Source: Promethearchaeota archaeon
GTDB lineage: Archaea; Asgardarchaeota; Heimdallarchaeia; Hodarchaeales; Hodarchaeaceae
Assembly: GCA_048938105.1 (NCBI GenBank)
Contig: JBHLMN010000006.1
Location: forward strand, 32,001-96,000
Length of the DNA stretch: 64,000 bases
Reading direction: 5' to 3'
Shown here: positions 1 through 64,000 of the stretch, piece by piece
Layout: each line of letters starts with the position of its first letter
Position numbering within the stretch: position 1 is the stretch's first letter
Program-made: the position numbers and the translations under genes
Notes under the pieces: generated by a model
The model's database searches: none
What the model was told of the DNA's origin: nothing
The model's input: only the letters and a program-made list of their open reading frames with translations

Positions 1-1
1 A

Positions 2-2266
2 GAAGAGAAAGCAGCCCTTTGTACAGGCTTAGGCCCATGGCAGACTGTCGATGTTGAACGACTTGAAATTCCCAGGATTACAATGAGCGATGGCCCTCAT
101 GGAGTACGGAAAACTCAAAACATAGAGGAATTTGGATTAGCTGAAAGCGTTCCTGCAACATGTTATCCTCCAGCAGTAGCTTTAGCAGCAACTTGGAACA
201 GAGAGCTAATTCATAAGGTTGGGGAACATTTAGGAGACGAATGTATTTCTTTAGATGTGGATATATTACTTGGTCCAGGAGTCAACATAAAACGAACACC
301 GTTATGTGGACGTAATTTTGAATATTATTCTGAAGATCCATATCTAGCGGGAGAAATGGGAATTGTATTTGTAAAGGGAGTTCAGAGTAAGGGTGTTGGG
401 ACCTCATTAAAACATTACACAGCAAATAATCAAGAATATGAAAGGTTCACAATTAGCGCAGAAATCGATGAACGTACGTTAAGAGAAATTTACTTGCCAG
501 CTTTTGAGAATATCGTAAAAGAAGCACAACCAATGACTGTTATGTGCGCTTATAATAAAATTAATGGAATCTTTGCCTCTGAGCATAATGATCTCTTAAC
601 TAGAATATTGAAATCTGAATGGAACCTTAATGGATTTGTTGTTTCCGATTGGGGGGCAGTTCATGACCGTGTTGCTGCACTCAAAGGAGGATTAGATTTA
701 CAAATGCCTGGTCCCAACGATAAAGACGTCCAAAGTGTTATTGAGGCTGTTAAGAATAATGCATTAGATGAAAAAGTCTTGGATCAAGCTGTTGAACGTA
801 TTTTGAAGATTATTTTTAAAGCGATAGTGACTAAAAAAGGTCACACAAAATTCGATAAGGAGAAACATCATGAATTTGCTCGTAAAGTAGCAACAGAAGG
901 CATAATCTTACTTAAAAATGAAAATAATGTTTTACCAATTAAAGAAACATCCTCAATAGCAATAATTGGACGGATGGCGAAAGAACCTCGATTCCAAGGT
1001 GGAGGTAGTTCTCTAATTAATCCTACGAAAGTTGATATTCCCTTTGAAGAGATTAAAAAATTAATGGGAGATAATGCACCTCTTAAATACGCAGAAGGTT
1101 ACACCAAAAAAGGGATAGACAAAGTATTAATCGATGAAGCTTGTGATGTAGCCAAACAATCAGACATCGTAATATTATTCTCTGGTTTACCTTTTGAGCA
1201 TGAATCTGAAGGTTTTGATCGGAAAACGATCAATATACCTGATAGCCATGTAGAACTAATAAAAGCAGTTGCAAAGGTAAATCCCAAAATCATAATTGTT
1301 TTAAGTAATGGTTCTGCTATTAGTATGTCTCAATGGATTAATGACGTTCCAGCTGTTGTCGAAGCTTATTTACTTGGACAGGCTGCTGGAGGAGCAATTG
1401 CTGATGTCTTGTTTGGAAAAGTAACTCCGTCAGGAAAATTAGCTGAAACTTTCCCACAAAGACTAGAGCATAATCCTGCTCATGTGAACTATCCTGGAGA
1501 AGCTGGAAAAGTAAGATATGGCGAGGGACTCTATGTGGGTTATCGATATTACGATAAAAAAGAGATCGAACCTCTATTCCCTTTTGGATATGGATTAAGC
1601 TATACAACATTTACTTACTCGAACTTAACAGTCTCCAGTGCATCATTTAGGGATATTGAGGGTGTAACTGTAACTGTTGATATAACTAATACGGGAAATG
1701 TTCCAGGAAAGGAGATTGTGCAACTATACATACACCAAGTCAACCCTAAAGTCGATAGACCTAATAAAGAGTTAAAAGGCTTTAGTAAGGTTGAATTACA
1801 ACCTAACGAAACGAAAACAGCTACTTTCCACTTGGACTCACACTCTTTCGCTCATTACAATATTAGTTACAAATCATGGGTTTGGGATGATGGGAAATAT
1901 GACATTTTAATTGGAGCATCATCAAGAGATATTCGATTACGTACTACTGTAATTTTGAAATCCACACAACAATTACCTAGTATCTTAAATATGGAATCTA
2001 CAATGCGTGATTGGCTTAATGACCCAAAAGGAAAACCAATAATCGATGAAATGATAGCTCAACGAGTGAATTTCATCAAAAAGCAAGATCCTGATCGAGA
2101 AATTGATGAAAAACAAGTTGAAGAAGATCTATTCAAATGGGGATTAGATATGCCATTATTATACTTATTTAAATTTGCTGAAAAGGATCTTCCTATGTCT
2201 GCTGAAGATCTTGTGAAAAGCCTATTAGCTCGAGTAGGGGTTAACAAAAAAGAAAAGTCGATTTAA
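2..2266 (+). CDS. GH3 beta-glucosidase (BglX-like, with Fn3-like domain); 5' end lies outside the window
   Basis: The frame is open from base 2 (EEKAALCTGLGPW...RITMSDGPHG), so the track start at 83 is internal. Motifs: GRNFEYYSEDP, KHY, SDW nucleophile, ESEGFDR, YGEGLYVGYRYY, FPFGYGLSYTTF. Confidence 0.95.
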   Translation, partial: EEKAALCTGLGPWQTVDVERLEIPRITMSDGPHGVRKTQNIEEFGLAESVPATCYPPAVALAATWNRELIHKVGEHLGDECISLDVDILLGPGVNIKRTPLCGRNFEYYSEDPYLAGEMGIVFVKGVQSKGVGTSLKHYTANNQEYERFTISAEIDERTLREIYLPAFENIVKEAQPMTVMCAYNKINGIFASEHNDLLTRILKSEWNLNGFVVSDWGAVHDRVAALKGGLDLQMPGPNDKDVQSVIEAVKNNALDEKVLDQAVERILKIIFKAIVTKKGHTKFDKEKHHEFARKVATEGIILLKNENNVLPIKETSSIAIIGRMAKEPRFQGGGSSLINPTKVDIPFEEIKKLMGDNAPLKYAEGYTKKGIDKVLIDEACDVAKQSDIVILFSGLPFEHESEGFDRKTINIPDSHVELIKAVAKVNPKIIIVLSNGSAISMSQWINDVPAVVEAYLLGQAAGGAIADVLFGKVTPSGKLAETFPQRLEHNPAHVNYPGEAGKVRYGEGLYVGYRYYDKKEIEPLFPFGYGLSYTTFTYSNLTVSSASFRDIEGVTVTVDITNTGNVPGKEIVQLYIHQVNPKVDRPNKELKGFSKVELQPNETKTATFHLDSHSFAHYNISYKSWVWDDGKYDILIGASSRDIRLRTTVILKSTQQLPSILNMESTMRDWLNDPKGKPIIDEMIAQRVNFIKKQDPDREIDEKQVEEDLFKWGLDMPLLYLFKFAEKDLPMSAEDLVKSLLARVGVNKKEKSI

Positions 2267-2314
2267 TTTAATAACAATCGCATTACACCTGATGTGTCAA
2301 ATGTAAAAGTTAAA

Positions 2315-2340
2315 AAACTCCTATCTAAAAGTAGGAGTTT
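2315..2340. terminator. Perfect 9-bp hairpin between convergent GH3 and GH5 genes
   Basis: AAACTCCTA-tctaaaag-TAGGAGTTT. On the minus strand the stem ends in a T-run (A6 at 2312-2317 on +). Confidence 0.6.
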
Positions 2341-2379
2341 CACCATGGAGGATGATATATTCCGTATTTAAGAAAATGA

Positions 2380-3729
2380 TTAAATTTTCACATATGTTTT
2401 GATAATATCAATGATCGCGGGCCATTGGTCGCAATTCTCAAAAAGAAAAGACTCTGGGTAAGTCATCAGTTCCTCAACAGGTATTTTTTGAAAGATATCG
2501 TTGTAACGATTACATAATACTAGTTGATTGTTTGCTAATAAACGAAAATTGAGCTTCCGCTGGAGTCCCTTTGGTAAATGGGTTAAATCCATATTTTTCA
2601 GCACATCATTCGAAATTAGATATTTTTGGAACTCTTCTTCAAATCTCCATTCTCCTAACGCAAGGGTTGAAAATTTCATCCATAGAGAATCAGTTTTAGG
2701 ATGGATACATCCCATGCTTCTTGCATCTTTATAAGTCCAAATAGACCAGGATATATCATGTTTCTCTAAAACTGCAATTGTGTCACGCAACAATGATTCG
2801 TGTACTTTGCGATCGCCTTTTTTCAACGAAATTCCAGTTTCACCACACCATAGAGGACGTTTTAATACATTTTTAACATAACTAATTTCACCATCCCCAA
2901 AAATGGCCTTTTCAATTTGATTTACTTGTTCATTTCTCCTCTTTTCTTGGTTTATTACTAAATTGTCAGTGAATATCCAGGGATAATAATGGAATGAAAA
3001 GGCAACATTTGGATCTTCATAAGGGGTATAATCTGAAAAAAAATGTGCATAAAAATCTCCTTCAATAAAGAAAACATGATTTTTATCTACTTTTCGTAAT
3101 TCTTTCACTAAATCGTGATAGAAATTATCAACAATCTTCCCTTTAAGTTCATAATAGCATGGTTCATTCATTAAATCATATGCTGCGATCCATGGATTAG
3201 TACTGTAATGACTACCAATATATTTCCATAATTGGATTACTCTTTGCTGGAATTCCTTATGTTCCCAAAACAAAGCTTCTCCTGTTGTATTATCTGAGTG
3301 CCAATCTGGATTTTGGCCACCTGGTGCTGCATGAAGGTCTAGAATTACATAAATGTTGTACTTCTCACATAATTTCAGAATACGATCAAACTGTTCAAAA
3401 CCATTTGGATCATAAGAATAAGGCTTCAAGTCGGATTCAAAAAGATGATAATTAAATGAAAGCCTAATGGAATTAATACCAATTGCATTAAGGAACTGAA
3501 AATCTCTTTCATTAATATAGCAATTGTAGTACTTTTCCCAGAATTTATTGGCTTTTTCTAGCCCATATGCTCGTTTAAGAGCTCCTCTTAATTGGGATTC
3601 TGATCCAGGAAGACCAATCATAAAATGCTCTATGTTCAACCAGTTTCCAAATCCAAATCCTCTGAATGTAATTTTCTCCCTATTTATAACAAAATTTGGA
3701 CCATCTACTTTAATAAAGCTAGGATTCAT
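2380..3729 (-). CDS. GH5 glycoside hydrolase (cytoplasmic endo/exo-glucanase)
   Basis: Motifs GNWLNIEHFM, NSIRLSFNY, DLHAAPGGQN, NEP acid/base, FHYY, CGETG nucleophile, WSIWTYK. No signal peptide seen. Confidence 0.9.
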   Translation of the reverse strand: MNPSFIKVDGPNFVINREKITFRGFGFGNWLNIEHFMIGLPGSESQLRGALKRAYGLEKANKFWEKYYNCYINERDFQFLNAIGINSIRLSFNYHLFESDLKPYSYDPNGFEQFDRILKLCEKYNIYVILDLHAAPGGQNPDWHSDNTTGEALFWEHKEFQQRVIQLWKYIGSHYSTNPWIAAYDLMNEPCYYELKGKIVDNFYHDLVKELRKVDKNHVFFIEGDFYAHFFSDYTPYEDPNVAFSFHYYPWIFTDNLVINQEKRRNEQVNQIEKAIFGDGEISYVKNVLKRPLWCGETGISLKKGDRKVHESLLRDTIAVLEKHDISWSIWTYKDARSMGCIHPKTDSLWMKFSTLALGEWRFEEEFQKYLISNDVLKNMDLTHLPKGLQRKLNFRLLANNQLVLCNRYNDIFQKIPVEELMTYPESFLFENCDQWPAIIDIIKTYVKI

Positions 3730-4100
3730 TACTTATTCTCCTCTTTCACACAATTATAGAAGTAATTTAAGAAATTTTCTCGAAAAAGAGGAGATAATCT
3801 GATCTCAAGAGAAGCTACTGCATTATCATTTATTTACCAGAAGAAAGATAAAGGTTGTAATAATAAATTGAAACCAAATGAATGGATAAATATTCGAACA
3901 TTTATTCAAAAGAATAAGTATTAACTTCATCTACTTTTATGATATTTAATTCCTTTCTTTCTAAGAAATAATTTTATAAGATTATTTTTTATTGTGTACT
4001 TTAATATAGAAATGGAAATTATCAAAGACTCAATAATCAAGAATGGAAAAATCAAATAATAAAATATAAATTTAAGAATAGATTATTTATGGTTTAGAAA

Positions 4101-4982
4101 ATGGGTAAAAAAAAGAACCAACCTCAACAACAGGCATCAAAACCTTGGTTTTGGGATTTTTTTGTACGAAATGCATCCAAATTTATTCCAAGTTTTATGA
4201 TTCCGCCAAATGAAATGGTACAAGTTTTAGGATTTATTCTTTTGTTCCCTATTTGTTTTATTGTTTGTTCATATTTTGTTATTGAAATAATAAATGAATT
4301 GATTTTCCTCGGAATAGGCAATATGAACCTACCATTAACACCAGTTACTATAAAAGCTATTCTCCTATTAGTAATAGAAATCCTCTTGATTATTAAAATT
4401 CAGGGTAAGAATTTATCTATTCCAAAGAAAGATTTAGTAACAAGTGACTATTTAGTGTTAAAAAAGCTAGTTGCCCAATTAAAAGTCCGTTTTTACCCTA
4501 ATAGGATTGAAATCGAACAAGGACGTATAATTAAACTCGATGCATCTTTCATTGATCTAAAAATATTCCCCCAAATGATTTGTGATTTATCTCATTTAAG
4601 ATATTTAATTCTATCCTCAAACAAGTTAGTATCTCTCCCCACAGAACTAGGCTCCTTAAAAAACCTCACAGATCTAAATTTAAATCATAACCAATTAACT
4701 ACTCTTCCTGAGACAATTGGACAATTACCAAACCTTCAAACTCTGAAATTGAGTGATAATAAGCTAAGTTCTATCCCTAAAACACTTGGACAGCTATCGA
4801 ACCTTCAAAAGTTGTCCGTTAAAAACAATAAAATTAATTTTCTCCAGAAGACAGTTTTGAAACAAGTAAAGTTACAGGAATTAGATATAAGAAGGAACCC
4901 ATTATCCAAAACGGCTTTGAAGGTATTACAGGAATTGAAACAAGATGGTGTCCAAATTCGAACAGATGCTGTTTATAATTAA
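4101..4982 (+). CDS. Membrane-anchored leucine-rich repeat protein (2 N-terminal TM segments + ~6 LRRs)
   Basis: Two hydrophobic segments (~aa 42-72 and 82-100), followed by 23-aa repeats LxxLxLxxNxLxxLPxxIGxL. Confidence 0.85.
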   Translation: MGKKKNQPQQQASKPWFWDFFVRNASKFIPSFMIPPNEMVQVLGFILLFPICFIVCSYFVIEIINELIFLGIGNMNLPLTPVTIKAILLLVIEILLIIKIQGKNLSIPKKDLVTSDYLVLKKLVAQLKVRFYPNRIEIEQGRIIKLDASFIDLKIFPQMICDLSHLRYLILSSNKLVSLPTELGSLKNLTDLNLNHNQLTTLPETIGQLPNLQTLKLSDNKLSSIPKTLGQLSNLQKLSVKNNKINFLQKTVLKQVKLQELDIRRNPLSKTALKVLQELKQDGVQIRTDAVYN

Positions 4983-5352
4983 AAATTTTAATAGAATAGC
5001 ACTATGATTTTATTAAATTATTTAACTAAAAGATGGTAGGAAGTCAGAGTTTACCAACTCAAGGTTGATTGGATGAAATATCTCTTGATGACCTAGGAGA
5101 AATAACCATACTCATAAGATTGATCCCCAATTTTATAAATGCTAGTTACATATTGTTGCTATTTTGTGTATAAAAATGTAAAATCTTTGAAACACCTTTT
5201 ATTAAGAAATTTAGTGAAAATCTCAATAATTATCATGAAAAACTGTTATTGTTGAGTAGCTCCAAACTTTATTGATAAAAAGAATTCCTTTCCATTTTAA
5301 CGAATATGCGGTGCATAAAACTAAGAATGAACAGGTTATACTTGCTTTGGAA

Positions 5353-6479
5353 TTATATAAAGGATTGAAAATGTCTTAAAATGGTTGTAACAAGTAGAAA
5401 TCCTATTGACTCCACAGTTCTTGTATTATCGTTTCCCAATATTGACATACTGAGTTTAAGGGAAGGGAAATGCGCAACAGCTGAAGTATAACCGAAAATT
5501 GAACCTGTATGTAACCAATACTTCAATTTACCTAAGTTACCCTCACCAATTCCTAAACCATAACCATCCATCCAATCCTCTCCTGGTGTTGGGTAATAAA
5601 AAGATAATATTTCCTTTAATGAGCTTTTTTTTATAACTCTATCACGAAAGAGATCATCAAACCACTTTGCGAGGTCTGTGGCATTCGAGTACATTTCACC
5701 ATAAGCCCATGTAGCAATCGCTTTTCTGGGTTCAGTCATGAGATCATCCAAAATTCCATTCTGGTTTAAATCAAACCAATTATGAGCAAGTGGAAATTCA
5801 GGGGGAATTGTTTCATGATAATCGAAAAATATGCTCCTGAGGCCGAGTGGATCTAAAAATCGGTGTCGAATTTCATGGAACACTGTTGAGTGTGTTATAG
5901 ATTCTATAATCATAGTAAGCAATAAGTAATTTGTTGAAGAGTAGTGCCATCCTTGACCAGGAGAAAAGTAAGGTTTTTTAGTAAGGTTGTAATAATTTCT
6001 TCTGGTGTCCATACTTTTGTCAAATCAAAAGAGGAGAGTCGTTTTCTGTCATAAGAATCTGGATGTTCAACATAATCAAATATCCCACTTGTGTGGTTTA
6101 AAAGCTGACGAATAGTAGTCATTGAATTTATGTTTCTATAAGCAGGAAGCCAATTATGTATTTTATCGTCTAAAGAGAGTTTTTTCTCTTCAACCAACTT
6201 TAAAATAAGAGCAGCTATGAAATTTTTACTAATACTTCCGATATAAAATAAAGTATTAGGTTTTATTGGCTCTGATTTTAGTGGATCCGACAGACCACTG
6301 GTACCAACCCAAACTTCTTGATTTGAAAAAATAATAGCAGCAGATACACCTATTCCTTTACAAGCTTTCAATTCTTGATCTAATATATTCTGCATTTCAT
6401 AAGAAAGAGACTCACTGGTTTCAATGCAGCAATTGTGTTCATTAAACAATTTATGTACCAAGAATATTATACATTCCAT
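5353..6479 (-). pseudogene. Serine hydrolase (beta-lactamase/AmpC/D-aminopeptidase family) split by one -1 frameshift at ~5973-5979
   Basis: ORF 5910..6479 has SxxK (GSISKNF) and LLNHTSG. ORF 5353..6012 has PGQGWHYSSTNY and HTG. The frames join at CTA AAA AAC CT. Confidence 0.8.
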
Positions 6480-6643
6480 CTATAGAAAGGAAAGGAATTT
6501 GTAGCTCTATTTCTCTTTTTACGTCTTATATACCTTAAAAATTCGCTATGAATTTCACTATTCGGTTTTTTCTTATTTTCTACATGTCTTTCGTTCTTGT
6601 AAAATTTACGAACGAATTTTTTAGGATTAAAGTAGCTCAACAT
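6467..6643 (-). CDS. Small Lys/Arg-rich hypothetical protein (58 aa), not in ORF track
   Basis: My translation: MLSYFNPKKFVRKFYKNERHVENKKKPNSEIHSEFLRYIRRKKRNRATNSFPFYRWNV*. GAGGT RBS lies 7 nt upstream of the ATG. Confidence 0.45.
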   Translation of the reverse strand: MLSYFNPKKFVRKFYKNERHVENKKKPNSEIHSEFLRYIRRKKRNRATNSFPFYRWNV

Positions 6644-6756
6644 ACGAATTACCTCAACTAGTCAATCAAATTGTAATTTTATTACATTTTACTAATTTAT
6701 GTATGATTTTTACACGAATCTTTATAAAAATATATTTTGAGGCAATCAATAAAAAA

Positions 6757-6957
6757 AAATTAGCTATTGAATTAAAATACTTAAATATTCTAGTCTTTTC
6801 TGTTAACCCAGGTTAGGTGAAGATGGATTTAGGAGGCCTAAATGCTCCATTATCAATAGAAGAAGGTATTAAAACTCCAATCTTTTTGGTAACAGAGAAA
6901 GCTGGTAATTTATAAATAGGAGAATATTATAAGGAAAAGAAGATACTAGATTGGTGA
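6757..6957 (+). pseudogene. 3' remnant of an SDR (carbonyl-reductase-like) gene with two in-frame stops
   Basis: KLAIELKYLNILVFSVNPG*VKMDLGGLNAPLSIEEGIKTPIFLVTEKAGNL*IGEYYKEKKILDW* matches the SDR C-terminal pattern VNxVxPGWVxTDMGG...A.xS.EEG. Stops at 6814-6816 (TAG) and 6913-6915 (TAA). Confidence 0.75.
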
Positions 6958-7051
6958 GTTCTTTTGAATGATTTTGTATAAGTAGATGTGTTACCTATCT
7001 ATGACTAGTAATTAGTAGATTAAGAGTGCCCAGCATATTCTAACTATCACC

Positions 7052-7789
7052 TTACTTTGGTAATTCCAACGTTTCTAAAGTTTCCTTAATCCATTGTGTG
7101 AAAGTGATTTTCTCCTTTATGATTTCATTGACCTGAGTTATATATTCTTGTGCAGCATTTTCAGTAGGAATAATCAAAAAGGCATTTTTATTCTCGATAG
7201 GTTGTAAACAAATCATTGGTTTCTTTAATCCAGAAGCATCATCAGCTGATGCAAGCTCTAGCTCTAAAATATATAGAAAATCTTTAGCTTTCACGTCATT
7301 AAATCTATATTTCACCATATTTTCATCTGGGGCTAAATCAAGTAATACATGACTCCATTCTGTAATCCAGTACTGATCAGTAAACCAGTATTCAAGATAC
7401 TCTTTACGATGGGCACGAAGCTCGCTAAGTACTACAAAGTAGCGTATCATACCCTCCCGTACTTTTTTCATCAATTCAAGACCAGATTTATCATAAAACT
7501 GGGGATATTTCGCTCTTTCTTCACTTAAGAGAACCATTACTCTGATGATTTCTTCCAGCTGTCTATCACTGCTAATCGGGACATATTTCGAAACTTTCGT
7601 TAACCATGCTATAGTATGGGTAATATCGTCTGCACTTGCTTTTTTACCACGTATAGATGTTAATTTTGACCCGATAGTAGCTCTATTTTTGATTAAACGC
7701 TCTCCTTCCTTACTCATAATTTCCTGTCGTCTTTTTCTCCAATTTTCAATTTCTGCTAAATACCTAAGAGTCTCCATTATGTAAATCAC
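7052..7789 (-). CDS. Hypothetical soluble protein (true start probably ATG 7777)
   Basis: Long ORF with GGTGA RBS upstream of METLRY. No motif recognised. Confidence 0.7.
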   Translation of the reverse strand: MIYIMETLRYLAEIENWRKRRQEIMSKEGERLIKNRATIGSKLTSIRGKKASADDITHTIAWLTKVSKYVPISSDRQLEEIIRVMVLLSEERAKYPQFYDKSGLELMKKVREGMIRYFVVLSELRAHRKEYLEYWFTDQYWITEWSHVLLDLAPDENMVKYRFNDVKAKDFLYILELELASADDASGLKKPMICLQPIENKNAFLIIPTENAAQEYITQVNEIIKEKITFTQWIKETLETLELPK

Positions 7790-8040
7790 CTAATTTGTGA
7801 TTATCATGACTTGGATAAGATATTTATTTCTGTTAGCTCAATTTTAAGCCAATGTTTATTGATTTTACATACAATTTTAACAGCATTCTAGATATTACCT
7901 AATGTAAATCTCGAATATATTTTTTTTTCTGATGGGAATTATGAAAAATCTTAACAGAAACCACGATATTTTATTATTTGTGCATTATTGAATATTTTTC
8001 ACAAACAAACTAACTAACATTAGTTAAACATTTTTAATGT

Positions 8041-11000
8041 TTAAGAGGCTTCAAAATAGATATCAATTGTTTTAATGTTTCCTGATCTTACCATAGAGGC
8101 ATATGGAAAACTAATATCGCTCCCAATAATGGAAATATCTTTGTCTTCTGCATCAGTCAATTTAATTTTCTTGATCCTTATTTCACCAGTAAAGGTATCT
8201 TTTCTTTCAGGATTATGGTAGCAAACCATGGTTCTTCCCAAAAATTTGAAATTTATTTCACCTTTTCTATCAAATAACCAATCTGGTAGGATTGGTTTAA
8301 ATTCCAAATGTAGCTCATCATCTTTCATAAAGAAAGGTTGCTTTCCTACCATCATGATAAACCAGATGTTTAAGAATTCAGCTGTTGAACCGCTTAACCG
8401 GGCATAGAAACCTGTTCCATGTAAGGTCTCATCTGGAAAAACGCTACTCACAATAAAAGAGGAATTCTCTGCTGGACTCCGCCCATAGACCTGAGGGTCT
8501 TGGAAAGGTATCAAAACATTTCGAAAATCCTCAAAAAACTCATCATAAAGCCCTGTTTTGAGAACTTCAAGTAGGAACTTATATTCCATATGTGTCCAAA
8601 TTGATTCGTTCTCTAACCAGCCTGGAGTGAATGCTTTTGCTCTTCCAATATCATTTGGTTCGTTTTCAAGGGAAGAATTTAATTTATACATTTTAAGCTT
8701 CCTATCAAAGAGACTACTTTCTCTTACTTGATTCCATATCTTTTTTGCCTCTTCTTCATGTGATTGAACCTTAATGGCCCTCACAAATCCTTCTAGAAAC
8801 AATGAGAGTAGCATTGGCTTAAATTGGAGTATTTTCACGCATGGAAATCCATCTACATTAATTATTTTGTTCCCTTGTTCGTCATGGAGAAATTTAAATC
8901 TTTCTACATCATAATAGAAATAAGTAGGGTATCTATCATTGGTTAATTCAAGAGCAGACGTAATTGCTTGCTCAATTTTTTGTAAAAAATCCCCCAGAAC
9001 ATATTTTACTTCAAATAAATTTATTTGTTTTTCATGACCATCAAAACCAAATTTTGTAATTTTTCGATACACTTCTCTTTTACTTGTTACACAATCCCAG
9101 TAAGTAAATTGTTTATCCTCAGTTTGAGAACTGAAATAATTGTCAAGAAATTCTTTTACAGTATTTAACAGATCATAAACTTCAATAGGAATCCTAAGCA
9201 TAAAGTCCTTGCTTTCATCAATGGAATCTATCATAAATTGAATTAATCTCTTCAGTTCATAAGTTTCGGGCATCGATGATCCAAATATCCCAGGTAATCC
9301 ATTTAAAGCGTCGTACCAACCTGGTTTATTAGCTTCCATTTCTACTCCCATTCCATAAGGATCCAATGTAGTAAATTTGATTAAAACGAGATTTAAGAGT
9401 TTGGAAAACAATGTGGTTTTATAAATCGTACCATTTTTTGTACGAACTAGGTTTCTTTTAAAATCCCTTGAATTAATCATTTTTTCTTTTTGCTTGTCAA
9501 ATAAAATAGAGCCTAATTGTCTTACTTTTCCTTCGTTGTTAATTGATACATATTTTTTTTCTCTGGGCTGCACTATCACTGGATTGTCATAATAGGAAAA
9601 ATCTGATAGTTCAAATAATAGTTCATGCTTTTTATCTGGATATATAACAAGATAATTTTCGATTAGATCTAAAATATAAGTCCAATGATCGATCCAATAT
9701 CCGTCTCCATGAATAACATTCAAATTTTGCTCTGAATGTAATAGAGTTGTTTGAAGGAACTCATCAAGAGAACTATTGAGTCTTATTTCATGAATTTTTA
9801 CAAATTTAATTAACGAACCAGGTGTAAATGGTTTTAGTAAAAATACTTTCAATACCTCTGCTTGTTTATCATCCTCAATGAAAGATAATATCTTAGAAAT
9901 ATCCTTTTCTAATACAGAAAAATTAGACCCACGGAGTTCCAATGGATTATATCCATCTGTTTGAATCAGATTCATGAAAGTAAGAATATTTGCATGTTGT
10001 ACTTGGGGATCAAGTAAGACTTCACATCTTCGATTTTGATTTACATCTCTATAATTTCCATTCCCTTGGGAATAATAAGTTGGTTCTAATGAAAAGAAGT
10101 TGTAGTCTCGTTCCATATCCCCATGCTTTCGTAAGTATGAATGAAATATAATTTTCCTTTCCTCATTCTCAAATATCATCGGATATCCTCCACGTAACAC
10201 ATTATCTAGATATGTTTGCTGACAGTAAAGATCAAATACATTAGATGCCGTTCGTGTATATACCCGATTAGCTATTGAGGAGATTAATTCAATATTTTCT
10301 CTTTTTTTCGTATTTATGTACTTCTTTGTTGCGATTCGGTCTATATGACTGTTTAACCACTTAACACTATTCACCTGACCAATAATTGAAAAAATTTCAA
10401 TCTCTTGGTTTGTGTTTAACTTAAAATTAGCACCAAAAAACCCACACGGGGTTTTATTAGTGTGAATCTGTTTTTTATTATATAATTGCTTGATGGAGGT
10501 TTTTATAAAACTATCTGGTTTATGAAATGATCTATTATGACCAAAGATAATATGTGAATCTACAAGGGGTTCTAATAATATTGATTCATTATCTTTTTGG
10601 AGAAATGCTAAATAAAAGTTCCCAGAATCAATTTCTTCCACACTTGGTTTATCACCTGGAAGTTGAGCCATTTTATAGAAAGGAACTCTATTATCTAGGT
10701 TTTCTACTCTCATCCATGATTCTAGAGTATAATTCATCGATTTCAAACTGAATTCACTCGCCCCATAAGGAATAACAATCGGTAATCCATCAAGCAATTC
10801 AAAATCAATATCTGATGATGAAATATTCTTTATTCTTACGATACGTACTAATCCAGCAAAATCTTCATTAGCTAAAGTAAAATATTCTATATTAAATAGA
10901 AGTCCATGATTTTGAGATAATTCTTCAATCTCAAAATTATCACTTTTTATTTTCATACACTGGATCCTTTCTTTGTTTTCATCATTAAGAGCAAATGGTT

Positions 11001-11283
11001 CATAAAACGAATATATTGTTTCTTTCTTTATTTTAACAAAAGTACGAAACCCAGTATAAGGAACAAACATGTACGCTTTATTTGCAGGGAAGAATTCCAT
11101 GATTGGACTATTCTTATCTCGAACCCCAAAGCTACTAATACATTGTCCTCTATTAACATAAAAAACCCACATTGGAATCCCCATTTTCCCAGCAATCCCT
11201 GGTAAAAAGCTAGCAAAGGGTTTCGTATTATTATAATCCTCTATAATGAATCTATTTCTATCATCGTAATAATAATTGTTCAT
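8041..11283 (-). CDS. Glycoside phosphorylase, GH161-like (beta-1,3-glucan phosphorylase; often annotated cellobiose phosphorylase)
   Basis: 1080 aa. Motifs PFASFLPGIAG..GIPMWVFYVNRGQ, RKHGDMERDYN, QGNGNYRDVNQNRR, KPGWYDALNGLPG, PGWLENESIWTHMEYK, RLSGSTAEFL. Confidence 0.8.
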   Translation of the reverse strand: MNNYYYDDRNRFIIEDYNNTKPFASFLPGIAGKMGIPMWVFYVNRGQCISSFGVRDKNSPIMEFFPANKAYMFVPYTGFRTFVKIKKETIYSFYEPFALNDENKERIQCMKIKSDNFEIEELSQNHGLLFNIEYFTLANEDFAGLVRIVRIKNISSSDIDFELLDGLPIVIPYGASEFSLKSMNYTLESWMRVENLDNRVPFYKMAQLPGDKPSVEEIDSGNFYLAFLQKDNESILLEPLVDSHIIFGHNRSFHKPDSFIKTSIKQLYNKKQIHTNKTPCGFFGANFKLNTNQEIEIFSIIGQVNSVKWLNSHIDRIATKKYINTKKRENIELISSIANRVYTRTASNVFDLYCQQTYLDNVLRGGYPMIFENEERKIIFHSYLRKHGDMERDYNFFSLEPTYYSQGNGNYRDVNQNRRCEVLLDPQVQHANILTFMNLIQTDGYNPLELRGSNFSVLEKDISKILSFIEDDKQAEVLKVFLLKPFTPGSLIKFVKIHEIRLNSSLDEFLQTTLLHSEQNLNVIHGDGYWIDHWTYILDLIENYLVIYPDKKHELLFELSDFSYYDNPVIVQPREKKYVSINNEGKVRQLGSILFDKQKEKMINSRDFKRNLVRTKNGTIYKTTLFSKLLNLVLIKFTTLDPYGMGVEMEANKPGWYDALNGLPGIFGSSMPETYELKRLIQFMIDSIDESKDFMLRIPIEVYDLLNTVKEFLDNYFSSQTEDKQFTYWDCVTSKREVYRKITKFGFDGHEKQINLFEVKYVLGDFLQKIEQAITSALELTNDRYPTYFYYDVERFKFLHDEQGNKIINVDGFPCVKILQFKPMLLSLFLEGFVRAIKVQSHEEEAKKIWNQVRESSLFDRKLKMYKLNSSLENEPNDIGRAKAFTPGWLENESIWTHMEYKFLLEVLKTGLYDEFFEDFRNVLIPFQDPQVYGRSPAENSSFIVSSVFPDETLHGTGFYARLSGSTAEFLNIWFIMMVGKQPFFMKDDELHLEFKPILPDWLFDRKGEINFKFLGRTMVCYHNPERKDTFTGEIRIKKIKLTDAEDKDISIIGSDISFPYASMVRSGNIKTIDIYFEAS

Positions 11284-11383
11284 AATTCTACATTCCTAAT
11301 TTTAGGAGAAGATATCAACTTAGAGATTGTACAATTTTCATGATATATGTTTAATTCTTCTTTGAGGATTTGGAAGTATAATT

Positions 11384-11908
11384 ATGTCGACCCTATTTAC
11401 AGTCACAATCATTCTTATTTTATTAACTATACTAACAGAGACTATTTTTCTTATTCTACAGCTAAAAGGAAAAAGAATGACTAAATGGTTTGGTGTACAC
11501 GCGTTCATGATCCATGCAACCATTACTATATTTTTTTGGGGATTCAGTTTCTTCCTGATTTTTCTATTACAATTCGAAATGCATGAATACTTCCATAATA
11601 ATATCTTAATTAAATTAATAGGATTAATTTCGATTTTTACCGGATTTATTATAGCTGTATGGGGTTTCAAGAAGTTAGGCTTGAAGAGGTCGTTGTGCAT
11701 TAATTTTTATAATCCACAAATTCCCGTTGTGAAATCCTCATTATACAAGTATATCAAGAATCCTGAAGACTATGGTTTATGGATAATGCTTCTTGGTTTT
11801 GCTTTATTCACTGCTTCAGTATATAACTTGGTCATTGCATTTGAATTCATTATACTTATGATTCCACATCAAAGAATTGAAAACATTCCTCTAAAGGAAA
11901 ATGAATAA
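11384..11908 (+). CDS. PEMT/ICMT-family integral membrane methyltransferase
   Basis: Multi-TM protein with YKYIKNPEDYG (cf. PYxxxRNPxYxG) and a C-terminal ..QRIE. Confidence 0.65.
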   Translation: MSTLFTVTIILILLTILTETIFLILQLKGKRMTKWFGVHAFMIHATITIFFWGFSFFLIFLLQFEMHEYFHNNILIKLIGLISIFTGFIIAVWGFKKLGLKRSLCINFYNPQIPVVKSSLYKYIKNPEDYGLWIMLLGFALFTASVYNLVIAFEFIILMIPHQRIENIPLKENE

Positions 11909-11915
11909 AGATTCC

Positions 11916-12716
11916 TTAGTCTAAGGATACATCAGGAAACGCAACAATCCGACACATTGAAGACTCGAGTTCTATTCCTCGAAGAGGAAAACAACCAATC
12001 CAAATCCGTCTATTTTTCAATAGAGGATCATCAGGAATCCAAAGATTCTCTGCATGAATTATTCCTTTAGGGAATAAATCTAAATGCATTATCTGGTAAA
12101 ATTTATCCAGAGGAAACATTTCATCCCAAGAACTCACGTTATACTTTTCTACAAGCTTTTTTTCTGCTTCAATAAACAGTTTCGGATGCCAATCACGTAT
12201 TATCGTGTTCATTGGATGATCAGCACTTCCACAGTCAACACCAATCCATTTAAACTCCATATCTATAGCCCATTGGGGAAAATCTTTATCTGGTCCTGGA
12301 TGTTTGACGAAATATCTCAATTCATCACTCTCAGGTTGATCCCAAGCATACCTTTGATAACCAGTCTTAATAAGAAGAATATCCCCTTTTCTTATATCTG
12401 CCCGTTGCTTCAACATCTCAGGTGAATAGAGATCATAATCAGTTAATATATCAGAGAGGTCTACAACAACTCCTTGTCCACAGAATTCTTCTAACTCCAT
12501 TTGTCCAATACTTCTTCCAGCGGCAAAGAAATGGATTTCTCCATCGATATGCGTGCCTACGTGATTACTGGTAGTCAAAATCTGCCCATTGGCGCCTTGC
12601 CCCATATGTGCTCCAGCAATTCGTTTGAAATATTGCAATTGTAGAGGAACATAAGATGGCCATGGCGGGGTATGGATACTTAATCTTTGAGTCAAATCTA
12701 TTATTCGAAAAGTCAT
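11916..12716 (-). CDS. Cyclase family metal-dependent hydrolase (kynurenine formamidase-like)
   Basis: HVGTHIDGEIHF, GDILLIKTG, IGVDCGSAD, HAENL, CRIVA. Confidence 0.9.
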   Translation of the reverse strand: MTFRIIDLTQRLSIHTPPWPSYVPLQLQYFKRIAGAHMGQGANGQILTTSNHVGTHIDGEIHFFAAGRSIGQMELEEFCGQGVVVDLSDILTDYDLYSPEMLKQRADIRKGDILLIKTGYQRYAWDQPESDELRYFVKHPGPDKDFPQWAIDMEFKWIGVDCGSADHPMNTIIRDWHPKLFIEAEKKLVEKYNVSSWDEMFPLDKFYQIMHLDLFPKGIIHAENLWIPDDPLLKNRRIWIGCFPLRGIELESSMCRIVAFPDVSLD

Positions 12717-12892
12717 TTTTACCACATCATTTAATTAATTCGTTCAATTGTGCCTATAACGTCTATTCGTACAAATTATTTTCGGATATTTCCCGGTTTC
12801 TCATACAAAACCTTTGGATATGTTTTGTTTCGTTGTTTCGACATAATTAGAAAGAATCCTTTGAAAACAGATGAAAGGAAGCAGATTAGATA

Positions 12893-14341
12893 ATGAAACC
12901 AGTAGAAGAAGTTAAACGCATTTCTAGTGTCGGTATTGATATAGGAACTAGTACTTCCCATTTAATTTTCTCTGAATTATTATTAAAAAAAGATCCAAGC
13001 TCAAGAACAGAGAAATATCATGTTGCTGAACGAAACATAAAATACAGAGGCAATATATTCTTCACCCCACTTACAGACAAGAATGAAATTGATTTAGATA
13101 AATTAACGCAAATTTTATTGAAAGAATATGAAAAAGCGGGCAGAAAAACCACTGAAATTGATACAGGTGCAGTTATAATCACTGGAGAGTCAGCTAAGAA
13201 AGAGAATGCAGAAAGAATTATAGAGGTGCTAGCTCAAGAAACGGGGAAATTTGTAGCTGCTAGTGCAGGGCCAAATTTCGAGTCAATTATTTCAGCTTAT
13301 GGATCTGGAGCTGTAGATTATTCTAAGAAGAATTCCTGTAAAATAATTCATTCTGATGTTGGAGGTGGAACATCAAACGTAGCTATCATTAATAACGGAG
13401 AGATAACAGCAACAGCTTGCGCTAATATTGGAGGACGCTTGTTAATATTTAATAGAAAAGATGAAATAGCTCGAATAGAACCAGCTGGAAAACTTACATT
13501 AGAATATTGTCAATTAGATTTAAAAAAAGGAGAAAAAATCACTACAAAACAAAAAGATCAAATTTCTCAAGCTTTAGCTTCTACTTTAATGAATATAATA
13601 ACAACACATGAATTGACACCATTTGCTGAAAAACTTATGATGACAGCTCCTTTGCCTCTAGAAAGTTTTACTGGATCCCCTATATGGAGTTTTTCTGGAG
13701 GAGTAGCAGAATTTATATACAAACGGAATAATTATAACTATAATGACCTAGGACAACAATTAGGCAATAATATTCGATCACTAATCCAAAAATCACAACA
13801 CAATTGGATAGAAGTACCCGAAAAAATCCGCGCAACCGTTATCGGTGCGAGTGAGTATACTCTGGAGGTAAGTGGATCCACAACTTATATGTCAACTGAA
13901 ACCAGTGAGCAATTTTTCCCAATCAGAAATTTACCTATTGTTACACCAATAATTCAACGAGATTTATTATCAGAAGATTATGTTATGACCCAAATTACTT
14001 CTGCTCTTAAAAGACTTGACATTGTAGAGGGGGACACACCTATCGTATTAGCGTTCCATGATCCCGTGAGAACAGTATATGAAAAACTTAAAATGTTCTC
14101 ACAGGGAGTTGTTAAAGCTCTCCCCAAGACTGTTGAAAAGAATAAACCTATCATTATGGTATTCGACACGGATATTGGGAATTCAGTCGGCAATGTTCTT
14201 TCTCGAGAAACTGGGGTAGAAAACAATATTTTGTCTATTGATGAGATTTCTTTATGTGAAGGAGATTTCATTGATATTGGGCAGCCCATAATTGATAATA
14301 GGGTCTTTCCAGTTGTTATAAAATCACTAATATTTGGATGA
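12893..14341 (+). CDS. eutA: Ethanolamine ammonia-lyase reactivating factor EutA-like ATPase
   Basis: SVGIDIGTSTSHLIFS, TGAVIITGESAKKENA, FVAASAGPNFE, DVGGGTSN, IRATVIGAS, PVVIKSLIF. Confidence 0.88.
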   Translation: MKPVEEVKRISSVGIDIGTSTSHLIFSELLLKKDPSSRTEKYHVAERNIKYRGNIFFTPLTDKNEIDLDKLTQILLKEYEKAGRKTTEIDTGAVIITGESAKKENAERIIEVLAQETGKFVAASAGPNFESIISAYGSGAVDYSKKNSCKIIHSDVGGGTSNVAIINNGEITATACANIGGRLLIFNRKDEIARIEPAGKLTLEYCQLDLKKGEKITTKQKDQISQALASTLMNIITTHELTPFAEKLMMTAPLPLESFTGSPIWSFSGGVAEFIYKRNNYNYNDLGQQLGNNIRSLIQKSQHNWIEVPEKIRATVIGASEYTLEVSGSTTYMSTETSEQFFPIRNLPIVTPIIQRDLLSEDYVMTQITSALKRLDIVEGDTPIVLAFHDPVRTVYEKLKMFSQGVVKALPKTVEKNKPIIMVFDTDIGNSVGNVLSRETGVENNILSIDEISLCEGDFIDIGQPIIDNRVFPVVIKSLIFG

Positions 14342-14347
14342 ATCAAA

Positions 14348-14851
14348 ATGAAAGTACTAGGATTGATTTCTGATACTCATATCCCCTCTCGAGGAAAAAT
14401 GCTCCCTAATTCTGTTATAAAAGCATTTAAAGAGAAAAATGTTGAATTGATCATTCATGCAGGAGATTTTGAAGACTTATCAGTAGCCACAACCCTTGAG
14501 GAAATTGCCCCTCTTAAAGCAGTCCAAGGGAATATGTGTCACAGCTCCGTGAAGAAAAATTATCCAAAGAAAATATTTGTTTCAGTAGAGAATTTAGTCA
14601 TTGGTGTAACCCATGGTAGTGGAAGTCCTACTGGGTATCATAAACGTGTTATAAGTGAGTTCAAAAATGACCCACAACCTAATATTATTATAAGTGGACA
14701 CACCCATCAACCTTATGCCAAAATTAAAGATAATATTCTATTAATTAATCCAGGCACACCCACAGACAGATATTTTGCTTCCCGTAACACAATAGCAATC
14801 CTAGAAATCGATGGAAAAAGCTATGAATACTATTTCATTAATATAAAATGA
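14348..14851 (+). CDS. YfcE/MJ0936/Vps29-like calcineurin-type metallophosphoesterase
   Basis: ISDTH, HAGD, VQGN, THG, SGHTH, INPG. Starts 6 nt after eutA. Confidence 0.9.
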   Translation: MKVLGLISDTHIPSRGKMLPNSVIKAFKEKNVELIIHAGDFEDLSVATTLEEIAPLKAVQGNMCHSSVKKNYPKKIFVSVENLVIGVTHGSGSPTGYHKRVISEFKNDPQPNIIISGHTHQPYAKIKDNILLINPGTPTDRYFASRNTIAILEIDGKSYEYYFINIK

Positions 14852-14860
14852 TCTTGAAGA

Positions 14861-15343
14861 TTATGGTTTTCTTGATTTTATCAATCTTTGAGCAAGTAAT
14901 GCAGCATCTAAAATCGGTTTGTACCCTGTACATCGACATAAATGCCCTCCCAAAGCTGATTTGATTTCCTGTTCAGAAACGTTATGCTTTCTCTCATAAA
15001 GAGCATAAAGCTCCATAATGTAACCTGGAGTACAAAAACCACATTGCACTGCAGTGGATTCAATGAAGGCTTCTTGAATTGGATGTAACTTGTTATCAGG
15101 AGATTGGGGAGAAATTCCTTCAATTGTTATTACATTTGCTCCATCAAGCTTCTTGGGCCTAATAAGACAAGATTTAACAGCCTTGCCATTCAAGACAACT
15201 GTACAGGCCCCACAATGACCCTGATTACACCCATTCTTTGTTCCAGTTAAATTAAGCTTTTCACGTAAAATTGTTAGTAATGAATCTTTAGGATCAACTG
15301 TTAATATGTATTTTTTTCCATTGACAACAATTGTTATCTCCAT
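14861..15343 (-). CDS. (2Fe-2S)-binding small subunit of a xanthine dehydrogenase/CoxS-family enzyme
   Basis: GTKNGCNQGHCGAC, QCGFCTPG, HLCRCTGY. ATG 15343 lies 1 nt after the large-subunit stop. Confidence 0.92.
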   Translation of the reverse strand: MEITIVVNGKKYILTVDPKDSLLTILREKLNLTGTKNGCNQGHCGACTVVLNGKAVKSCLIRPKKLDGANVITIEGISPQSPDNKLHPIQEAFIESTAVQCGFCTPGYIMELYALYERKHNVSEQEIKSALGGHLCRCTGYKPILDAALLAQRLIKSRKP

Positions 15344-15344
15344 A

Positions 15345-17669
15345 TCATCTACTCCTCTCATTAAAACATTCTAATACCCTTTTGGGGGTCACTGGTAATT
15401 TTGTTAATGATATTCCAGTAGCCTGTTGAAAAGCATTAAGAATAGCAGGAGGTACACCAATAATGGGGTGTTCGGCCATTGGTCTCGCTCCATATGGTCC
15501 ATTTGGCTGGGGATTCTCAATTAAAATACATGTGAATTTATCGGGCATATCGGTTAATGTGGGTATTTGATATCGTTTCAAATTTGTTGTTTTCATGATT
15601 CCAGAATTATGAAAAAGGATTTGTTCCTTCAATGTTGCTCCAATCCCCATTACGACTCCTCCTGTTATTTGCCCTTGAGCTGTTTTAGGATTAATCACTT
15701 TTCCAATGTCAAGGGCTGTAACAAAGTGTTGGACTTTTATTCTTCCTGTAGCTTTTTCAATATTAATATCACAACCTTGGGCACCAAAAGTCCACTCATA
15801 AGGTTGGTATTGACCTGTTTCAAGATCTGGAAATGTGACATTTTTTACAACAGAGGAGCCAGTGGACAAAATAGGATCACCGACGGTATGACCATCTTCG
15901 TATTGGTATCCAAGAACAAGTTTTTCTAAAGGAATGCTTCCATCCCTATAGAAAACAGCTTTACCATCATAGGCTAGATCTTCCGAATCACGATTAAAAA
16001 CTAGAGAGGCATTTTGTTTGAACTGATCAATTGCCTCCTCACAAGCAGCTATTATTGCATTTCCGACCCTCATTGTTGTCATACTTGCAACAGACTGCCA
16101 TTCGTAAGGAGTCAATTGCGTATTGATCTCATAATTAACCCGAATATTTTCTACAGGGATTTTTAAAGTTTCTGCAGCTATCTGTGCCAATACTGTTAAA
16201 CATCCCTGTCCCATTTCAACTCCCCCAATCGATATGTTAACGGATAAATCCTCATTGAATTTCAGAAAAACGTTTGATGACGCATTTGCAGCTTGTACAG
16301 GTGATTTAACTAAAGCAGCAATCCCTCTTCCATACAAATATTTCTCATCTTCTTCTGGTAATGGATCAGCTTCAAGAGCTTTAATCATTTTTTCAAAACA
16401 TTCTCTAATATCACCGTTATCACTGGTAATCTGTTGACCTAAAGAATTGGTATCACCAGGTTTAAGGAAATTCTTTATCCGGATTTCTCTTGAATTCATT
16501 CCAAGTTTAAGTGCAAGCTGTTCAATTAATCTTTCAATCATCAATTGCCCTTCAGGATGGCCATAACCTCTCATTGCTCCTACAGGTGGAGTGTTTGTAT
16601 AAACACCAAAAGATTGAAGACTACAATTCGGGAAATAATAAGGGCCGGCACAGTTATGACCTGCTGCTAAGACTACATTGCAGCTTGTATCTGCATATGC
16701 TCCATCAGAAAAATACAACTGAGCCTCGAGTCCCACAAAGGTTCCGTCTTGTTTTGCCCCGATTTTCATTCTTCCTTTTAGACCTCGACCTAGTACAGTA
16801 CCAATGAACACTTCCTTTCGTGTAAGACGGAATTTTACATAGTAACCTGGGACATATCGAGCACAGAGAGCTAAAAGAGGTTCAATTGTATAATCTGATT
16901 TACCCCCGAATCCGCCCCCAAGAAAAGGAACACTAACATGAATTTTATTCATTGGGAGTTTGAAAACATCTGCAAGGACTTCTCGAACAATAAAAGGTGC
17001 TTGTGAACTACTCCATAGATATAATTCCCCAGTACGATCCCAATGAGCCACCGCACCGTGAGGTTCAATTGCTGCATGATTAATTAACGGGTATTCAAAT
17101 TCATCTTCAACAGTCACAGCAGCTTTTTGAAATACCTCTTTATGATCCCCCTTCTTCAAATGATATTTATAAAACACATTAGATTTAGGTATAGGAATAA
17201 ATGTTGGAAGGTGTTTATACTCACCATTTCGCTCGTGAATAAGAGGTGCTTTTGAAGAAGTAGCTTCGATCGGATCCAAAACAAAGGGTAATTCTATAAA
17301 CTGTAGTTTTATTTTCTCTACTGCTTCTAAAGCTAATTTCTCACTCTCTGCTATAACAGCTGCTACAACCTCACCTGCATGTCTAATCTTGTTATATGCT
17401 AAGGGAGGTTGATCGAAAATACAAGTTCCATATCGTAAGGTTTTGTCAATCCCTTCTGTATCTCTAGTAATAACTTTATGTACTCCCTCCATTAATTCAG
17501 CTTCAGTTGTATCAATAGATTTAATCTGGGCATGGGGAACACCACCTCGTAAAACCTTCATATGCAGTGTTCGGGGAAATCGTAAATCATCAATATAAAG
17601 AGCAGTACCAGTAACTTTCTCTATGGCATCTGCTCGGGGAACTGTCTTTCCAATTACTTGATAAGTCAT
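15345..17669 (-). CDS. Xanthine dehydrogenase family molybdopterin-binding subunit
   Basis: DAIEKVTG, GGGFGGK, AMRGYGHPE, EMGQG, SVASMTT, GQITGG, catalytic Glu in ARPMAEHP. Confidence 0.92.
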   Translation of the reverse strand: MTYQVIGKTVPRADAIEKVTGTALYIDDLRFPRTLHMKVLRGGVPHAQIKSIDTTEAELMEGVHKVITRDTEGIDKTLRYGTCIFDQPPLAYNKIRHAGEVVAAVIAESEKLALEAVEKIKLQFIELPFVLDPIEATSSKAPLIHERNGEYKHLPTFIPIPKSNVFYKYHLKKGDHKEVFQKAAVTVEDEFEYPLINHAAIEPHGAVAHWDRTGELYLWSSSQAPFIVREVLADVFKLPMNKIHVSVPFLGGGFGGKSDYTIEPLLALCARYVPGYYVKFRLTRKEVFIGTVLGRGLKGRMKIGAKQDGTFVGLEAQLYFSDGAYADTSCNVVLAAGHNCAGPYYFPNCSLQSFGVYTNTPPVGAMRGYGHPEGQLMIERLIEQLALKLGMNSREIRIKNFLKPGDTNSLGQQITSDNGDIRECFEKMIKALEADPLPEEDEKYLYGRGIAALVKSPVQAANASSNVFLKFNEDLSVNISIGGVEMGQGCLTVLAQIAAETLKIPVENIRVNYEINTQLTPYEWQSVASMTTMRVGNAIIAACEEAIDQFKQNASLVFNRDSEDLAYDGKAVFYRDGSIPLEKLVLGYQYEDGHTVGDPILSTGSSVVKNVTFPDLETGQYQPYEWTFGAQGCDINIEKATGRIKVQHFVTALDIGKVINPKTAQGQITGGVVMGIGATLKEQILFHNSGIMKTTNLKRYQIPTLTDMPDKFTCILIENPQPNGPYGARPMAEHPIIGVPPAILNAFQQATGISLTKLPVTPKRVLECFNERSR

Positions 17670-17850
17670 CAGATCATCCTCTTATAAAACAAGTCACTTG
17701 CATATTATTTTTTAAAAATTATGAATGTACTTTTGTAGGTTTCAAAAATTACCTCATTTTTATCTCAATTAGAGCGCTAAAGCACTATTCTTAAATCAGG
17801 TGAAAAAGGAGTTAAAACTAAGAAAGAAGAAGAGGGAGAATACTGTTTAT

Positions 17851-18402
17851 TTACTGTTTCTCTGGAAAAGAATAAGCAATAATCAACGCCACCCAACCTA
17901 GGAAAAAACATCCAACTAGAATGAAATTCAGATCTGGTTGGCCCATCTCGGATATACCCCAATCTTCTAATAACCATATAAGGAAAAACAAACCTAATTC
18001 TACTAGTGTTGCGATAAATCCAACAATTAGTCCAATCGGCCTCACTGGAGTGATAATTGGTTGTACATCCAACAACCTCATTAGTGGAGGTATAGTCACT
18101 AGAACAGCTCCAATAATACCAAGACCAAACCAAAGATATCCCCAAAGTGGAATTAAACCCCAAATAATCGCTATATCAGATGAGCCTGTTCCCATCTCAG
18201 CATAACTAATTGCGTCAGTGTAACCATTCATTGAAGTTATTATTACATTCCAATGATAATCCACCTTCATGGTCATTGTTCCTACAGAGACTGAATTTTG
18301 TAAAAATCCCCCAATGATTCTAAAAAATGGAATAAAGATTGTTAAGACTGCAAATAAAACAGCCCCTATTATTCCAATGAAATCGTTTGTATTATTTGCC
18401 AT
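17851..18402 (-). CDS. Four-TM membrane protein of unknown function
   Basis: Four hydrophobic segments with a ~50-aa loop after TM1. GGGGA RBS upstream. Confidence 0.75.
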   Translation of the reverse strand: MANNTNDFIGIIGAVLFAVLTIFIPFFRIIGGFLQNSVSVGTMTMKVDYHWNVIITSMNGYTDAISYAEMGTGSSDIAIIWGLIPLWGYLWFGLGIIGAVLVTIPPLMRLLDVQPIITPVRPIGLIVGFIATLVELGLFFLIWLLEDWGISEMGQPDLNFILVGCFFLGWVALIIAYSFPEKQ

Positions 18403-18549
18403 TATTGTTTCCCCTTACTCTCATTAAGAAGGTCTTTATACCTCCCTAAAAACTTATTATTTCAACTATTTATAATCTTACACTTGGGGCAAATATGAGG
18501 AACCTAATAATTAGCATAATATTGAAGGAATTACAACGGTTTGATCAAA

Positions 18550-19800
18550 ATGTATGAAACATTATTAGAGGAAAAAGAGAAGGAATTAAGAACCCAAGCA
18601 CGGGAGTTTGTACGGACTATTCCTTCATCCTGGTTACGAAAAATGGATCAAAACGAGATCCAATATCCTATTGATTATGTAAAAGCAGTAGCAGACCAAA
18701 AACTCCTTGGTATTCGCTTTCCTAAAGAGTACGGAGGACAGGGATTAGGATGGGTTGCAGAAGTATCCATACTAGAGGAGATTGGTGTTCTTGGAGCATC
18801 CCTTGGATGCTTGTATTCTTTACCCAGTATTGTTGGTGAGGCAATCAATAGGTTTGGCAATGAAGAACAGAAAAGAGAATACTTAGAACCAATCATCAGG
18901 GGAAAACTGTTTTGTGCGGAAGCACTTACTGAACCGAGAGGCGGTTCCGATTTCTTTGGAGCAACCTGTACAGCTGAGAGACAGGGTGATACATTCATTC
19001 TAAATGGCCAAAAAAGGTTTGTCGTGGGATCTGAAGGAGCGGACGTGTTTCTTGTCTATGCGAAAACTGACTTGAAGACTAAAGATCCCAGAAAATCGAT
19101 CAGTACTTTTATTGTCAACCGAGATGTTGGAGTAGAGGTAAAACATGTTTATGGATTAATGGGTACTCGCGGAGGAGGAACTGGAAGATTGTTTTTCAAT
19201 AATGTAGAGGTTCCCATGGAGAATTTAATAGGGGAAATTAATCAGGGGGGTGATATATTCAATCAAATGATGATTCCAGAGCGAATGACTAGTGCTGCGG
19301 GAGCTATTGGCGCAGCACGAGCTGGGTTTGAAGTTGCAGCTAAATATAGTAATCGTAGAAAAGCATTTGGCCAACTTATTAGAAGATTTCAAGGAGTGAG
19401 TTTTAAACTAGCGGATAGCATAACATTAATTGATGCCGCTAGATCATTAATTTACACAACCGCAAGGATTATAGATGCCAAAAATGGCTTTACTAATGGA
19501 GAAATTCGTCGAAAGGTTTCTGAAACCAAAAAATTTGCCACGGATTCAGCTTGGACGGTTATTAACAACGCAATGCAGATTATGGGGGGAATAGGTTATA
19601 CAAATGTGTACCCAGTTGAACGACTCTTAAGAGACATTAGATTAATGACTATATGGACTGGAACTAATGAAATTATGAATTTACTCATTCAATACGAGTA
19701 TTATCGTGAATTTCTCAAACGACCTCAAGAAATTATTCCTCGTAATATCGAGCAGGATGCCGTTGGAGCAGAATTCGAAGAAGAAAAGGTCTTTGAATGA
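18550..19800 (+). CDS. Acyl-CoA dehydrogenase
   Basis: [48 protein letters not shown]. Confidence 0.93.
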
Positions 19801-19870
19801 AGTTCTAAGTATAAAACCAACATAACTAAGTTCGATAAGAATCTAAGACTCTAGTAATGAAGGAGAGTAT

Positions 19871-21457
19871 TTGAGAGTAATTTTTATGTTTGTAGTTGAA
19901 ACTTATATTATTCGACAGCAATACCGTGATTCAGTGCAACTAATGCGAGCCGCATCTGCAGCAAATAAACTAGAAGGAATCGAAATTGCTTCAGTTCTCA
20001 TGGGTACTCCGAAGAATAAACCGTTATTAGAAGAAGTAAATCTTCTAACTCCTGAAGCACAAGATGCTGGACCAAATGACATTATTATATCGGTTCGTGC
20101 AGACACGAAAGATAATGCTTCTAAAGCAATCCAATATATAATCGATTTAATGTCTCAAGAAGTCGCTACAAAAAAAGAAATAACAGTATTTCGATCAATA
20201 CGGGGTGCTTTAACAGGATTAAGGGATGCAAATTTAGCTATTATTTCTATCCCAGGGGAATTTGCTAGTCGAGAAACTCGTTTAGCATTAGAACAGAATC
20301 TAAATGTTATGTTGTTCTCTGACAATGTACCGATTGAGGATGAAATAATCCTGAAAAAGAAAGCTCATGAGGAGGGATTGATAGTGATGGGGCCTGATTG
20401 TGGTACTGTCAGAATTAAAAATGTTGGACTAGGGTTTGCAAATGTAGTAATGCCAGGACCGATTGGAATTGTAGCAGCTTCGGGCACTGGAACTCAAGAG
20501 GTTATGGTATTATGTCATCGTAAGGGTGTAGGGGTTACCCACGCAATTGGTACTGGATCACGAGATATAAAAGATTCTATTGGAGGTGTCTCAATGATTG
20601 ATGGTTTACATGGACTTGATCTTGATCCTACAGTACAATTAATAGTTGTAGTCTCCAAACCCCCAGACCATAAGACTCTCCAAAAGGTCTTAGAAGAAGT
20701 AAAAAAATGTTCAAAACCTGTTATAATAAATTTTCTTGGAAAAAAAGCAGGTTATTGCGATTATCCGGGAAGAAATCTTACTGTTAATACTTTAGAAGAG
20801 GCTGCTTATTCTGCCTCCCATTTCATACAATCTAAACAATTTAAACGGATTTCTGTAATATTTGATGACCTCAAGGCAATTAACCGCATTCTTTCCGAAA
20901 CTAAATCTGTTTTAATGCCTGAACAGAAGTTTATAAGAGGATTATTTGCTGGAGGTACGTTTACGTATGAAGCAGCAATGATTCTCTCTGACATTCTCTC
21001 TGAATCATTATGGACAAATGTTAAATTAGAGGGAACAAAACAGATTGAAAATCCAAATTTAAGTAGGGAGCATACGTTGATTGATATGGGGGCCGATGAA
21101 TTCACCATTGGAAAACCTCATCCAATGATCGACCAAACAGAACGTACTCGAAGATTTTTGGCAGAAATCAAAGATACTCAAACTGCAGTTATCTTGATAG
21201 ACTTTGTTTTTGGTTATGGATCCCATATTGATCCAATAGCAGATATGCAAGATGCTTTCACTCAATGGAAATTACTCGATAGAAATATTCCCATAGTCGC
21301 ACATCTTTGTGGTACTGAACTAGATCCTCAGGATTTTAATAAATCGATTTCGGCATTAGAAGACTTTGGAGTTTATGTTATGCCCACAAATGCCCAAGCA
21401 GCAAGGTTGGCGGCTTTAATTGCTACTCGTGGAGATGTGAATCAATTAGTGAAATAG
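19871..21457 (+). CDS. fdrA: FdrA-like acyl-CoA synthetase / oxamate carbamoyltransferase subunit (AllF-like), lacking its C-terminal domain
   Basis: YRDSVQLM, MGTPKNK, MLFSDNV, VMGPDCGT, AASGTGTQE, RGLFAGGTF, GKPHPMID. Confidence 0.88.
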   Translation: MRVIFMFVVETYIIRQQYRDSVQLMRAASAANKLEGIEIASVLMGTPKNKPLLEEVNLLTPEAQDAGPNDIIISVRADTKDNASKAIQYIIDLMSQEVATKKEITVFRSIRGALTGLRDANLAIISIPGEFASRETRLALEQNLNVMLFSDNVPIEDEIILKKKAHEEGLIVMGPDCGTVRIKNVGLGFANVVMPGPIGIVAASGTGTQEVMVLCHRKGVGVTHAIGTGSRDIKDSIGGVSMIDGLHGLDLDPTVQLIVVVSKPPDHKTLQKVLEEVKKCSKPVIINFLGKKAGYCDYPGRNLTVNTLEEAAYSASHFIQSKQFKRISVIFDDLKAINRILSETKSVLMPEQKFIRGLFAGGTFTYEAAMILSDILSESLWTNVKLEGTKQIENPNLSREHTLIDMGADEFTIGKPHPMIDQTERTRRFLAEIKDTQTAVILIDFVFGYGSHIDPIADMQDAFTQWKLLDRNIPIVAHLCGTELDPQDFNKSISALEDFGVYVMPTNAQAARLAALIATRGDVNQLVK

Positions 21458-21467
21458 GTGTATAAAG

Positions 21468-21638
21468 ATGGAGAAGTTTAACGAGCTATTATCAACTGGG
21501 CCCAAAGTTCTAAATATCGGATTAAAATCGTTTTATGAGTCATGTGAAACACAGGGAATTCCTGTTGTTCATATCCGTTGGGAACCTCCTGCCCAAGGCA
21601 AGCCGAAGCTTCTGTCCTTATTAGATGAATTACTTTGA
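21468..21638 (+). CDS. Stand-alone FdrA C-terminal domain protein (56 aa), not in ORF track
   Basis: MEKFNELLSTGPKVLNIGLKSFYESCETQGIPVVHIRWEPPAQGKPKLLSLLDELL* matches the FdrA tail pattern VxNIGLxSF...VVHxxWxPxA. AGGTG RBS upstream. Confidence 0.85.
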   Translation: MEKFNELLSTGPKVLNIGLKSFYESCETQGIPVVHIRWEPPAQGKPKLLSLLDELL

Positions 21639-21671
21639 TAATTATACCCAGAGATTCAGGAATGGATTCTA

Positions 21672-22925
21672 ATGAGCATTAAAGAGAAGATAAATGAAGC
21701 TAATAAAATAGCTTTAGAGCGAATGGCAAACGTTCAACCTATTCTAGTGGATATAGAACTAGTAGCTATGAATGTAATTCCTGGGATGGAGAAGAAAACA
21801 ATTCTTCACGCAGGGCCACCGATTGAATGGGATCAAATGTGTGGGCCAACACAAGGAGCTATAGCAGGAATCCTTGTTTATGAAGGATTAGCTAATAATA
21901 TTGAAGAGGGATACGAATTAGCAGCTTCGGGGGAGATAAAATTTGACTGTAACCATGATCATGATGCAGTTGGGCCAATGACGGGAGTCACCTCTCCCCA
22001 TCAACCTGTGTTTGTTTTAGAAGATCGAGAAAGTGGTATGAAATCTTATTGTACCTTAAATGAAGGCAGAGGTAAAGTTTTACGTTTTGGTGGGTGGGAT
22101 TCCGAAGTATTGGATAGACTTAACTGGATGAAGGATACATTGGCACCTGCACTAAAAAAGGCAATAAATCACGCCAAGGGTATAGACATTAAATCCATTA
22201 TTTCTGAATCGTTACACATGGGAGATGAGGCTCATAATCGAAATAGATCAGGTTCCTACCTTTTTATGGGTGAGATTACACCACATCTTATGGATACTGC
22301 TGATACATCCACAGCTAAGGAAGTTTTCCTATTCTTAAGACAAAATGCGGACATATTTAACTTAAATCTCTCCATGCCACATTCAAAATTAATAGCTGAC
22401 GCTGCCCGTGATATTGATTATTGTTCACTTGTTGTAGCTATGGCTCGTAATGGAACCGAGATAGGAATTCAAGTTTCAGCGCTTAATCGGGAATGGTTCA
22501 CCTCGCCAGCTACAATGGTTGATGGATTATATTTTCCTGGTTTCTCTGAAGAGGATGCATGTCCTGATTTAGGTGATTCAACTATATCAGAAGTAATAGG
22601 AATTGGTGGATTCTCAATGGCCTCGTCTCCAGCAATTGTTTCGTTTGTTGGAGGGTCTGCTTCTGAAGCTGTATCACGGACAGAACGAATGTACGAAATT
22701 ACAGTTGGTACAAGCAGAACTTTTACTATTCCAAGTCTAAATTTTCGTGGAGCCCCAACAGGAATCGATATTCGAAAAGTTGTAGAACTAAATGAAACTC
22801 CTCTAATAAATACTGGTATCGCACACAAAGAAGCTGGTATTGGTCAAATTGGTGCAGGATTGACTGCAGCACCATTAGAGATGTTTCATGACGCGTTAAA
22901 AGCGTTTGGTAAGAAGTACTTGTAA
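21672..22925 (+). CDS. ylbE: DUF1116 / YlbE (AllG-like) protein
   Basis: ILHAGPPI, VGPMTG, NEGRGKVLRFG, MGDEAHNRN, MARNG, PDLGDS, INTGIAHK..GIGQIGAG. Confidence 0.88.
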   Translation: MSIKEKINEANKIALERMANVQPILVDIELVAMNVIPGMEKKTILHAGPPIEWDQMCGPTQGAIAGILVYEGLANNIEEGYELAASGEIKFDCNHDHDAVGPMTGVTSPHQPVFVLEDRESGMKSYCTLNEGRGKVLRFGGWDSEVLDRLNWMKDTLAPALKKAINHAKGIDIKSIISESLHMGDEAHNRNRSGSYLFMGEITPHLMDTADTSTAKEVFLFLRQNADIFNLNLSMPHSKLIADAARDIDYCSLVVAMARNGTEIGIQVSALNREWFTSPATMVDGLYFPGFSEEDACPDLGDSTISEVIGIGGFSMASSPAIVSFVGGSASEAVSRTERMYEITVGTSRTFTIPSLNFRGAPTGIDIRKVVELNETPLINTGIAHKEAGIGQIGAGLTAAPLEMFHDALKAFGKKYL

Positions 22926-22969
22926 TGTTTTCATATTCAACAGAATTAAATCGCTCAAGGTTTTAATCC

Positions 22970-24085
22970 TTAATTAGAGACTTCTTGTTTTGTTTTTGCT
23001 CGTTGGCGTAAGAGAGCGACTCTAAATCCAAGAAAAGACGATTGATTGTATGACACGGGAGAGGGGATTGTTGAAGGTAATTTTCTCAAGGTATCAGCTA
23101 GAAGGGTATCACCAATTGCCATCGCACTAAAAGCATCCGCACGGATTTCAGCAAGGAAAAGACGATAATAGTGAAAAATCGATAGAAAAGCTGAACTAAG
23201 AAATACGAGAAAAATGAGAATAATAAACAACATGGAGAAGATGGGATCTAAGGAAAAAATTGTTTGATTCTGTTCTAATAATATTAATCCCGTAAAAACA
23301 CAAAATATTCTCATAGTTCGTAAAAAAGCCTCTGTTCCCCCTATTAAATAGGATTTCATTATATGATTATTTGCGATATGACCGATTTCATGTAGAATAA
23401 CGGCTGTCAGCTCTTCATTTGTCAATTTCCAATTGAAATATCGTGACACAAGACAAATATTTTTCTTCCAACCATAAGACATAACACCAGCGCTCAAAAA
23501 CAGAGATGGAAGTTGAATATCTGCAAAACGATATTCGGAAATCAGTCGGCTTTTAGGATGGCTTTGTTCTATTTGATCGATAATTTCGCTATTTACTGTC
23601 TCCTGAGCAGTAGAAAGTAACTCTTGTTTACTTCTTATGGATATAATGATGAAATAACTCTGAATTATTAATGAAAGAATCAAAGAAAGTCCTAAATAAC
23701 CCCATGGTTCTAGGTTTTCCATAATATTGAGAATTCTAAGGAGAATTGTCAAAATAAAACCTACAAAAATAACATAATAGACCTGTCTAATAAGATGTAA
23801 CCCCATCTCATACCAAGAGGGTATGAAATGGAAGTATTTAACTTCTAAAGCATAAATCCGTAGACGCTTAAAGGATTGATAAAATAAAAGACTAGTAATA
23901 AGAAATGGAAAAAGGAGAATGAGATTAAGGACTAAAGAATATTGAATTTCGTCGTTAATTGCTATACCTAAGAAAATTAATGATACACCAATGCAAAGAG
24001 GGTAGAATAAAAAATATAGAATAAGCACCAAGATGTCACTGATAGGTAGAGAAACGCCTAAAGATCGATCAAGTTCTCTGTCCAT
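22970..24085 (-). CDS. M48 (HtpX/Ste24-like) membrane zinc metallopeptidase
   Basis: Multi-TM protein with EELTAVILHEIGH and a downstream EIRADAFS. Confidence 0.8.
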   Translation of the reverse strand: MDRELDRSLGVSLPISDILVLILYFLFYPLCIGVSLIFLGIAINDEIQYSLVLNLILLFPFLITSLLFYQSFKRLRIYALEVKYFHFIPSWYEMGLHLIRQVYYVIFVGFILTILLRILNIMENLEPWGYLGLSLILSLIIQSYFIIISIRSKQELLSTAQETVNSEIIDQIEQSHPKSRLISEYRFADIQLPSLFLSAGVMSYGWKKNICLVSRYFNWKLTNEELTAVILHEIGHIANNHIMKSYLIGGTEAFLRTMRIFCVFTGLILLEQNQTIFSLDPIFSMLFIILIFLVFLSSAFLSIFHYYRLFLAEIRADAFSAMAIGDTLLADTLRKLPSTIPSPVSYNQSSFLGFRVALLRQRAKTKQEVSN

Positions 24086-24539
24086 AAAGGATCTCTCTAT
24101 AATCTGAGCTACCTCTTGAAAGTTTAAAGTTTATGCAATCTTAACTGACAATATAATATATATTACACTAGCGATGACATCCGATTTGTGAGGGGCTGTG
24201 AGCTATTCGCATGTCTTCTTCAGTATTAAAGATTTTTACTTACCCAATAAGCAGTTTCAGTAGAGATTATTTTTCCACCCATATAATTTATTACGAAAAT
24301 AAATTAATTACTCTCTCATTAGATATTATTACATAACGATTTGATGATTTCCTTCATGAGGTTATCCTCTATTTTTATTATCCACACCCTCTATGAACAT
24401 TGAGCTAGTTCCAACAACATTACAAATTCTTAGTTCTTTTTTTCAAAAAACTGTTACCATCGAAATTCATTAAAAGGGGAAAAATTTCTTTGCAATACTA
24501 GCAAACCAATTCAGAATTTTCTCCTCAGGAGGTTTTATT

Positions 24540-24974
24540 ATGTTATTGGGAAGTAAAGAACATTTACTTGAAATTAAAAAAAGAGTTAATGCAAATGAAG
24601 AGTATTTACAAATGACAAAGGGTGAAGGAAAAAAATCCTTTACTTTTATATTAGAACCAGAACTTAAGAAAAATGTTACAGAAACGATTCGTATTGGGTA
24701 TAAAGAGAATAACGGTGTCATTGAAGAAATTTGGGAAGGAGAACAAGAGACAGAGTTTGTTATCACAGGAAAATATGGCAACTGGGTCAGAATACTCCGT
24801 CAAGAGCTAGGTGCAACGAAAGCATTGACAATGCGTAAGCTTAAACTCAAAAAAGGCAGTCTCATTAAACTTCTTCGAACGAGTGACAGTACAATAAAAT
24901 GGATTCAAATTCTCGCCAGTATTCCAGTGGAATTTCATGGGGATTATGCATCTCTATCGACAACTAAGGAATGA
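24540..24974 (+). CDS. SCP2 sterol/lipid-binding domain protein
   Basis: N..EEY, EFVITGKYGNW..IL..EL...KAL..RKLKLKKGSL..LL. Strong GGAGG RBS. Confidence 0.7.
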   Translation: MLLGSKEHLLEIKKRVNANEEYLQMTKGEGKKSFTFILEPELKKNVTETIRIGYKENNGVIEEIWEGEQETEFVITGKYGNWVRILRQELGATKALTMRKLKLKKGSLIKLLRTSDSTIKWIQILASIPVEFHGDYASLSTTKE

Positions 24975-24981
24975 ATTCATA

Positions 24982-25851
24982 ATGGATGTTCTAAAAGTAA
25001 AAAATAAAGTTGCTATAGTCACGGGTGGTGCCTCTGGAATTGGCGCAGCGGTTGTAGCGCAATTCACCGACTTAGGTATGAAAGTTGTAATTGCAGATCT
25101 TGATGAGGATTTAGGAGGGAAATTAGAACAGAAATTAGCAGATAAAGGAAGAGAGTGCTTTTTTCATCAGTTAGATGTGTCAAAACCTGATCAAGTATCT
25201 AGTCTTGTTGAAACGACGTTGAGTAGATATCAAACAATCGATATTCTTGTTAATTGTGCTGGGGTAGGTGGTCTTTCTAGCTACCTAGATCTAATTGAGG
25301 AGGAATGGGATTGGATCCTTAACACAAATTTGAAAGGAACGCATCTTATGTGTTATTCTGTCAGTCATATCATGGTCAAAAAAAGCATAAAAGGTCGAAT
25401 CGTCAATGTGTCCAGTATTAATGATGAAATTCCTGTCGTTGGGCTAGCTGCGTATGCCACAAGTAAAGCTGGTATTTCAGGTTTAACACGAGCACTAGCT
25501 TTGGAACTTGCTCCTTTTGGAATAAATGTTAATGCTATTCGACCAGGCACTATCGATACACCCTTAATGAAAGAGCCTTTGGAGCTGACGGAACTCGCAC
25601 AGGCCTTGATTCGACAAATACCTCGTGGACGATATGGCCAACCCGAAGATGTAGCGAAAGTAATAACTTTCCTGGTCTCAGATCTGGGAGAATGGGTTAC
25701 AGGAGCGATAATTCCCGTCACAGGCGGTATGCACCTAGTAGGGGAAACTTCTTTATATTATTATTTTGAACGAGCAATGATGCATGAAGATCAACTCCCT
25801 GACATACCTTTTTGTCGGCCCTGGAAGGAATTTGATCTTTCTAAATTTTAG
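24982..25851 (+). CDS. Short-chain dehydrogenase/reductase (FabG-like)
   Basis: TGGASGIG, VNCAG, YATSK, VNAIRPG. Start taken at MDVLKV, 7 nt after the SCP2 stop. Confidence 0.92.
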   Translation: MDVLKVKNKVAIVTGGASGIGAAVVAQFTDLGMKVVIADLDEDLGGKLEQKLADKGRECFFHQLDVSKPDQVSSLVETTLSRYQTIDILVNCAGVGGLSSYLDLIEEEWDWILNTNLKGTHLMCYSVSHIMVKKSIKGRIVNVSSINDEIPVVGLAAYATSKAGISGLTRALALELAPFGINVNAIRPGTIDTPLMKEPLELTELAQALIRQIPRGRYGQPEDVAKVITFLVSDLGEWVTGAIIPVTGGMHLVGETSLYYYFERAMMHEDQLPDIPFCRPWKEFDLSKF

Positions 25852-25895
25852 AAAAATCAAAAAATGGATAGAATTTAAGGAATAAATACACGATT

Positions 25896-26324
25896 TTAAT
25901 CCTCTTTCATGAAAAAATAATATTGTCCAAACCATGCTAGCAAAAATATCCCTCCGACGAGTGCAGCTAAATTAATCACAATTGCTAGTAAGTCATATTG
26001 ATAGACTCCCTGCTGCAGATTGAACGTTATATCTATCAATCCTAAAAATACAAATGCGCCACCCGCAGCTGCAGCAAAAAAAGAACCCCATGATCTATCG
26101 TTCAAAACTCCAAATGCAGAAATGAGCAATAAAACTACTATCCAAGTGTCAGCAATGGGGAAAGCAGACTCAAATGCGATGTACACATCATATAATTGAT
26201 CCCCTGGCTCAAAGGATTTTAAAATATCAAGAAACCACCCAATCCAAAAACCAATTAACAACAAAGCTCCAATAACTTCGCAGACAGCAACTATCTTATC
26301 ATTTTTAGAATAAATTTGCTTCAT
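25896..26324 (-). CDS. Four-TM membrane protein of unknown function
   Basis: Hydrophobic ORF with FESAFPIAD motif. GGTGA RBS. Confidence 0.75.
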   Translation of the reverse strand: MKQIYSKNDKIVAVCEVIGALLLIGFWIGWFLDILKSFEPGDQLYDVYIAFESAFPIADTWIVVLLLISAFGVLNDRSWGSFFAAAAGGAFVFLGLIDITFNLQQGVYQYDLLAIVINLAALVGGIFLLAWFGQYYFFMKED

Positions 26325-26344
26325 TTTTTTTCACCTTATAGCTA

Positions 26345-27325
26345 CTATAATCCATAAAACATTGCCATGATTCGTATCGTTAAATTCTCAGAGAAAAATC
26401 GCTTCATTAAATTAACTCCCCAGGTTTGAAGCTTAGATCCACACTTATAGTGAATTTTTGGACGTTTTGCTCTGATTATCTTTTCAATTTTTTTCGACAC
26501 TATTATTGGAGGCGGACTTACGATTAAATTTTGCATTATTGTTGTCCAAGCAACTTTTCCATGGTTATAATATGCTGAAGTTTTTTCTAATGGAATTGCA
26601 TCAATCATATCTTTAATATCTGTAGTTTTGAACTTTTTCCCTTTTTTATACAGATAAGCAGTAACCACATTGCCAGGAGTATTGATATCACCAGGTAGAA
26701 GAGAAGATACCCGAATATTAAATGGTCTTAATTCAATTTTCAAACTTTCTGTTAATCGCAATATCGCTGCTTTGGATGCTGAATAATAACCCATGAAAGG
26801 AATTACAGTAAGCCCTGCAAGTGATGAAGTATTGATAATTTGTCCTTTCTTTCGTTCTCGCATATTAGGTAATACTGCTTGTATTACTCGAATGTAACCA
26901 AAGAAATTAACCTCAAATTGATCTTGAATGGCTTCTAAAGAATATGTTTCTATAGGGCCAAAATGTGCAAGCCCCGCATTATTAATAAGAACATCAATAT
27001 TATCTAAATTTTGGATAGCACTTGTTACTGAGCTCGTCTTTGTGACATCCATTGAGATATATTGAATATCTTCCAAATACTTATCTAAATTCTTGTGGAT
27101 TTTTGATGAAACAATGATCTTACCTGGCCTTACTTCTGTTTTTGCTTTGTCAATATAATGATACTTTGTATGGTTTTGAATATAAGTTTCTTTGAGCTCT
27201 TCTAAATTAATATTTTCTGCTTGACGTGAGGTTCCAATTACAGAGTAACCTCGAGATGATAAATAGATAGCATGCGATAATCCCATCCCTGAAGTAGCAC
27301 CAGTAATTAAAATTTGCTTATTCAT
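26345..27325 (-). CDS. Short-chain dehydrogenase/reductase (17beta-HSD/RDH-like, with insertions)
   Basis: TGATSGMG, INNAG, YSASK, PGDINT. ~45-aa insert after the Rossmann beta2 strand. Confidence 0.9.
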   Translation of the reverse strand: MNKQILITGATSGMGLSHAIYLSSRGYSVIGTSRQAENINLEELKETYIQNHTKYHYIDKAKTEVRPGKIIVSSKIHKNLDKYLEDIQYISMDVTKTSSVTSAIQNLDNIDVLINNAGLAHFGPIETYSLEAIQDQFEVNFFGYIRVIQAVLPNMRERKKGQIINTSSLAGLTVIPFMGYYSASKAAILRLTESLKIELRPFNIRVSSLLPGDINTPGNVVTAYLYKKGKKFKTTDIKDMIDAIPLEKTSAYYNHGKVAWTTIMQNLIVSPPPIIVSKKIEKIIRAKRPKIHYKCGSKLQTWGVNLMKRFFSENLTIRIMAMFYGL

Positions 27326-27499
27326 TGAAACAACTCCTAAAATGATTATTAATCTAAGCTGCTATTGCACTTACAACAGATAAAAAGATATTAAGATTAA
27401 CATATTAGAATGTTTTATTCTTAGGAAAAATATTTTCACAGCAAAAGGAAATTATAAATAGCTTTTATTTTATATATTCAAAGAATTGAGGAAAGAAAA

Positions 27500-28045
27500 A
27501 TGTCATTTCCAATGAAAATTGTACTCATTGGTGATCAAAGAAAATCTGAAATCTTACAATATTATGGAGATGTTTATCGTAGTGATATCACGTTTATTGC
27601 TGTAGTAGACTTAGCTTTTAAGGCGATGAATATTGGTGGAAACACATTTAACTTCCAAGTATGGCAGTTATCTCTTGATCCAAGCTATGAGTCGGAAAGA
27701 AGAAGGTATTATTATGGAGCATTAGGAACGATCATAGTACTAGATGTCAATAATCTAGAGGATTATCAGAACATTCCATTATTGCTAGAAGAAATCTGGA
27801 CTTACAATGGTATTGGAAAGGTGATTCCAATCGTTATAGCGGGAATTAATATTCAAGAAAGGAAAAAAATTAGTGATCATATTACTGATGAAGAGATTAA
27901 GAGATTTGTAAACGAAATAAATGGAAAACATCAAGCTAGTATTGAGTATATCCCTATTGATGAACGTACAGGAGGAAATATTGCTCAAATCTGGGAAAAA
28001 TTTGGGGAATGGTACATTAGATATTTACAACAATTCGAATCATAA
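27500..28045 (+). CDS. Rab-like small GTPase-fold protein with degenerate G motifs
   Basis: KIVLIGD..KS, FQVW, YYYGALGTIIVLDV, IPIVIAG, TGGNI give the Ras/Rab skeleton. G1, G3, G4 and G5 are non-canonical. Confidence 0.8.
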   Translation: MSFPMKIVLIGDQRKSEILQYYGDVYRSDITFIAVVDLAFKAMNIGGNTFNFQVWQLSLDPSYESERRRYYYGALGTIIVLDVNNLEDYQNIPLLLEEIWTYNGIGKVIPIVIAGINIQERKKISDHITDEEIKRFVNEINGKHQASIEYIPIDERTGGNIAQIWEKFGEWYIRYLQQFES

Positions 28046-28083
28046 ATCTAGTATATATAAAATTCTCTTTTTTCATTAAACCA

Positions 28084-29211
28084 GTGCTAGAACCAAAAAA
28101 TAGAAGGCCGTGGTCAAAGATGATTCAACAAATACCACAGAATCAATTAATGGATTTTTGGCCTTATTTTAAAAAACATAAATTACGGAATCCACTAGCT
28201 CAAAGTTTAGTTTGGGGAAAAGTGGAAGGTTTTGTAGACAAACTAGAAAATCCAGATGTAATACTGTTTCTATGTGAACAATGGGCCTGTTATTTAGCGG
28301 GAAATAGCAAAGCTGAGAATTTAACCGAATTACTGATGAAAATTCCAGAAAAGGCAGTTATCCATGCACCTTCCCAAGAATGGGAAAAATGTCTTAAAAC
28401 TCAATGGACTTACTTCGGATATTTACCTCGTACTGAGCTCTCGGCAAAAAAGATATCATTACAAAGCATCAGACGATTATTAAGCTCGTCACCTGAAGGA
28501 TTCCAATTGAATATGGTTGATGTAGAAGTAGCAAAACAAATCTTGTGCCAGAAATTTTCAGACCATTTTGTAGGACTGATAAACTATTTTGGAAGTCCCG
28601 AGAAATTAGTCGAGGAAGGAATTGGATTTTGTTTGATTCATGAAAGTGAGAAAATAGCTTCCCTAGTAATGGGATTTAAAGCATCGCTACCGATTACTCA
28701 AAGCGTTGAATTAGACATCGCAACTCACCCAGATTACAGAGGTAGAGGTTTTGCAACATTAGTAAGTGCCAAACTGATTGAATATTTGTTAAAAAAGGGG
28801 ATTGAACCACATTGGGATGCTGCAAATCCATTATCTGTAGGATTAGCCCAAAAATTAGGGTTCACAGATCCTGACCCATATAGGTGCTATTATTGGCGAA
28901 AAAAACCATGGACCATTTCAGAACTACGAGAATCCTTTAATCCTCAATTTGAAAGAGGATTAGAAAATATAAACTTATTAAAGTCAGAGATAGAAAATAA
29001 ACAAGTTAAGAAAAGTAAAAGTTACCTTATATCATTGTTAAAGAAAACACGAGGGACTTTTGAGGAAACACTCAACACAATCAATCGTTTCCTTGAGACT
29101 GAAATAGTAGTAGAATCAGATATCCCTCAATTTAATGCCTATGTTGAAAAAATTGAACAACGACTTGATTCTCTTGAACTAATTGAGAATGAAATAATAA
29201 ATATAGAATAG
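28084..29211 (+). CDS. GNAT family acetyltransferase with C-terminal helical extension (probable start ATG 28120)
   Basis: ELDIATHPDYRGRGFA, PHWDAANPLS..LAQKLGF. Confidence 0.85.
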   Translation: MLEPKNRRPWSKMIQQIPQNQLMDFWPYFKKHKLRNPLAQSLVWGKVEGFVDKLENPDVILFLCEQWACYLAGNSKAENLTELLMKIPEKAVIHAPSQEWEKCLKTQWTYFGYLPRTELSAKKISLQSIRRLLSSSPEGFQLNMVDVEVAKQILCQKFSDHFVGLINYFGSPEKLVEEGIGFCLIHESEKIASLVMGFKASLPITQSVELDIATHPDYRGRGFATLVSAKLIEYLLKKGIEPHWDAANPLSVGLAQKLGFTDPDPYRCYYWRKKPWTISELRESFNPQFERGLENINLLKSEIENKQVKKSKSYLISLLKKTRGTFEETLNTINRFLETEIVVESDIPQFNAYVEKIEQRLDSLELIENEIINIE

Positions 29212-29220
29212 CCCTTTTTT

Positions 29221-30252
29221 TCACTTTTGGAAAACGGTTAGTAATTCTTCACTTTTTTTTATTATTATTTGACAAAATCTTGCAACTGAATAACAATCAT
29301 CAATACAAGCCATCTCAATCGGGGTGTGATTATTTTTAGTAGCCGTGAGAACGGGAATAGTAGGAATACCAGCTCCAATCACTCGTACAGGCCCTGCATC
29401 GGTACCCCCGATATTCCAAACTTCTGTCTGAATTGCAATTTTGTTATTCTTGGCTAATTTCAACAAATAATCACGAACATGAGTTGATAATAGGGAAGAT
29501 CTATCTGATAAAGTAATCACTGGACCTTGGCCAATAGCTACTGGGTGTTCATCGTATGTTACGTCTAGAATGAGTGCCATATCTGGTTGAATCTTCTGGG
29601 CGGCCGTTTTAGCTCCGCGTGCACCTACCTCTTCTTCAACAGTTGCGACAAGAAAAACATCATCTAATGGTGGATTCTCTTTTAGATGTTTTGCTAAGAG
29701 AAGTAATTCGAAAATCCCCAGACGATTATCTAATCGGGGAGAACAGATTATTCTTTGGGAGGGATCACCAACAAAGAAAGGATTAATGGAAAAATGAACG
29801 GGATCTCCAGCCTGAATTCCCAATTCAGTTATCACTTTTGAAGAACGTGTTCCAATATCTATCTTAAAAGATTTTTTATTGTTATCTTCTTGTTCAGCAT
29901 ACATTAAACCATTGATATAGCCATTCTTGGTTGAAATGGCCACAGGTTGGAGGTGACAAGCTTGAATATCTTGATAACCAAAATTAAGACATTTTATTAA
30001 CCCATTTGCGACACTATGGACCAAAAATCCGCATGTATCTGAATGAGCCCCAACAAACCATTTAAGCCTTTGATGATGCTTTCCTTGTATTCTACAAATT
30101 ACTGATCCTAAATTATCTCTCGATATTTCGCCATATTTCGCTAATTCTGTCATTAAAAAATTCCTGATAGGTGTTTCAAACCCCGATTGTCCTGGGATCG
30201 TAAGGCAGTTTATCAAAGTCTCATTAATCTGATTAATCATCATAAACACCAA
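29221..30252 (-). CDS. M42 (TET/FrvX-like) aminopeptidase
   Basis: PGQSGFE, AHSD, LDNRLG, VEEEVGARGA, DVT, GGTDAG, HTP. Confidence 0.9.
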   Translation of the reverse strand: MVFMMINQINETLINCLTIPGQSGFETPIRNFLMTELAKYGEISRDNLGSVICRIQGKHHQRLKWFVGAHSDTCGFLVHSVANGLIKCLNFGYQDIQACHLQPVAISTKNGYINGLMYAEQEDNNKKSFKIDIGTRSSKVITELGIQAGDPVHFSINPFFVGDPSQRIICSPRLDNRLGIFELLLLAKHLKENPPLDDVFLVATVEEEVGARGAKTAAQKIQPDMALILDVTYDEHPVAIGQGPVITLSDRSSLLSTHVRDYLLKLAKNNKIAIQTEVWNIGGTDAGPVRVIGAGIPTIPVLTATKNNHTPIEMACIDDCYSVARFCQIIIKKSEELLTVFQK

Positions 30253-30596
30253 TAATATTAATATAAACAGCTTTTGATAGATTTCTCCAAATTAATTAGG
30301 AACTTTTTGCAATAACAACTGGTAAGGAAATGAATTCTTTTATTACTGAAAATTAGCTCAGTGTGCTTATGTACACTATTACAGCGTTTGAAGCGTATTT
30401 TGAGCTTTATGGTGTCAAAAAAGCTCAGTTAGCCTAAAAGCTATAGAATTCTACCCGTATAATACATCTAGAAAGCTATATTATCCATGGAATAATATGA
30501 GGGTTGAATATCTGGTAAATCCTACTTTAGGTTCTTCTTTTACACAGAATTGTCCTTCACTAGTACATAATAAGGATATCTTCTTAACTTAGGGTA

Positions 30597-31925
30597 ATGA
30601 TTTCCTTTGTAGGTGGAAATATGGTTCGTTTTTCAATCAATCAACTTGCAAAAAAGATGTCAATATGTATGATAATTGGAATAATATTCTTCTTTACTCC
30701 ATTTACAATAGCCAAATCTTATACTAACAGGATTCAATGCTTAGTCCAACAAGAACCTGAAGAAACTGTGGCTGGAACAACTGTAAACGTGACTCTAAGT
30801 GGCACTGAGACCATATATCATCGTGATACTGGAGTTGATAACGTAGAAGATATTGGTATCGGAATTCAAAGGTACTCGGCCATTGCGAAGCTGACAACTC
30901 ATGGAGATATATACTTTGAGATAATTGTTGAATTTTCGACTGATAATACTACAGATTGGCAGAGGAATTACACTCAATTTAAAAATTCACCAGAAATTAA
31001 ACATTTTAAAGATTTCAACGCCCTCCAAGATATTGTTCCAGTAAATATCTCACTGCTTGAGATTACTTCAAGCTCATTTTCGACGTGGGAAGAAACTGAT
31101 CATCCAGAATTTGGTTATCTTTTCGGAATCGAACAGAGAGTTGTTCTGAGACAAACTACAGTTTTTCTTTTAACTCTCCCGGAACCATTCCAATTTGATC
31201 TTAACAAACTTGAATTATCTCAACTGTCAGACTTCCATTTTCAATCGGAATATCACTACGACAAGGAAAATGATCAATATTTTATTTTTGAATCTGTTCG
31301 AATTAAAGCGCCTGGGTCGGTTCTAGAGTATATTCCAGCTGTCAAAGGATATTCTGGTATTATTTACTTAACTGGTTGGGAGTCAGAAAATGTACCAAGA
31401 TTTCAGCGCCAGTTTGCAGACGTAGCCCAGCACATTACCTTGCAGATAAAACTACCTGTTCAACAGGATATTGATTTCTCTTTTGATTCTAAGTACACAG
31501 AAAATCCTCATATAACAAAAAGTGGGAACATTGCGAGGTTTGAATTTCCTCCTGATGGAAAAATTCCTTATTACATCAAAATCAATTCCCAAATCCCCTT
31601 CCTTGAGCAGTTCGGCCTCACTGACTATGTGGGAATGGTATTTGGAGGATTGGCGGCCCTTGCAACAATATTAAAAGGAATCCCTTATTTTTGGAATCGA
31701 AGATCCTTCAATAAATATAAGAAAAGACTCCATGGCGCAGTTGAAGAAGAGGATATGGCAGAATTTAAAATGCTTCAGGAAAAAGCAGTAAATGGTTATA
31801 TCAGAGGAAAACTCTCAACTAATCAATTTGAGGAAATTCGTAAAGAAATTCAGATGTTAAAGAGGATTAAAGATACAACCTCAAAAGAAAAGGATAAATC
31901 ATTGGTAGAACTTCTAGGGGATTAA
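30597..31925 (+). CDS. Single-pass membrane protein (signal peptide, beta-rich ectodomain, TM, helical cytoplasmic tail)
   Basis: N-terminal hydrophobic signal, TM at ~aa 345-365, charged ~75-aa tail. Probable start ATG 30621. Confidence 0.75.
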   Translation: MISFVGGNMVRFSINQLAKKMSICMIIGIIFFFTPFTIAKSYTNRIQCLVQQEPEETVAGTTVNVTLSGTETIYHRDTGVDNVEDIGIGIQRYSAIAKLTTHGDIYFEIIVEFSTDNTTDWQRNYTQFKNSPEIKHFKDFNALQDIVPVNISLLEITSSSFSTWEETDHPEFGYLFGIEQRVVLRQTTVFLLTLPEPFQFDLNKLELSQLSDFHFQSEYHYDKENDQYFIFESVRIKAPGSVLEYIPAVKGYSGIIYLTGWESENVPRFQRQFADVAQHITLQIKLPVQQDIDFSFDSKYTENPHITKSGNIARFEFPPDGKIPYYIKINSQIPFLEQFGLTDYVGMVFGGLAALATILKGIPYFWNRRSFNKYKKRLHGAVEEEDMAEFKMLQEKAVNGYIRGKLSTNQFEEIRKEIQMLKRIKDTTSKEKDKSLVELLGD

Positions 31926-31956
31926 TCATAAAATCCCCGAGCTTTTCCGTTATTAT

Positions 31957-33813
31957 TCACGGAGGAGGAGGTGTTCCGACTGCTATTGCTTGAGGTATGT
32001 CGCCAGGAGCCCATGCTATCTCTTGATGCTTGAAATAAGTATTGTACAAATTGGCATACTCCCCTCCCTGTCTTAATAAGTCCTCATGGTCTCCTTCTTC
32101 AATAATTTTCCCCTGATCTAGAACAATAATTCGATCTGCATTCTTGACTGTACTAAGGCGATGAGCAATAACAATAGAAGTCCTGCCTCTCATTAATTCT
32201 TCCAACGACTCCTGTATCATACTTTCGGTATAGGCATCTACAGAAGAAGTAGCTTCGTCCAAGATTAGAATTCTAGGATCTGCTAGAAGAGCCCGAGCAA
32301 AACTAACTAGTTGTCTTTGACCCGTACTTAACAAGCATCCTCCTTCCCCAACTTGCGTTTGTAGACCGTCTTTTAGATATTCTAAGATCTCATCTACTCT
32401 GGAAATCTTCAAGGCACGCTGTAAGTCCTCTTTACTCGCATCTTTACGGCCATAGGTAATATTCTCTTCAATAGTGCCGTTAAAAAGAAATGGTGTTTGT
32501 AAAACTATTCCTAGATGCTTTCGGTAGGACTTGAGTTTAATATCCCGAATGAGGATATCATCAATCAAGATTTTTCCCCCTTGAAATTCATAAAACCGAG
32601 CTAATAATGATATAATAGAGGTCTTTCCTGCCCCTGTATGACCCACTATTGCTAATTTTTCACCTGGCGGAATTATAAGAGAGAAATCTTTCAAAACAGG
32701 AGCATCAGAAACATATTCAAAGTCAACATTTCGAAATTCAATCTTGCCTTTTATCTTGTTAACCTCTACATCCCCAAGATCTTGTACTTCTGGTTCCGTA
32801 TCGATAACTTGGAGAATACGCTCATATCCAGCAAATCCAGCTTGAAGTTGTGCATAGAAGTTTACTAGCTGAGTGATAGGGAAGAAAAATCGAGTTAAAT
32901 AAGCTAAAAAGACGTATAGTGTTCCTGCAGTTATAAAGCCAAGGCCTGAGATTGCTGCTTGACCACCAATCCCTAGTATGGCCATTGTTCCAATTGCTGA
33001 CAAAAGATCAACGAATGGGAAGAACATACCCATAGAGATACTTCTTCTAAATCCTGCTACAAAATGTTGCTCATTTATTTCCTTAAACTCATTTAGAACC
33101 TCCGTTTCCACACCAAATGATTTGCTAACTTGAATACCATTCACAGATTCAGCCATGGCAGAGTTTACTTTAGCATGAACTCTTCGAAAGCTCATACTCG
33201 TAATCCTCGCAATTTTACGGAATAAATAACTCAGAATTAACAGTACTGGGATGACTAGGGCAGAAATCAGAGCTAATTCTAGGTTAATCACAGCTAAAAC
33301 GACAAATATGAAAATTAAAATCAAGAAATGCCCTAAGATAGTCATCACAATAGAAACAGCAACCCCATAATCAGAAGCATCACTTGAAACACGTGAGTTG
33401 AGACGACCACTGCGATGCTTATCAAAGAATTTCATATCTTGTTTCTGAAGAGCAGAAAAGATATCTCCTCGCAGATTAACCATGAAGTCAGGTACAAATT
33501 TCGCTGATTGAATGTTTATTATATAATCATTTACCCACGAGAGTATGGATAGGAAAAGATAGCTGATTCCACCCGCTAGTAAAATCCAAGAAAAAATTTC
33601 TGTTGATTGAGGATTTTGAAGGGTGTCAATAATATTGGCAAAAATTAGTGGTGTTAAGAGACTAGTAATAGTTGCAATGACCATTGTTACAGTAGAAATA
33701 ATTATTGGCCGTTTGTATGGAGCTATCCGTTTAATGGAGCGTCTGATCAATTCCCAATCTGAATATTTCCTTTCCTGATCTTTTCGATCTATACCTTCAA
33801 AAATCCAACTCAT
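31957..33813 (-). CDS. ABC exporter half-transporter (TMD+NBD), TM288-like
   Basis: GHTGAGKT, LSTGQRQL, LILDEATSSVD, IAHRLST. Confidence 0.93.
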   Translation of the reverse strand: MSWIFEGIDRKDQERKYSDWELIRRSIKRIAPYKRPIIISTVTMVIATITSLLTPLIFANIIDTLQNPQSTEIFSWILLAGGISYLFLSILSWVNDYIINIQSAKFVPDFMVNLRGDIFSALQKQDMKFFDKHRSGRLNSRVSSDASDYGVAVSIVMTILGHFLILIFIFVVLAVINLELALISALVIPVLLILSYLFRKIARITSMSFRRVHAKVNSAMAESVNGIQVSKSFGVETEVLNEFKEINEQHFVAGFRRSISMGMFFPFVDLLSAIGTMAILGIGGQAAISGLGFITAGTLYVFLAYLTRFFFPITQLVNFYAQLQAGFAGYERILQVIDTEPEVQDLGDVEVNKIKGKIEFRNVDFEYVSDAPVLKDFSLIIPPGEKLAIVGHTGAGKTSIISLLARFYEFQGGKILIDDILIRDIKLKSYRKHLGIVLQTPFLFNGTIEENITYGRKDASKEDLQRALKISRVDEILEYLKDGLQTQVGEGGCLLSTGQRQLVSFARALLADPRILILDEATSSVDAYTESMIQESLEELMRGRTSIVIAHRLSTVKNADRIIVLDQGKIIEEGDHEDLLRQGGEYANLYNTYFKHQEIAWAPGDIPQAIAVGTPPPP

Positions 33814-35661
33814 TTATGGTCCTCCAAAAGCTGGTAGAATTGACGTTTTACTCACTTCCAGGGGAGGAAGTTCAACATTTTTCCCAAAAATTCGACGGTA
33901 ATCTGGTGAAGTTAATATTAACTTTGAATGATGGCCTTTGGCTACAATTTTTCCACCTTTAAGAACGATGACGCAATCCGCTTGCCGTATAGTAGATAAT
34001 CTATGAGTAATAACAAAAGTTGTTCTTCCTTGTATCACTGCATTTATAGCCTTGACAATTTTTTCTTCAGTTTTCGAGTCAACAGAGCTTGTACTATCAT
34101 CAAAGATTAAAATTCTGGGATTAGTTAAGAATGTCCTCGCTAGAGCTATTCTTTGCCTTTGTCCTCCTGAGAGTTGACTACCTCCTTCCCCAGCATAAGT
34201 ATCGTACCCTTTAGGTAACTTCATAATAAAATCATGAGCTTGGGCAAGCCGAGCAGCCCGTTCAATATCCTTTTGACTTGCATCCCTTGCACCAAAAATG
34301 ATATTCTCTCGAATTGAACGTGGAAAAAGATAGATATCTTGTTCGATTCGCCCAATGCTTTTTCGTAAAGATTCGAGTGAATATTCCTTAATATTGATTC
34401 CATCTATTGTAATGTCTCCCTCATAATCATAAAGTCTGAGTAATAAGTTAGTGAGGGAGGATTTACCTGATCCAGTAGGACCAACAATAGCAATGGTTTG
34501 ACCTGGTGCAACTGCAAAACTGATATTATCTAACACTGGCTTTCTTGAAGTTGGGTACTTGAATGTTACATTACTGAACCGAATTATTCCGGTGAAATGG
34601 CGAGGAAACTCTTTTTGACCATTTTCCACTCCCTTAGCAGTATCCTCTCCCACCTCTCTAACTTCCATTTCATGAATTCTCCGTGCTCCTGCCAGTCCTG
34701 CATTAAAAAGTCGTATTGCGAAACTAATTACATATGTAGGAACCATCAGACTAATTAATAATCCATTATAAGCGATTAATCCTCCAATAGTTAGTCTATC
34801 AATTAGAATTAAGTATGATCCAGCCAATATAGAGAATCCAATGGCTGAAAATAAAAGCAGGGTTGGAAAGTACCGTGCTTGAAGTACTTGCTGTCGGTAC
34901 CACGTTCCCCTGAAATCAAGAACGTACCTCATGAACTTCTGGCGTTCATACGATTCCTCAGCGAACGCACGTACAACTTCAGCCCCGGTAATGTTATCTT
35001 GAACTGCTGTAGCAATTGCACTCCACTTTCGCATGAAAGTATGACTAATAGGGGCCATCTTTCTGTTAAAACTAAAAACTGCCCATAAGTAGACAACAAA
35101 GAAGGGAATTGAAATAATTAATAATTCAGGAGAGTTTAAAACTCCTATTACCAAAAAAGCAGAAAAAACAATTGAAATAAAGACATCTGTCACCATACCA
35201 AAGCCAGGACTTATTAATCCACCGAGTTGTCCCAGGTCATTCGTAGCTAAAGCCATTAATTCTCCTGTTCTCACTGAGTCGTGGAATTTCAAAGGTTTAT
35301 TCTGCATACTATCGAAAAACTCCTCTCTAACACGTTTTTGAGCAGTCCATGATAACCAATCATTCGCAAGTGTTGTTACCGCTGCTACCAAAAACCTAAT
35401 TATTCCTAAAATTAAGAGGAAAAATACAAAATCACTAAGGAGAGATAATTGAGCTTCAGAACTCAACAAATCATCTTTATCAATAATTGCTAAGTCGATT
35501 GCTTGACCTAAAACGACAGGAATAAGTAAACGGGTGAATATTACGATTAGGGTACCAAATACCACAGCAGCTATAACTAGAGGATTAGCTGTTAAATGAC
35601 CTAAAAACCAACGCGGGAATGATTTCTGCTTTTTTTGGAGAACGATAACGTTCTGTGACAT
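33814..35661 (-). CDS. ABC exporter half-transporter (TMD+NBD), TM287-like
   Basis: GPTGSGKS, LSGGQRQR, LIFDDSTSSVD. Its stop abuts the partner's start codon. Confidence 0.93.
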   Translation of the reverse strand: MSQNVIVLQKKQKSFPRWFLGHLTANPLVIAAVVFGTLIVIFTRLLIPVVLGQAIDLAIIDKDDLLSSEAQLSLLSDFVFFLLILGIIRFLVAAVTTLANDWLSWTAQKRVREEFFDSMQNKPLKFHDSVRTGELMALATNDLGQLGGLISPGFGMVTDVFISIVFSAFLVIGVLNSPELLIISIPFFVVYLWAVFSFNRKMAPISHTFMRKWSAIATAVQDNITGAEVVRAFAEESYERQKFMRYVLDFRGTWYRQQVLQARYFPTLLLFSAIGFSILAGSYLILIDRLTIGGLIAYNGLLISLMVPTYVISFAIRLFNAGLAGARRIHEMEVREVGEDTAKGVENGQKEFPRHFTGIIRFSNVTFKYPTSRKPVLDNISFAVAPGQTIAIVGPTGSGKSSLTNLLLRLYDYEGDITIDGINIKEYSLESLRKSIGRIEQDIYLFPRSIRENIIFGARDASQKDIERAARLAQAHDFIMKLPKGYDTYAGEGGSQLSGGQRQRIALARTFLTNPRILIFDDSTSSVDSKTEEKIVKAINAVIQGRTTFVITHRLSTIRQADCVIVLKGGKIVAKGHHSKLILTSPDYRRIFGKNVELPPLEVSKTSILPAFGGP

Positions 35662-35804
35662 GATGAAAAACTAGTAATTATCATTTAAAAAAGGGGTGTT
35701 TCTGGCAATGAAACATAGAATGAAATTAAAAATAAAAAAAGAATACAATAATATGGTTTCTTTAAAAAAGAAAAAAGAGGATAAGAAGTGAATAAAGTTA
35801 ACTT

Positions 35805-38800
35805 CTAATTTTTCAGACGCTTCCTCACGATTGGTAGGAGTGAAAGAAACCCGAGAGCCAACAACCATTCGAAACCAGGTGTTACATTTGCGTCTGGATC
35901 ACCAATTACCGTAATCACCTGCTCGTAAACAGCTACTTGATTACGAGTGTTCATAATAGTCATTGTACATAGAAACTCACCGCTTCGTGTTACAACATAA
36001 TCAAAGCTATATGTTTCAGTCGTTTCGTCTTCATCGGTTTTCTCAAGAGCATACGATCCGATGTACTCTACTTCAACTACCACAGATGTAATGATAGCAT
36101 CTCCTTTCCGAAGTACCATTGTAAAAGTAATTTCTGTACCAACCTCTATCTCAGTTCCTGGTAAGATTTCTACAGAGATTATGGGATCCCATTCGTTGAC
36201 ATTAATTGTTATCCGACCAGAATCGCTTGTTTGCCCACGCTTATCAGTTACTCTAATATCAGCTGTATATGAACCAGCTTCATCAAATGTAACGATAGTC
36301 TCCCAGAGTTCTCCATCCGTGACATCCTCAATATAAGTCATCAAAATGTCTTCTCTCTTGACATGGAGAGTCACCTTATCAATGCCATCATCATCGGAAA
36401 CAACTGCACTAAATTTGATTGCTTCAGTTACTTCACAATGGGAACTATTTACAGAGAAACTATGAATGATGGGAAGACCTCTTTCAGTAGCAATATTTAT
36501 TGATAATTCAACAGAATCAAAGGAGACCCAGGTACCCCATGCTTCAATTACTAGATTGTAATCACCTGAATACCACAGATAGATATCTATTTGCCAAATC
36601 TCGTGAGTTTCATTTGAGAGGACTTGATTCATCCATACATCGCCATAATCGTGATCGAAGCAAACTATGACTCTATCGACACCTTCAGTTGATTCCTTAT
36701 GAATGGTTACCACAAGACTTAATTCTTCATCTAGGTAGTATTGCCCATTGTCATCAGGTTGGGAGACTGATAATATTTCAATAAATGTAGTATATTCTGA
36801 ATCAAAATCATCGTACGTATAACTGTTTTTTAGGTAAACATTGTCCCATGATTCGTAGATAATCATCCAATCATCTGTTCTGATAAGTTGATAATAATCA
36901 ATGTATAATTCACCAGACATTGTGAATCCTGAGTCATAAAGATGTTTTCCCAAGAAGTCTAAGGAAACATTATACAGGCCAATAGGTAAATCATAAAGAT
37001 TCACTTCTGTGTAATCCCATATTTGGCTAAGCTCCGCTTCAATTAGTATATCAATGCCAGAAACAGTCACATTAACCTCAAAATCAACTCGTAGGAGATC
37101 AAAGAACCCATCACTATCAAGATCTACCCCATAATCGAATATACGAGTAACCCAAGCATCAGGATAATCAACATCAGCACTAGTATAGGTACCTGGAAGA
37201 TAGAGATCATCATCTTCCTTCAGGACTAGTCCATCATCTGATTCAATATAGAGATAATTAATATAATACAAGGTTCCTGCAGGTTGTCCAAATATGTAAC
37301 GGCTATCGAGCTGTATTGTTAGATTATGCGTTCCAACAGCGAAATAACTCCAACTTGTGGAGAAATAATAATATCCACCTTCACTAGTTGTTGAGTAGAT
37401 ATTCCCTGAGGCATAATATTCTGCAGCTTCGGTAACTTCGATTTCAATTTTGATTTCAATATAATCAAATCTCCCATTACTATCAGTGTCAACCCCTTGA
37501 TCATAGATATTATCTGTTAAGCTGACTGCAGGATCATCAAATTCTGTGTGGGCATAAGTTCTGCTGAAAAGGTGATTATCTTCCTCATGAATACGTTCAT
37601 ACCACCCCTCATCTACAATATATTGATTAACATAGAAATAATTAATGTAAATCTGCGCTTCACTCTCATGATACCTTATCCACCAATCAGCTATCTTGAA
37701 CGTAAAATTATGGGTTCCTACTGTTAAATAAGTTTTATTTTCAAAATTAAAATCTTCACCACCTTCATCAGCACAAATGTAACCCCAAATGGAGTAATTT
37801 CCTGATTCTGTTACACTAACCTCTATTGCAAACTCTAAATAGTCATATTTGCCATTACTGTCGTCATCGACACCATAATCGTAAAAATTACCCGTAAGTG
37901 CAATTCCTGGTGGGTCGAAATCATCATGGTGATAGATGTTTAGGAAATAATAGTCTTCTTCTGAATAATCACACTGACCAGAATCTTCTTGTTCGATATA
38001 TTTGTAACTTAGATAGAATGTATCTCCATCAGGTTGATTAAAGACCCAATATCTATCAATTTGAAATGTTAAGTTATATTGGCCTTTGTCTAAAGTAAGC
38101 CATTCAGAGGATACTGTAACCCCGTAATCCCCTTCAATCGCATAAATTCGCCCATAAACATAGTATTTTCCAGGAGTATTGATCTCTACCTCTATCTTCA
38201 ACTCAATGTAGTTATATTTTCCGTCAGCATCAGTATCAACCCCTGAGTCAAAGTGATCACCTGTAAAGTAAGCTGGGGGCCTTTCAAAATCATCAGAATT
38301 ATAAACAAGATCAGTCACAAAGTTATCTTCTCGATAATCCCATTGTTTAACAAGGTTATCATAATCATCTACTTCATATATCTCAACATATTCTAAGGTG
38401 TATGTTGTAATAGTTAGTTGGCTAAAGATCCATTCTCCAGGAAAAGCTAGTATGAACTGATGAGTACCTGCGTTCAAAATTTGTTGCGTATCAGTGGTCA
38501 CATAATAGGTTTCTTTAGTAATGGGATTTCGTAACCTTCCTTGCATTGCATACTTACCAGTTTCATTGATTTCCACTTCAACAAAGATTTGTAGTTCATC
38601 CCATAAACCGTTACCATTAGTTTCTTCGACATGATCTGAATAAATTCCAGTCAATCTAGCTTTAGGTGGATCGAAATCTGTGAATATATAGGGCCCAAAT
38701 GTAGCGCTATTGTTATTATCCAAATCTGCCCAAGGATCCCCACCATATAACTCTAAGTCATCAAATTTAACTAACCCGTTTACCCCAGAGCGGAAGAATT

Positions 38801-40406
38801 TATCCCCCTCAAATCTTAGTTGTAACCAATACGTACCAATAATTGTGAAATGGGAACTATTACTTGCATAATCAATATTCACATAGTTTGAAGCAATATC
38901 CAACCACGCTCCAACGTGATAATAACCTATTTTAGTCACGACTACCTCAACATCAATAACAAGCCAATCCCATAAGCCATCTCCATCAGTATCATCACCA
39001 TTATCGTTGAAATTATGCGTTAAGTATGCACCTGGTCCTTCAAAGGTATTATAATTGTATAAGCTATCTGAAATCCATTCTACCCCACTAAATGAATAGG
39101 AATCGGTGTAATAATCACTATAGTCACCTTGGATATTAGAAAGTAAAAAGTGGTCATTTAAGATTTCACTTTGATAAATGTGAATACCATTGAAATCAAA
39201 AACAACATTTCTTATTCCTAAACCCACATCTTCAATATAAAAGCCACTAGCCCAATCATATGTGATGTAAGTATTTGTTGAGTTAATGTAAAGGCTAGCA
39301 TACATGTTCCACCATCCAGATTCAATTCGTAGGACATTAACTTCCATTTCAACTTGATAATAATCGTTAAAACCATCATAATCTGAGTCAATTAAACTAT
39401 CCCAGAATTGTCCAGTCGGTACAACAGGAGGAACATCAAAATCACTTGGATTACAGATATTTGTTGTATAAATATCCGAGTTTGAATATAATTCGTATGT
39501 CGGAGGATCATCATGTCTGATATAGAGCCAATCCAGTTCTAATGAATCCGAACCACTCATGTCAACGAATTTCCAACCAGGAAACTTCAGAGTAACTGTA
39601 TGTGACCCTAAACCAAGATACGTGTTGTTATAAGCGTAATCAGATACTCCACCTATAGTAGAGGGATTTACTCTGCCTTTAAAATAGTAAGTTGAAGGCA
39701 TTGAGACAGTTACAGGAATTCTAACGTAAATCCATTCATATTTGGAGTTGGAATCACGATCTAGAAAATCAAAGCTAATAGAGGCTTCATTAACAGTAAT
39801 GGGATATGGTAAGAAATCATCTACCTTATATGCTTCAGTTACTAAAACGATTTCATCGTCATAAATTGTGTAACTGGTACCGTTATTTTTGTAAAACGTT
39901 AAACGGATATCATAGGGACCAGCAAAACCAACTTCATTTATCGCATATCCACAAAAATCAAAGAGAGCAACTGTTTCAACGTTTGCAGTGATTTCGCCAC
40001 TCCAAGAAGCAGAAACACCCACTTGACTCCCACCTTTATAGAGATAAGCAGTTCCAGAGTAATGAGCGTTTTGCTTAGGTTTGAAGCGCATATTAAAGCG
40101 AAGTGTGTCATTCCCATAACCAAACATCTGCATTGTATGTTCTGTAAATGCTGTAACCTCGATTGTTGCTTCTGGATATACACTACCGTACCAATGAGTT
40201 AAACGCGGTTGAGTAATTTCCTCCTTTTGTTTAATTTCACTATTTGAATAATCGTCAGCTAAAATCTGACAAGGAGAACTACCACTCTCACAAAGATTTT
40301 TATCTGTAGAAGGAATTGTAAACACTCCCACAATCATTGAAGAGAGTAAGATTAACAAAAATATATTAATAGCCATATAAGTTCCTTTTATTCTTTGGAT
40401 CTCCAT
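35805..40406 (-). CDS. Large acidic cell-surface protein with ~120-aa DxDxDG-containing repeats and PGF-CTERM-like anchor
   Basis: Signal peptide; 8 clear repeats (e.g. DSGVDTDADGKYNYIELKIEVEI...GxY) plus one degenerate; C-terminus TPGFEWLLALGFLSLLPIVRKRLKN. Confidence 0.9.
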   Translation of the reverse strand: MEIQRIKGTYMAINIFLLILLSSMIVGVFTIPSTDKNLCESGSSPCQILADDYSNSEIKQKEEITQPRLTHWYGSVYPEATIEVTAFTEHTMQMFGYGNDTLRFNMRFKPKQNAHYSGTAYLYKGGSQVGVSASWSGEITANVETVALFDFCGYAINEVGFAGPYDIRLTFYKNNGTSYTIYDDEIVLVTEAYKVDDFLPYPITVNEASISFDFLDRDSNSKYEWIYVRIPVTVSMPSTYYFKGRVNPSTIGGVSDYAYNNTYLGLGSHTVTLKFPGWKFVDMSGSDSLELDWLYIRHDDPPTYELYSNSDIYTTNICNPSDFDVPPVVPTGQFWDSLIDSDYDGFNDYYQVEMEVNVLRIESGWWNMYASLYINSTNTYITYDWASGFYIEDVGLGIRNVVFDFNGIHIYQSEILNDHFLLSNIQGDYSDYYTDSYSFSGVEWISDSLYNYNTFEGPGAYLTHNFNDNGDDTDGDGLWDWLVIDVEVVVTKIGYYHVGAWLDIASNYVNIDYASNSSHFTIIGTYWLQLRFEGDKFFRSGVNGLVKFDDLELYGGDPWADLDNNNSATFGPYIFTDFDPPKARLTGIYSDHVEETNGNGLWDELQIFVEVEINETGKYAMQGRLRNPITKETYYVTTDTQQILNAGTHQFILAFPGEWIFSQLTITTYTLEYVEIYEVDDYDNLVKQWDYREDNFVTDLVYNSDDFERPPAYFTGDHFDSGVDTDADGKYNYIELKIEVEINTPGKYYVYGRIYAIEGDYGVTVSSEWLTLDKGQYNLTFQIDRYWVFNQPDGDTFYLSYKYIEQEDSGQCDYSEEDYYFLNIYHHDDFDPPGIALTGNFYDYGVDDDSNGKYDYLEFAIEVSVTESGNYSIWGYICADEGGEDFNFENKTYLTVGTHNFTFKIADWWIRYHESEAQIYINYFYVNQYIVDEGWYERIHEEDNHLFSRTYAHTEFDDPAVSLTDNIYDQGVDTDSNGRFDYIEIKIEIEVTEAAEYYASGNIYSTTSEGGYYYFSTSWSYFAVGTHNLTIQLDSRYIFGQPAGTLYYINYLYIESDDGLVLKEDDDLYLPGTYTSADVDYPDAWVTRIFDYGVDLDSDGFFDLLRVDFEVNVTVSGIDILIEAELSQIWDYTEVNLYDLPIGLYNVSLDFLGKHLYDSGFTMSGELYIDYYQLIRTDDWMIIYESWDNVYLKNSYTYDDFDSEYTTFIEILSVSQPDDNGQYYLDEELSLVVTIHKESTEGVDRVIVCFDHDYGDVWMNQVLSNETHEIWQIDIYLWYSGDYNLVIEAWGTWVSFDSVELSINIATERGLPIIHSFSVNSSHCEVTEAIKFSAVVSDDDGIDKVTLHVKREDILMTYIEDVTDGELWETIVTFDEAGSYTADIRVTDKRGQTSDSGRITINVNEWDPIISVEILPGTEIEVGTEITFTMVLRKGDAIITSVVVEVEYIGSYALEKTDEDETTETYSFDYVVTRSGEFLCTMTIMNTRNQVAVYEQVITVIGDPDANVTPGFEWLLALGFLSLLPIVRKRLKN

Positions 40407-41133
40407 TTTTTATCCCTCATTTTTAACAAGTATTTTATAATTGAATAACATTAACCTCCATAACATATCTCAGTGGTAGGTTAATAATCTAAGAAAATTC
40501 TGTCACATATATGAATTAGGTAGATAACTTGTTGAATACTCTTAAAAGAGTAACTAAAACAAAGTTAAGCTTTTAGTAAAAGGAATCATCTAAATAATCT
40601 ATATGGAGAGTAATAGTGGATTAGAATGATTTTCCAATCCTCAGACTGGTCTAATACGTCAGTAAATAAATATTACTCTTTTTTTTGCTTAATAAGCGAT
40701 CTTATATCTGTAAATAATTGTGATTGGTGTAGAATGAGAAGTTAATAGGCCCTTAAGGCCAAAAATATTCTATTCTCTCTTCTAAGTATTTTCAATTTCT
40801 TATCACAACTTATAAACATCATTTTCAAAAAAATATTACATCACGGCGGAATATAAAAAGCGAATCCAGAAATAATGGATGACTCTTTGTATTCTCTCAC
40901 TTTTATCACGTTTTTTCTTTGATCTTAGTCTATTAAAGTCTTATAACCTCCAACAACATAGAAATCTATATCAAAGCAGAATTTCGGAATATGTCAGTAC
41001 ATATTTCACTGCTTTTTATCCTTCAAATAGGAAAATAATTACCTGTTACAGTGGATATTGGGCCTTACTTCTTTCTCTATTACTTTACCAGCTTCTGCAT
41101 CTTTAAAAGCTCGCGCCAAGAAGGTATCCTGTC

Positions 41134-44031
41134 ATGGTAGACGAGAAAAAAGAATGTATCTATGTTCAAAATGCTCAGGTCCACAATCTTCGGAATTTGA
41201 CAGTTTCCATCCCTCGTAATCAATTTGTAGTCATTACTGGTGTAAGTGGATCAGGAAAATCAAGCTTGGCATTTGATGTAATTTTTGCAGAGGGACAACG
41301 TCGGTACGTAGAATCGTTAAGTGCCTATGCCCGACAATTCTTAGGAAGAATGCAAAAACCAGACGTAGAACTGATTGAAGGTTTATCTCCAGCAGTTTCT
41401 ATTGAACAGAAAACAACTAGTAAAAATCCCCGATCAACAGTCGGTACGCAAACTGAGATTTTTGATTATTTGCGTTTATTATTTGCTAATATCGGCATTC
41501 CTCACTGTACGTCTTGTGGAAAGGAATTACGGATTCAGACACCTCAATCAATCGTCCGAACAATACTTACTTGGGAAGAAGGAACAAAAATCAAAGTCTT
41601 GGCACCGATCATTAGGGGGAAAAAAGGTACTCACCATACTCAATGGGAACGACTTACAGAAATGGGATTTGTGCGAGTAAGAGTGGACGGAATCGAATAT
41701 GAACTTACAGATCCTCCCCAGCTCGATCGATACAAACTTCACTCCATTGAAGCCATCGTAGATCGACTTATTATTAAACCTAACATACGAAAACGACTAG
41801 TTGAAGCAATAGAACAAGCGCTTGAACTGGGAGATGGAGTGGTAATAATTTCAAAGGTAAATTCTGAACAGGCGGAGGTAAATAATGATTTCTTTTTTAG
41901 TGAGAATTATGCTTGTCCAGACTGTGAACTCTCCTATGAAGAATTGAAACCAAGGAATTTTAGCTTTAATTCGCCATGGGGTTCATGTCCTGAATGTCAG
42001 GGATTAGGGACAACACTACATGTAGACCCAAACTTAGTTATCACTAATCCAAGTTTGTCATTCCGTGAAGGTGGGATATTGGACAAACCTTTGATACCTG
42101 GGTCGTGGCGGTTTTCTTATTTCACCTCCCTTGCGAAAGTTTGGGATGATTTCTCTGTTGATACACCAATCGAGGATCTTTCTGATGAAGTAATAGAGAG
42201 ATTACTTTATGGCTCACAGAAAAGGATGAGTATTGTTTTTGAATCGGAAAGAAGTCGTTGGGAATCCAAACAACATCTTCATGAAGGTATTATTAGAACA
42301 CTATGGCGGAGGTATCAAGACACACAAAGTGAGAGTGCTCGTTCTTATTATGAACGATTTATGAGGAAGGATTTCTGTTCCAGCTGTAAGGGCAAGCGAT
42401 TAAAACCTGAATCCCTTGCTGTCACAGTCCAAGGTAAGAATATCATTGATATTTCAGAAATGACGGTTGATAGATGTTTAACATGGATTAAAAGCATTCG
42501 CTCTCAACTATCAAAGACTCATCTAAAAATTGCTACAAACATTTTACGAGAGATTGAAGCGAGACTAGAATTCCTTATTTCAGTAGGATTACCCTACTTG
42601 ACATTAGATCGAACTTCAATGACACTCTCAGGTGGAGAATCTCAAAGAATTCGTCTCGCAACGCAAATTGGATCTGCGTTAGTTGGTGTGACCTATGTAT
42701 TAGATGAACCTAGTATTGGACTTCATGCTCGAGATCAACAAAAACTTCTAACATCATTAAAGAATCTTCGGGCAATAGGAAACACAGTCCTTGCTGTTGA
42801 ACATGATCACCAAACAATATTAGCAGCAGATCATGTTATTGACCTCGGCCCTGGTCCAGGTATTCATGGAGGCACCCTAGTTGTCCAAGGGACACCAAAA
42901 GACATAATGAATTGTACTAATTCCACGACTGGAGCTTATCTTTCAGGAAAAAAGAGAATAGAAATACCAAAATATCGAAAAACTGGCAATGGAGAGACAA
43001 TCAAGATAATAGGTGCGACAGCAAATAACCTGAAGAATATTGATGTAGAATTTCCATTAGGCCGTTTTATTTGCATTACAGGTGTTTCAGGATCAGGTAA
43101 ATCAACATTAATGAACGATACATTGTATAGGGGCCTCATGAAATACCTTCACAGGTCACGAGAAAACGTTGGACCTCATAAAAAATTTGAAGGACTAGAA
43201 TTTATTGATAAAGTGATCAACATCGATCAAAGTCCTATCGGTAGAACACCTAGGTCAAATCCTGCAACTTACACTGGTGTTTGGAATAATATCAGAGCAT
43301 TATTCGCTCAGACACAAGAAGCGAAAGTAAGGGGATATAAACAGGGTCGTTTTAGTTTTAACGTTAAAGGTGGCCGGTGTGAGGCATGTCATGGTGGAGG
43401 ACAGATTAAGATTGAACTATCATTCTTACCAGATGTCTGGATTACTTGTGATGATTGCAAAGGTAAACGTTACAACACTGAGACATTAGAAATTCGTTAC
43501 AAAGGAAAAAATATATCTGATGTCTTAAACATGACTGTTGAGGAAGCATTAGATTTCTTTGCATATATTCCGAAAATAAAACACAAATTACAAACTATAG
43601 TAGACGTAGGTTTGAGTTATATCCAATTAGGTCAGCCTGCAACAACCTTATCAGGAGGGGAAGCACAACGTGTCAAATTATCTAAAGAGCTTTCAAAAAG
43701 ATCTACTGGTAAAACATTTTACATTCTAGATGAGCCAACAACAGGTCTTTCAACACATGACATCTCATATCTTTTAGCTGTTCTTCAAAGACTGGTTAAA
43801 GAAGGTAATACAGTTGTGGTTATAGAACATAATCTTGATGTTATCAAAACTGCTGATTGGATTATAGAATTAGGACCTGAAGGTGGGGATAATGGAGGAG
43901 AAGTGCTTGCCACAGGAACCCCAGAGGATATTTCTCAAATTGAATGTCCAACTGGTAGTTATTTACAGGGAATATTTCATTCAAGGGATGCAAAAACACA
44001 ACTAACATCATCAATTGAAACGAGTAATTAG
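41134..44031 (+). CDS. uvrA: Excinuclease ABC subunit A
   Basis: Two GVSGSGKS Walker A motifs, AEGQRRYVESLS, LSGGESQR/LSGGEAQR, zinc-finger cysteines, PIGRTPRSNPATY. Confidence 0.98.
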   Translation: MVDEKKECIYVQNAQVHNLRNLTVSIPRNQFVVITGVSGSGKSSLAFDVIFAEGQRRYVESLSAYARQFLGRMQKPDVELIEGLSPAVSIEQKTTSKNPRSTVGTQTEIFDYLRLLFANIGIPHCTSCGKELRIQTPQSIVRTILTWEEGTKIKVLAPIIRGKKGTHHTQWERLTEMGFVRVRVDGIEYELTDPPQLDRYKLHSIEAIVDRLIIKPNIRKRLVEAIEQALELGDGVVIISKVNSEQAEVNNDFFFSENYACPDCELSYEELKPRNFSFNSPWGSCPECQGLGTTLHVDPNLVITNPSLSFREGGILDKPLIPGSWRFSYFTSLAKVWDDFSVDTPIEDLSDEVIERLLYGSQKRMSIVFESERSRWESKQHLHEGIIRTLWRRYQDTQSESARSYYERFMRKDFCSSCKGKRLKPESLAVTVQGKNIIDISEMTVDRCLTWIKSIRSQLSKTHLKIATNILREIEARLEFLISVGLPYLTLDRTSMTLSGGESQRIRLATQIGSALVGVTYVLDEPSIGLHARDQQKLLTSLKNLRAIGNTVLAVEHDHQTILAADHVIDLGPGPGIHGGTLVVQGTPKDIMNCTNSTTGAYLSGKKRIEIPKYRKTGNGETIKIIGATANNLKNIDVEFPLGRFICITGVSGSGKSTLMNDTLYRGLMKYLHRSRENVGPHKKFEGLEFIDKVINIDQSPIGRTPRSNPATYTGVWNNIRALFAQTQEAKVRGYKQGRFSFNVKGGRCEACHGGGQIKIELSFLPDVWITCDDCKGKRYNTETLEIRYKGKNISDVLNMTVEEALDFFAYIPKIKHKLQTIVDVGLSYIQLGQPATTLSGGEAQRVKLSKELSKRSTGKTFYILDEPTTGLSTHDISYLLAVLQRLVKEGNTVVVIEHNLDVIKTADWIIELGPEGGDNGGEVLATGTPEDISQIECPTGSYLQGIFHSRDAKTQLTSSIETSN

Positions 44032-44086
44032 ACTTAATTGATAATATACACTCAAATTTTTAACTTTCAATACTTATACTAGTTTT

Positions 44087-45517
44087 ATGCTTCATTTAAC
44101 TTTACTCACCTCCAAAGAACAAGAGATGATACATACAGCGGCATTAAATGTCTTGGAATCAGTTGGGTGTGAAATTCGGGATAAAAGATGGCTTAATGAA
44201 CTCGATAAAGCGGGAGCTAAAGTCGAGAATAAGAGTTCAAGGGTTTTTATTACTGATGAAGACTTAATTAATACTTCTATTGAAACATGTGGTCGAAAAA
44301 TAAAAAAACTGGCTCGAAATCCAAAAAATGATTTTGTTTTAGGTACAAACCATCCTAAAACTCATACACCTGAAGGTATGACGCATATCATTGATTTAAA
44401 GACAGCCAAAAGACGAGAATCACTATTATCTGATGTAAAAGAAATTGCAATAATCTGTGATAGCTTAACTAATGTAGATGCAATTATAAGTCCAATTGTC
44501 CCCAATGATGTCCCCCCACCCCTTCAATCTATCATATCTATGAAAGTTCTTCTAGAGAACTCTTCAAAACCTGTCATTCCTGGTGGGACCGCATTAAACA
44601 GGACTTTACCTTACATCTTTAAAATGAAACAAGCAATAGCAGGAGATCGTGATATTACTGAGTACAGTCTTGGGGTTGGTGTTTTTGCCACAAGTCCCTT
44701 AAAGTATTCTCCTGAACAATTAGATCTTCTATGGCAAAGTACTGAGATCGGTACTCCTTGTTCGGTGGGTTCTGCGCCTCAAGCAGGTTCAACAGCCCCA
44801 GCTTACCTAGCTGGTATGTTAACTCAATTTACTGCCGAAGTATTGATGGGACTTGTTATGGCACAGGTGAAGAGGCCTGGGTTGAGTCAGTATATTTATG
44901 TCCGTACTTATCTTATCAATCCTCGAATGGGAAGTCTCAATTCAAGTAGTCCAGAAGTTGGACTTATTCAAGCAGCAGCAACACAGCTATTCAAAGAAAA
45001 ATATCAAATCCCTGTAGATTCAGGTTGGGCTGTTAGTGATTCTCACATAGTAGGGTCTCAGGCTACCTATGAGAAAAGCTATATTTGGTTAATGAGTATG
45101 TTAGCTGGGGCAGACATGGTTTCAGGAATTAGTGGCCTTAGCAGCGGTCTGACTGCCTCGATTTCGCAAGCTGTAATTGATAATGAAATAATTGGTTATT
45201 TACGTCAGGGATGCTCAAGAATACTTGTTGACGACATGCATTTGAGTATCGAAATGATCAAAAATATCGGTATTGATGGTACATTTCTAACTCATCCTAA
45301 AACTGGGAAAATTATACGTCAAGAACGGTGGTTTCCAGATCTATCAACTCATGACCGTCATGAGATCTGGGAAGCAGCTGGTTCATATGGATTAGTGAGA
45401 ACAGCAGGTAAAAAAGCTTTAGAAATCCTTGAAAGCCATGAAGCCGAACCATTGGATTCCGATCTAAAGAAAACTTTGGACAAAATCGTCCATAAGGCAA
45501 AAAAACAATTAATTTAG
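44087..45517 (+). CDS. Trimethylamine methyltransferase (MttB) family protein, non-pyrrolysine type
   Basis: IH.AAL.VLE.VG, TSPLKY, GSTAP..LAG, SDSH...QATYEK, VIDNEI, G.FL.H..T. No in-frame TAG. Confidence 0.88.
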   Translation: MLHLTLLTSKEQEMIHTAALNVLESVGCEIRDKRWLNELDKAGAKVENKSSRVFITDEDLINTSIETCGRKIKKLARNPKNDFVLGTNHPKTHTPEGMTHIIDLKTAKRRESLLSDVKEIAIICDSLTNVDAIISPIVPNDVPPPLQSIISMKVLLENSSKPVIPGGTALNRTLPYIFKMKQAIAGDRDITEYSLGVGVFATSPLKYSPEQLDLLWQSTEIGTPCSVGSAPQAGSTAPAYLAGMLTQFTAEVLMGLVMAQVKRPGLSQYIYVRTYLINPRMGSLNSSSPEVGLIQAAATQLFKEKYQIPVDSGWAVSDSHIVGSQATYEKSYIWLMSMLAGADMVSGISGLSSGLTASISQAVIDNEIIGYLRQGCSRILVDDMHLSIEMIKNIGIDGTFLTHPKTGKIIRQERWFPDLSTHDRHEIWEAAGSYGLVRTAGKKALEILESHEAEPLDSDLKKTLDKIVHKAKKQLI

Positions 45518-45765
45518 TTTCAGTATATCTCAAAAATACGATCTTCTAAACAAAAATTATTAAAGTAATTTATATTAAAGTACAAGCAGATAGCAGGATT
45601 AAAACAAGTGTCTTGATTACTTGCAATTCCTATTAGCAAGGAAATAATCAACAACGAGAATAATACTCGGGTGTGGAAGAATTTAAGTGCAATTTTCTTT
45701 CAAAAGACATTAGTTGTGCCAATTCATGCTTTTATGATAATTTAACAATATAGAAGGAAAATAAA

Positions 45766-45906
45766 ATGAAAAAAAACAATATGACAAAAAAATACGATGG
45801 AACAGCCCTTTTTGGTTCGATTATTAGATCACTTTTTACACCTATAAAAGACACAAGACGACCAAAAAAGGAAGGGTATGTTCCGATAAATCTACGTAGA
45901 GCCTAA
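45766..45906 (+). CDS. Possible small basic protein (46 aa), not in ORF track
   Basis: MKKNNMTKKYDGTALFGSIIRSLFTPIKDTRRPKKEGYVPINLRRA*, with AAGGA upstream and a T-rich tract downstream. Confidence 0.3.
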   Translation: MKKNNMTKKYDGTALFGSIIRSLFTPIKDTRRPKKEGYVPINLRRA

Positions 45907-45986
45907 AAAGCTCTCTTTCTATCTATTTTTCACTAATTTTTATAGAATAGTTTTAACTAGGGATTAAGTACCACGAGTTTGCCTCA

Positions 45987-47375
45987 TTACTCAACTATAG
46001 GCTTAAATCTCCCAGTAAAATGTCGAAGAATACCTGGATCATAAATGATTTTCATTCCAGTTATCTCTGTTCTGTTTTTATAGAGATCTACAACAGAATC
46101 GATAACATAATTGAGATGTTCCTGAGAATACACTCTCCTTGGGATTGCTAATCGAACTTGTTCCAACTCTGGATATATCCATTCCCCATTTTCCTGTTGA
46201 CGCCCAAATGCCACAGAACCTAGCTCAGCTGCGCGAATGCCATAACGCTCATATAAAGCTATCGTAAGAGCCCAACCTGGAAATCTTGATTGCGGGATAT
46301 GAGGGAGGAAACTTTTTACATCCAAATTAATAGAATGCCCTCCAACTGGTTTTATAAATGGAACTCCACCTTTTTCCAACCCTTTTGCTAAATATTCAAG
46401 CTGTTGATGCCGATATTCAAGATAATCCTCATGCAATACTTCAGTTAATCCTCTGGCAATAGCCTCTAAATCACGTCCAGCAAGTCCACCATATGTAGGA
46501 AATCCTTCTATTACGGTCATTCTTTCTGTGATTCGACGATAGATTTGTTTATCATTAAGCGCGATAAATCCACCAATATTTACTAGGCCATCTTTTTTTG
46601 CGCTTACCATACAACCATCAGCATAAGAAAACATCTTTTGGGCGATCTCTTTAGGTGAAAGATGTTGATACCCCTTTTCCCGTAGTTTTATGAAGTACGC
46701 ATTCTCTGCAAAACGGGCTGCATCTAGGAAAAAAGGTATCTTATTTTTCTTAGCAATTCTTGAAACTTCAGCCATATTTGCAAGTGAAACAGGTTGGCCT
46801 CCTCCAGCATTGTTCGTCACGGTGATAACAATCAACGAGACATTACTTTCGTTTTGAATATAATCTTCTAAAGCTTTTGTATTAAGATTTCCTTTAAAAG
46901 CATGGATTAATGATTGTTTAAAAGCCTCTGGTATGACAAAATCGTGAGCTTTTGCGCCTGCTATTTCAATATTTGCACGTGTAGTATCAAAGAATTGGTT
47001 AGAAACAGTCACCTTTGTACGATCAAGATTAAATGCATAACAAATTAAATTTTCAGCACTCCGCCCTTGGTGAGTAGGAATAACGTATTTATACCCAGTT
47101 ATATCTTGAATAACACTCTGAAAATTGAAAAAATTTTTACATTGTGCATATGATTCGTCTCCCAACATGATTCCAGCCCATTGATTATCAGACATGGCTG
47201 AAGTTCCAGAATCTGTCAATAAGTCAATGTATATGTTTTCTGCGGCAATGTTGAAAAAATTATATCCTGCTTCTTCTAACCATTTCTTTCGTTGTTTCCG
47301 TGTAGTTTTTTTAATGGGTTCAATAACTTTAATTTTGAAAGGTGGTGGATTTAGTTTTTGATTAAAATCTGACAT
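45987..47375 (-). CDS. tnaA: Tryptophanase (beta-eliminating lyase)
   Basis: IDLLTDSGT, GDESYA, THQGR.AE, SAKKD (PLP Lys), EGFPTYGGL. IRAAELGS and LRHFT favour tryptophanase over tyrosine phenol-lyase (MERG/RFFT). Confidence 0.88.
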   Translation of the reverse strand: MSDFNQKLNPPPFKIKVIEPIKKTTRKQRKKWLEEAGYNFFNIAAENIYIDLLTDSGTSAMSDNQWAGIMLGDESYAQCKNFFNFQSVIQDITGYKYVIPTHQGRSAENLICYAFNLDRTKVTVSNQFFDTTRANIEIAGAKAHDFVIPEAFKQSLIHAFKGNLNTKALEDYIQNESNVSLIVITVTNNAGGGQPVSLANMAEVSRIAKKNKIPFFLDAARFAENAYFIKLREKGYQHLSPKEIAQKMFSYADGCMVSAKKDGLVNIGGFIALNDKQIYRRITERMTVIEGFPTYGGLAGRDLEAIARGLTEVLHEDYLEYRHQQLEYLAKGLEKGGVPFIKPVGGHSINLDVKSFLPHIPQSRFPGWALTIALYERYGIRAAELGSVAFGRQQENGEWIYPELEQVRLAIPRRVYSQEHLNYVIDSVVDLYKNRTEITGMKIIYDPGILRHFTGRFKPIVE

Positions 47376-47456
47376 ATTGATCTCTTCCTATAAATTATAT
47401 ACTAATTAACCACATATTCATCAAAAATTAAGAATGTAGCTACGGGTGTTTGTTTG

Positions 47457-48881
47457 TTAGATAGCACGAGCTTCTTCCATTTTTTTTTCAAACTGAGTCT
47501 GCCATATTGGGTAATCAGTTGGATTATCAGGATATTCTGTAAACAGTTTCTCGAAGAATTGGGCTCCTTTGAGTATTTTGTAAAGCTGAAGGAGAATACC
47601 ATATCGAGGAAAGGATTTGATACCAATTGTTAATTTCTCGCTGAATCCCAGCGCTTTCCCTGCGTGTAGATTTACAAATTGTTCTTGATTCAATATTTTC
47701 CTCTTTAGTAAGAATTCAACTCCTGAAACCTTGATTCGCCGTAAAGCTGCGGTGAATAGTTGTACTTTGGTGTGACTAAGACCGAAATGTTTCATAATAT
47801 CAACATTATACTGCCATAACTGTTTTTCAGAAACGTCGTTCACCTCAATCGCTTCTGCTGTTGCCTTTCCAGCATAATAACCTGCAGTCAGCGCTGGGCC
47901 GTGTCCTTCTGCTGATAATGGATTTACATGAAATGCAGCGTCACCTGCAGTCAAAAATCCTGATGCTACAGCATTCGTCATTGGATAACGAGTCGGTATG
48001 GTGTAACCTCCTTTCTCTTCTACCTCGTACGAGCCAGGAGGATAATAATATTTGTGTAAAACTTCCCAAAAACGTTCTTTCATTCCTCTCATTCTAGGTT
48101 CAAGAAACCAACCAATTCCAACATTAAGTCGTTTTGAACCTTTAGTAAAGACCCAAAAATAACCAGGTTCAGGGATTTCTTTGCGATAGATCAAAAAAAT
48201 CTTATTATGATAAGGATGATCTTCTCCTTTTAATCTAATAATTTCACGATAAGAAACAGCAACATCTCGCTTCTCCATCGTCTTTTCAAGAAAAGGAAAG
48301 CCATCTTTTGGGAGAGTTTTACGTATTTGGAAATTTCTGCCAGAACAATCAATTGTAATTCTCGCTCGGATTTCGTATGTTTGTTTGTTCTTTCTATCCT
48401 CAACTACTGCTCCTTTTACGACATCAGCGTCAGTGATCGCCTTAATACCTTTGGTCTCTGGTCGTACTTCAACACCATATTCTTCAGCTGTCCTCAAAAG
48501 CCGCTGACCATAGGGGTGACGATTTAGAACATAACCATCCCCTCGTATCGGAAAATCAGCTTTAGTTGTTTTAAATATTAAATGCTCTACAAAATCGGCA
48601 ACTTCTTCCCCGTGAGGCTTTTCAATACCTAGCTTCTCTTCTAGGAATGTCGCTGGTGCCAAATTTAACGCATCACCACAAACTTTGTTTCCGATTTCTT
48701 CATGTGCTTTTGCATCAATCAAAATTACATCTCGACCCATTTTAGCTGCTGTTAAAGCCGAAATTACCCCTGCAGGGCCCCCACCAACAACTAAAACCTC
48801 AGTTTCTACCATAACATTCACACCAAGCGTAGGAGGAGGCAATGACTTATCAGTTAAAAACTCCTCACCTTTATTTCTCAT
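47457..48881 (-). CDS. Geranylgeranyl reductase family flavoprotein (DGGGPL reductase-like); alternative start ATG 48812
   Basis: VVGGGPAG, KVCGDA, PGYFWVF, NVGIG, AGDAA.HVNP..AEG. Confidence 0.88.
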   Translation of the reverse strand: MRNKGEEFLTDKSLPPPTLGVNVMVETEVLVVGGGPAGVISALTAAKMGRDVILIDAKAHEEIGNKVCGDALNLAPATFLEEKLGIEKPHGEEVADFVEHLIFKTTKADFPIRGDGYVLNRHPYGQRLLRTAEEYGVEVRPETKGIKAITDADVVKGAVVEDRKNKQTYEIRARITIDCSGRNFQIRKTLPKDGFPFLEKTMEKRDVAVSYREIIRLKGEDHPYHNKIFLIYRKEIPEPGYFWVFTKGSKRLNVGIGWFLEPRMRGMKERFWEVLHKYYYPPGSYEVEEKGGYTIPTRYPMTNAVASGFLTAGDAAFHVNPLSAEGHGPALTAGYYAGKATAEAIEVNDVSEKQLWQYNVDIMKHFGLSHTKVQLFTAALRRIKVSGVEFLLKRKILNQEQFVNLHAGKALGFSEKLTIGIKSFPRYGILLQLYKILKGAQFFEKLFTEYPDNPTDYPIWQTQFEKKMEEARAI

Positions 48882-49007
48882 CTTTCAATCATAAGTTTAG
48901 AAGTATATTTTTCCCTGAATAAGTCTGGTTTCGCAAAATATCAACGGTATAATATCTAACATAATCCTTATAATTTCTGGATATTGGGAAAAATCCGGTT
49001 TATTCGA

Positions 49008-49928
49008 ATGGCTAAACATGATCGTTTGATAACGTTGAAAGAGGCGGTGATTTATTCCAATCATGTAGAGGAAAACATCCGCCTACAGATCGAACGAGGT
49101 GCATTGAAAAAATATGATAAAAAGGGAAATCTACTGGAAGATCCTTTAAGAGTGAAAGGTTTCTTTAAACTATCTGAATTGATGTCAGTTTATGATATAA
49201 AGGATCCTGAGGCTGTTAAAAAACGTTTTCTTTCACGAAAGATCAGGAGGGATAGTGCTAAGAATATAAATCCCAAAACAACAGTCTTACTACGATCCTT
49301 TGAAATGAATAACTTGAAGAAAGTGATGGATAATAGTATTGATACTTGGATTCTTTCACCAAGATTCACATTAAACGAAAAGGAGGATAAAGTAACATAT
49401 AGTGAGATTTCTAAATCACTAGTTTTAAGAGAAGTTCATAGTTACTTGAAAGAATCCCAGCGGATTCTAAGACCTAAGGGCAATGTCATAATCCATTCCA
49501 TTCCACGATTTCTCCCTTATTTTGGTCTACAACTTAATAAGTTGGGATTTTTCTTTAAATACTGGATTGTTTATCCAAAGAAAAATTCAATTCAGCAAAA
49601 TTTGAAGAAATTTGTCCCCTTAGCAAATGGAATTCTTTATTATGTAAAATCTCCCAAGAATTTTAGGATTAATCGTGTAAGGATACCTTATCGGCATTGT
49701 TCTTTCTGTAATGAACCACTAAAGGATTATGGTGGAAAAAAACACCTAAGACATGTAGATGGAATGGTTTTGTCAGATATATGGCATTTAGATCACAATC
49801 CTACAGACCAAAATCTACCCTCTGAAATCTCTTCCTTTATTTTAAGACGATTAATTGATCTTTCTTGTACATCAGAGTCGTCCCTGCTACTTGCGCCATT
49901 TGATGGAGAAATTTCTAATGAATTTTGA
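49008..49928 (+). CDS. HTH + degenerate beta-class amino-methyltransferase-like protein
   Basis: N-terminal LITLKEA...IR..I..G.L HTH. SIDTWILSPRF replaces DPPY; RILRPKG, CSFC..LKDYGGKK and SDIW present. Ends right after LAPFDG (motif I remnant). Confidence 0.65.
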   Translation: MAKHDRLITLKEAVIYSNHVEENIRLQIERGALKKYDKKGNLLEDPLRVKGFFKLSELMSVYDIKDPEAVKKRFLSRKIRRDSAKNINPKTTVLLRSFEMNNLKKVMDNSIDTWILSPRFTLNEKEDKVTYSEISKSLVLREVHSYLKESQRILRPKGNVIIHSIPRFLPYFGLQLNKLGFFFKYWIVYPKKNSIQQNLKKFVPLANGILYYVKSPKNFRINRVRIPYRHCSFCNEPLKDYGGKKHLRHVDGMVLSDIWHLDHNPTDQNLPSEISSFILRRLIDLSCTSESSLLLAPFDGEISNEF

Positions 49929-50718
49929 AAATTCCATAATTACTGGGGATTGCATTGAAGAAATGAAGAAATTACCCTCTGAGATTGTTGATCTCGCATT
50001 TGCAGACCCTCCTTACAATTTAGAGAAAGATTATGGAATATATGAGGATTCCAATACCGCAGGTAACTATATCAACTGGACAGAGAAATGGTTAACCGAA
50101 ATTATACGGTTATTGAAGCCAGATGGGTCTTTTTATTTATTAAATCTTCCAAAATGGACTCTATATCATGCTGTGTTTTTAGATCAATTTTTGTATCGTC
50201 AGAATACAATTGCATGGGATGCTTTATCCACACCCCGAGGTAAGATAATGCCAGCTCATTATTCTTTACTTTATTATACCAAATCACCTCATGAATATAC
50301 CTTTAACAAATTAACCACAAAGCACAATTGGACGCATTGCGCCCGTGTAAAGTGTATTAAGCAACGAAATGCATCTTCATTAGTCGAACAGCCATTTTCA
50401 GACATTTGGACTAATATTTATAGAGTCAAACACCGAAGAAAGAGACATGCCCATCATCCTACCCAATTACCATTAACATTTATGGAAAGAATAATCTTAA
50501 CCTCTTCTAATGAAGGAGATATGGTATTCGATCCATTTCTTGGTGTAGGAACAACTACAATTGTAGCTAAACTCCTAAGACGAAAGTTCTTAGGTATTGA
50601 AATCAACCCTGTATATGTTCAAGAATCACTTAGAAAATTAAACCAAGTCTCATCATATCAGTCTCGTCTTGAATTTCAAAATAAACAACAAATAATGGAT
50701 CTTGAAAGATTTCTTTAA
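49918..50718 (+). CDS. Site-specific DNA methyltransferase, N4-C/N6-A beta class
   Basis: GDCIE.M, FADPPYN, HPTQLP, DPFLGVGTT, GIEINP. ATG 49918 has a GGAG RBS and overlaps the upstream stop. Confidence 0.92.
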   Translation: MNFENSIITGDCIEEMKKLPSEIVDLAFADPPYNLEKDYGIYEDSNTAGNYINWTEKWLTEIIRLLKPDGSFYLLNLPKWTLYHAVFLDQFLYRQNTIAWDALSTPRGKIMPAHYSLLYYTKSPHEYTFNKLTTKHNWTHCARVKCIKQRNASSLVEQPFSDIWTNIYRVKHRRKRHAHHPTQLPLTFMERIILTSSNEGDMVFDPFLGVGTTTIVAKLLRRKFLGIEINPVYVQESLRKLNQVSSYQSRLEFQNKQQIMDLERFL

Positions 50719-50765
50719 CAAAATCTCTTTTAAATTTTTTCACTAGGACCCCATAGTGATCAAAA

Positions 50766-52691
50766 GTGAATCCTAGTTTTAAAAAAAATCCACCTGGTGA
50801 GCATTATACACCACAGGTTTTAGCTCAATTTGTGGTTTGGTTTGCTTTTCAACAATTTTTTCGTCAACGATTACCTGATGATCAATGGGTTGAATCTTTT
50901 GTTCGATTTTCAGAAGGATTAATTCCTAAAATACCATCAAATGACTCAACATATCTACAAATGCAGAATCACACCAAAAACATTAAGATCCTAGACTTAG
51001 GGGCAGGAGACGGAGCTTTCCTATTAGCAACAGCTAGATTTCTTGAAAATCTTTATCGAAACGCAAACTCAACGGATTTTAAAGAACTAAAACTAAATAT
51101 ATTTGATAAGTGTATCTTTGGAGTTGATTATAATCCTCAAGCAGTTCATTCCTGTCGTGAGGATCTCAAAAAATGGATTCTAGATGATGGTTACTCTGAT
51201 CACAACCCTATTTTTACTGAAAAAGTAGAAAAATGCGTTGGACATCAAATAAGAACTGGAAATGTTTTACTTGGAGACATTCGCCTAGATAACCAAAAGA
51301 GCGTCTCAATAATAGAGTTTAATGAAGAATATAAAAAAAGAAGAATTTTTCATTGGCATAAAGAGTTTCCAAAGATTTTTACTAGTAAAAATTCAGGTTT
51401 TGACCTAATCCTATGCAATCCACCATATGTAACAAAGGATATCTCACCTGAGGATAACCGTCTTTATAGGAAATTGTATCGGGAGCAATTATTTGTTAAC
51501 CGTTTTAATTTATATCATCTATTCTTCGCTAGAGTGAATGATCTATTAGCTCCAAAAGGTATTGCAGTATTCTTAACTTCTAACTCTGTACTGACTGATA
51601 ATTACAGTTCAAAAGTACGAAGGTTTCTTCTTTCTCATTTTCATATTAATTCAATCATTGATTTTGTTAGTCGAACTCGGATTTTTCCAAATGTCCTCCA
51701 AGGAACTTGTATCTTAGTTATGCTTAAGAAAAATGGGACTTCTAAGCAAAAAACTCGAATTATTCGGACATTCGATATGAAATCTTTAATTCAAGGTGAA
51801 ATTGTTGAAAGATGCATTCCTACAACCCAATTATTTCACTTTAGGAAATTTATTCCCTCTCCATTTTCAAACACATTTAAAATTTTAACACATTTAAGGA
51901 AAAACACAATTCGACTAAAAAATCATTTTAAAATCCAAAGTGGGGAAATTAGACCTGCAGATAAAAAGATCAGATCTTATTACTTCAAAGAGATACCTAA
52001 AAACCTAAAGCCCTCAGACTTCGAGATTATATTAAATGGAAAAAATATTTCTCCTTATGTTATTAATCTCAAAGAAAATCGTGTGAAAGCTAGATGGTAT
52101 TTAAGACCTGAGAATGAGAATGAACGTATTTTTCGAGAAAAGCACACCCAAATTCCTCGAATTGTGTTTCAAAGGATTACAGCTAGAGAACAGTTACGTC
52201 GAGTTGTTGCAGGGAAGATTGATCAAGTTCACATTAACAATAATAAGCGAATTTGGGTTGAAAATAATGCTAATTATTTACTCCTTAATCATGATTTCCC
52301 ATCTAAATTGTTGTTATCAGCAGAGGCATTACTAGGAATCTTTAATTCACTCTTAATTAACTGGTACATACATCAAGTTAATTTAACAGCAGCTATCCCA
52401 CCAGCAGATTTGGAACTTATCCCTCTTCCTCTGAAAAAGCCTGAGAAACATAATCAATGGCAATTACTCCATCAAAGGGTAAATTCCATTCAGAAACTTC
52501 TCCAGAAATATTCTTCATCTTCAGAAATACTAACGTATCTTTGTCCTGTTTGTACATCCAGTGGAGAAATAAGTCAACTTCAATCAGATATAGATAGCTT
52601 AGTATTCCAACTTTATGAATTGCCTGAAAATTATCAGAATGAAATAATAAAACAATTAACTCAACATCATCAATACTTTAGCAATCATTAA
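50766..52691 (+). CDS. N6-adenine DNA methyltransferase, gamma class (TaqI/Eco57I-like) with target-recognition domain, no nuclease domain
   Basis: GEHYTP, ILDLGAGDGAFL, IFGVD, FHW..EFP, GFDLILCNPPY, NLY.LF, LLGIFNS.L, ID.LV..LYEL. Confidence 0.88.
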   Translation: MNPSFKKNPPGEHYTPQVLAQFVVWFAFQQFFRQRLPDDQWVESFVRFSEGLIPKIPSNDSTYLQMQNHTKNIKILDLGAGDGAFLLATARFLENLYRNANSTDFKELKLNIFDKCIFGVDYNPQAVHSCREDLKKWILDDGYSDHNPIFTEKVEKCVGHQIRTGNVLLGDIRLDNQKSVSIIEFNEEYKKRRIFHWHKEFPKIFTSKNSGFDLILCNPPYVTKDISPEDNRLYRKLYREQLFVNRFNLYHLFFARVNDLLAPKGIAVFLTSNSVLTDNYSSKVRRFLLSHFHINSIIDFVSRTRIFPNVLQGTCILVMLKKNGTSKQKTRIIRTFDMKSLIQGEIVERCIPTTQLFHFRKFIPSPFSNTFKILTHLRKNTIRLKNHFKIQSGEIRPADKKIRSYYFKEIPKNLKPSDFEIILNGKNISPYVINLKENRVKARWYLRPENENERIFREKHTQIPRIVFQRITAREQLRRVVAGKIDQVHINNNKRIWVENNANYLLLNHDFPSKLLLSAEALLGIFNSLLINWYIHQVNLTAAIPPADLELIPLPLKKPEKHNQWQLLHQRVNSIQKLLQKYSSSSEILTYLCPVCTSSGEISQLQSDIDSLVFQLYELPENYQNEIIKQLTQHHQYFSNH

Positions 52692-52750
52692 ATTTATTTG
52701 TTTTAAGATCTGTTAATATGATTGCTTCAAATTAGATCGAGATCTACCCC

Positions 52751-54172
52751 TTAATCATTATGAGAATATTTTCGTTTCCTTACTCTTCTCTTAAGGGTGA
52801 ATAAAATAGGGAGAATTATTAGAAATACCCCAAATCCCCAAGATGCTGCAGCAATTGAACTTGGAGGAATAATAATTGATTCAAGCAATATTAGTTCTTG
52901 GAATGCTAATAATATTTGTATTTGATCAAGAAGATGTTGTGAGCTTTGATCTGATAAAGAGGGATAGAAACCTGAGTTTGGAGCTTGCAATTTTTCGATT
53001 AATGATACTGCAACATACTTTCCATATTGAAGGTTTTCAAAAAAAACATTACAGCGAATGATAAGACTCTGATCGCTCGCAAGAATCCCTTCTGATGGCT
53101 TTCGATTGGTAAAATTATAGTATTTATTACAACTCCAATCTAAATTAATCAAATAGTTACCAATAAATTTATTCAATCGATTTATGAGTGGATCAAGTGA
53201 GAAATCAAGGTGTAACGCGTTGTCAAGCCGATGCAACGCAAGAATAAGATCTCCCTGTTCTTTACAGTTATATATAGGTGATGTCCAAGATAAATTAGCA
53301 TAGAAAGATTCAGGGATTCCATAAGTTTTATTTGTTAGTTGATCAAGGGTTTCTACTAAGTTTTTAGCATTATTATGTAATAAAGATAAATTGAAAAGGT
53401 TGGGAAATGTTGCTGCTTCTGAAAGGAATTCGATAAAAAGAATCTGGTCACTTGTTAATCGAAAAGAATCATTTGGAAAAGAACTTAAAGTATTTGTTAA
53501 GTTATCAGTTTTAGCTAGTACCTTTTTCCAAAGATATATGCAGGAGTTATGAAATATCTCGAGATTATACGGGTTTAGGGGGATCTCTTCAGGTGTATAA
53601 ACAAGGTAACTTCTCAATGCTCTGATTTGTAATTCATATCCCTCTAGGTCTGTAAATGATTCATTCCATAAGGGAAATTTTTCGAATAATAACTCTCTGC
53701 CAAGATCCCACCATTGTGAACCACGTTCAAATTGGTTTAAATACCAAATCAAGTCTAGCAGTTCAACATTGGAGATTAAACGAGATTTAACAACAGAACC
53801 TTCAATTATTACTGGGTTAATTGTTGAATGATTTTGAGAGATCATTTCGAAAATAATTGCCTCTAGCATATTTGCTGTCAACTCAAGATTGAGACTTTCT
53901 GATGTTAATGGGGTAGTCTCAGTGTCATTAGTAAGATTAGTACCTGAAGGAAGACTTCTCATAAGAGAAGCAATAGAAAGAAAACCAGAAGGGATTACTA
54001 TAAGTAGCACAATTCCAATCAGTATCTTAGTTCTATTCTTTTTGGGCCTAAAAATAAGAGGTGACTTCCCTCTCTTCATTCGGGAGAGGGATTTACGACT
54101 TTGTTTGATATAGGTCTCAAGTTCCTGTTCAGAAGGTCCATCGAAACCTTCCTGACCCCGAACTTCACTCAT
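52751..54172 (-). CDS. Membrane-anchored protein: N-terminal tail + TM, helical ectodomain, C-terminal CTERM-like TM
   Basis: TM ILIGIVLLIVIPSGFLSIA; repeated (S/L)DQ..I helices; many NxS/T sequons; C-terminus AASWGFGVFLIILPILFTLKRRVRKRK. Confidence 0.75.
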   Translation of the reverse strand: MSEVRGQEGFDGPSEQELETYIKQSRKSLSRMKRGKSPLIFRPKKNRTKILIGIVLLIVIPSGFLSIASLMRSLPSGTNLTNDTETTPLTSESLNLELTANMLEAIIFEMISQNHSTINPVIIEGSVVKSRLISNVELLDLIWYLNQFERGSQWWDLGRELLFEKFPLWNESFTDLEGYELQIRALRSYLVYTPEEIPLNPYNLEIFHNSCIYLWKKVLAKTDNLTNTLSSFPNDSFRLTSDQILFIEFLSEAATFPNLFNLSLLHNNAKNLVETLDQLTNKTYGIPESFYANLSWTSPIYNCKEQGDLILALHRLDNALHLDFSLDPLINRLNKFIGNYLINLDWSCNKYYNFTNRKPSEGILASDQSLIIRCNVFFENLQYGKYVAVSLIEKLQAPNSGFYPSLSDQSSQHLLDQIQILLAFQELILLESIIIPPSSIAAASWGFGVFLIILPILFTLKRRVRKRKYSHND

Positions 54173-54188
54173 ATAGACTTCACTTAAT

Positions 54189-55001
54189 CTACCTAGTTGT
54201 TATTAAATTATCACAGAATTTTTCAATATCTTTTGAGAAATAATGCTCTTTTTCTTCGATAACATAAATTCTTTCTGTTACGAATGGGATTCTGCGAAAA
54301 GAGTAAATTGGGTGAATAGAAATTGATTTTGAATTATTTTTCAAGTTCTCCCAAATAACCTGAATATTTTCTTCTGCTACTCTTACATCCTGAGGATTAG
54401 GTTCAAAAGATACATCCTCTTCGTGTTCTATTTGATTCATAATTGCAAAAAATTCTACTCCTTCCAGTTTAGAATAACATTCTGATATTAGTAAGTTTAG
54501 ACCCTTGATTTCGGATTTTACTGGTCGTGTGACAAGCATTACTTTATCCGAGACGACTAAAGCATCAAGAGATCGAAAAGTGATTCCAGGCATACAATCT
54601 ATGATCAAGAAATCATATTTTTGGGAATCACAATAGCGGATGAATTCAAAAAGCTTAGCAAGGATTCTCCCTTCTCCATGTTGGGTTAATTTTGAGCGAA
54701 CTTTGGATTTCTTTTGAAGAATCTCGATATCAGAGAAAACACAATCAAAATTAATTATTTTCGTTGAAACTATAACATCTTTTGGCTCTATATTTCCAAC
54801 TAGGAAATCAGTTAGGGACTTTTTACCTGATCCTTCACTAAGGAAATTCGGTTGTATATATGACTGGAGAGAGGGTGCTCGAAGATCGAGATCAACAAGA
54901 CAAACTTTCTTATTGAGAGTTGCTAACCTTACAGCAGTGTTGACGGATAAGAGAGTCTTTCCAACTCCTCCCCGATAGCTATGAAAAGTAATCGTCTCCA
55001 C
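54189..55001 (-). CDS. MinD/ParA family ATPase
   Basis: TFHSYRGGVGKT deviant Walker A, VDLDLRAPSL, YDFLIIDCMPG, IMNQ. GTG start directly abuts the upstream TAG. Confidence 0.9.
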   Translation of the reverse strand: METITFHSYRGGVGKTLLSVNTAVRLATLNKKVCLVDLDLRAPSLQSYIQPNFLSEGSGKKSLTDFLVGNIEPKDVIVSTKIINFDCVFSDIEILQKKSKVRSKLTQHGEGRILAKLFEFIRYCDSQKYDFLIIDCMPGITFRSLDALVVSDKVMLVTRPVKSEIKGLNLLISECYSKLEGVEFFAIMNQIEHEEDVSFEPNPQDVRVAEENIQVIWENLKNNSKSISIHPIYSFRRIPFVTERIYVIEEKEHYFSKDIEKFCDNLITTR

Positions 55002-55427
55002 CTATTCATCAACTCCTAATATTTTGTACAGGACTTCGGTTGCTTTGCTTTCAGGAGTGACTTTCACTCTCTTTTTAAGGACGAATCCAGTATCAGCTAG
55101 ATAATTCAAGTAGCGAGACTCCAATCCTCTACTACGATTAGTCTCAGCTGCAATATCAGAACTTGTAACCCAATCTTCCTTCTTTTGGATCGCTTTATAA
55201 GTCTTAAATAACCCTGGTCGCGATTCTTGTAGATTTAAAACTTCTAAACTCGTAGGCATTACTGTGTCTTCAATTTCATCCGAGTTCGATCCTTTTAAGC
55301 CCGTTGATCCTGCTACTTTCTCTAAAACGGTGTGCATATTTGACAAAGAGCTTTCAATATTAATCAGTTGCTGGGATATTTTCGTTATTTCCTTTAGAAT
55401 ATCTATTAAGACAGAATTTTCAGCCAT
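55002..55427 (-). CDS. Coiled-coil + winged helix-turn-helix DNA-binding protein
   Basis: Heptad-like N-terminus (aa 5-38). TYKAI...VTSSDIAAETNRSRGLESRYLNYLADTGFVLKKR...VLYKI wHTH. Confidence 0.82.
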   Translation of the reverse strand: MAENSVLIDILKEITKISQQLINIESSLSNMHTVLEKVAGSTGLKGSNSDEIEDTVMPTSLEVLNLQESRPGLFKTYKAIQKKEDWVTSSDIAAETNRSRGLESRYLNYLADTGFVLKKRVKVTPESKATEVLYKILGVDE

Positions 55428-55457
55428 TTTTACCTATTATCATAACAGATGAGGTAA

Positions 55458-55465
55458 GTTTATAT
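55458..55465 (-). promoter_or_regulatory. TATA box of the wHTH-MinD/ParA operon
   Basis: TATATAAA on the minus strand, 30 nt upstream of ATG 55427. Confidence 0.6.
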
Positions 55466-55489
55466 ACGTTGCGCAACATTGCGCAACGT
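55466..55489. promoter_or_regulatory. 24-bp palindromic operator/centromere-like site (two TTGCGCAA units, 10-bp period)
   Basis: ACGTTGCGCAA-CA-TTGCGCAACGT has perfect 11-bp arms, and each TTGCGCAA is itself palindromic. It is GC-rich in an AT-rich spacer and abuts the TATA box. Confidence 0.75.
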
Positions 55490-55775
55490 TTTTAAATCTA
55501 GTTGAACTTTGATTATATACGATGATATTTGTTGATAGATGTTGAAAAATTATCAGATTTGTAATATTAGGAAGTTATAATGTGAAGAAACAACTAATAA
55601 CTAAACTTAACTCAATATTACTATTCAAATCAACCTCTAATTAACAATATCCAATGAAATTCAATCTAGATAATTGTGCGAATTTCTCTTGAGAAAGGCT
55701 AATAGTCGATAATATATCTTATATAGTTGAAAAAGACCAATTAAGAATCAATAAATAATTGAGGTCGAAAGAAGT

Positions 55776-56666
55776 ATGAAAAAACTGCAAAAAAAACATT
55801 ATTTATTTATTATAACTTGCTTAAGCCTTCAATTTTTCATTACACCAGGAATTGTTCAAGGGGAAACTGCATTTGTTAACAGCTTTTGGAATACTTTAGG
55901 TTATGGTGAACATAATGTATTAACTGACTGGTCGGAAGCAGGAAGCATAGATTTTTCAGTGTTAGACTTCACAGGGGTACTTTATATCAAAAATGATTTC
56001 GATTCAATATACCTTGGTATAAGAATATTTGATAAAATTACAGAAAACTTGACTTGGAGGGTAAATTTTGATGTTGATGCTGATAATAACTGGGCTGAAG
56101 ATGCAAAAGCAATAAAATTACAGGGGGCACCCAATAATTTTGTTTTCTCTTATGATGATGAGTATTACATTCAAAACTATCCACAAGCTTTTCCTGATTT
56201 ACAATCGGATAATTTTTATTCTTCAATGAGAAATTTCACATCAGTTGGGAGAAAAAATACAATCTTTGAATTAACAATTCCTTTTCAAACAAATGACCCC
56301 CTTCATGACCTTCAGGTTCAGAATCCTGAAACAACGATTATTGGTCTTTCAATGGACGTTTTCTATATCGATACAGGTATAAATGGGACATGGCGAGGAA
56401 ATTCATATCCTAATTATGCTAATGCATCCAATTATGTCCATATCCTTTTCGCAGGCCCTCAAGATCGGAAAGTACCTGAGTTTGAAGAAGAGGAAGAGCC
56501 TCTACCAACTACCACTAAAACAACTGAAACAAAGAGTTCTACTGGGCCACCCTATGACATTAAGGAAGCTGGAGCTGCACATTCGTTTGAAGTAATACCT
56601 GCATTCATAGGATTAGTAGCAATTTCTTTAATATTAGGCAAATTTGGCAGGAGGAAAAAGGCATGA
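55776..56666 (+). CDS. Secreted surface protein, DOMON/CBM9-like beta-sandwich with CTERM-like anchor
   Basis: Signal peptide; LYIKND..SIYLGI, FDVDAD..W, FELTIPF; Thr-rich linker; AHSFEVIPAFIGLVAISLILGKFGRRKKA. Confidence 0.7.
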   Translation: MKKLQKKHYLFIITCLSLQFFITPGIVQGETAFVNSFWNTLGYGEHNVLTDWSEAGSIDFSVLDFTGVLYIKNDFDSIYLGIRIFDKITENLTWRVNFDVDADNNWAEDAKAIKLQGAPNNFVFSYDDEYYIQNYPQAFPDLQSDNFYSSMRNFTSVGRKNTIFELTIPFQTNDPLHDLQVQNPETTIIGLSMDVFYIDTGINGTWRGNSYPNYANASNYVHILFAGPQDRKVPEFEEEEEPLPTTTKTTETKSSTGPPYDIKEAGAAHSFEVIPAFIGLVAISLILGKFGRRKKA

Positions 56667-58348
56667 GAAAAGATAAATGCGCTTCATTTCTTATTTTATG
56701 TCTTCTTTGTGGATCTATTATCCCAATCACTCATGCAAGAAGCGCAGCAAATGAAAAACAACAATTTTATGGTACAGTGTATAAACAAGCAACTTCATTA
56801 GACTCTGGATTCTTCCATGATAAAGGCGCGCTTAGAGATCAACCTAAATCTTCAGTCATTAGCACCATGCAGAATTCACTCCTAGCAATAACATTAATTG
56901 ATGAATATAATATGGGAGGATCCGTCGACTTGCTTACTATTGCCCAGAGAATAATAAACACGAGTTCAAAATATTTTAGACTAAATTTCCATAGTGATCG
57001 TAAGGGGTGGGTTTCTTCGTATGACTTTACCAAAGAAGCTGAAAGTTTTGTAAAAAGTCGAAAATACACCCATGATCAATTCTTAATGGAACTCGGACTG
57101 GCAAAGAACTATCTGAATTTAAATCAAGATGATCCAGAGAGACGAGATTACTTGATCGACTTTAATGAAACAAACAAATTCATTGAAGAATATTTATTAG
57201 TACCTAATGAAGGTTGGATTGATTCTGTTTTCACCTTTAATGAAACTTTATACACAAAAAATAAGTTCAAAATAGTGGAACACATTTGTTGGACTATTTG
57301 GGCAGTGTTAAGTTTACCTTCTGGTTTCAGCTCCCCTTTGACAATAGATGACATAATCCAAATGGCCGATTTCTTGAACGACAATGCAATGTTAAATGAA
57401 GCAATCTACAATGTTTTGACTCCAGATGGAGAAACAACAGACCAAATAATAAAATTACGTACCAACGCCCTCTATGGAATAATCAACTTACTCTTATATG
57501 AAAAAACTCAAGACATAAAATTCTTAGACAGAGGAAAAGCAGTTTATGACTTTTTAGTAATTAATCTTTGGGATAGAGGCTTTAAATTATTCTGGGATGT
57601 AGTCGATGATGGTGGATTACTTTTAGTTCAAGGTAAAAGTTTAATTGGAAACGCTCTAGCGTGTTTCTTATCAAGTCGGTTATGCCGTTATTTCCCAACT
57701 AACATTACAATGAAAAGTATCTATGTCCTTTCAAACATTTTCATGGAACAATACCTCAAGAAAAGTAATACTTATAGTTATTACATCTCCTGCAGCACTG
57801 ATGGCAACCCGTTGTTGTCTCCATTCACTCTTGAAAGCAACTTAATCCGATTATGGCAACGAATTAATACTCTACATATAATAGATGGGACATATTCTTC
57901 TTCCGTCTCGATTGGAGAGAAGGTTCAAATTGATCTAAGTCTTGCAAATCCTGACAACTTAACTTATGGAATAATTGTTACTGGAGACGAAATAGAGCCT
58001 TTTAATTTAACAACATCAGAATCTAATCCATTTCTTATGATATCTCTAAGGAAAAATGCTGAAATTGGACATACAGAGATAAATATCAATATACAAGTAT
58101 TGAACAAGACTATAGAGAGAGTTGACTCTTTATCGCTCCAGATTGGTTCGGATAGGAGAATACCTCAGGGACTCATTTACATTGTTGCTTTAGGAATTTT
58201 AGTATGTATGGTTATTATTGCACGTTATCCCCCTAAAGAACTTGAAGAATTTATTTCTCGACTAGCTTCTATTGGTGTTACTGAAGAACCATCTTCAGAC
58301 GATTCTACTTCTGTAAAGGAGGTAGACATTCCTCAAGGTGAGGATTAA
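56663..58348 (+). CDS. Secreted (alpha/alpha)6-barrel-like protein (GH76/AGE/SPATA20-like fold) + Ig-like domain + C-terminal TM
   Basis: Signal peptide; NALYGIINLLLYEKTQDIKFLDRGKAVYDFL..NLWD..F helical-hairpin repeat; TM near the C-terminus; ATGA overlap with the previous gene. Confidence 0.65.
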   Translation: MRKDKCASFLILCLLCGSIIPITHARSAANEKQQFYGTVYKQATSLDSGFFHDKGALRDQPKSSVISTMQNSLLAITLIDEYNMGGSVDLLTIAQRIINTSSKYFRLNFHSDRKGWVSSYDFTKEAESFVKSRKYTHDQFLMELGLAKNYLNLNQDDPERRDYLIDFNETNKFIEEYLLVPNEGWIDSVFTFNETLYTKNKFKIVEHICWTIWAVLSLPSGFSSPLTIDDIIQMADFLNDNAMLNEAIYNVLTPDGETTDQIIKLRTNALYGIINLLLYEKTQDIKFLDRGKAVYDFLVINLWDRGFKLFWDVVDDGGLLLVQGKSLIGNALACFLSSRLCRYFPTNITMKSIYVLSNIFMEQYLKKSNTYSYYISCSTDGNPLLSPFTLESNLIRLWQRINTLHIIDGTYSSSVSIGEKVQIDLSLANPDNLTYGIIVTGDEIEPFNLTTSESNPFLMISLRKNAEIGHTEININIQVLNKTIERVDSLSLQIGSDRRIPQGLIYIVALGILVCMVIIARYPPKELEEFISRLASIGVTEEPSSDDSTSVKEVDIPQGED

Positions 58349-58352
58349 CTGA

Positions 58353-61300
58353 ATGGAAGGTAAAGACTCTTCCCGCAATTGTCCAAATTGCGGAGTACCA
58401 TTATTACCACGAGCGAAATTTTGTACTCAATGCGGTACAAAAATAGAAGCTGCAAGGATATTATGTCCTTCGTGTTCTAAAGAACTTGAATTGGACACTT
58501 GGTCCTGTCCTTATTGTGGCGCGCAGATTCCTAAAGAAGTTACTCCACCTCCAGATCATAAAATTCCTGAACCAGGCCAAAAACCCACTATAGAAACAGA
58601 TACAGCTCCTGTTACGACAACACCTAGTCAAGTCAGTACATTTGGAACACAACTACTAAGTTCTCTTAGAGAAAATATATCAACTGTCATTGTTGTGTTA
58701 GGTGCCCTTAGTATCATTGCTGCAATATCATTTACAATTATTGTCCTCCTACCAAGAGAATTAATTTCAGATGTTGAAATACCTCCTTTCGAAGGAATAA
58801 TCTTTGATTTATTTGTAATCTTAGGATTGATAGCATTAATAACAAAAGAATTAACAGTTTATCTTGGATATATACCTAAAAAGGAAACACTGGATAGATG
58901 GTTCTCTTTTGTGCTAATTCTCATTTTCTGGACCAATTTAATTACATTCAGTCTGGGATTAGTTGAAGTAAGTGTTTTTTTCCAATTCGGGCTAAATTTT
59001 ACCACAATGTTCGTATTTCTATCATTAGTGAATTTCTTAGTTAGTCTCCTATACTTTATGAGGTATAGAGAACCTCTTTTTTCTAGTACGTTTATCACTA
59101 CGATTATGAGTATTATATATTTACTACAATGGATTATCCCAATTGATATAACATCTTATACCATTCTAATCTTCTTGACAACCTTTGGTGTTATATTTGT
59201 TTCACAACAAACTAAAGATATGATTCTTTTCATTGGTTTGACCATCCTACTTCCCTTGATGTTTCTTTCCCCGTATCTTTTAAGCAACTCTATTGTGATT
59301 GCAATTATCATCCTGTTAGTCTCATTTCCTTATTTAAATGCAATCTTACAAAAATTTGTTATTAAAGAACCTGAAAAAAAGGATTTAATAATTAAATCTC
59401 TTGGAGACTTATGTAGTACCTTCGGAACACTTAATGTAGGATTTTCAGTTTTTTATGGTCATCTTCCCCCAATTCTTTCAATCGTAATACTCGCATTTCC
59501 TGTCATTGGTTTTATTATCTTGAAAGTAATACGCCCAAATTTTCAAAGATTACCTTTAAGAGACGGCTCTACTTCGGTGTTCTTATTATTCACATTGGTG
59601 TTCTTTGATTTTATAATCAAAGATTTATTAGTATTATTCGGAGTCGCTTTTCTTTTAATATTATATTCTACTTTTACAATTTTTGAATACGCTTCAATCC
59701 AACAACAAAATTTACAGCATTATGCTGAATTTTTTCTACTATTATCCTTACTTGTTGTCTCTTTAACAAACTTGCTCTTTCTCTGGAAGATTTGTCTATT
59801 ATTGATCCCTCTTTTAACTTTATTAATTTTAATTACACAGAAAAAGGCTATTAATCATCATGTGGCTCGTGGTTTCGTATTTGGATCTGAAATATTAATT
59901 TTGGTGGCTTTTCTACAAACACCAGCATTCGATTGGCCTGTGATCCCAATCTTTACCATTATTATAATAATAGGAGTTTCAATTATATTCATTTTTTATA
60001 AAGAGAATAGAAAAAATGAGTTTTCACTAGATTTGGCTGTTTTTTCACTGATTTCCGAAGGAACATTACTTGTGATGATGTTATGGACAAAAAGTAGTAT
60101 TGAAATGCTTTACCCTGCTATTATACTTCTTGCTTTAACTAGTATTATCACTATTAGTCAAATACGACAAAAAATCTCACCTAATTTCTTGTGGTTAAAC
60201 TCTACGTTTATAGTTTGTTTTGGTTTGATGACCTATTGGAATGAATTTGATATAAGATGGACGGTTTCTGTGACTTTTCTACTAATTCTTCCAATATTAA
60301 TTGAAGGTTTACTAGCAAAAAGTACCGAAAACCTTTCAGCTGCAGAGACAATTGTTAAAAACAGAAATCTAAACATATCGTTAACAGCAATTGGTTTAGC
60401 TTTAATAATACTTTTTGAAGAATTAGATCCTATAAGTCATGCTGTATTATTCTTGATAATTCCTATTGTATGGATAGCAATATATCTTTTCGATAAACTC
60501 AATTTCAACTCTGTTTCTGAATTGTTAATAATCGTATTCCCAGGAATTATCTTCACACTAGAAATGTTGCTTAAGCAGGAAATATTTACACCGATTACTG
60601 ATAATATGTACCTTTATCTGACATTAATTACATTTTCAATTCCTGTTATAGTATTACAGGTAGAACATTTTCTTTTAAGAAGAACCAAGATAACAATCAA
60701 CCCATTAATCATTGGAACAGCACTAGCATCTTTAATAATAATGGTCGCATTCTGGACGTATAAGTTCCAACCTGAAGAAAATCTGATGCTTGTTTTCGGA
60801 TTGATATTTGCTTTAATTATCTCAGTTTTCTTAATAAAATGGCAATATGAGTCCATATTGCTGCTATTAGTTTCATTCTTACCTTCAACGCTATATGCAG
60901 GCTATATTGATTTTCCTTCTACGTTTGCATTTCATTTAATTCCAATTTTCCCCATTTTATTTAACTTAATAATGGGACTCATATACATAAGGACTGACCT
61001 CTCAGCTAAGCTACATGAATTCTTAATGTTGATTTATTTTGGGATTTTTATTCTATTCAATCCAATTCAGATGATTGAATACACCACAGCTTTGTTTACA
61101 TTATTCTATACTAGCTGGCTCTTTCTTGGGCTTATAAAACGAAAAATTAGTCAAGTTGTGTTTATTTCAACAAATTTACTTAATTCTATTTTCGTACTTG
61201 TCCTCATGGTCTTTATAGATCCTCTCGTTTCTGAATTATTCATACAAGAACTGGGAATTGACCTTCCATTCAAAACCACTCTGATTAGTTTGACTCTGGT

Positions 61301-61907
61301 AATGATGGCCTTAGTGACACTTTTTCACATTATAAGCTGGCAATTAACTGAAAATACTATTGAGTATTCATTTCTGATGGCTTTTACCCTGATATTCAAT
61401 AGTTCAGCTTTTATACTATCATCAGTTCAATTCTTAATTAGAACGACAGAAATTACGCTTAATACCATTGTATTATGTATTTTATCAGGTTTTACTATCC
61501 TATTAATCCTCTTTCTAATTTCATATGCTAGAATCAAGAGATTAAAAACGGATATTTCACTTGCTTGCACCTATACTGCAGCTATTTGGGTACTCTTATC
61601 ATCAATTTATTTTCCAAATATTGAACTAGTTTTTCTTTGGTTATTTTTTGCTCCTTTAATGATATTGGTGTTTATATCTACACGAAAAAGAAAAGAAATT
61701 GTCCTATTGGGAATTATTTTCTATTTTTTTGTTGGCCTGAGATTAATTGAACATATACTCGAGTTTTTATTAGCTGGAACAACAGAATGGAGCACAATTT
61801 TTGGATTAATAATCTTTGGAATAGAATTGGTTTCATTAGGTATTTATTCATCGATATCTGCTAAAAAAATTAATAAAACAAATAATGAAGATGGTTTCTC
61901 AACCTAG
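58353..61907 (+). CDS. Double-zinc-ribbon + very large polytopic membrane protein (roughly 30 TM helices by eye)
   Basis: CPNC, CTQC, CPSC, CPYC in the first 56 aa; Pro/Thr linker; then ~1070 aa of near-continuous hydrophobic helices. Confidence 0.85.
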   Translation: MEGKDSSRNCPNCGVPLLPRAKFCTQCGTKIEAARILCPSCSKELELDTWSCPYCGAQIPKEVTPPPDHKIPEPGQKPTIETDTAPVTTTPSQVSTFGTQLLSSLRENISTVIVVLGALSIIAAISFTIIVLLPRELISDVEIPPFEGIIFDLFVILGLIALITKELTVYLGYIPKKETLDRWFSFVLILIFWTNLITFSLGLVEVSVFFQFGLNFTTMFVFLSLVNFLVSLLYFMRYREPLFSSTFITTIMSIIYLLQWIIPIDITSYTILIFLTTFGVIFVSQQTKDMILFIGLTILLPLMFLSPYLLSNSIVIAIIILLVSFPYLNAILQKFVIKEPEKKDLIIKSLGDLCSTFGTLNVGFSVFYGHLPPILSIVILAFPVIGFIILKVIRPNFQRLPLRDGSTSVFLLFTLVFFDFIIKDLLVLFGVAFLLILYSTFTIFEYASIQQQNLQHYAEFFLLLSLLVVSLTNLLFLWKICLLLIPLLTLLILITQKKAINHHVARGFVFGSEILILVAFLQTPAFDWPVIPIFTIIIIIGVSIIFIFYKENRKNEFSLDLAVFSLISEGTLLVMMLWTKSSIEMLYPAIILLALTSIITISQIRQKISPNFLWLNSTFIVCFGLMTYWNEFDIRWTVSVTFLLILPILIEGLLAKSTENLSAAETIVKNRNLNISLTAIGLALIILFEELDPISHAVLFLIIPIVWIAIYLFDKLNFNSVSELLIIVFPGIIFTLEMLLKQEIFTPITDNMYLYLTLITFSIPVIVLQVEHFLLRRTKITINPLIIGTALASLIIMVAFWTYKFQPEENLMLVFGLIFALIISVFLIKWQYESILLLLVSFLPSTLYAGYIDFPSTFAFHLIPIFPILFNLIMGLIYIRTDLSAKLHEFLMLIYFGIFILFNPIQMIEYTTALFTLFYTSWLFLGLIKRKISQVVFISTNLLNSIFVLVLMVFIDPLVSELFIQELGIDLPFKTTLISLTLVMMALVTLFHIISWQLTENTIEYSFLMAFTLIFNSSAFILSSVQFLIRTTEITLNTIVLCILSGFTILLILFLISYARIKRLKTDISLACTYTAAIWVLLSSIYFPNIELVFLWLFFAPLMILVFISTRKRKEIVLLGIIFYFFVGLRLIEHILEFLLAGTTEWSTIFGLIIFGIELVSLGIYSSISAKKINKTNNEDGFST

Positions 61908-61994
61908 TTACTGTAGAGATCGTTTTAGCAGAAAAAATGAATCAAATATTACAGTCATATCTGTAAAGAGTTTTTATAGTCAATCTAGGTAAGT

Positions 61995-63050
61995 TTGCTA
62001 AAAGCACTCTCCAAAGAAAAAACAGGAAATAGGACATTGGATAATAATACTCGGAGATTGTATCTTAATAATTGGGCTATACTTGCTGCGGAAAATGAAG
62101 CTAAATGGCACTTTGGTGATATCACGGAAGAAAGGCTTCTCCAAACATTATATTTTGTAAATGCGCTTAGCAAGCTCGGATCTGAGATCTTAGGACAGGT
62201 TATCGGTGTCATCAGACTGCATTATCCCAAGCTTCATCCTACACAAGCACGAGAAATCATGGTCGTCAATTTACTGAACAAATATAGCATTGTGATATCT
62301 GATCCTTTAGTTACGACCAGACTGATTAAGAAAATTGAATTAGAGTCAGGTTCTGCTCCTCCATTCGATGAAATGCGAAGCATTCTGGCTGGGGCTGCTT
62401 CTGTTATTTATTCTCAGTTTTATTCTGAGGAAGGTGATAGTAATGTTGTGGATAGGTTATTTCGGGAAGCGGTTAATGCAGTAACTTATAGTGAACATGT
62501 CACTGTAGGAAATGGAGAATGTTCATTTTCAGCACTGAGTTTTGAGGAGTTATTATTCTTTCATGCGCTCCTGAAGGAATTATTTGAAAACCACTTTTCA
62601 ATATTACACCCTGGTAAGCCTTGGGGAATTATGAGTTCAATTTCAGGAGCTCCAATATTTTTATCATATGATCCTCCTAGTGATGCAGCTTTAATAAGCT
62701 CTTTTTCCTCAGTTATTGCGAATTATTGCAATTTTCTTTTCAATGCCTCCCCAGCACGACTTGTTTTCGGAATTAATCCCATGTCCGCAATGGATTTTAT
62801 TGTCACTAAAGAAAATCTCTTTGTAATCAACAATCCGAGGAAATTATTTCGTTTACAACGATTTCAGCGGCTATGGAAGAAGGTTCCTTCAGAGGTTGCA
62901 CATGAACTTGCACCTGCAATGAAGGACTATTTTACTGAATTAATTCTTCAAGAACGGCATGAGAGATTTAAAAAACTAAAATTTCATCAGATCATTAATC
63001 TAATGACCCAAATGGGGATAAAACGAGCACGAAAATATAAATTACCCTAA
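61995..63050 (+). CDS. Soluble protein with probable tandem longin-like domains
   Basis: Two beta-beta-alpha-beta-beta-beta-like units. The second has GIMSSISGAPIFLSY...DAALISSFSSVIANYC. TTG start is uncertain. Confidence 0.55.
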   Translation: MLKALSKEKTGNRTLDNNTRRLYLNNWAILAAENEAKWHFGDITEERLLQTLYFVNALSKLGSEILGQVIGVIRLHYPKLHPTQAREIMVVNLLNKYSIVISDPLVTTRLIKKIELESGSAPPFDEMRSILAGAASVIYSQFYSEEGDSNVVDRLFREAVNAVTYSEHVTVGNGECSFSALSFEELLFFHALLKELFENHFSILHPGKPWGIMSSISGAPIFLSYDPPSDAALISSFSSVIANYCNFLFNASPARLVFGINPMSAMDFIVTKENLFVINNPRKLFRLQRFQRLWKKVPSEVAHELAPAMKDYFTELILQERHERFKKLKFHQIINLMTQMGIKRARKYKLP

Positions 63051-63080
63051 AATTTAGTATCTGATAAAATAGGGGTTAAT

Positions 63081-63245
63081 TCATTGATAATATTCTTCTT
63101 GTGCTATCTCTTTTCCGCAACGTTGACATTTATAAACACGAAATTCGTCATATTCATGTTTAGCAAACTCTCCTTTTGTAATTATCGACTGTTTTTGAGA
63201 GATTAATCTAAAAGAATGACCAAATATCAGGCATTTTAGACCCAT
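63081..63245 (-). CDS. Small zinc-binding protein, DUF1660-like (54 aa)
   Basis: KCLIFGH...YKCQRCGKE pattern. ATG 63245 has GAGG upstream. Confidence 0.65.
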   Translation of the reverse strand: MGLKCLIFGHSFRLISQKQSIITKGEFAKHEYDEFRVYKCQRCGKEIAQEEYYQ

Positions 63246-63261
63246 GAGAATAACGCATCCC

Positions 63262-63717
63262 TCAGATTGGAACAGAAACATCAGCAATAAGAGGATGAGT
63301 ACAATCTAAGAGCTCATCAATAGAAATTGATAGAAGTTTATTTGACGTTCCTCCACCAGCATATAACTGGGTGCTTTCTAGGCTTAATTCATCTAAAATG
63401 ATCGGTAAATCAACGCTGATAGGTGGAACATCCCCTACTTTGTAGCCTGTAACATTTTCAACTTGTTCAGGTGAAGCCAACTTAATATCTTTTACATGAA
63501 GCAAGTTTTTTAATTTCTTTGTTTTAATTTTGCGATTTCCTTGGAGAAGTACCAGATAAAATTCTTTCGTATCGGTCACAACAATAATTGATTTTATTAT
63601 TTCCTCTGGCATACAATTTAAGGCCTTTACACTCTCATTGACCGTTTTTGTAGAAGTCTTTAAAGAAATTATTTTCGCTGTAAGCCCATTTTCATCGATG
63701 TATTGCTGAAGTCGCAT
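63262..63717 (-). CDS. YbaK/EbsC/ProX aminoacyl-tRNA deacylase
   Basis: T.TV.E....L, IIKSI, LASPEQV..VTGY.VG.VPP, YAGGG. Confidence 0.9.
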   Translation of the reverse strand: MRLQQYIDENGLTAKIISLKTSTKTVNESVKALNCMPEEIIKSIIVVTDTKEFYLVLLQGNRKIKTKKLKNLLHVKDIKLASPEQVENVTGYKVGDVPPISVDLPIILDELSLESTQLYAGGGTSNKLLSISIDELLDCTHPLIADVSVPI

Positions 63718-63741
63718 CGTTGAACCCTCAAAACGGTATCA

Positions 63742-63999
63742 TTAACGTATTAATCCTCCAACAGCTGTAACTTGAATACCTTTCTCCTCTAATTTATCTA
63801 AGAGCGGATTAATTCCAATAGAATCAGAAGCAAGATGTCCTGTAATAAGAAGCTGTCCATGTTCTAATTTTAAAATCTGAAATAATTCTGCTGGCACAAT
63901 ATGAATATAAATAACTGTGTCAACTTTATACTGATAATAACAATCAGCAACATCAAAACCTCCATTAGTCAGCGCTCCATGACTAAAAATCCAATTCCC
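63742..63999 (-). CDS. C-terminal part of a NIF3-like metal-binding protein (5' end outside the window), not in ORF track
   Basis: ...HGALTNGG..VA..YY...VDTVIYIHI...LLITGHLASDSIGINPLLDKLEEKGIQV..VGGLIR*. Confidence 0.7.
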   Translation of the reverse strand, partial: GNWIFSHGALTNGGFDVADCYYQYKVDTVIYIHIVPAELFQILKLEHGQLLITGHLASDSIGINPLLDKLEEKGIQVTAVGGLIR

Positions 64000-64000
64000 T

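Follow-up and report, generated by a model that had tools for sequence, protein, structure and literature searches.

The flagged 10 kb of this Asgard archaeon (Hodarchaeales), part of an analysed stretch of 64,000 nucleotides (the window), is a place where three separately inherited units meet: the trio A1-A2-A3, the divergent operon B1-B2-B3 and the downstream gene B4. Sequence comparison supports a link between A and B through their co-occurrence within the genus and a common operator that is rare in the genome. The reading we prefer, to which we give an even chance, is that A is a regulator-ATPase-membrane cassette, B a surface sugar-binding module under the same control site, and B4 unrelated.

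Organization of the locus

The ORF list gave seven genes in two diverging arms (Table 1), in exact agreement with the sequence-only reading, which had described two coupled operons separated by a 348-bp spacer. In the left arm, A2 abuts the preceding stop and A3 follows after a 16-nt gap. In the right arm, an ATGA overlap precedes B2, a 4-nt gap precedes B3 and 87 nt lie before B4. The latter has 351 aa if a TTG start is used; the public gene call begins 14 codons further inward. The seven ORFs are real genes, since intact orthologues of all of them exist in other genomes at 35–85% identity. That the genes encode envelope proteins whose families are almost wholly uncharacterised was also borne out.

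Table 1. Position and assignment of the features of the divergent locus. Positions are those of the window.
Feature	Position	Strand	Length	Assignment and basis
A3	52751–54172	-	473 aa	Bitopic membrane protein; hydropathy, ESM Atlas model
A2	54189–55001	-	270 aa	ParA/MinD-family P-loop ATPase; Pfam
A1	55002–55427	-	141 aa	Predicted wHTH DNA-binding protein; weak profile matches
Spacer	55428–55775		348 bp	Between the two arms; ORF list
TATA-like box TATATAAA	55459–55466	-		Precedes the A1 ATG by about 32 nt; putative promoter, read from sequence
Operator	55466–55489	.		Two overlapping 14-bp palindromes (ACGTTGCGCAACAT / ACATTGCGCAACGT); sequence
TATA-like run TTTTTAAA	55490–55497			B side of the operator; putative promoter, read from sequence
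B1	55776–56666	+	296 aa	Surface protein; AF2 model, Foldseek, VIA
B2	56663–58348	+	561 aa	Surface protein; AF2 model, Foldseek, PDB profile
B3	58353–61907	+	1184 aa	Zn-ribbon head and polytopic body; Pfam DZR, hydropathy
B4	61995–63050	+	351 aa (or 337 aa)	Cytoplasmic; Hodarchaeales-specific multi-copy family

Unit A combines a wHTH protein, a ParA-type ATPase and a membrane-anchored ectoprotein

A1 consists of a long N-terminal helix (about residues 5–40) and a C-terminal winged HTH (about residues 75–125), with weak matches to wHTH profiles of NCBIfam (Sta1, 0.0015; Lrs14, 0.0077) and Pfam (MarR_2 and TrmB, about 0.07). Its orthologues (47–73% identity) are the first gene of the trio every time. 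The ATPase A2 had been taken for a ParA/MinD protein, and the Pfam matches agree (AAA_31, 5e-24; ParA, 9e-11; CbiA, 6.5e-8). The NCBIfam KGGVGR-variant model also matched (6.5e-21), under the cut-off of that model, and archaeal MinD 1ion (1.9e-9) and 1g3q were the closest solved structures. The Walker A motif, HSYRGGVGKT, carries an Arg where the signature Lys is expected, and this Arg is kept in 10/10 orthologues.

A3 starts with a conserved cytoplasmic N-tail of 48 aa, followed by a TM helix (about residues 50–68), a Thr-rich stalk and an ectodomain of about 340 aa; by hydropathy, a second TM helix (about residues 440–458) and a basic tail close the protein. Sequence searches of Pfam and the PDB returned no match for A3, which sits below the Pfam cut-offs. 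The ESM Atlas model (pLDDT 0.62, moderate confidence) has AGE, GH76 and GH88 clusters as structural neighbours, with TM scores over residues 90–434 of 0.56–0.62 by query and 0.60–0.70 by target. Judging from this model, the ectodomain is probably an (alpha/alpha)6 toroid. The N-tail is the best-conserved stretch of A3 and the sole region that could be aligned to the counterparts of family f3 (hhalign E 6e-5); A3 orthologues share 35–63% identity.

The trio is intact in 12/20 genomes of the genus, that is, in every one that has A3, also in those with B on a separate contig or with no B found. Two other Heimdallarchaeial families have A-like trios as well, f2 (2/2 genomes) and f3 (22/31), and there the divergent arm encodes a VWA protein and a RING-TM protein instead.

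Unit B encodes two anchored surface proteins and a giant polytopic protein

B1 is composed of a signal peptide, a beta-sandwich (about residues 32–229), an acidic and Thr-rich stalk, a C-terminal TM helix and a basic tail. A Pfam search was without match. The AF2 model (pLDDT 71.8) retrieved CBM9 structures with Foldseek (7nwn, 1.6e-6; 1i82, 1.1e-5). The VIA Z scores were 15.0 for NxrC, 14.7 for EbdC, 14.1 for CBM9 1i82 and 11.6 for the DBH DOMON domain; the rmsd was 2.8 over 157 residues with 1i82 and ranged overall from 2.8 to 3.4 over 157–187 residues. As modelled, the ectodomain is a CBM9/DOMON-type beta-sandwich, which confirms the DOMON-like assignment of the sequence-only reading. Across 10 orthologues, no invariant His or Met was found.

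B2 carries a signal peptide, an (alpha/alpha)6 toroid (about residues 38–401), a beta-sandwich (405–495), a TM helix (502–521) and a cytoplasmic tail. With its AF2 model (pLDDT 74.8, pTM 0.76), Foldseek found YihS, glucose-2-epimerase, mannose isomerase, cellobiose 2-epimerase and GH76 (E about 1e-6 to 1e-7, target TM 0.6–0.7), and a profile matched PDB 5zig at 1.5e-6. The modelled protein is an AGE/GH76-type (alpha/alpha)6 toroid, as had been guessed. An anchored helical barrel had been proposed on both arms; B2 meets this description through its models and A3 through its ESM Atlas neighbours. The cut-off of Pfam GlcNAc_2-epim is passed by an orthologue from family f5 (genome G084), and a distant member of the family is named 'AGE family epimerase/isomerase' by NCBI; B2 of the window lies below the Pfam cut-offs, as does A3. 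The two could be binding proteins without catalysis. The RYPP motif of the cytoplasmic tail of B2 is invariant in 28 sequences, and RxPP is retained in distant members.

The third product, B3, agrees with the earlier description of a DZR giant polytopic protein. Its cytoplasmic head contains two Zn ribbons (residues 10–56; Pfam DZR, 5.7e-10) and is joined by a Pro/Thr linker to a body of about 33 TM helices, in which the longest loop by hydropathy is 41 aa or less. A search for internal repeats found none. B3 orthologues are 38–62% identical, and the counterparts from other families have the Zn ribbon alone in common with B3. Their TM bodies could not be aligned, so a common function for these giants is an assumption.

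B1-B2-B3 is an operon conserved in three families, often far from A. It was found in 7 genomes of the genus, where its neighbours vary, as well as in 2 metagenome loci, in family f2 (G022) and in family f5 (G084, G078 and G082). The B2 family is present in 5/12 genomes of f5, where no A2-like gene was detected (0/12 at E<=1e-25), so that B can do without A. In f3, the B2 family was found in none of the 31 genomes.

A rare putative operator links the promoters of A and B

The operator in the spacer is made of two palindromes whose TTGCGCAA cores are spaced 10 bp, and it is kept upstream of A1 in 8/9 loci. Only three exact AYRTTGCGCAAYRT sites are present in the 5.85-Mb genome to which the window belongs (G000). 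Two of them make up the operator of A1. The third, adjacent to a TATA element, lies about 95 nt upstream of another gene for a secreted, TM-anchored protein. The TATA-like boxes on either side of the operator would, from their sequence, act as promoters. In the window, the B1 promoter lacks a separate operator copy; the operator lies upstream, at a distance of about 290 bp from the B1 ATG.

In the relative G002 (3.9 Mb), A and B are on separate contigs, and the only two exact operator sites of the genome are those in the promoters of A and B1, each directly upstream of a TATA box. A copy with one mismatch is found at the same place in the B1 promoter of G019 and G017. Since one-mismatch matches occur at background frequency, these two sites rest on position and on conservation among relatives and do not count as independent. 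The A operator of G010 and its B1 site are both degenerate. From genome-wide counts, we estimate the chance of an exact operator in a 100-bp promoter to be of the order of 1e-5.

Within the genus, A and B were found together in 10 genomes, A without B in 3, B without A in none and neither in 8. They are on different contigs in four genomes (G002, G010, G019 and G017). It is improbable that A and B are unrelated lineage-specific sets, with their adjacency and the B1-promoter palindrome of the relatives being coincidental or a relic of an ancestral intergenic region. Such a reading would fit the separable distributions (A only in f3, B only in f5) and the neighbours of B, which may be a methyltransferase, an asparagine synthase-like gene or a Hef-like helicase. 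It would also fit G017, where a further operator-bearing copy of the spacer is flanked by unrelated genes, indicating that this segment moves. Against it stand the placement of the two exact sites of G002, the low chance of an exact site in a promoter and the absence of any genus genome having B without A.

Alternative readings of the locus

An immune role for A is improbable to the same degree. A recent preprint predicts a mostly archaeal 'ParA-wHTH system' (ConB2 ParA clade), in which a ParA gene accompanies a wHTH protein with an elongated N-terminal helix (bioRxiv 10.64898/2026.10.19.760177). A1-A2, with or without A3, could be such an anti-invader system coating foreign DNA, and B an unrelated neighbour. 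The A1-A2 architecture is the same, and the spread is patchy (12/20 genus genomes). The cassette also occupies a variable island slot beside orphan DNA methyltransferases: between the gene at 47457–48881 and B4 there is a three-methyltransferase cassette, and A or B are present, absent or shuffled there among genomes of the genus. PADLOC gave a weak P-loop match (PDC-M28B, 9.9e-9), but neither PADLOC nor PHROG gave further signals. Moreover, A1 is not the fastest-evolving component (47–73% identity versus 35–63% for A3), its promoter has a conserved cognate operator with copies at promoters of surface-protein genes, and the third gene encodes an extracellular toroid protein while an effector gene is absent. 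In the four f3 loci examined, the cassette has a fixed position beside the VWA/RING arm and cdc6, with no island.

The sequence-only reading had assembled all seven products into one trans-envelope machine of glycan modules, a giant scaffold, Zn-ribbon/longin adaptors and a positioning ATPase. The divergent A and B arms with B4 downstream recur in G009, A beside B in G011 and G014, and B3-B4 in G012 and G020; toroid ectodomains are present on both arms, and A3, B2 and B3 have cytoplasmic motifs. However, the genomes with the same layout are close relatives and count as one evolutionary event, and A, B and B4 are on separate contigs in G002, G010 and G019. The expected conservation of the neighbourhood held for the B operon in three families and for the intact A trio, and failed for A, B and B4 as a whole, which are separable. 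For B4 the machine is largely refuted: an orthologue exists in 20/20 genus genomes irrespective of A or B, with 4–6 paralogues per genome, and G011 has A beside B with its B4 orthologue on another contig. This orthologue adjoins a YbaK-like gene wherever that flank was checked, and in G010 and G006 it immediately adjoins the orthologue of the 47457–48881 gene. The double-longin fold proposed for B4 found no support either, as Pfam and PDB profile searches returned no match and only a weak similarity between the N- and C-terminal halves was seen. B4 is an unrelated backbone gene that belongs to neither module. A single machine is unlikely, and the earlier interpretation as a whole was partly supported.

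Least probable of all is a SegAB/AspA-ParBA-like DNA partition cassette (A1 as centromere binder, the palindrome as centromere, A2 as motor and A3 as tether, with an unrelated right arm), which the translational coupling of a ParA-family ATPase to a predicted site-specific DNA binder, the repeats upstream of the operon and, in f3, a Cdc6/Orc1 gene within about 4 kb would suit, but which meets only two repeat units, a G000 cdc6 orthologue on another contig (nearest paralogue about 88 kb off), a cassette position that varies between genus genomes, an identical palindrome at surface-protein gene promoters, an Arg where the classic ParA dimer ATPase requires the signature Lys and a large extracellular toroid left unexplained.

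A model for the regulator-ATPase-membrane cassette and its surface module

In our preferred reading, A1 would bind the palindrome of the TTGCGCAA type with which its own promoter overlaps, and would probably govern both operons, its own included. A2 would act on A3, whose 48-residue cytoplasmic N-tail is a likely handle. A3 would present its toroid outside the cell, between its two TM helices. A2 may switch or place A3, and perhaps also the B complex, via the RYPP tail and the Zn ribbon. In this complex, the putative sugar-binding sandwich of B1 and the toroid of B2 would stand on stalks with C-terminal TM anchors, and B3 would most likely be their membrane platform. The B trio most likely binds, and possibly modifies, mannose- or GlcNAc-type glycans of the cell's own surface or of its surroundings.

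Comparison with known systems

Bacterial cellulose (bcs) loci, which serve an envelope glycan apparatus, have two divergent operons that encode, among other parts, the MinD/ParA-like ATPase BcsQ and, outside the cytoplasm, the (alpha/alpha)6 protein BcsZ. The resemblance of the present locus is an analogy only: the GT-2 synthase, PilZ or c-di-GMP parts and outer-membrane parts are missing, and A2 matches the BcsQ family at a negligible level (Pfam 0.086). The AGE enzymes known so far act as sugar isomerases and are soluble. B2, and probably A3, share the (alpha/alpha)6 fold of AGE epimerases/isomerases and GH76 alpha-1,6-mannanases, but B2 has 10–12% identity to them, lies below the Pfam cut-offs, is anchored in the membrane at the surface and has an extra beta-sandwich and a cytoplasmic tail. 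The B1 ectodomain has the fold of the CBM9/DOMON superfamily (EbdC, NxrC, DBH and the CDH cytochrome; Z 14–15). Unlike these, B1 is a free-standing TM-anchored protein, not part of an enzyme; it has no Pfam match and no invariant His or Met for haem ligation (10 orthologues).

Archaeal MinD proteins, for instance Haloferax MinD4, are reported to place envelope machines (bioRxiv 10.1101/2020.04.03.021790). Pyrococcus MinD (1ion, 1g3q) is the nearest solved relative of A2; however, the match reaches no more than about 1e-9, the signature Lys has given way to Arg, and A2 has a dedicated wHTH protein and a bitopic ectoprotein as partners. Two further systems also pair ParA with such elements (10.64898/2026.10.19.760177). 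PCTM unites a cytoplasmic ParA, a TM segment and an extracellular domain in one protein; A2 and A3 join the same elements, but as separate genes. APE consists of an alpha-alpha toroid, a ParA and an effector, the toroid being thought to contact ParA via a helix. The A locus likewise has a ParA beside a probable alpha-alpha toroid protein, but the toroid of A3 resembles AGE and lies outside the cell, unlike a cytosolic TED-like toroid with a charged C-terminal helix, and an effector gene is absent.

The sequence-only reading had recognised no described system, which is only partly true, because A1-A2 resembles, by description, the two-gene core of the ParA-wHTH system (10.64898/2026.10.19.760177). 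Unlike that system, the A locus has a third conserved gene for a doubly anchored extracellular toroid protein, and A1, which is not its fastest-evolving part, has a conserved operator both in its own promoter and in those of surface-protein genes. This pairing of the cassette with surface operons points away from the immune role proposed for the ParA-wHTH system.

Gene organization of the locus

The ORF map is identical, base for base, to what the sequence-only reading of this DNA had claimed: two divergent arms with the spacer, overlap and gaps listed below. The left arm encodes the A cassette (A1 to A3) and the right arm the B trio (B1 to B3), followed by the downstream neighbour B4. Homologues of the products carry source names that agree with a placement in Hodarchaeales. 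No RNA genes were detected in 52500-63400 with Rfam at E<=0.1. The promoter and terminator scan used bacterial models and is uninformative for archaeal DNA.

Genes and spacer of the divergent locus, in window coordinates
Feature	Position	Strand	Source	Remark
A1 (wHTH protein)	55002-55427	-	ORF map	
A2 (ParA/MinD ATPase)	54189-55001	-	ORF map	
A3 (bitopic ectoprotein)	52751-54172	-	ORF map	
Spacer between arms	55428-55775			348 bp
B1 (CBM9/DOMON protein)	55776-56666	+	ORF map	
B2 (toroid protein, P0005)	56663-58348	+	ORF map	ATGA overlap with B1
B3 (giant Zn-ribbon protein)	58353-61907	+	ORF map	4-nt gap after B2
B4 (downstream neighbour)	61995-63050	+	ORF map	87-nt gap after B3

The A and B cassettes are conserved separately

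Neighbourhood conservation had been proposed as a check on the claim that the locus encodes a single machine. B1-B2-B3 and A1-A2-A3 are each conserved, but the whole seven-gene set is not. The B1-B2-B3 trio was found in seven genomes of the genus, with 38-71% identity and varying neighbours, and on two metagenome contigs (in-genus-level loci); G017 also has B1-B2, at a contig end. Beyond the genus, comparable trios of a B1-like, a B2-like and a giant Zn-ribbon membrane protein gene occur in family f5 (G084, G078 and G082) and in G022, which belongs to another family of the order. A1-A2-A3 is intact in 12/12 genus genomes that have A3. The two cassettes are on separate contigs in G002, G010 and G019; A is present and no B gene was found in G004, G013 and G018, and no genus genome has B without A. 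They are also separable across families, f3 having A only and f5 B only. With orthologues distributed over different contigs and families, and B4 independent of both cassettes, the single-machine claim is not supported.

A-like trios are present in both f2 genomes (2/2) and in 22 of the 31 f3 genomes. They consist of a wHTH protein, a ParA with 33-42% identity and a third protein, ~455-480 aa long, whose TM helices fall near residues 50 and 430; between families, A3 is alignable only over its cytoplasmic N-tail. In the f3 loci that were fully read, the divergent arm encodes a signal-peptide-VWA-TM protein and a membrane protein whose RING finger is cytoplasmic.

Loci of the f3 type include L105-L108 (genomes G068, G027, G071 and G074; e.g. 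L108:4050-10107). The palindrome in L108 differs from that of the window (TCAATATATC|GATATATTGA at L108:6666), and in L105 a Cdc6/Orc1 gene lies just past the VWA/RING arm. Proximity to a replication origin was considered for G000, the genome of the window, and rejected, the cdc6 orthologue not being near the locus.

B4 is a bystander, outside both modules. An orthologue is present in 20/20 genus genomes, each of which has 4-6 paralogues, and its YbaK-like neighbour is constant; in G010 and G006 it directly adjoins the orthologue of the geranylgeranyl-reductase-like gene (47457-48881). B4 has no Pfam match, and a PDB search with a profile built from 20 members of its family was negative; the one sign of two domains in tandem is a weak match of its N-half to its C-half (hhalign E 0.012, probability 3.5%). 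The double-longin assignment of the sequence-only reading, with two alpha-beta-alpha domains of the longin type, therefore stays a conjecture. Tandem duplicates of B4 are seen in some relatives (L011 of G009, 12957-15166; L032 of G015), and family members of ~550-590 aa occur in two other genera of the order.

Gene content differs between two backbone genes, the reductase-like gene and B4, which therefore delimit a variable slot. It is occupied by a three-methyltransferase cassette, A and B, whose combination and order vary among the genus genomes. The slot is bounded by the geranylgeranyl-reductase-like FAD oxidoreductase gene and by the pair formed by B4 and the YbaK-like editing-domain gene (window 47457-52691 and 63262-63717). 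In G020, A is located between the reductase and MT1, a gene of the methyltransferase cassette, and in G012 A3 directly adjoins the reductase. The G003 slot (L036, G003:C197, 2687-2854) contains a 56-aa remnant of the B3 C-terminus between the orthologues of MT3, another methyltransferase-cassette gene, and B4. This looks like a deletion scar, the B trio having been lost from the slot.

Products of the B trio

The product assignments of the sequence-only reading fared better than its machine. The DOMON-like surface protein (B1) is a CBM9/DOMON sandwich by AF2 model, Foldseek and VIA; the AF2 model, Foldseek and PDB profile agree on a toroid for the (alpha/alpha)6-like surface protein (B2); the DZR giant polytopic protein (B3) has two Zn ribbons and ~33 hydrophobic helices; and the ATPase (A2) is assigned to the ParA/MinD family (deviant Walker A, SIMIBI) by family models above cut-off.

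The B1 model (pLDDT 71.8) adopts the beta-sandwich of the CBM9/DOMON superfamily. Foldseek matched it to CBM9 (1.6e-6), and VIA gave Z 14.1-15.0 to 1i82, 4jpq, 2ivf_C and 7b04_C over an Ig-like background of Z ~7, the neighbours being NxrC, EbdC, a Bacteroides carbohydrate-binding protein and CBM9. Pfam scans of all B1 family members gave no consistent family, and the family profile found nothing in the PDB. Haem ligands would point to a DOMON cytochrome and a sugar-stacking Trp pair to a CBM9. No His or Met is invariant in 10 B1 orthologues, which argues against a haem-binding DOMON; several Trp and Asp residues are conserved in the same comparison. The conserved C-terminal GAAxxFE, TM helix and RRR of B1 was considered as a shared sorting signal and rejected because it is unique in the genome.

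In B2, an (alpha/alpha)6 toroid is followed by a beta-sandwich and a TM helix, and the cytoplasmic tail carries RYPP, an invariant motif. The Foldseek targets of B2, AGE-family isomerases and GH76 mannanases, are YihS, cellobiose 2-epimerase, AGE and GH76 (E 3e-7 to 1e-5, target TM 0.6-0.7, ~400 aligned columns), and the B2 profile matched the PDB at 1.5e-6. The sole Pfam match of B2 is C5-epim_C (16.6 bits, under the 23.3 cut-off); its G084 orthologue passes GlcNAc_2-epim (26.6 versus a cut-off of 23.4). Catalysis would call for a His pair (AGE/CE) or Asp-Asp (GH76).

In B3, the two Zn ribbons (window 58353-58530) are cytoplasmic and precede the hydrophobic helices, which are joined by short loops. 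Among orthologues, only the first ribbon is invariant (C10, C13, C24 and C27). The second ribbon (residues 38-56) is not conserved in more distant orthologues. Only Zn-ribbon families were matched at E<=1 in Pfam and NCBIfam, and none by the membrane body; no family model, of GT-C glycosyltransferases or of other known polytopic families, matches it. The ESM Atlas feature neighbours of B3 are unnamed DZR-headed giants, DUF2157 and DUF2339, and a search for internal repeats reached a best hhalign probability of 4%. Homology of the TM body to the G022 and G084 giants was rejected, since the Zn ribbon alone aligns. Between families, the membrane bodies of the giants are unalignable, while size and operon position are kept. 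In the giant of the B-like trio of G022 (L067, G022:C775, 6015-9740) the Zn ribbon is C-terminal, not N-terminal.

Products of the A cassette

A2 scored above the family cut-offs of AAA_31 (85.6 bits versus 27; 5e-24), ParA PF10609 (42.1 versus 27.1), CbiA (33 versus 25.4) and MipZ (25.8 versus 20.7), and its closest solved structures are Pyrococcus MinD. The deviant Walker A opens with a signature Lys (xKGGxxGK[ST]); in A2 the motif reads HSYRGGVGKT, and the Arg that takes the place of this Lys is kept in 10/10 orthologues examined. A MinD would have a C-terminal amphipathic membrane-targeting helix, and a ParA or MinD a partner of the ParB/MinE type; no ParB or MinE family match was found in the locus by Pfam and NCBIfam searches. 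A bacterial tyrosine (BY) kinase with a two-TM activator was dismissed, the C-terminus having no Tyr cluster and the eps_fam match reaching 39.5 bits versus a cut-off of 108.

The A1 and A2 genes abut in every locus. The C-terminal wHTH of A1 was matched weakly (Sta1, Lrs14) and is preceded by a long N-terminal segment predicted to be helix-like. Across the genus, A1 is 47-73% identical, intermediate between A2 (64-83%) and A3 (35-63%).

Hydropathy places two TM helices in A3. A conserved cytoplasmic N-tail of 48 residues precedes the first; a Thr-rich stalk and a large ectodomain separate it from the second, which is followed by a basic tail. The ESM Atlas model of the exact protein (pTM 0.64) has AGE epimerase, GH76 and GH88 toroids as structural neighbours over residues 90-434. 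This probable toroid is flanked by the two TM helices and is therefore extracellular. Pfam scans of all A3 family members gave no consistent family, and the family profile found nothing in the PDB. Homology between A3 and B2 was rejected (hhalign probability 0.2%, nothing by BLASTP); a shared fold, if real, is invisible in sequence.

A putative operator at the A1 promoter and, in relatives, at the B1 promoter

The A1 promoter contains two TTGCGCAA cores 10 bp apart, immediately upstream of the TATA box and conserved in 8/9 A loci. The 14-mer AYRTTGCGCAAYRT has three exact copies in the 5.85-Mb G000 genome, two of which form the 24-bp A1 operator. Only the 14-mer form is rare: the TTGCGCAA core occurs at 38 sites genome-wide versus 44-61 expected, i.e. 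without enrichment. G002, in which A and B are not linked, contains just two exact 14-mer copies in 3.9 Mb: one at the A1 promoter and one (ACATTGCGCAATGT) at the B1 promoter, immediately upstream of its TATA box. G019 and G017 have a one-mismatch copy at the same position of the B1 promoter, although one-mismatch matches are generally at background and the genomes are related. With such a 14-bp operator, the regulon would be expected to comprise very few genes, all for surface proteins.

The third AYRTTGCGCAAYRT copy of G000, the sole exact one outside the A1 promoter, adjoins a TATA-like box on contig C1 (L078, 2192-2205). It lies ~95 nt upstream of a gene (L078:2306-3637) encoding a 443-aa protein with a signal peptide, a C-terminal TM helix and a weak BNR_2 match, which, judging from this site, may belong to the A1 regulon as its third member. 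Another double operator, ACGTTGCGCAACGTTACGCAAC, was found in G017:C59 (L079, 2664-2685), between the gene for a VWA membrane protein of 713 aa and that for an M28 peptidase. The sequence flanking this operator is homologous to the window spacer (CAACAAATATCATCGTATAT...), which suggests that the segment carrying it moves between loci.

Proposed roles of the two modules

The data are consistent with A and B being two autonomous modules, brought together in one subclade and probably co-regulated by A1. The B module would be a surface glycan-binding, possibly glycan-modifying, complex on a giant membrane platform. In the A module, a regulated ParA/MinD switch would act on the doubly anchored toroid protein via its cytoplasmic tail. 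That A2 is physically coupled to the B complex is speculation.

A wider proposal, which we consider a long shot, is that Heimdallarchaeia have a ParA/MinD-driven family in which the wHTH-ATPase-bitopic cassette regulates and spatially organises an exchangeable surface-receptor operon. This operon would be the CBM9/toroid/giant Zn-ribbon scaffold here, and another family would have the VWA plus RING-TM pair instead. Handles in the cytoplasm, namely the A3 tail, the RYPP tail and Zn or RING fingers, would be read by the ATPase, which would thereby mark a membrane domain or protrusion. If true, receptor clustering would have a prokaryotic forerunner in the archaea closest to eukaryotes.

Almost nothing is known of the envelope biology of Hodarchaeales, an order that counts among the nearest known archaeal kin of eukaryotes. 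What had been a block of hypothetical proteins can now be described as two delimited, conserved modules whose folds are assigned: one combines a CBM9/DOMON sandwich with an AGE-like toroid and a giant Zn-ribbon membrane protein, the other a wHTH protein with a ParA-type ATPase and a doubly anchored toroid. The surface operon that accompanies the A cassette differs from family to family, and if this pairing is functional, it would represent a new coupling between a ParA-type ATPase and receptors at the cell surface.

Comparison with known systems

The sequence-only reading recognised no described system of this composition. This stands for the B trio, for which no description was found in the literature, the folds being known but the composition not. 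It holds less well for the A1-A2 core, in which a ParA gene abuts a gene whose product has weak wHTH matches. This core is similar to the 'ParA-wHTH system' of archaea, for which an immune function has been proposed (bioRxiv 10.64898/2026.10.19.760177). That system is defined by a rapidly evolving wHTH protein with an elongated N-terminal helix and by a ParA of the ConB2 clade. A2 and A3 together also resemble an unfused form of the PCTM architecture of the same preprint (10.64898/2026.10.19.760177). The APE system (alpha-alpha toroid-ParA-effector) differs, the A3 toroid being extracellular and the A trio having no effector-type gene. A defence or phage origin was rejected, PADLOC and PHROGs giving generic ParA P-loop matches only. 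An immune role, as proposed for the ParA-wHTH system, is kept as a rival explanation for the A cassette. An envelope role is favoured by three features: the operator is conserved, the third protein is extracellular, and pairing with surface operons recurs. The results offer a non-immune reading for at least one branch of the proposed archaeal ParA-wHTH systems.
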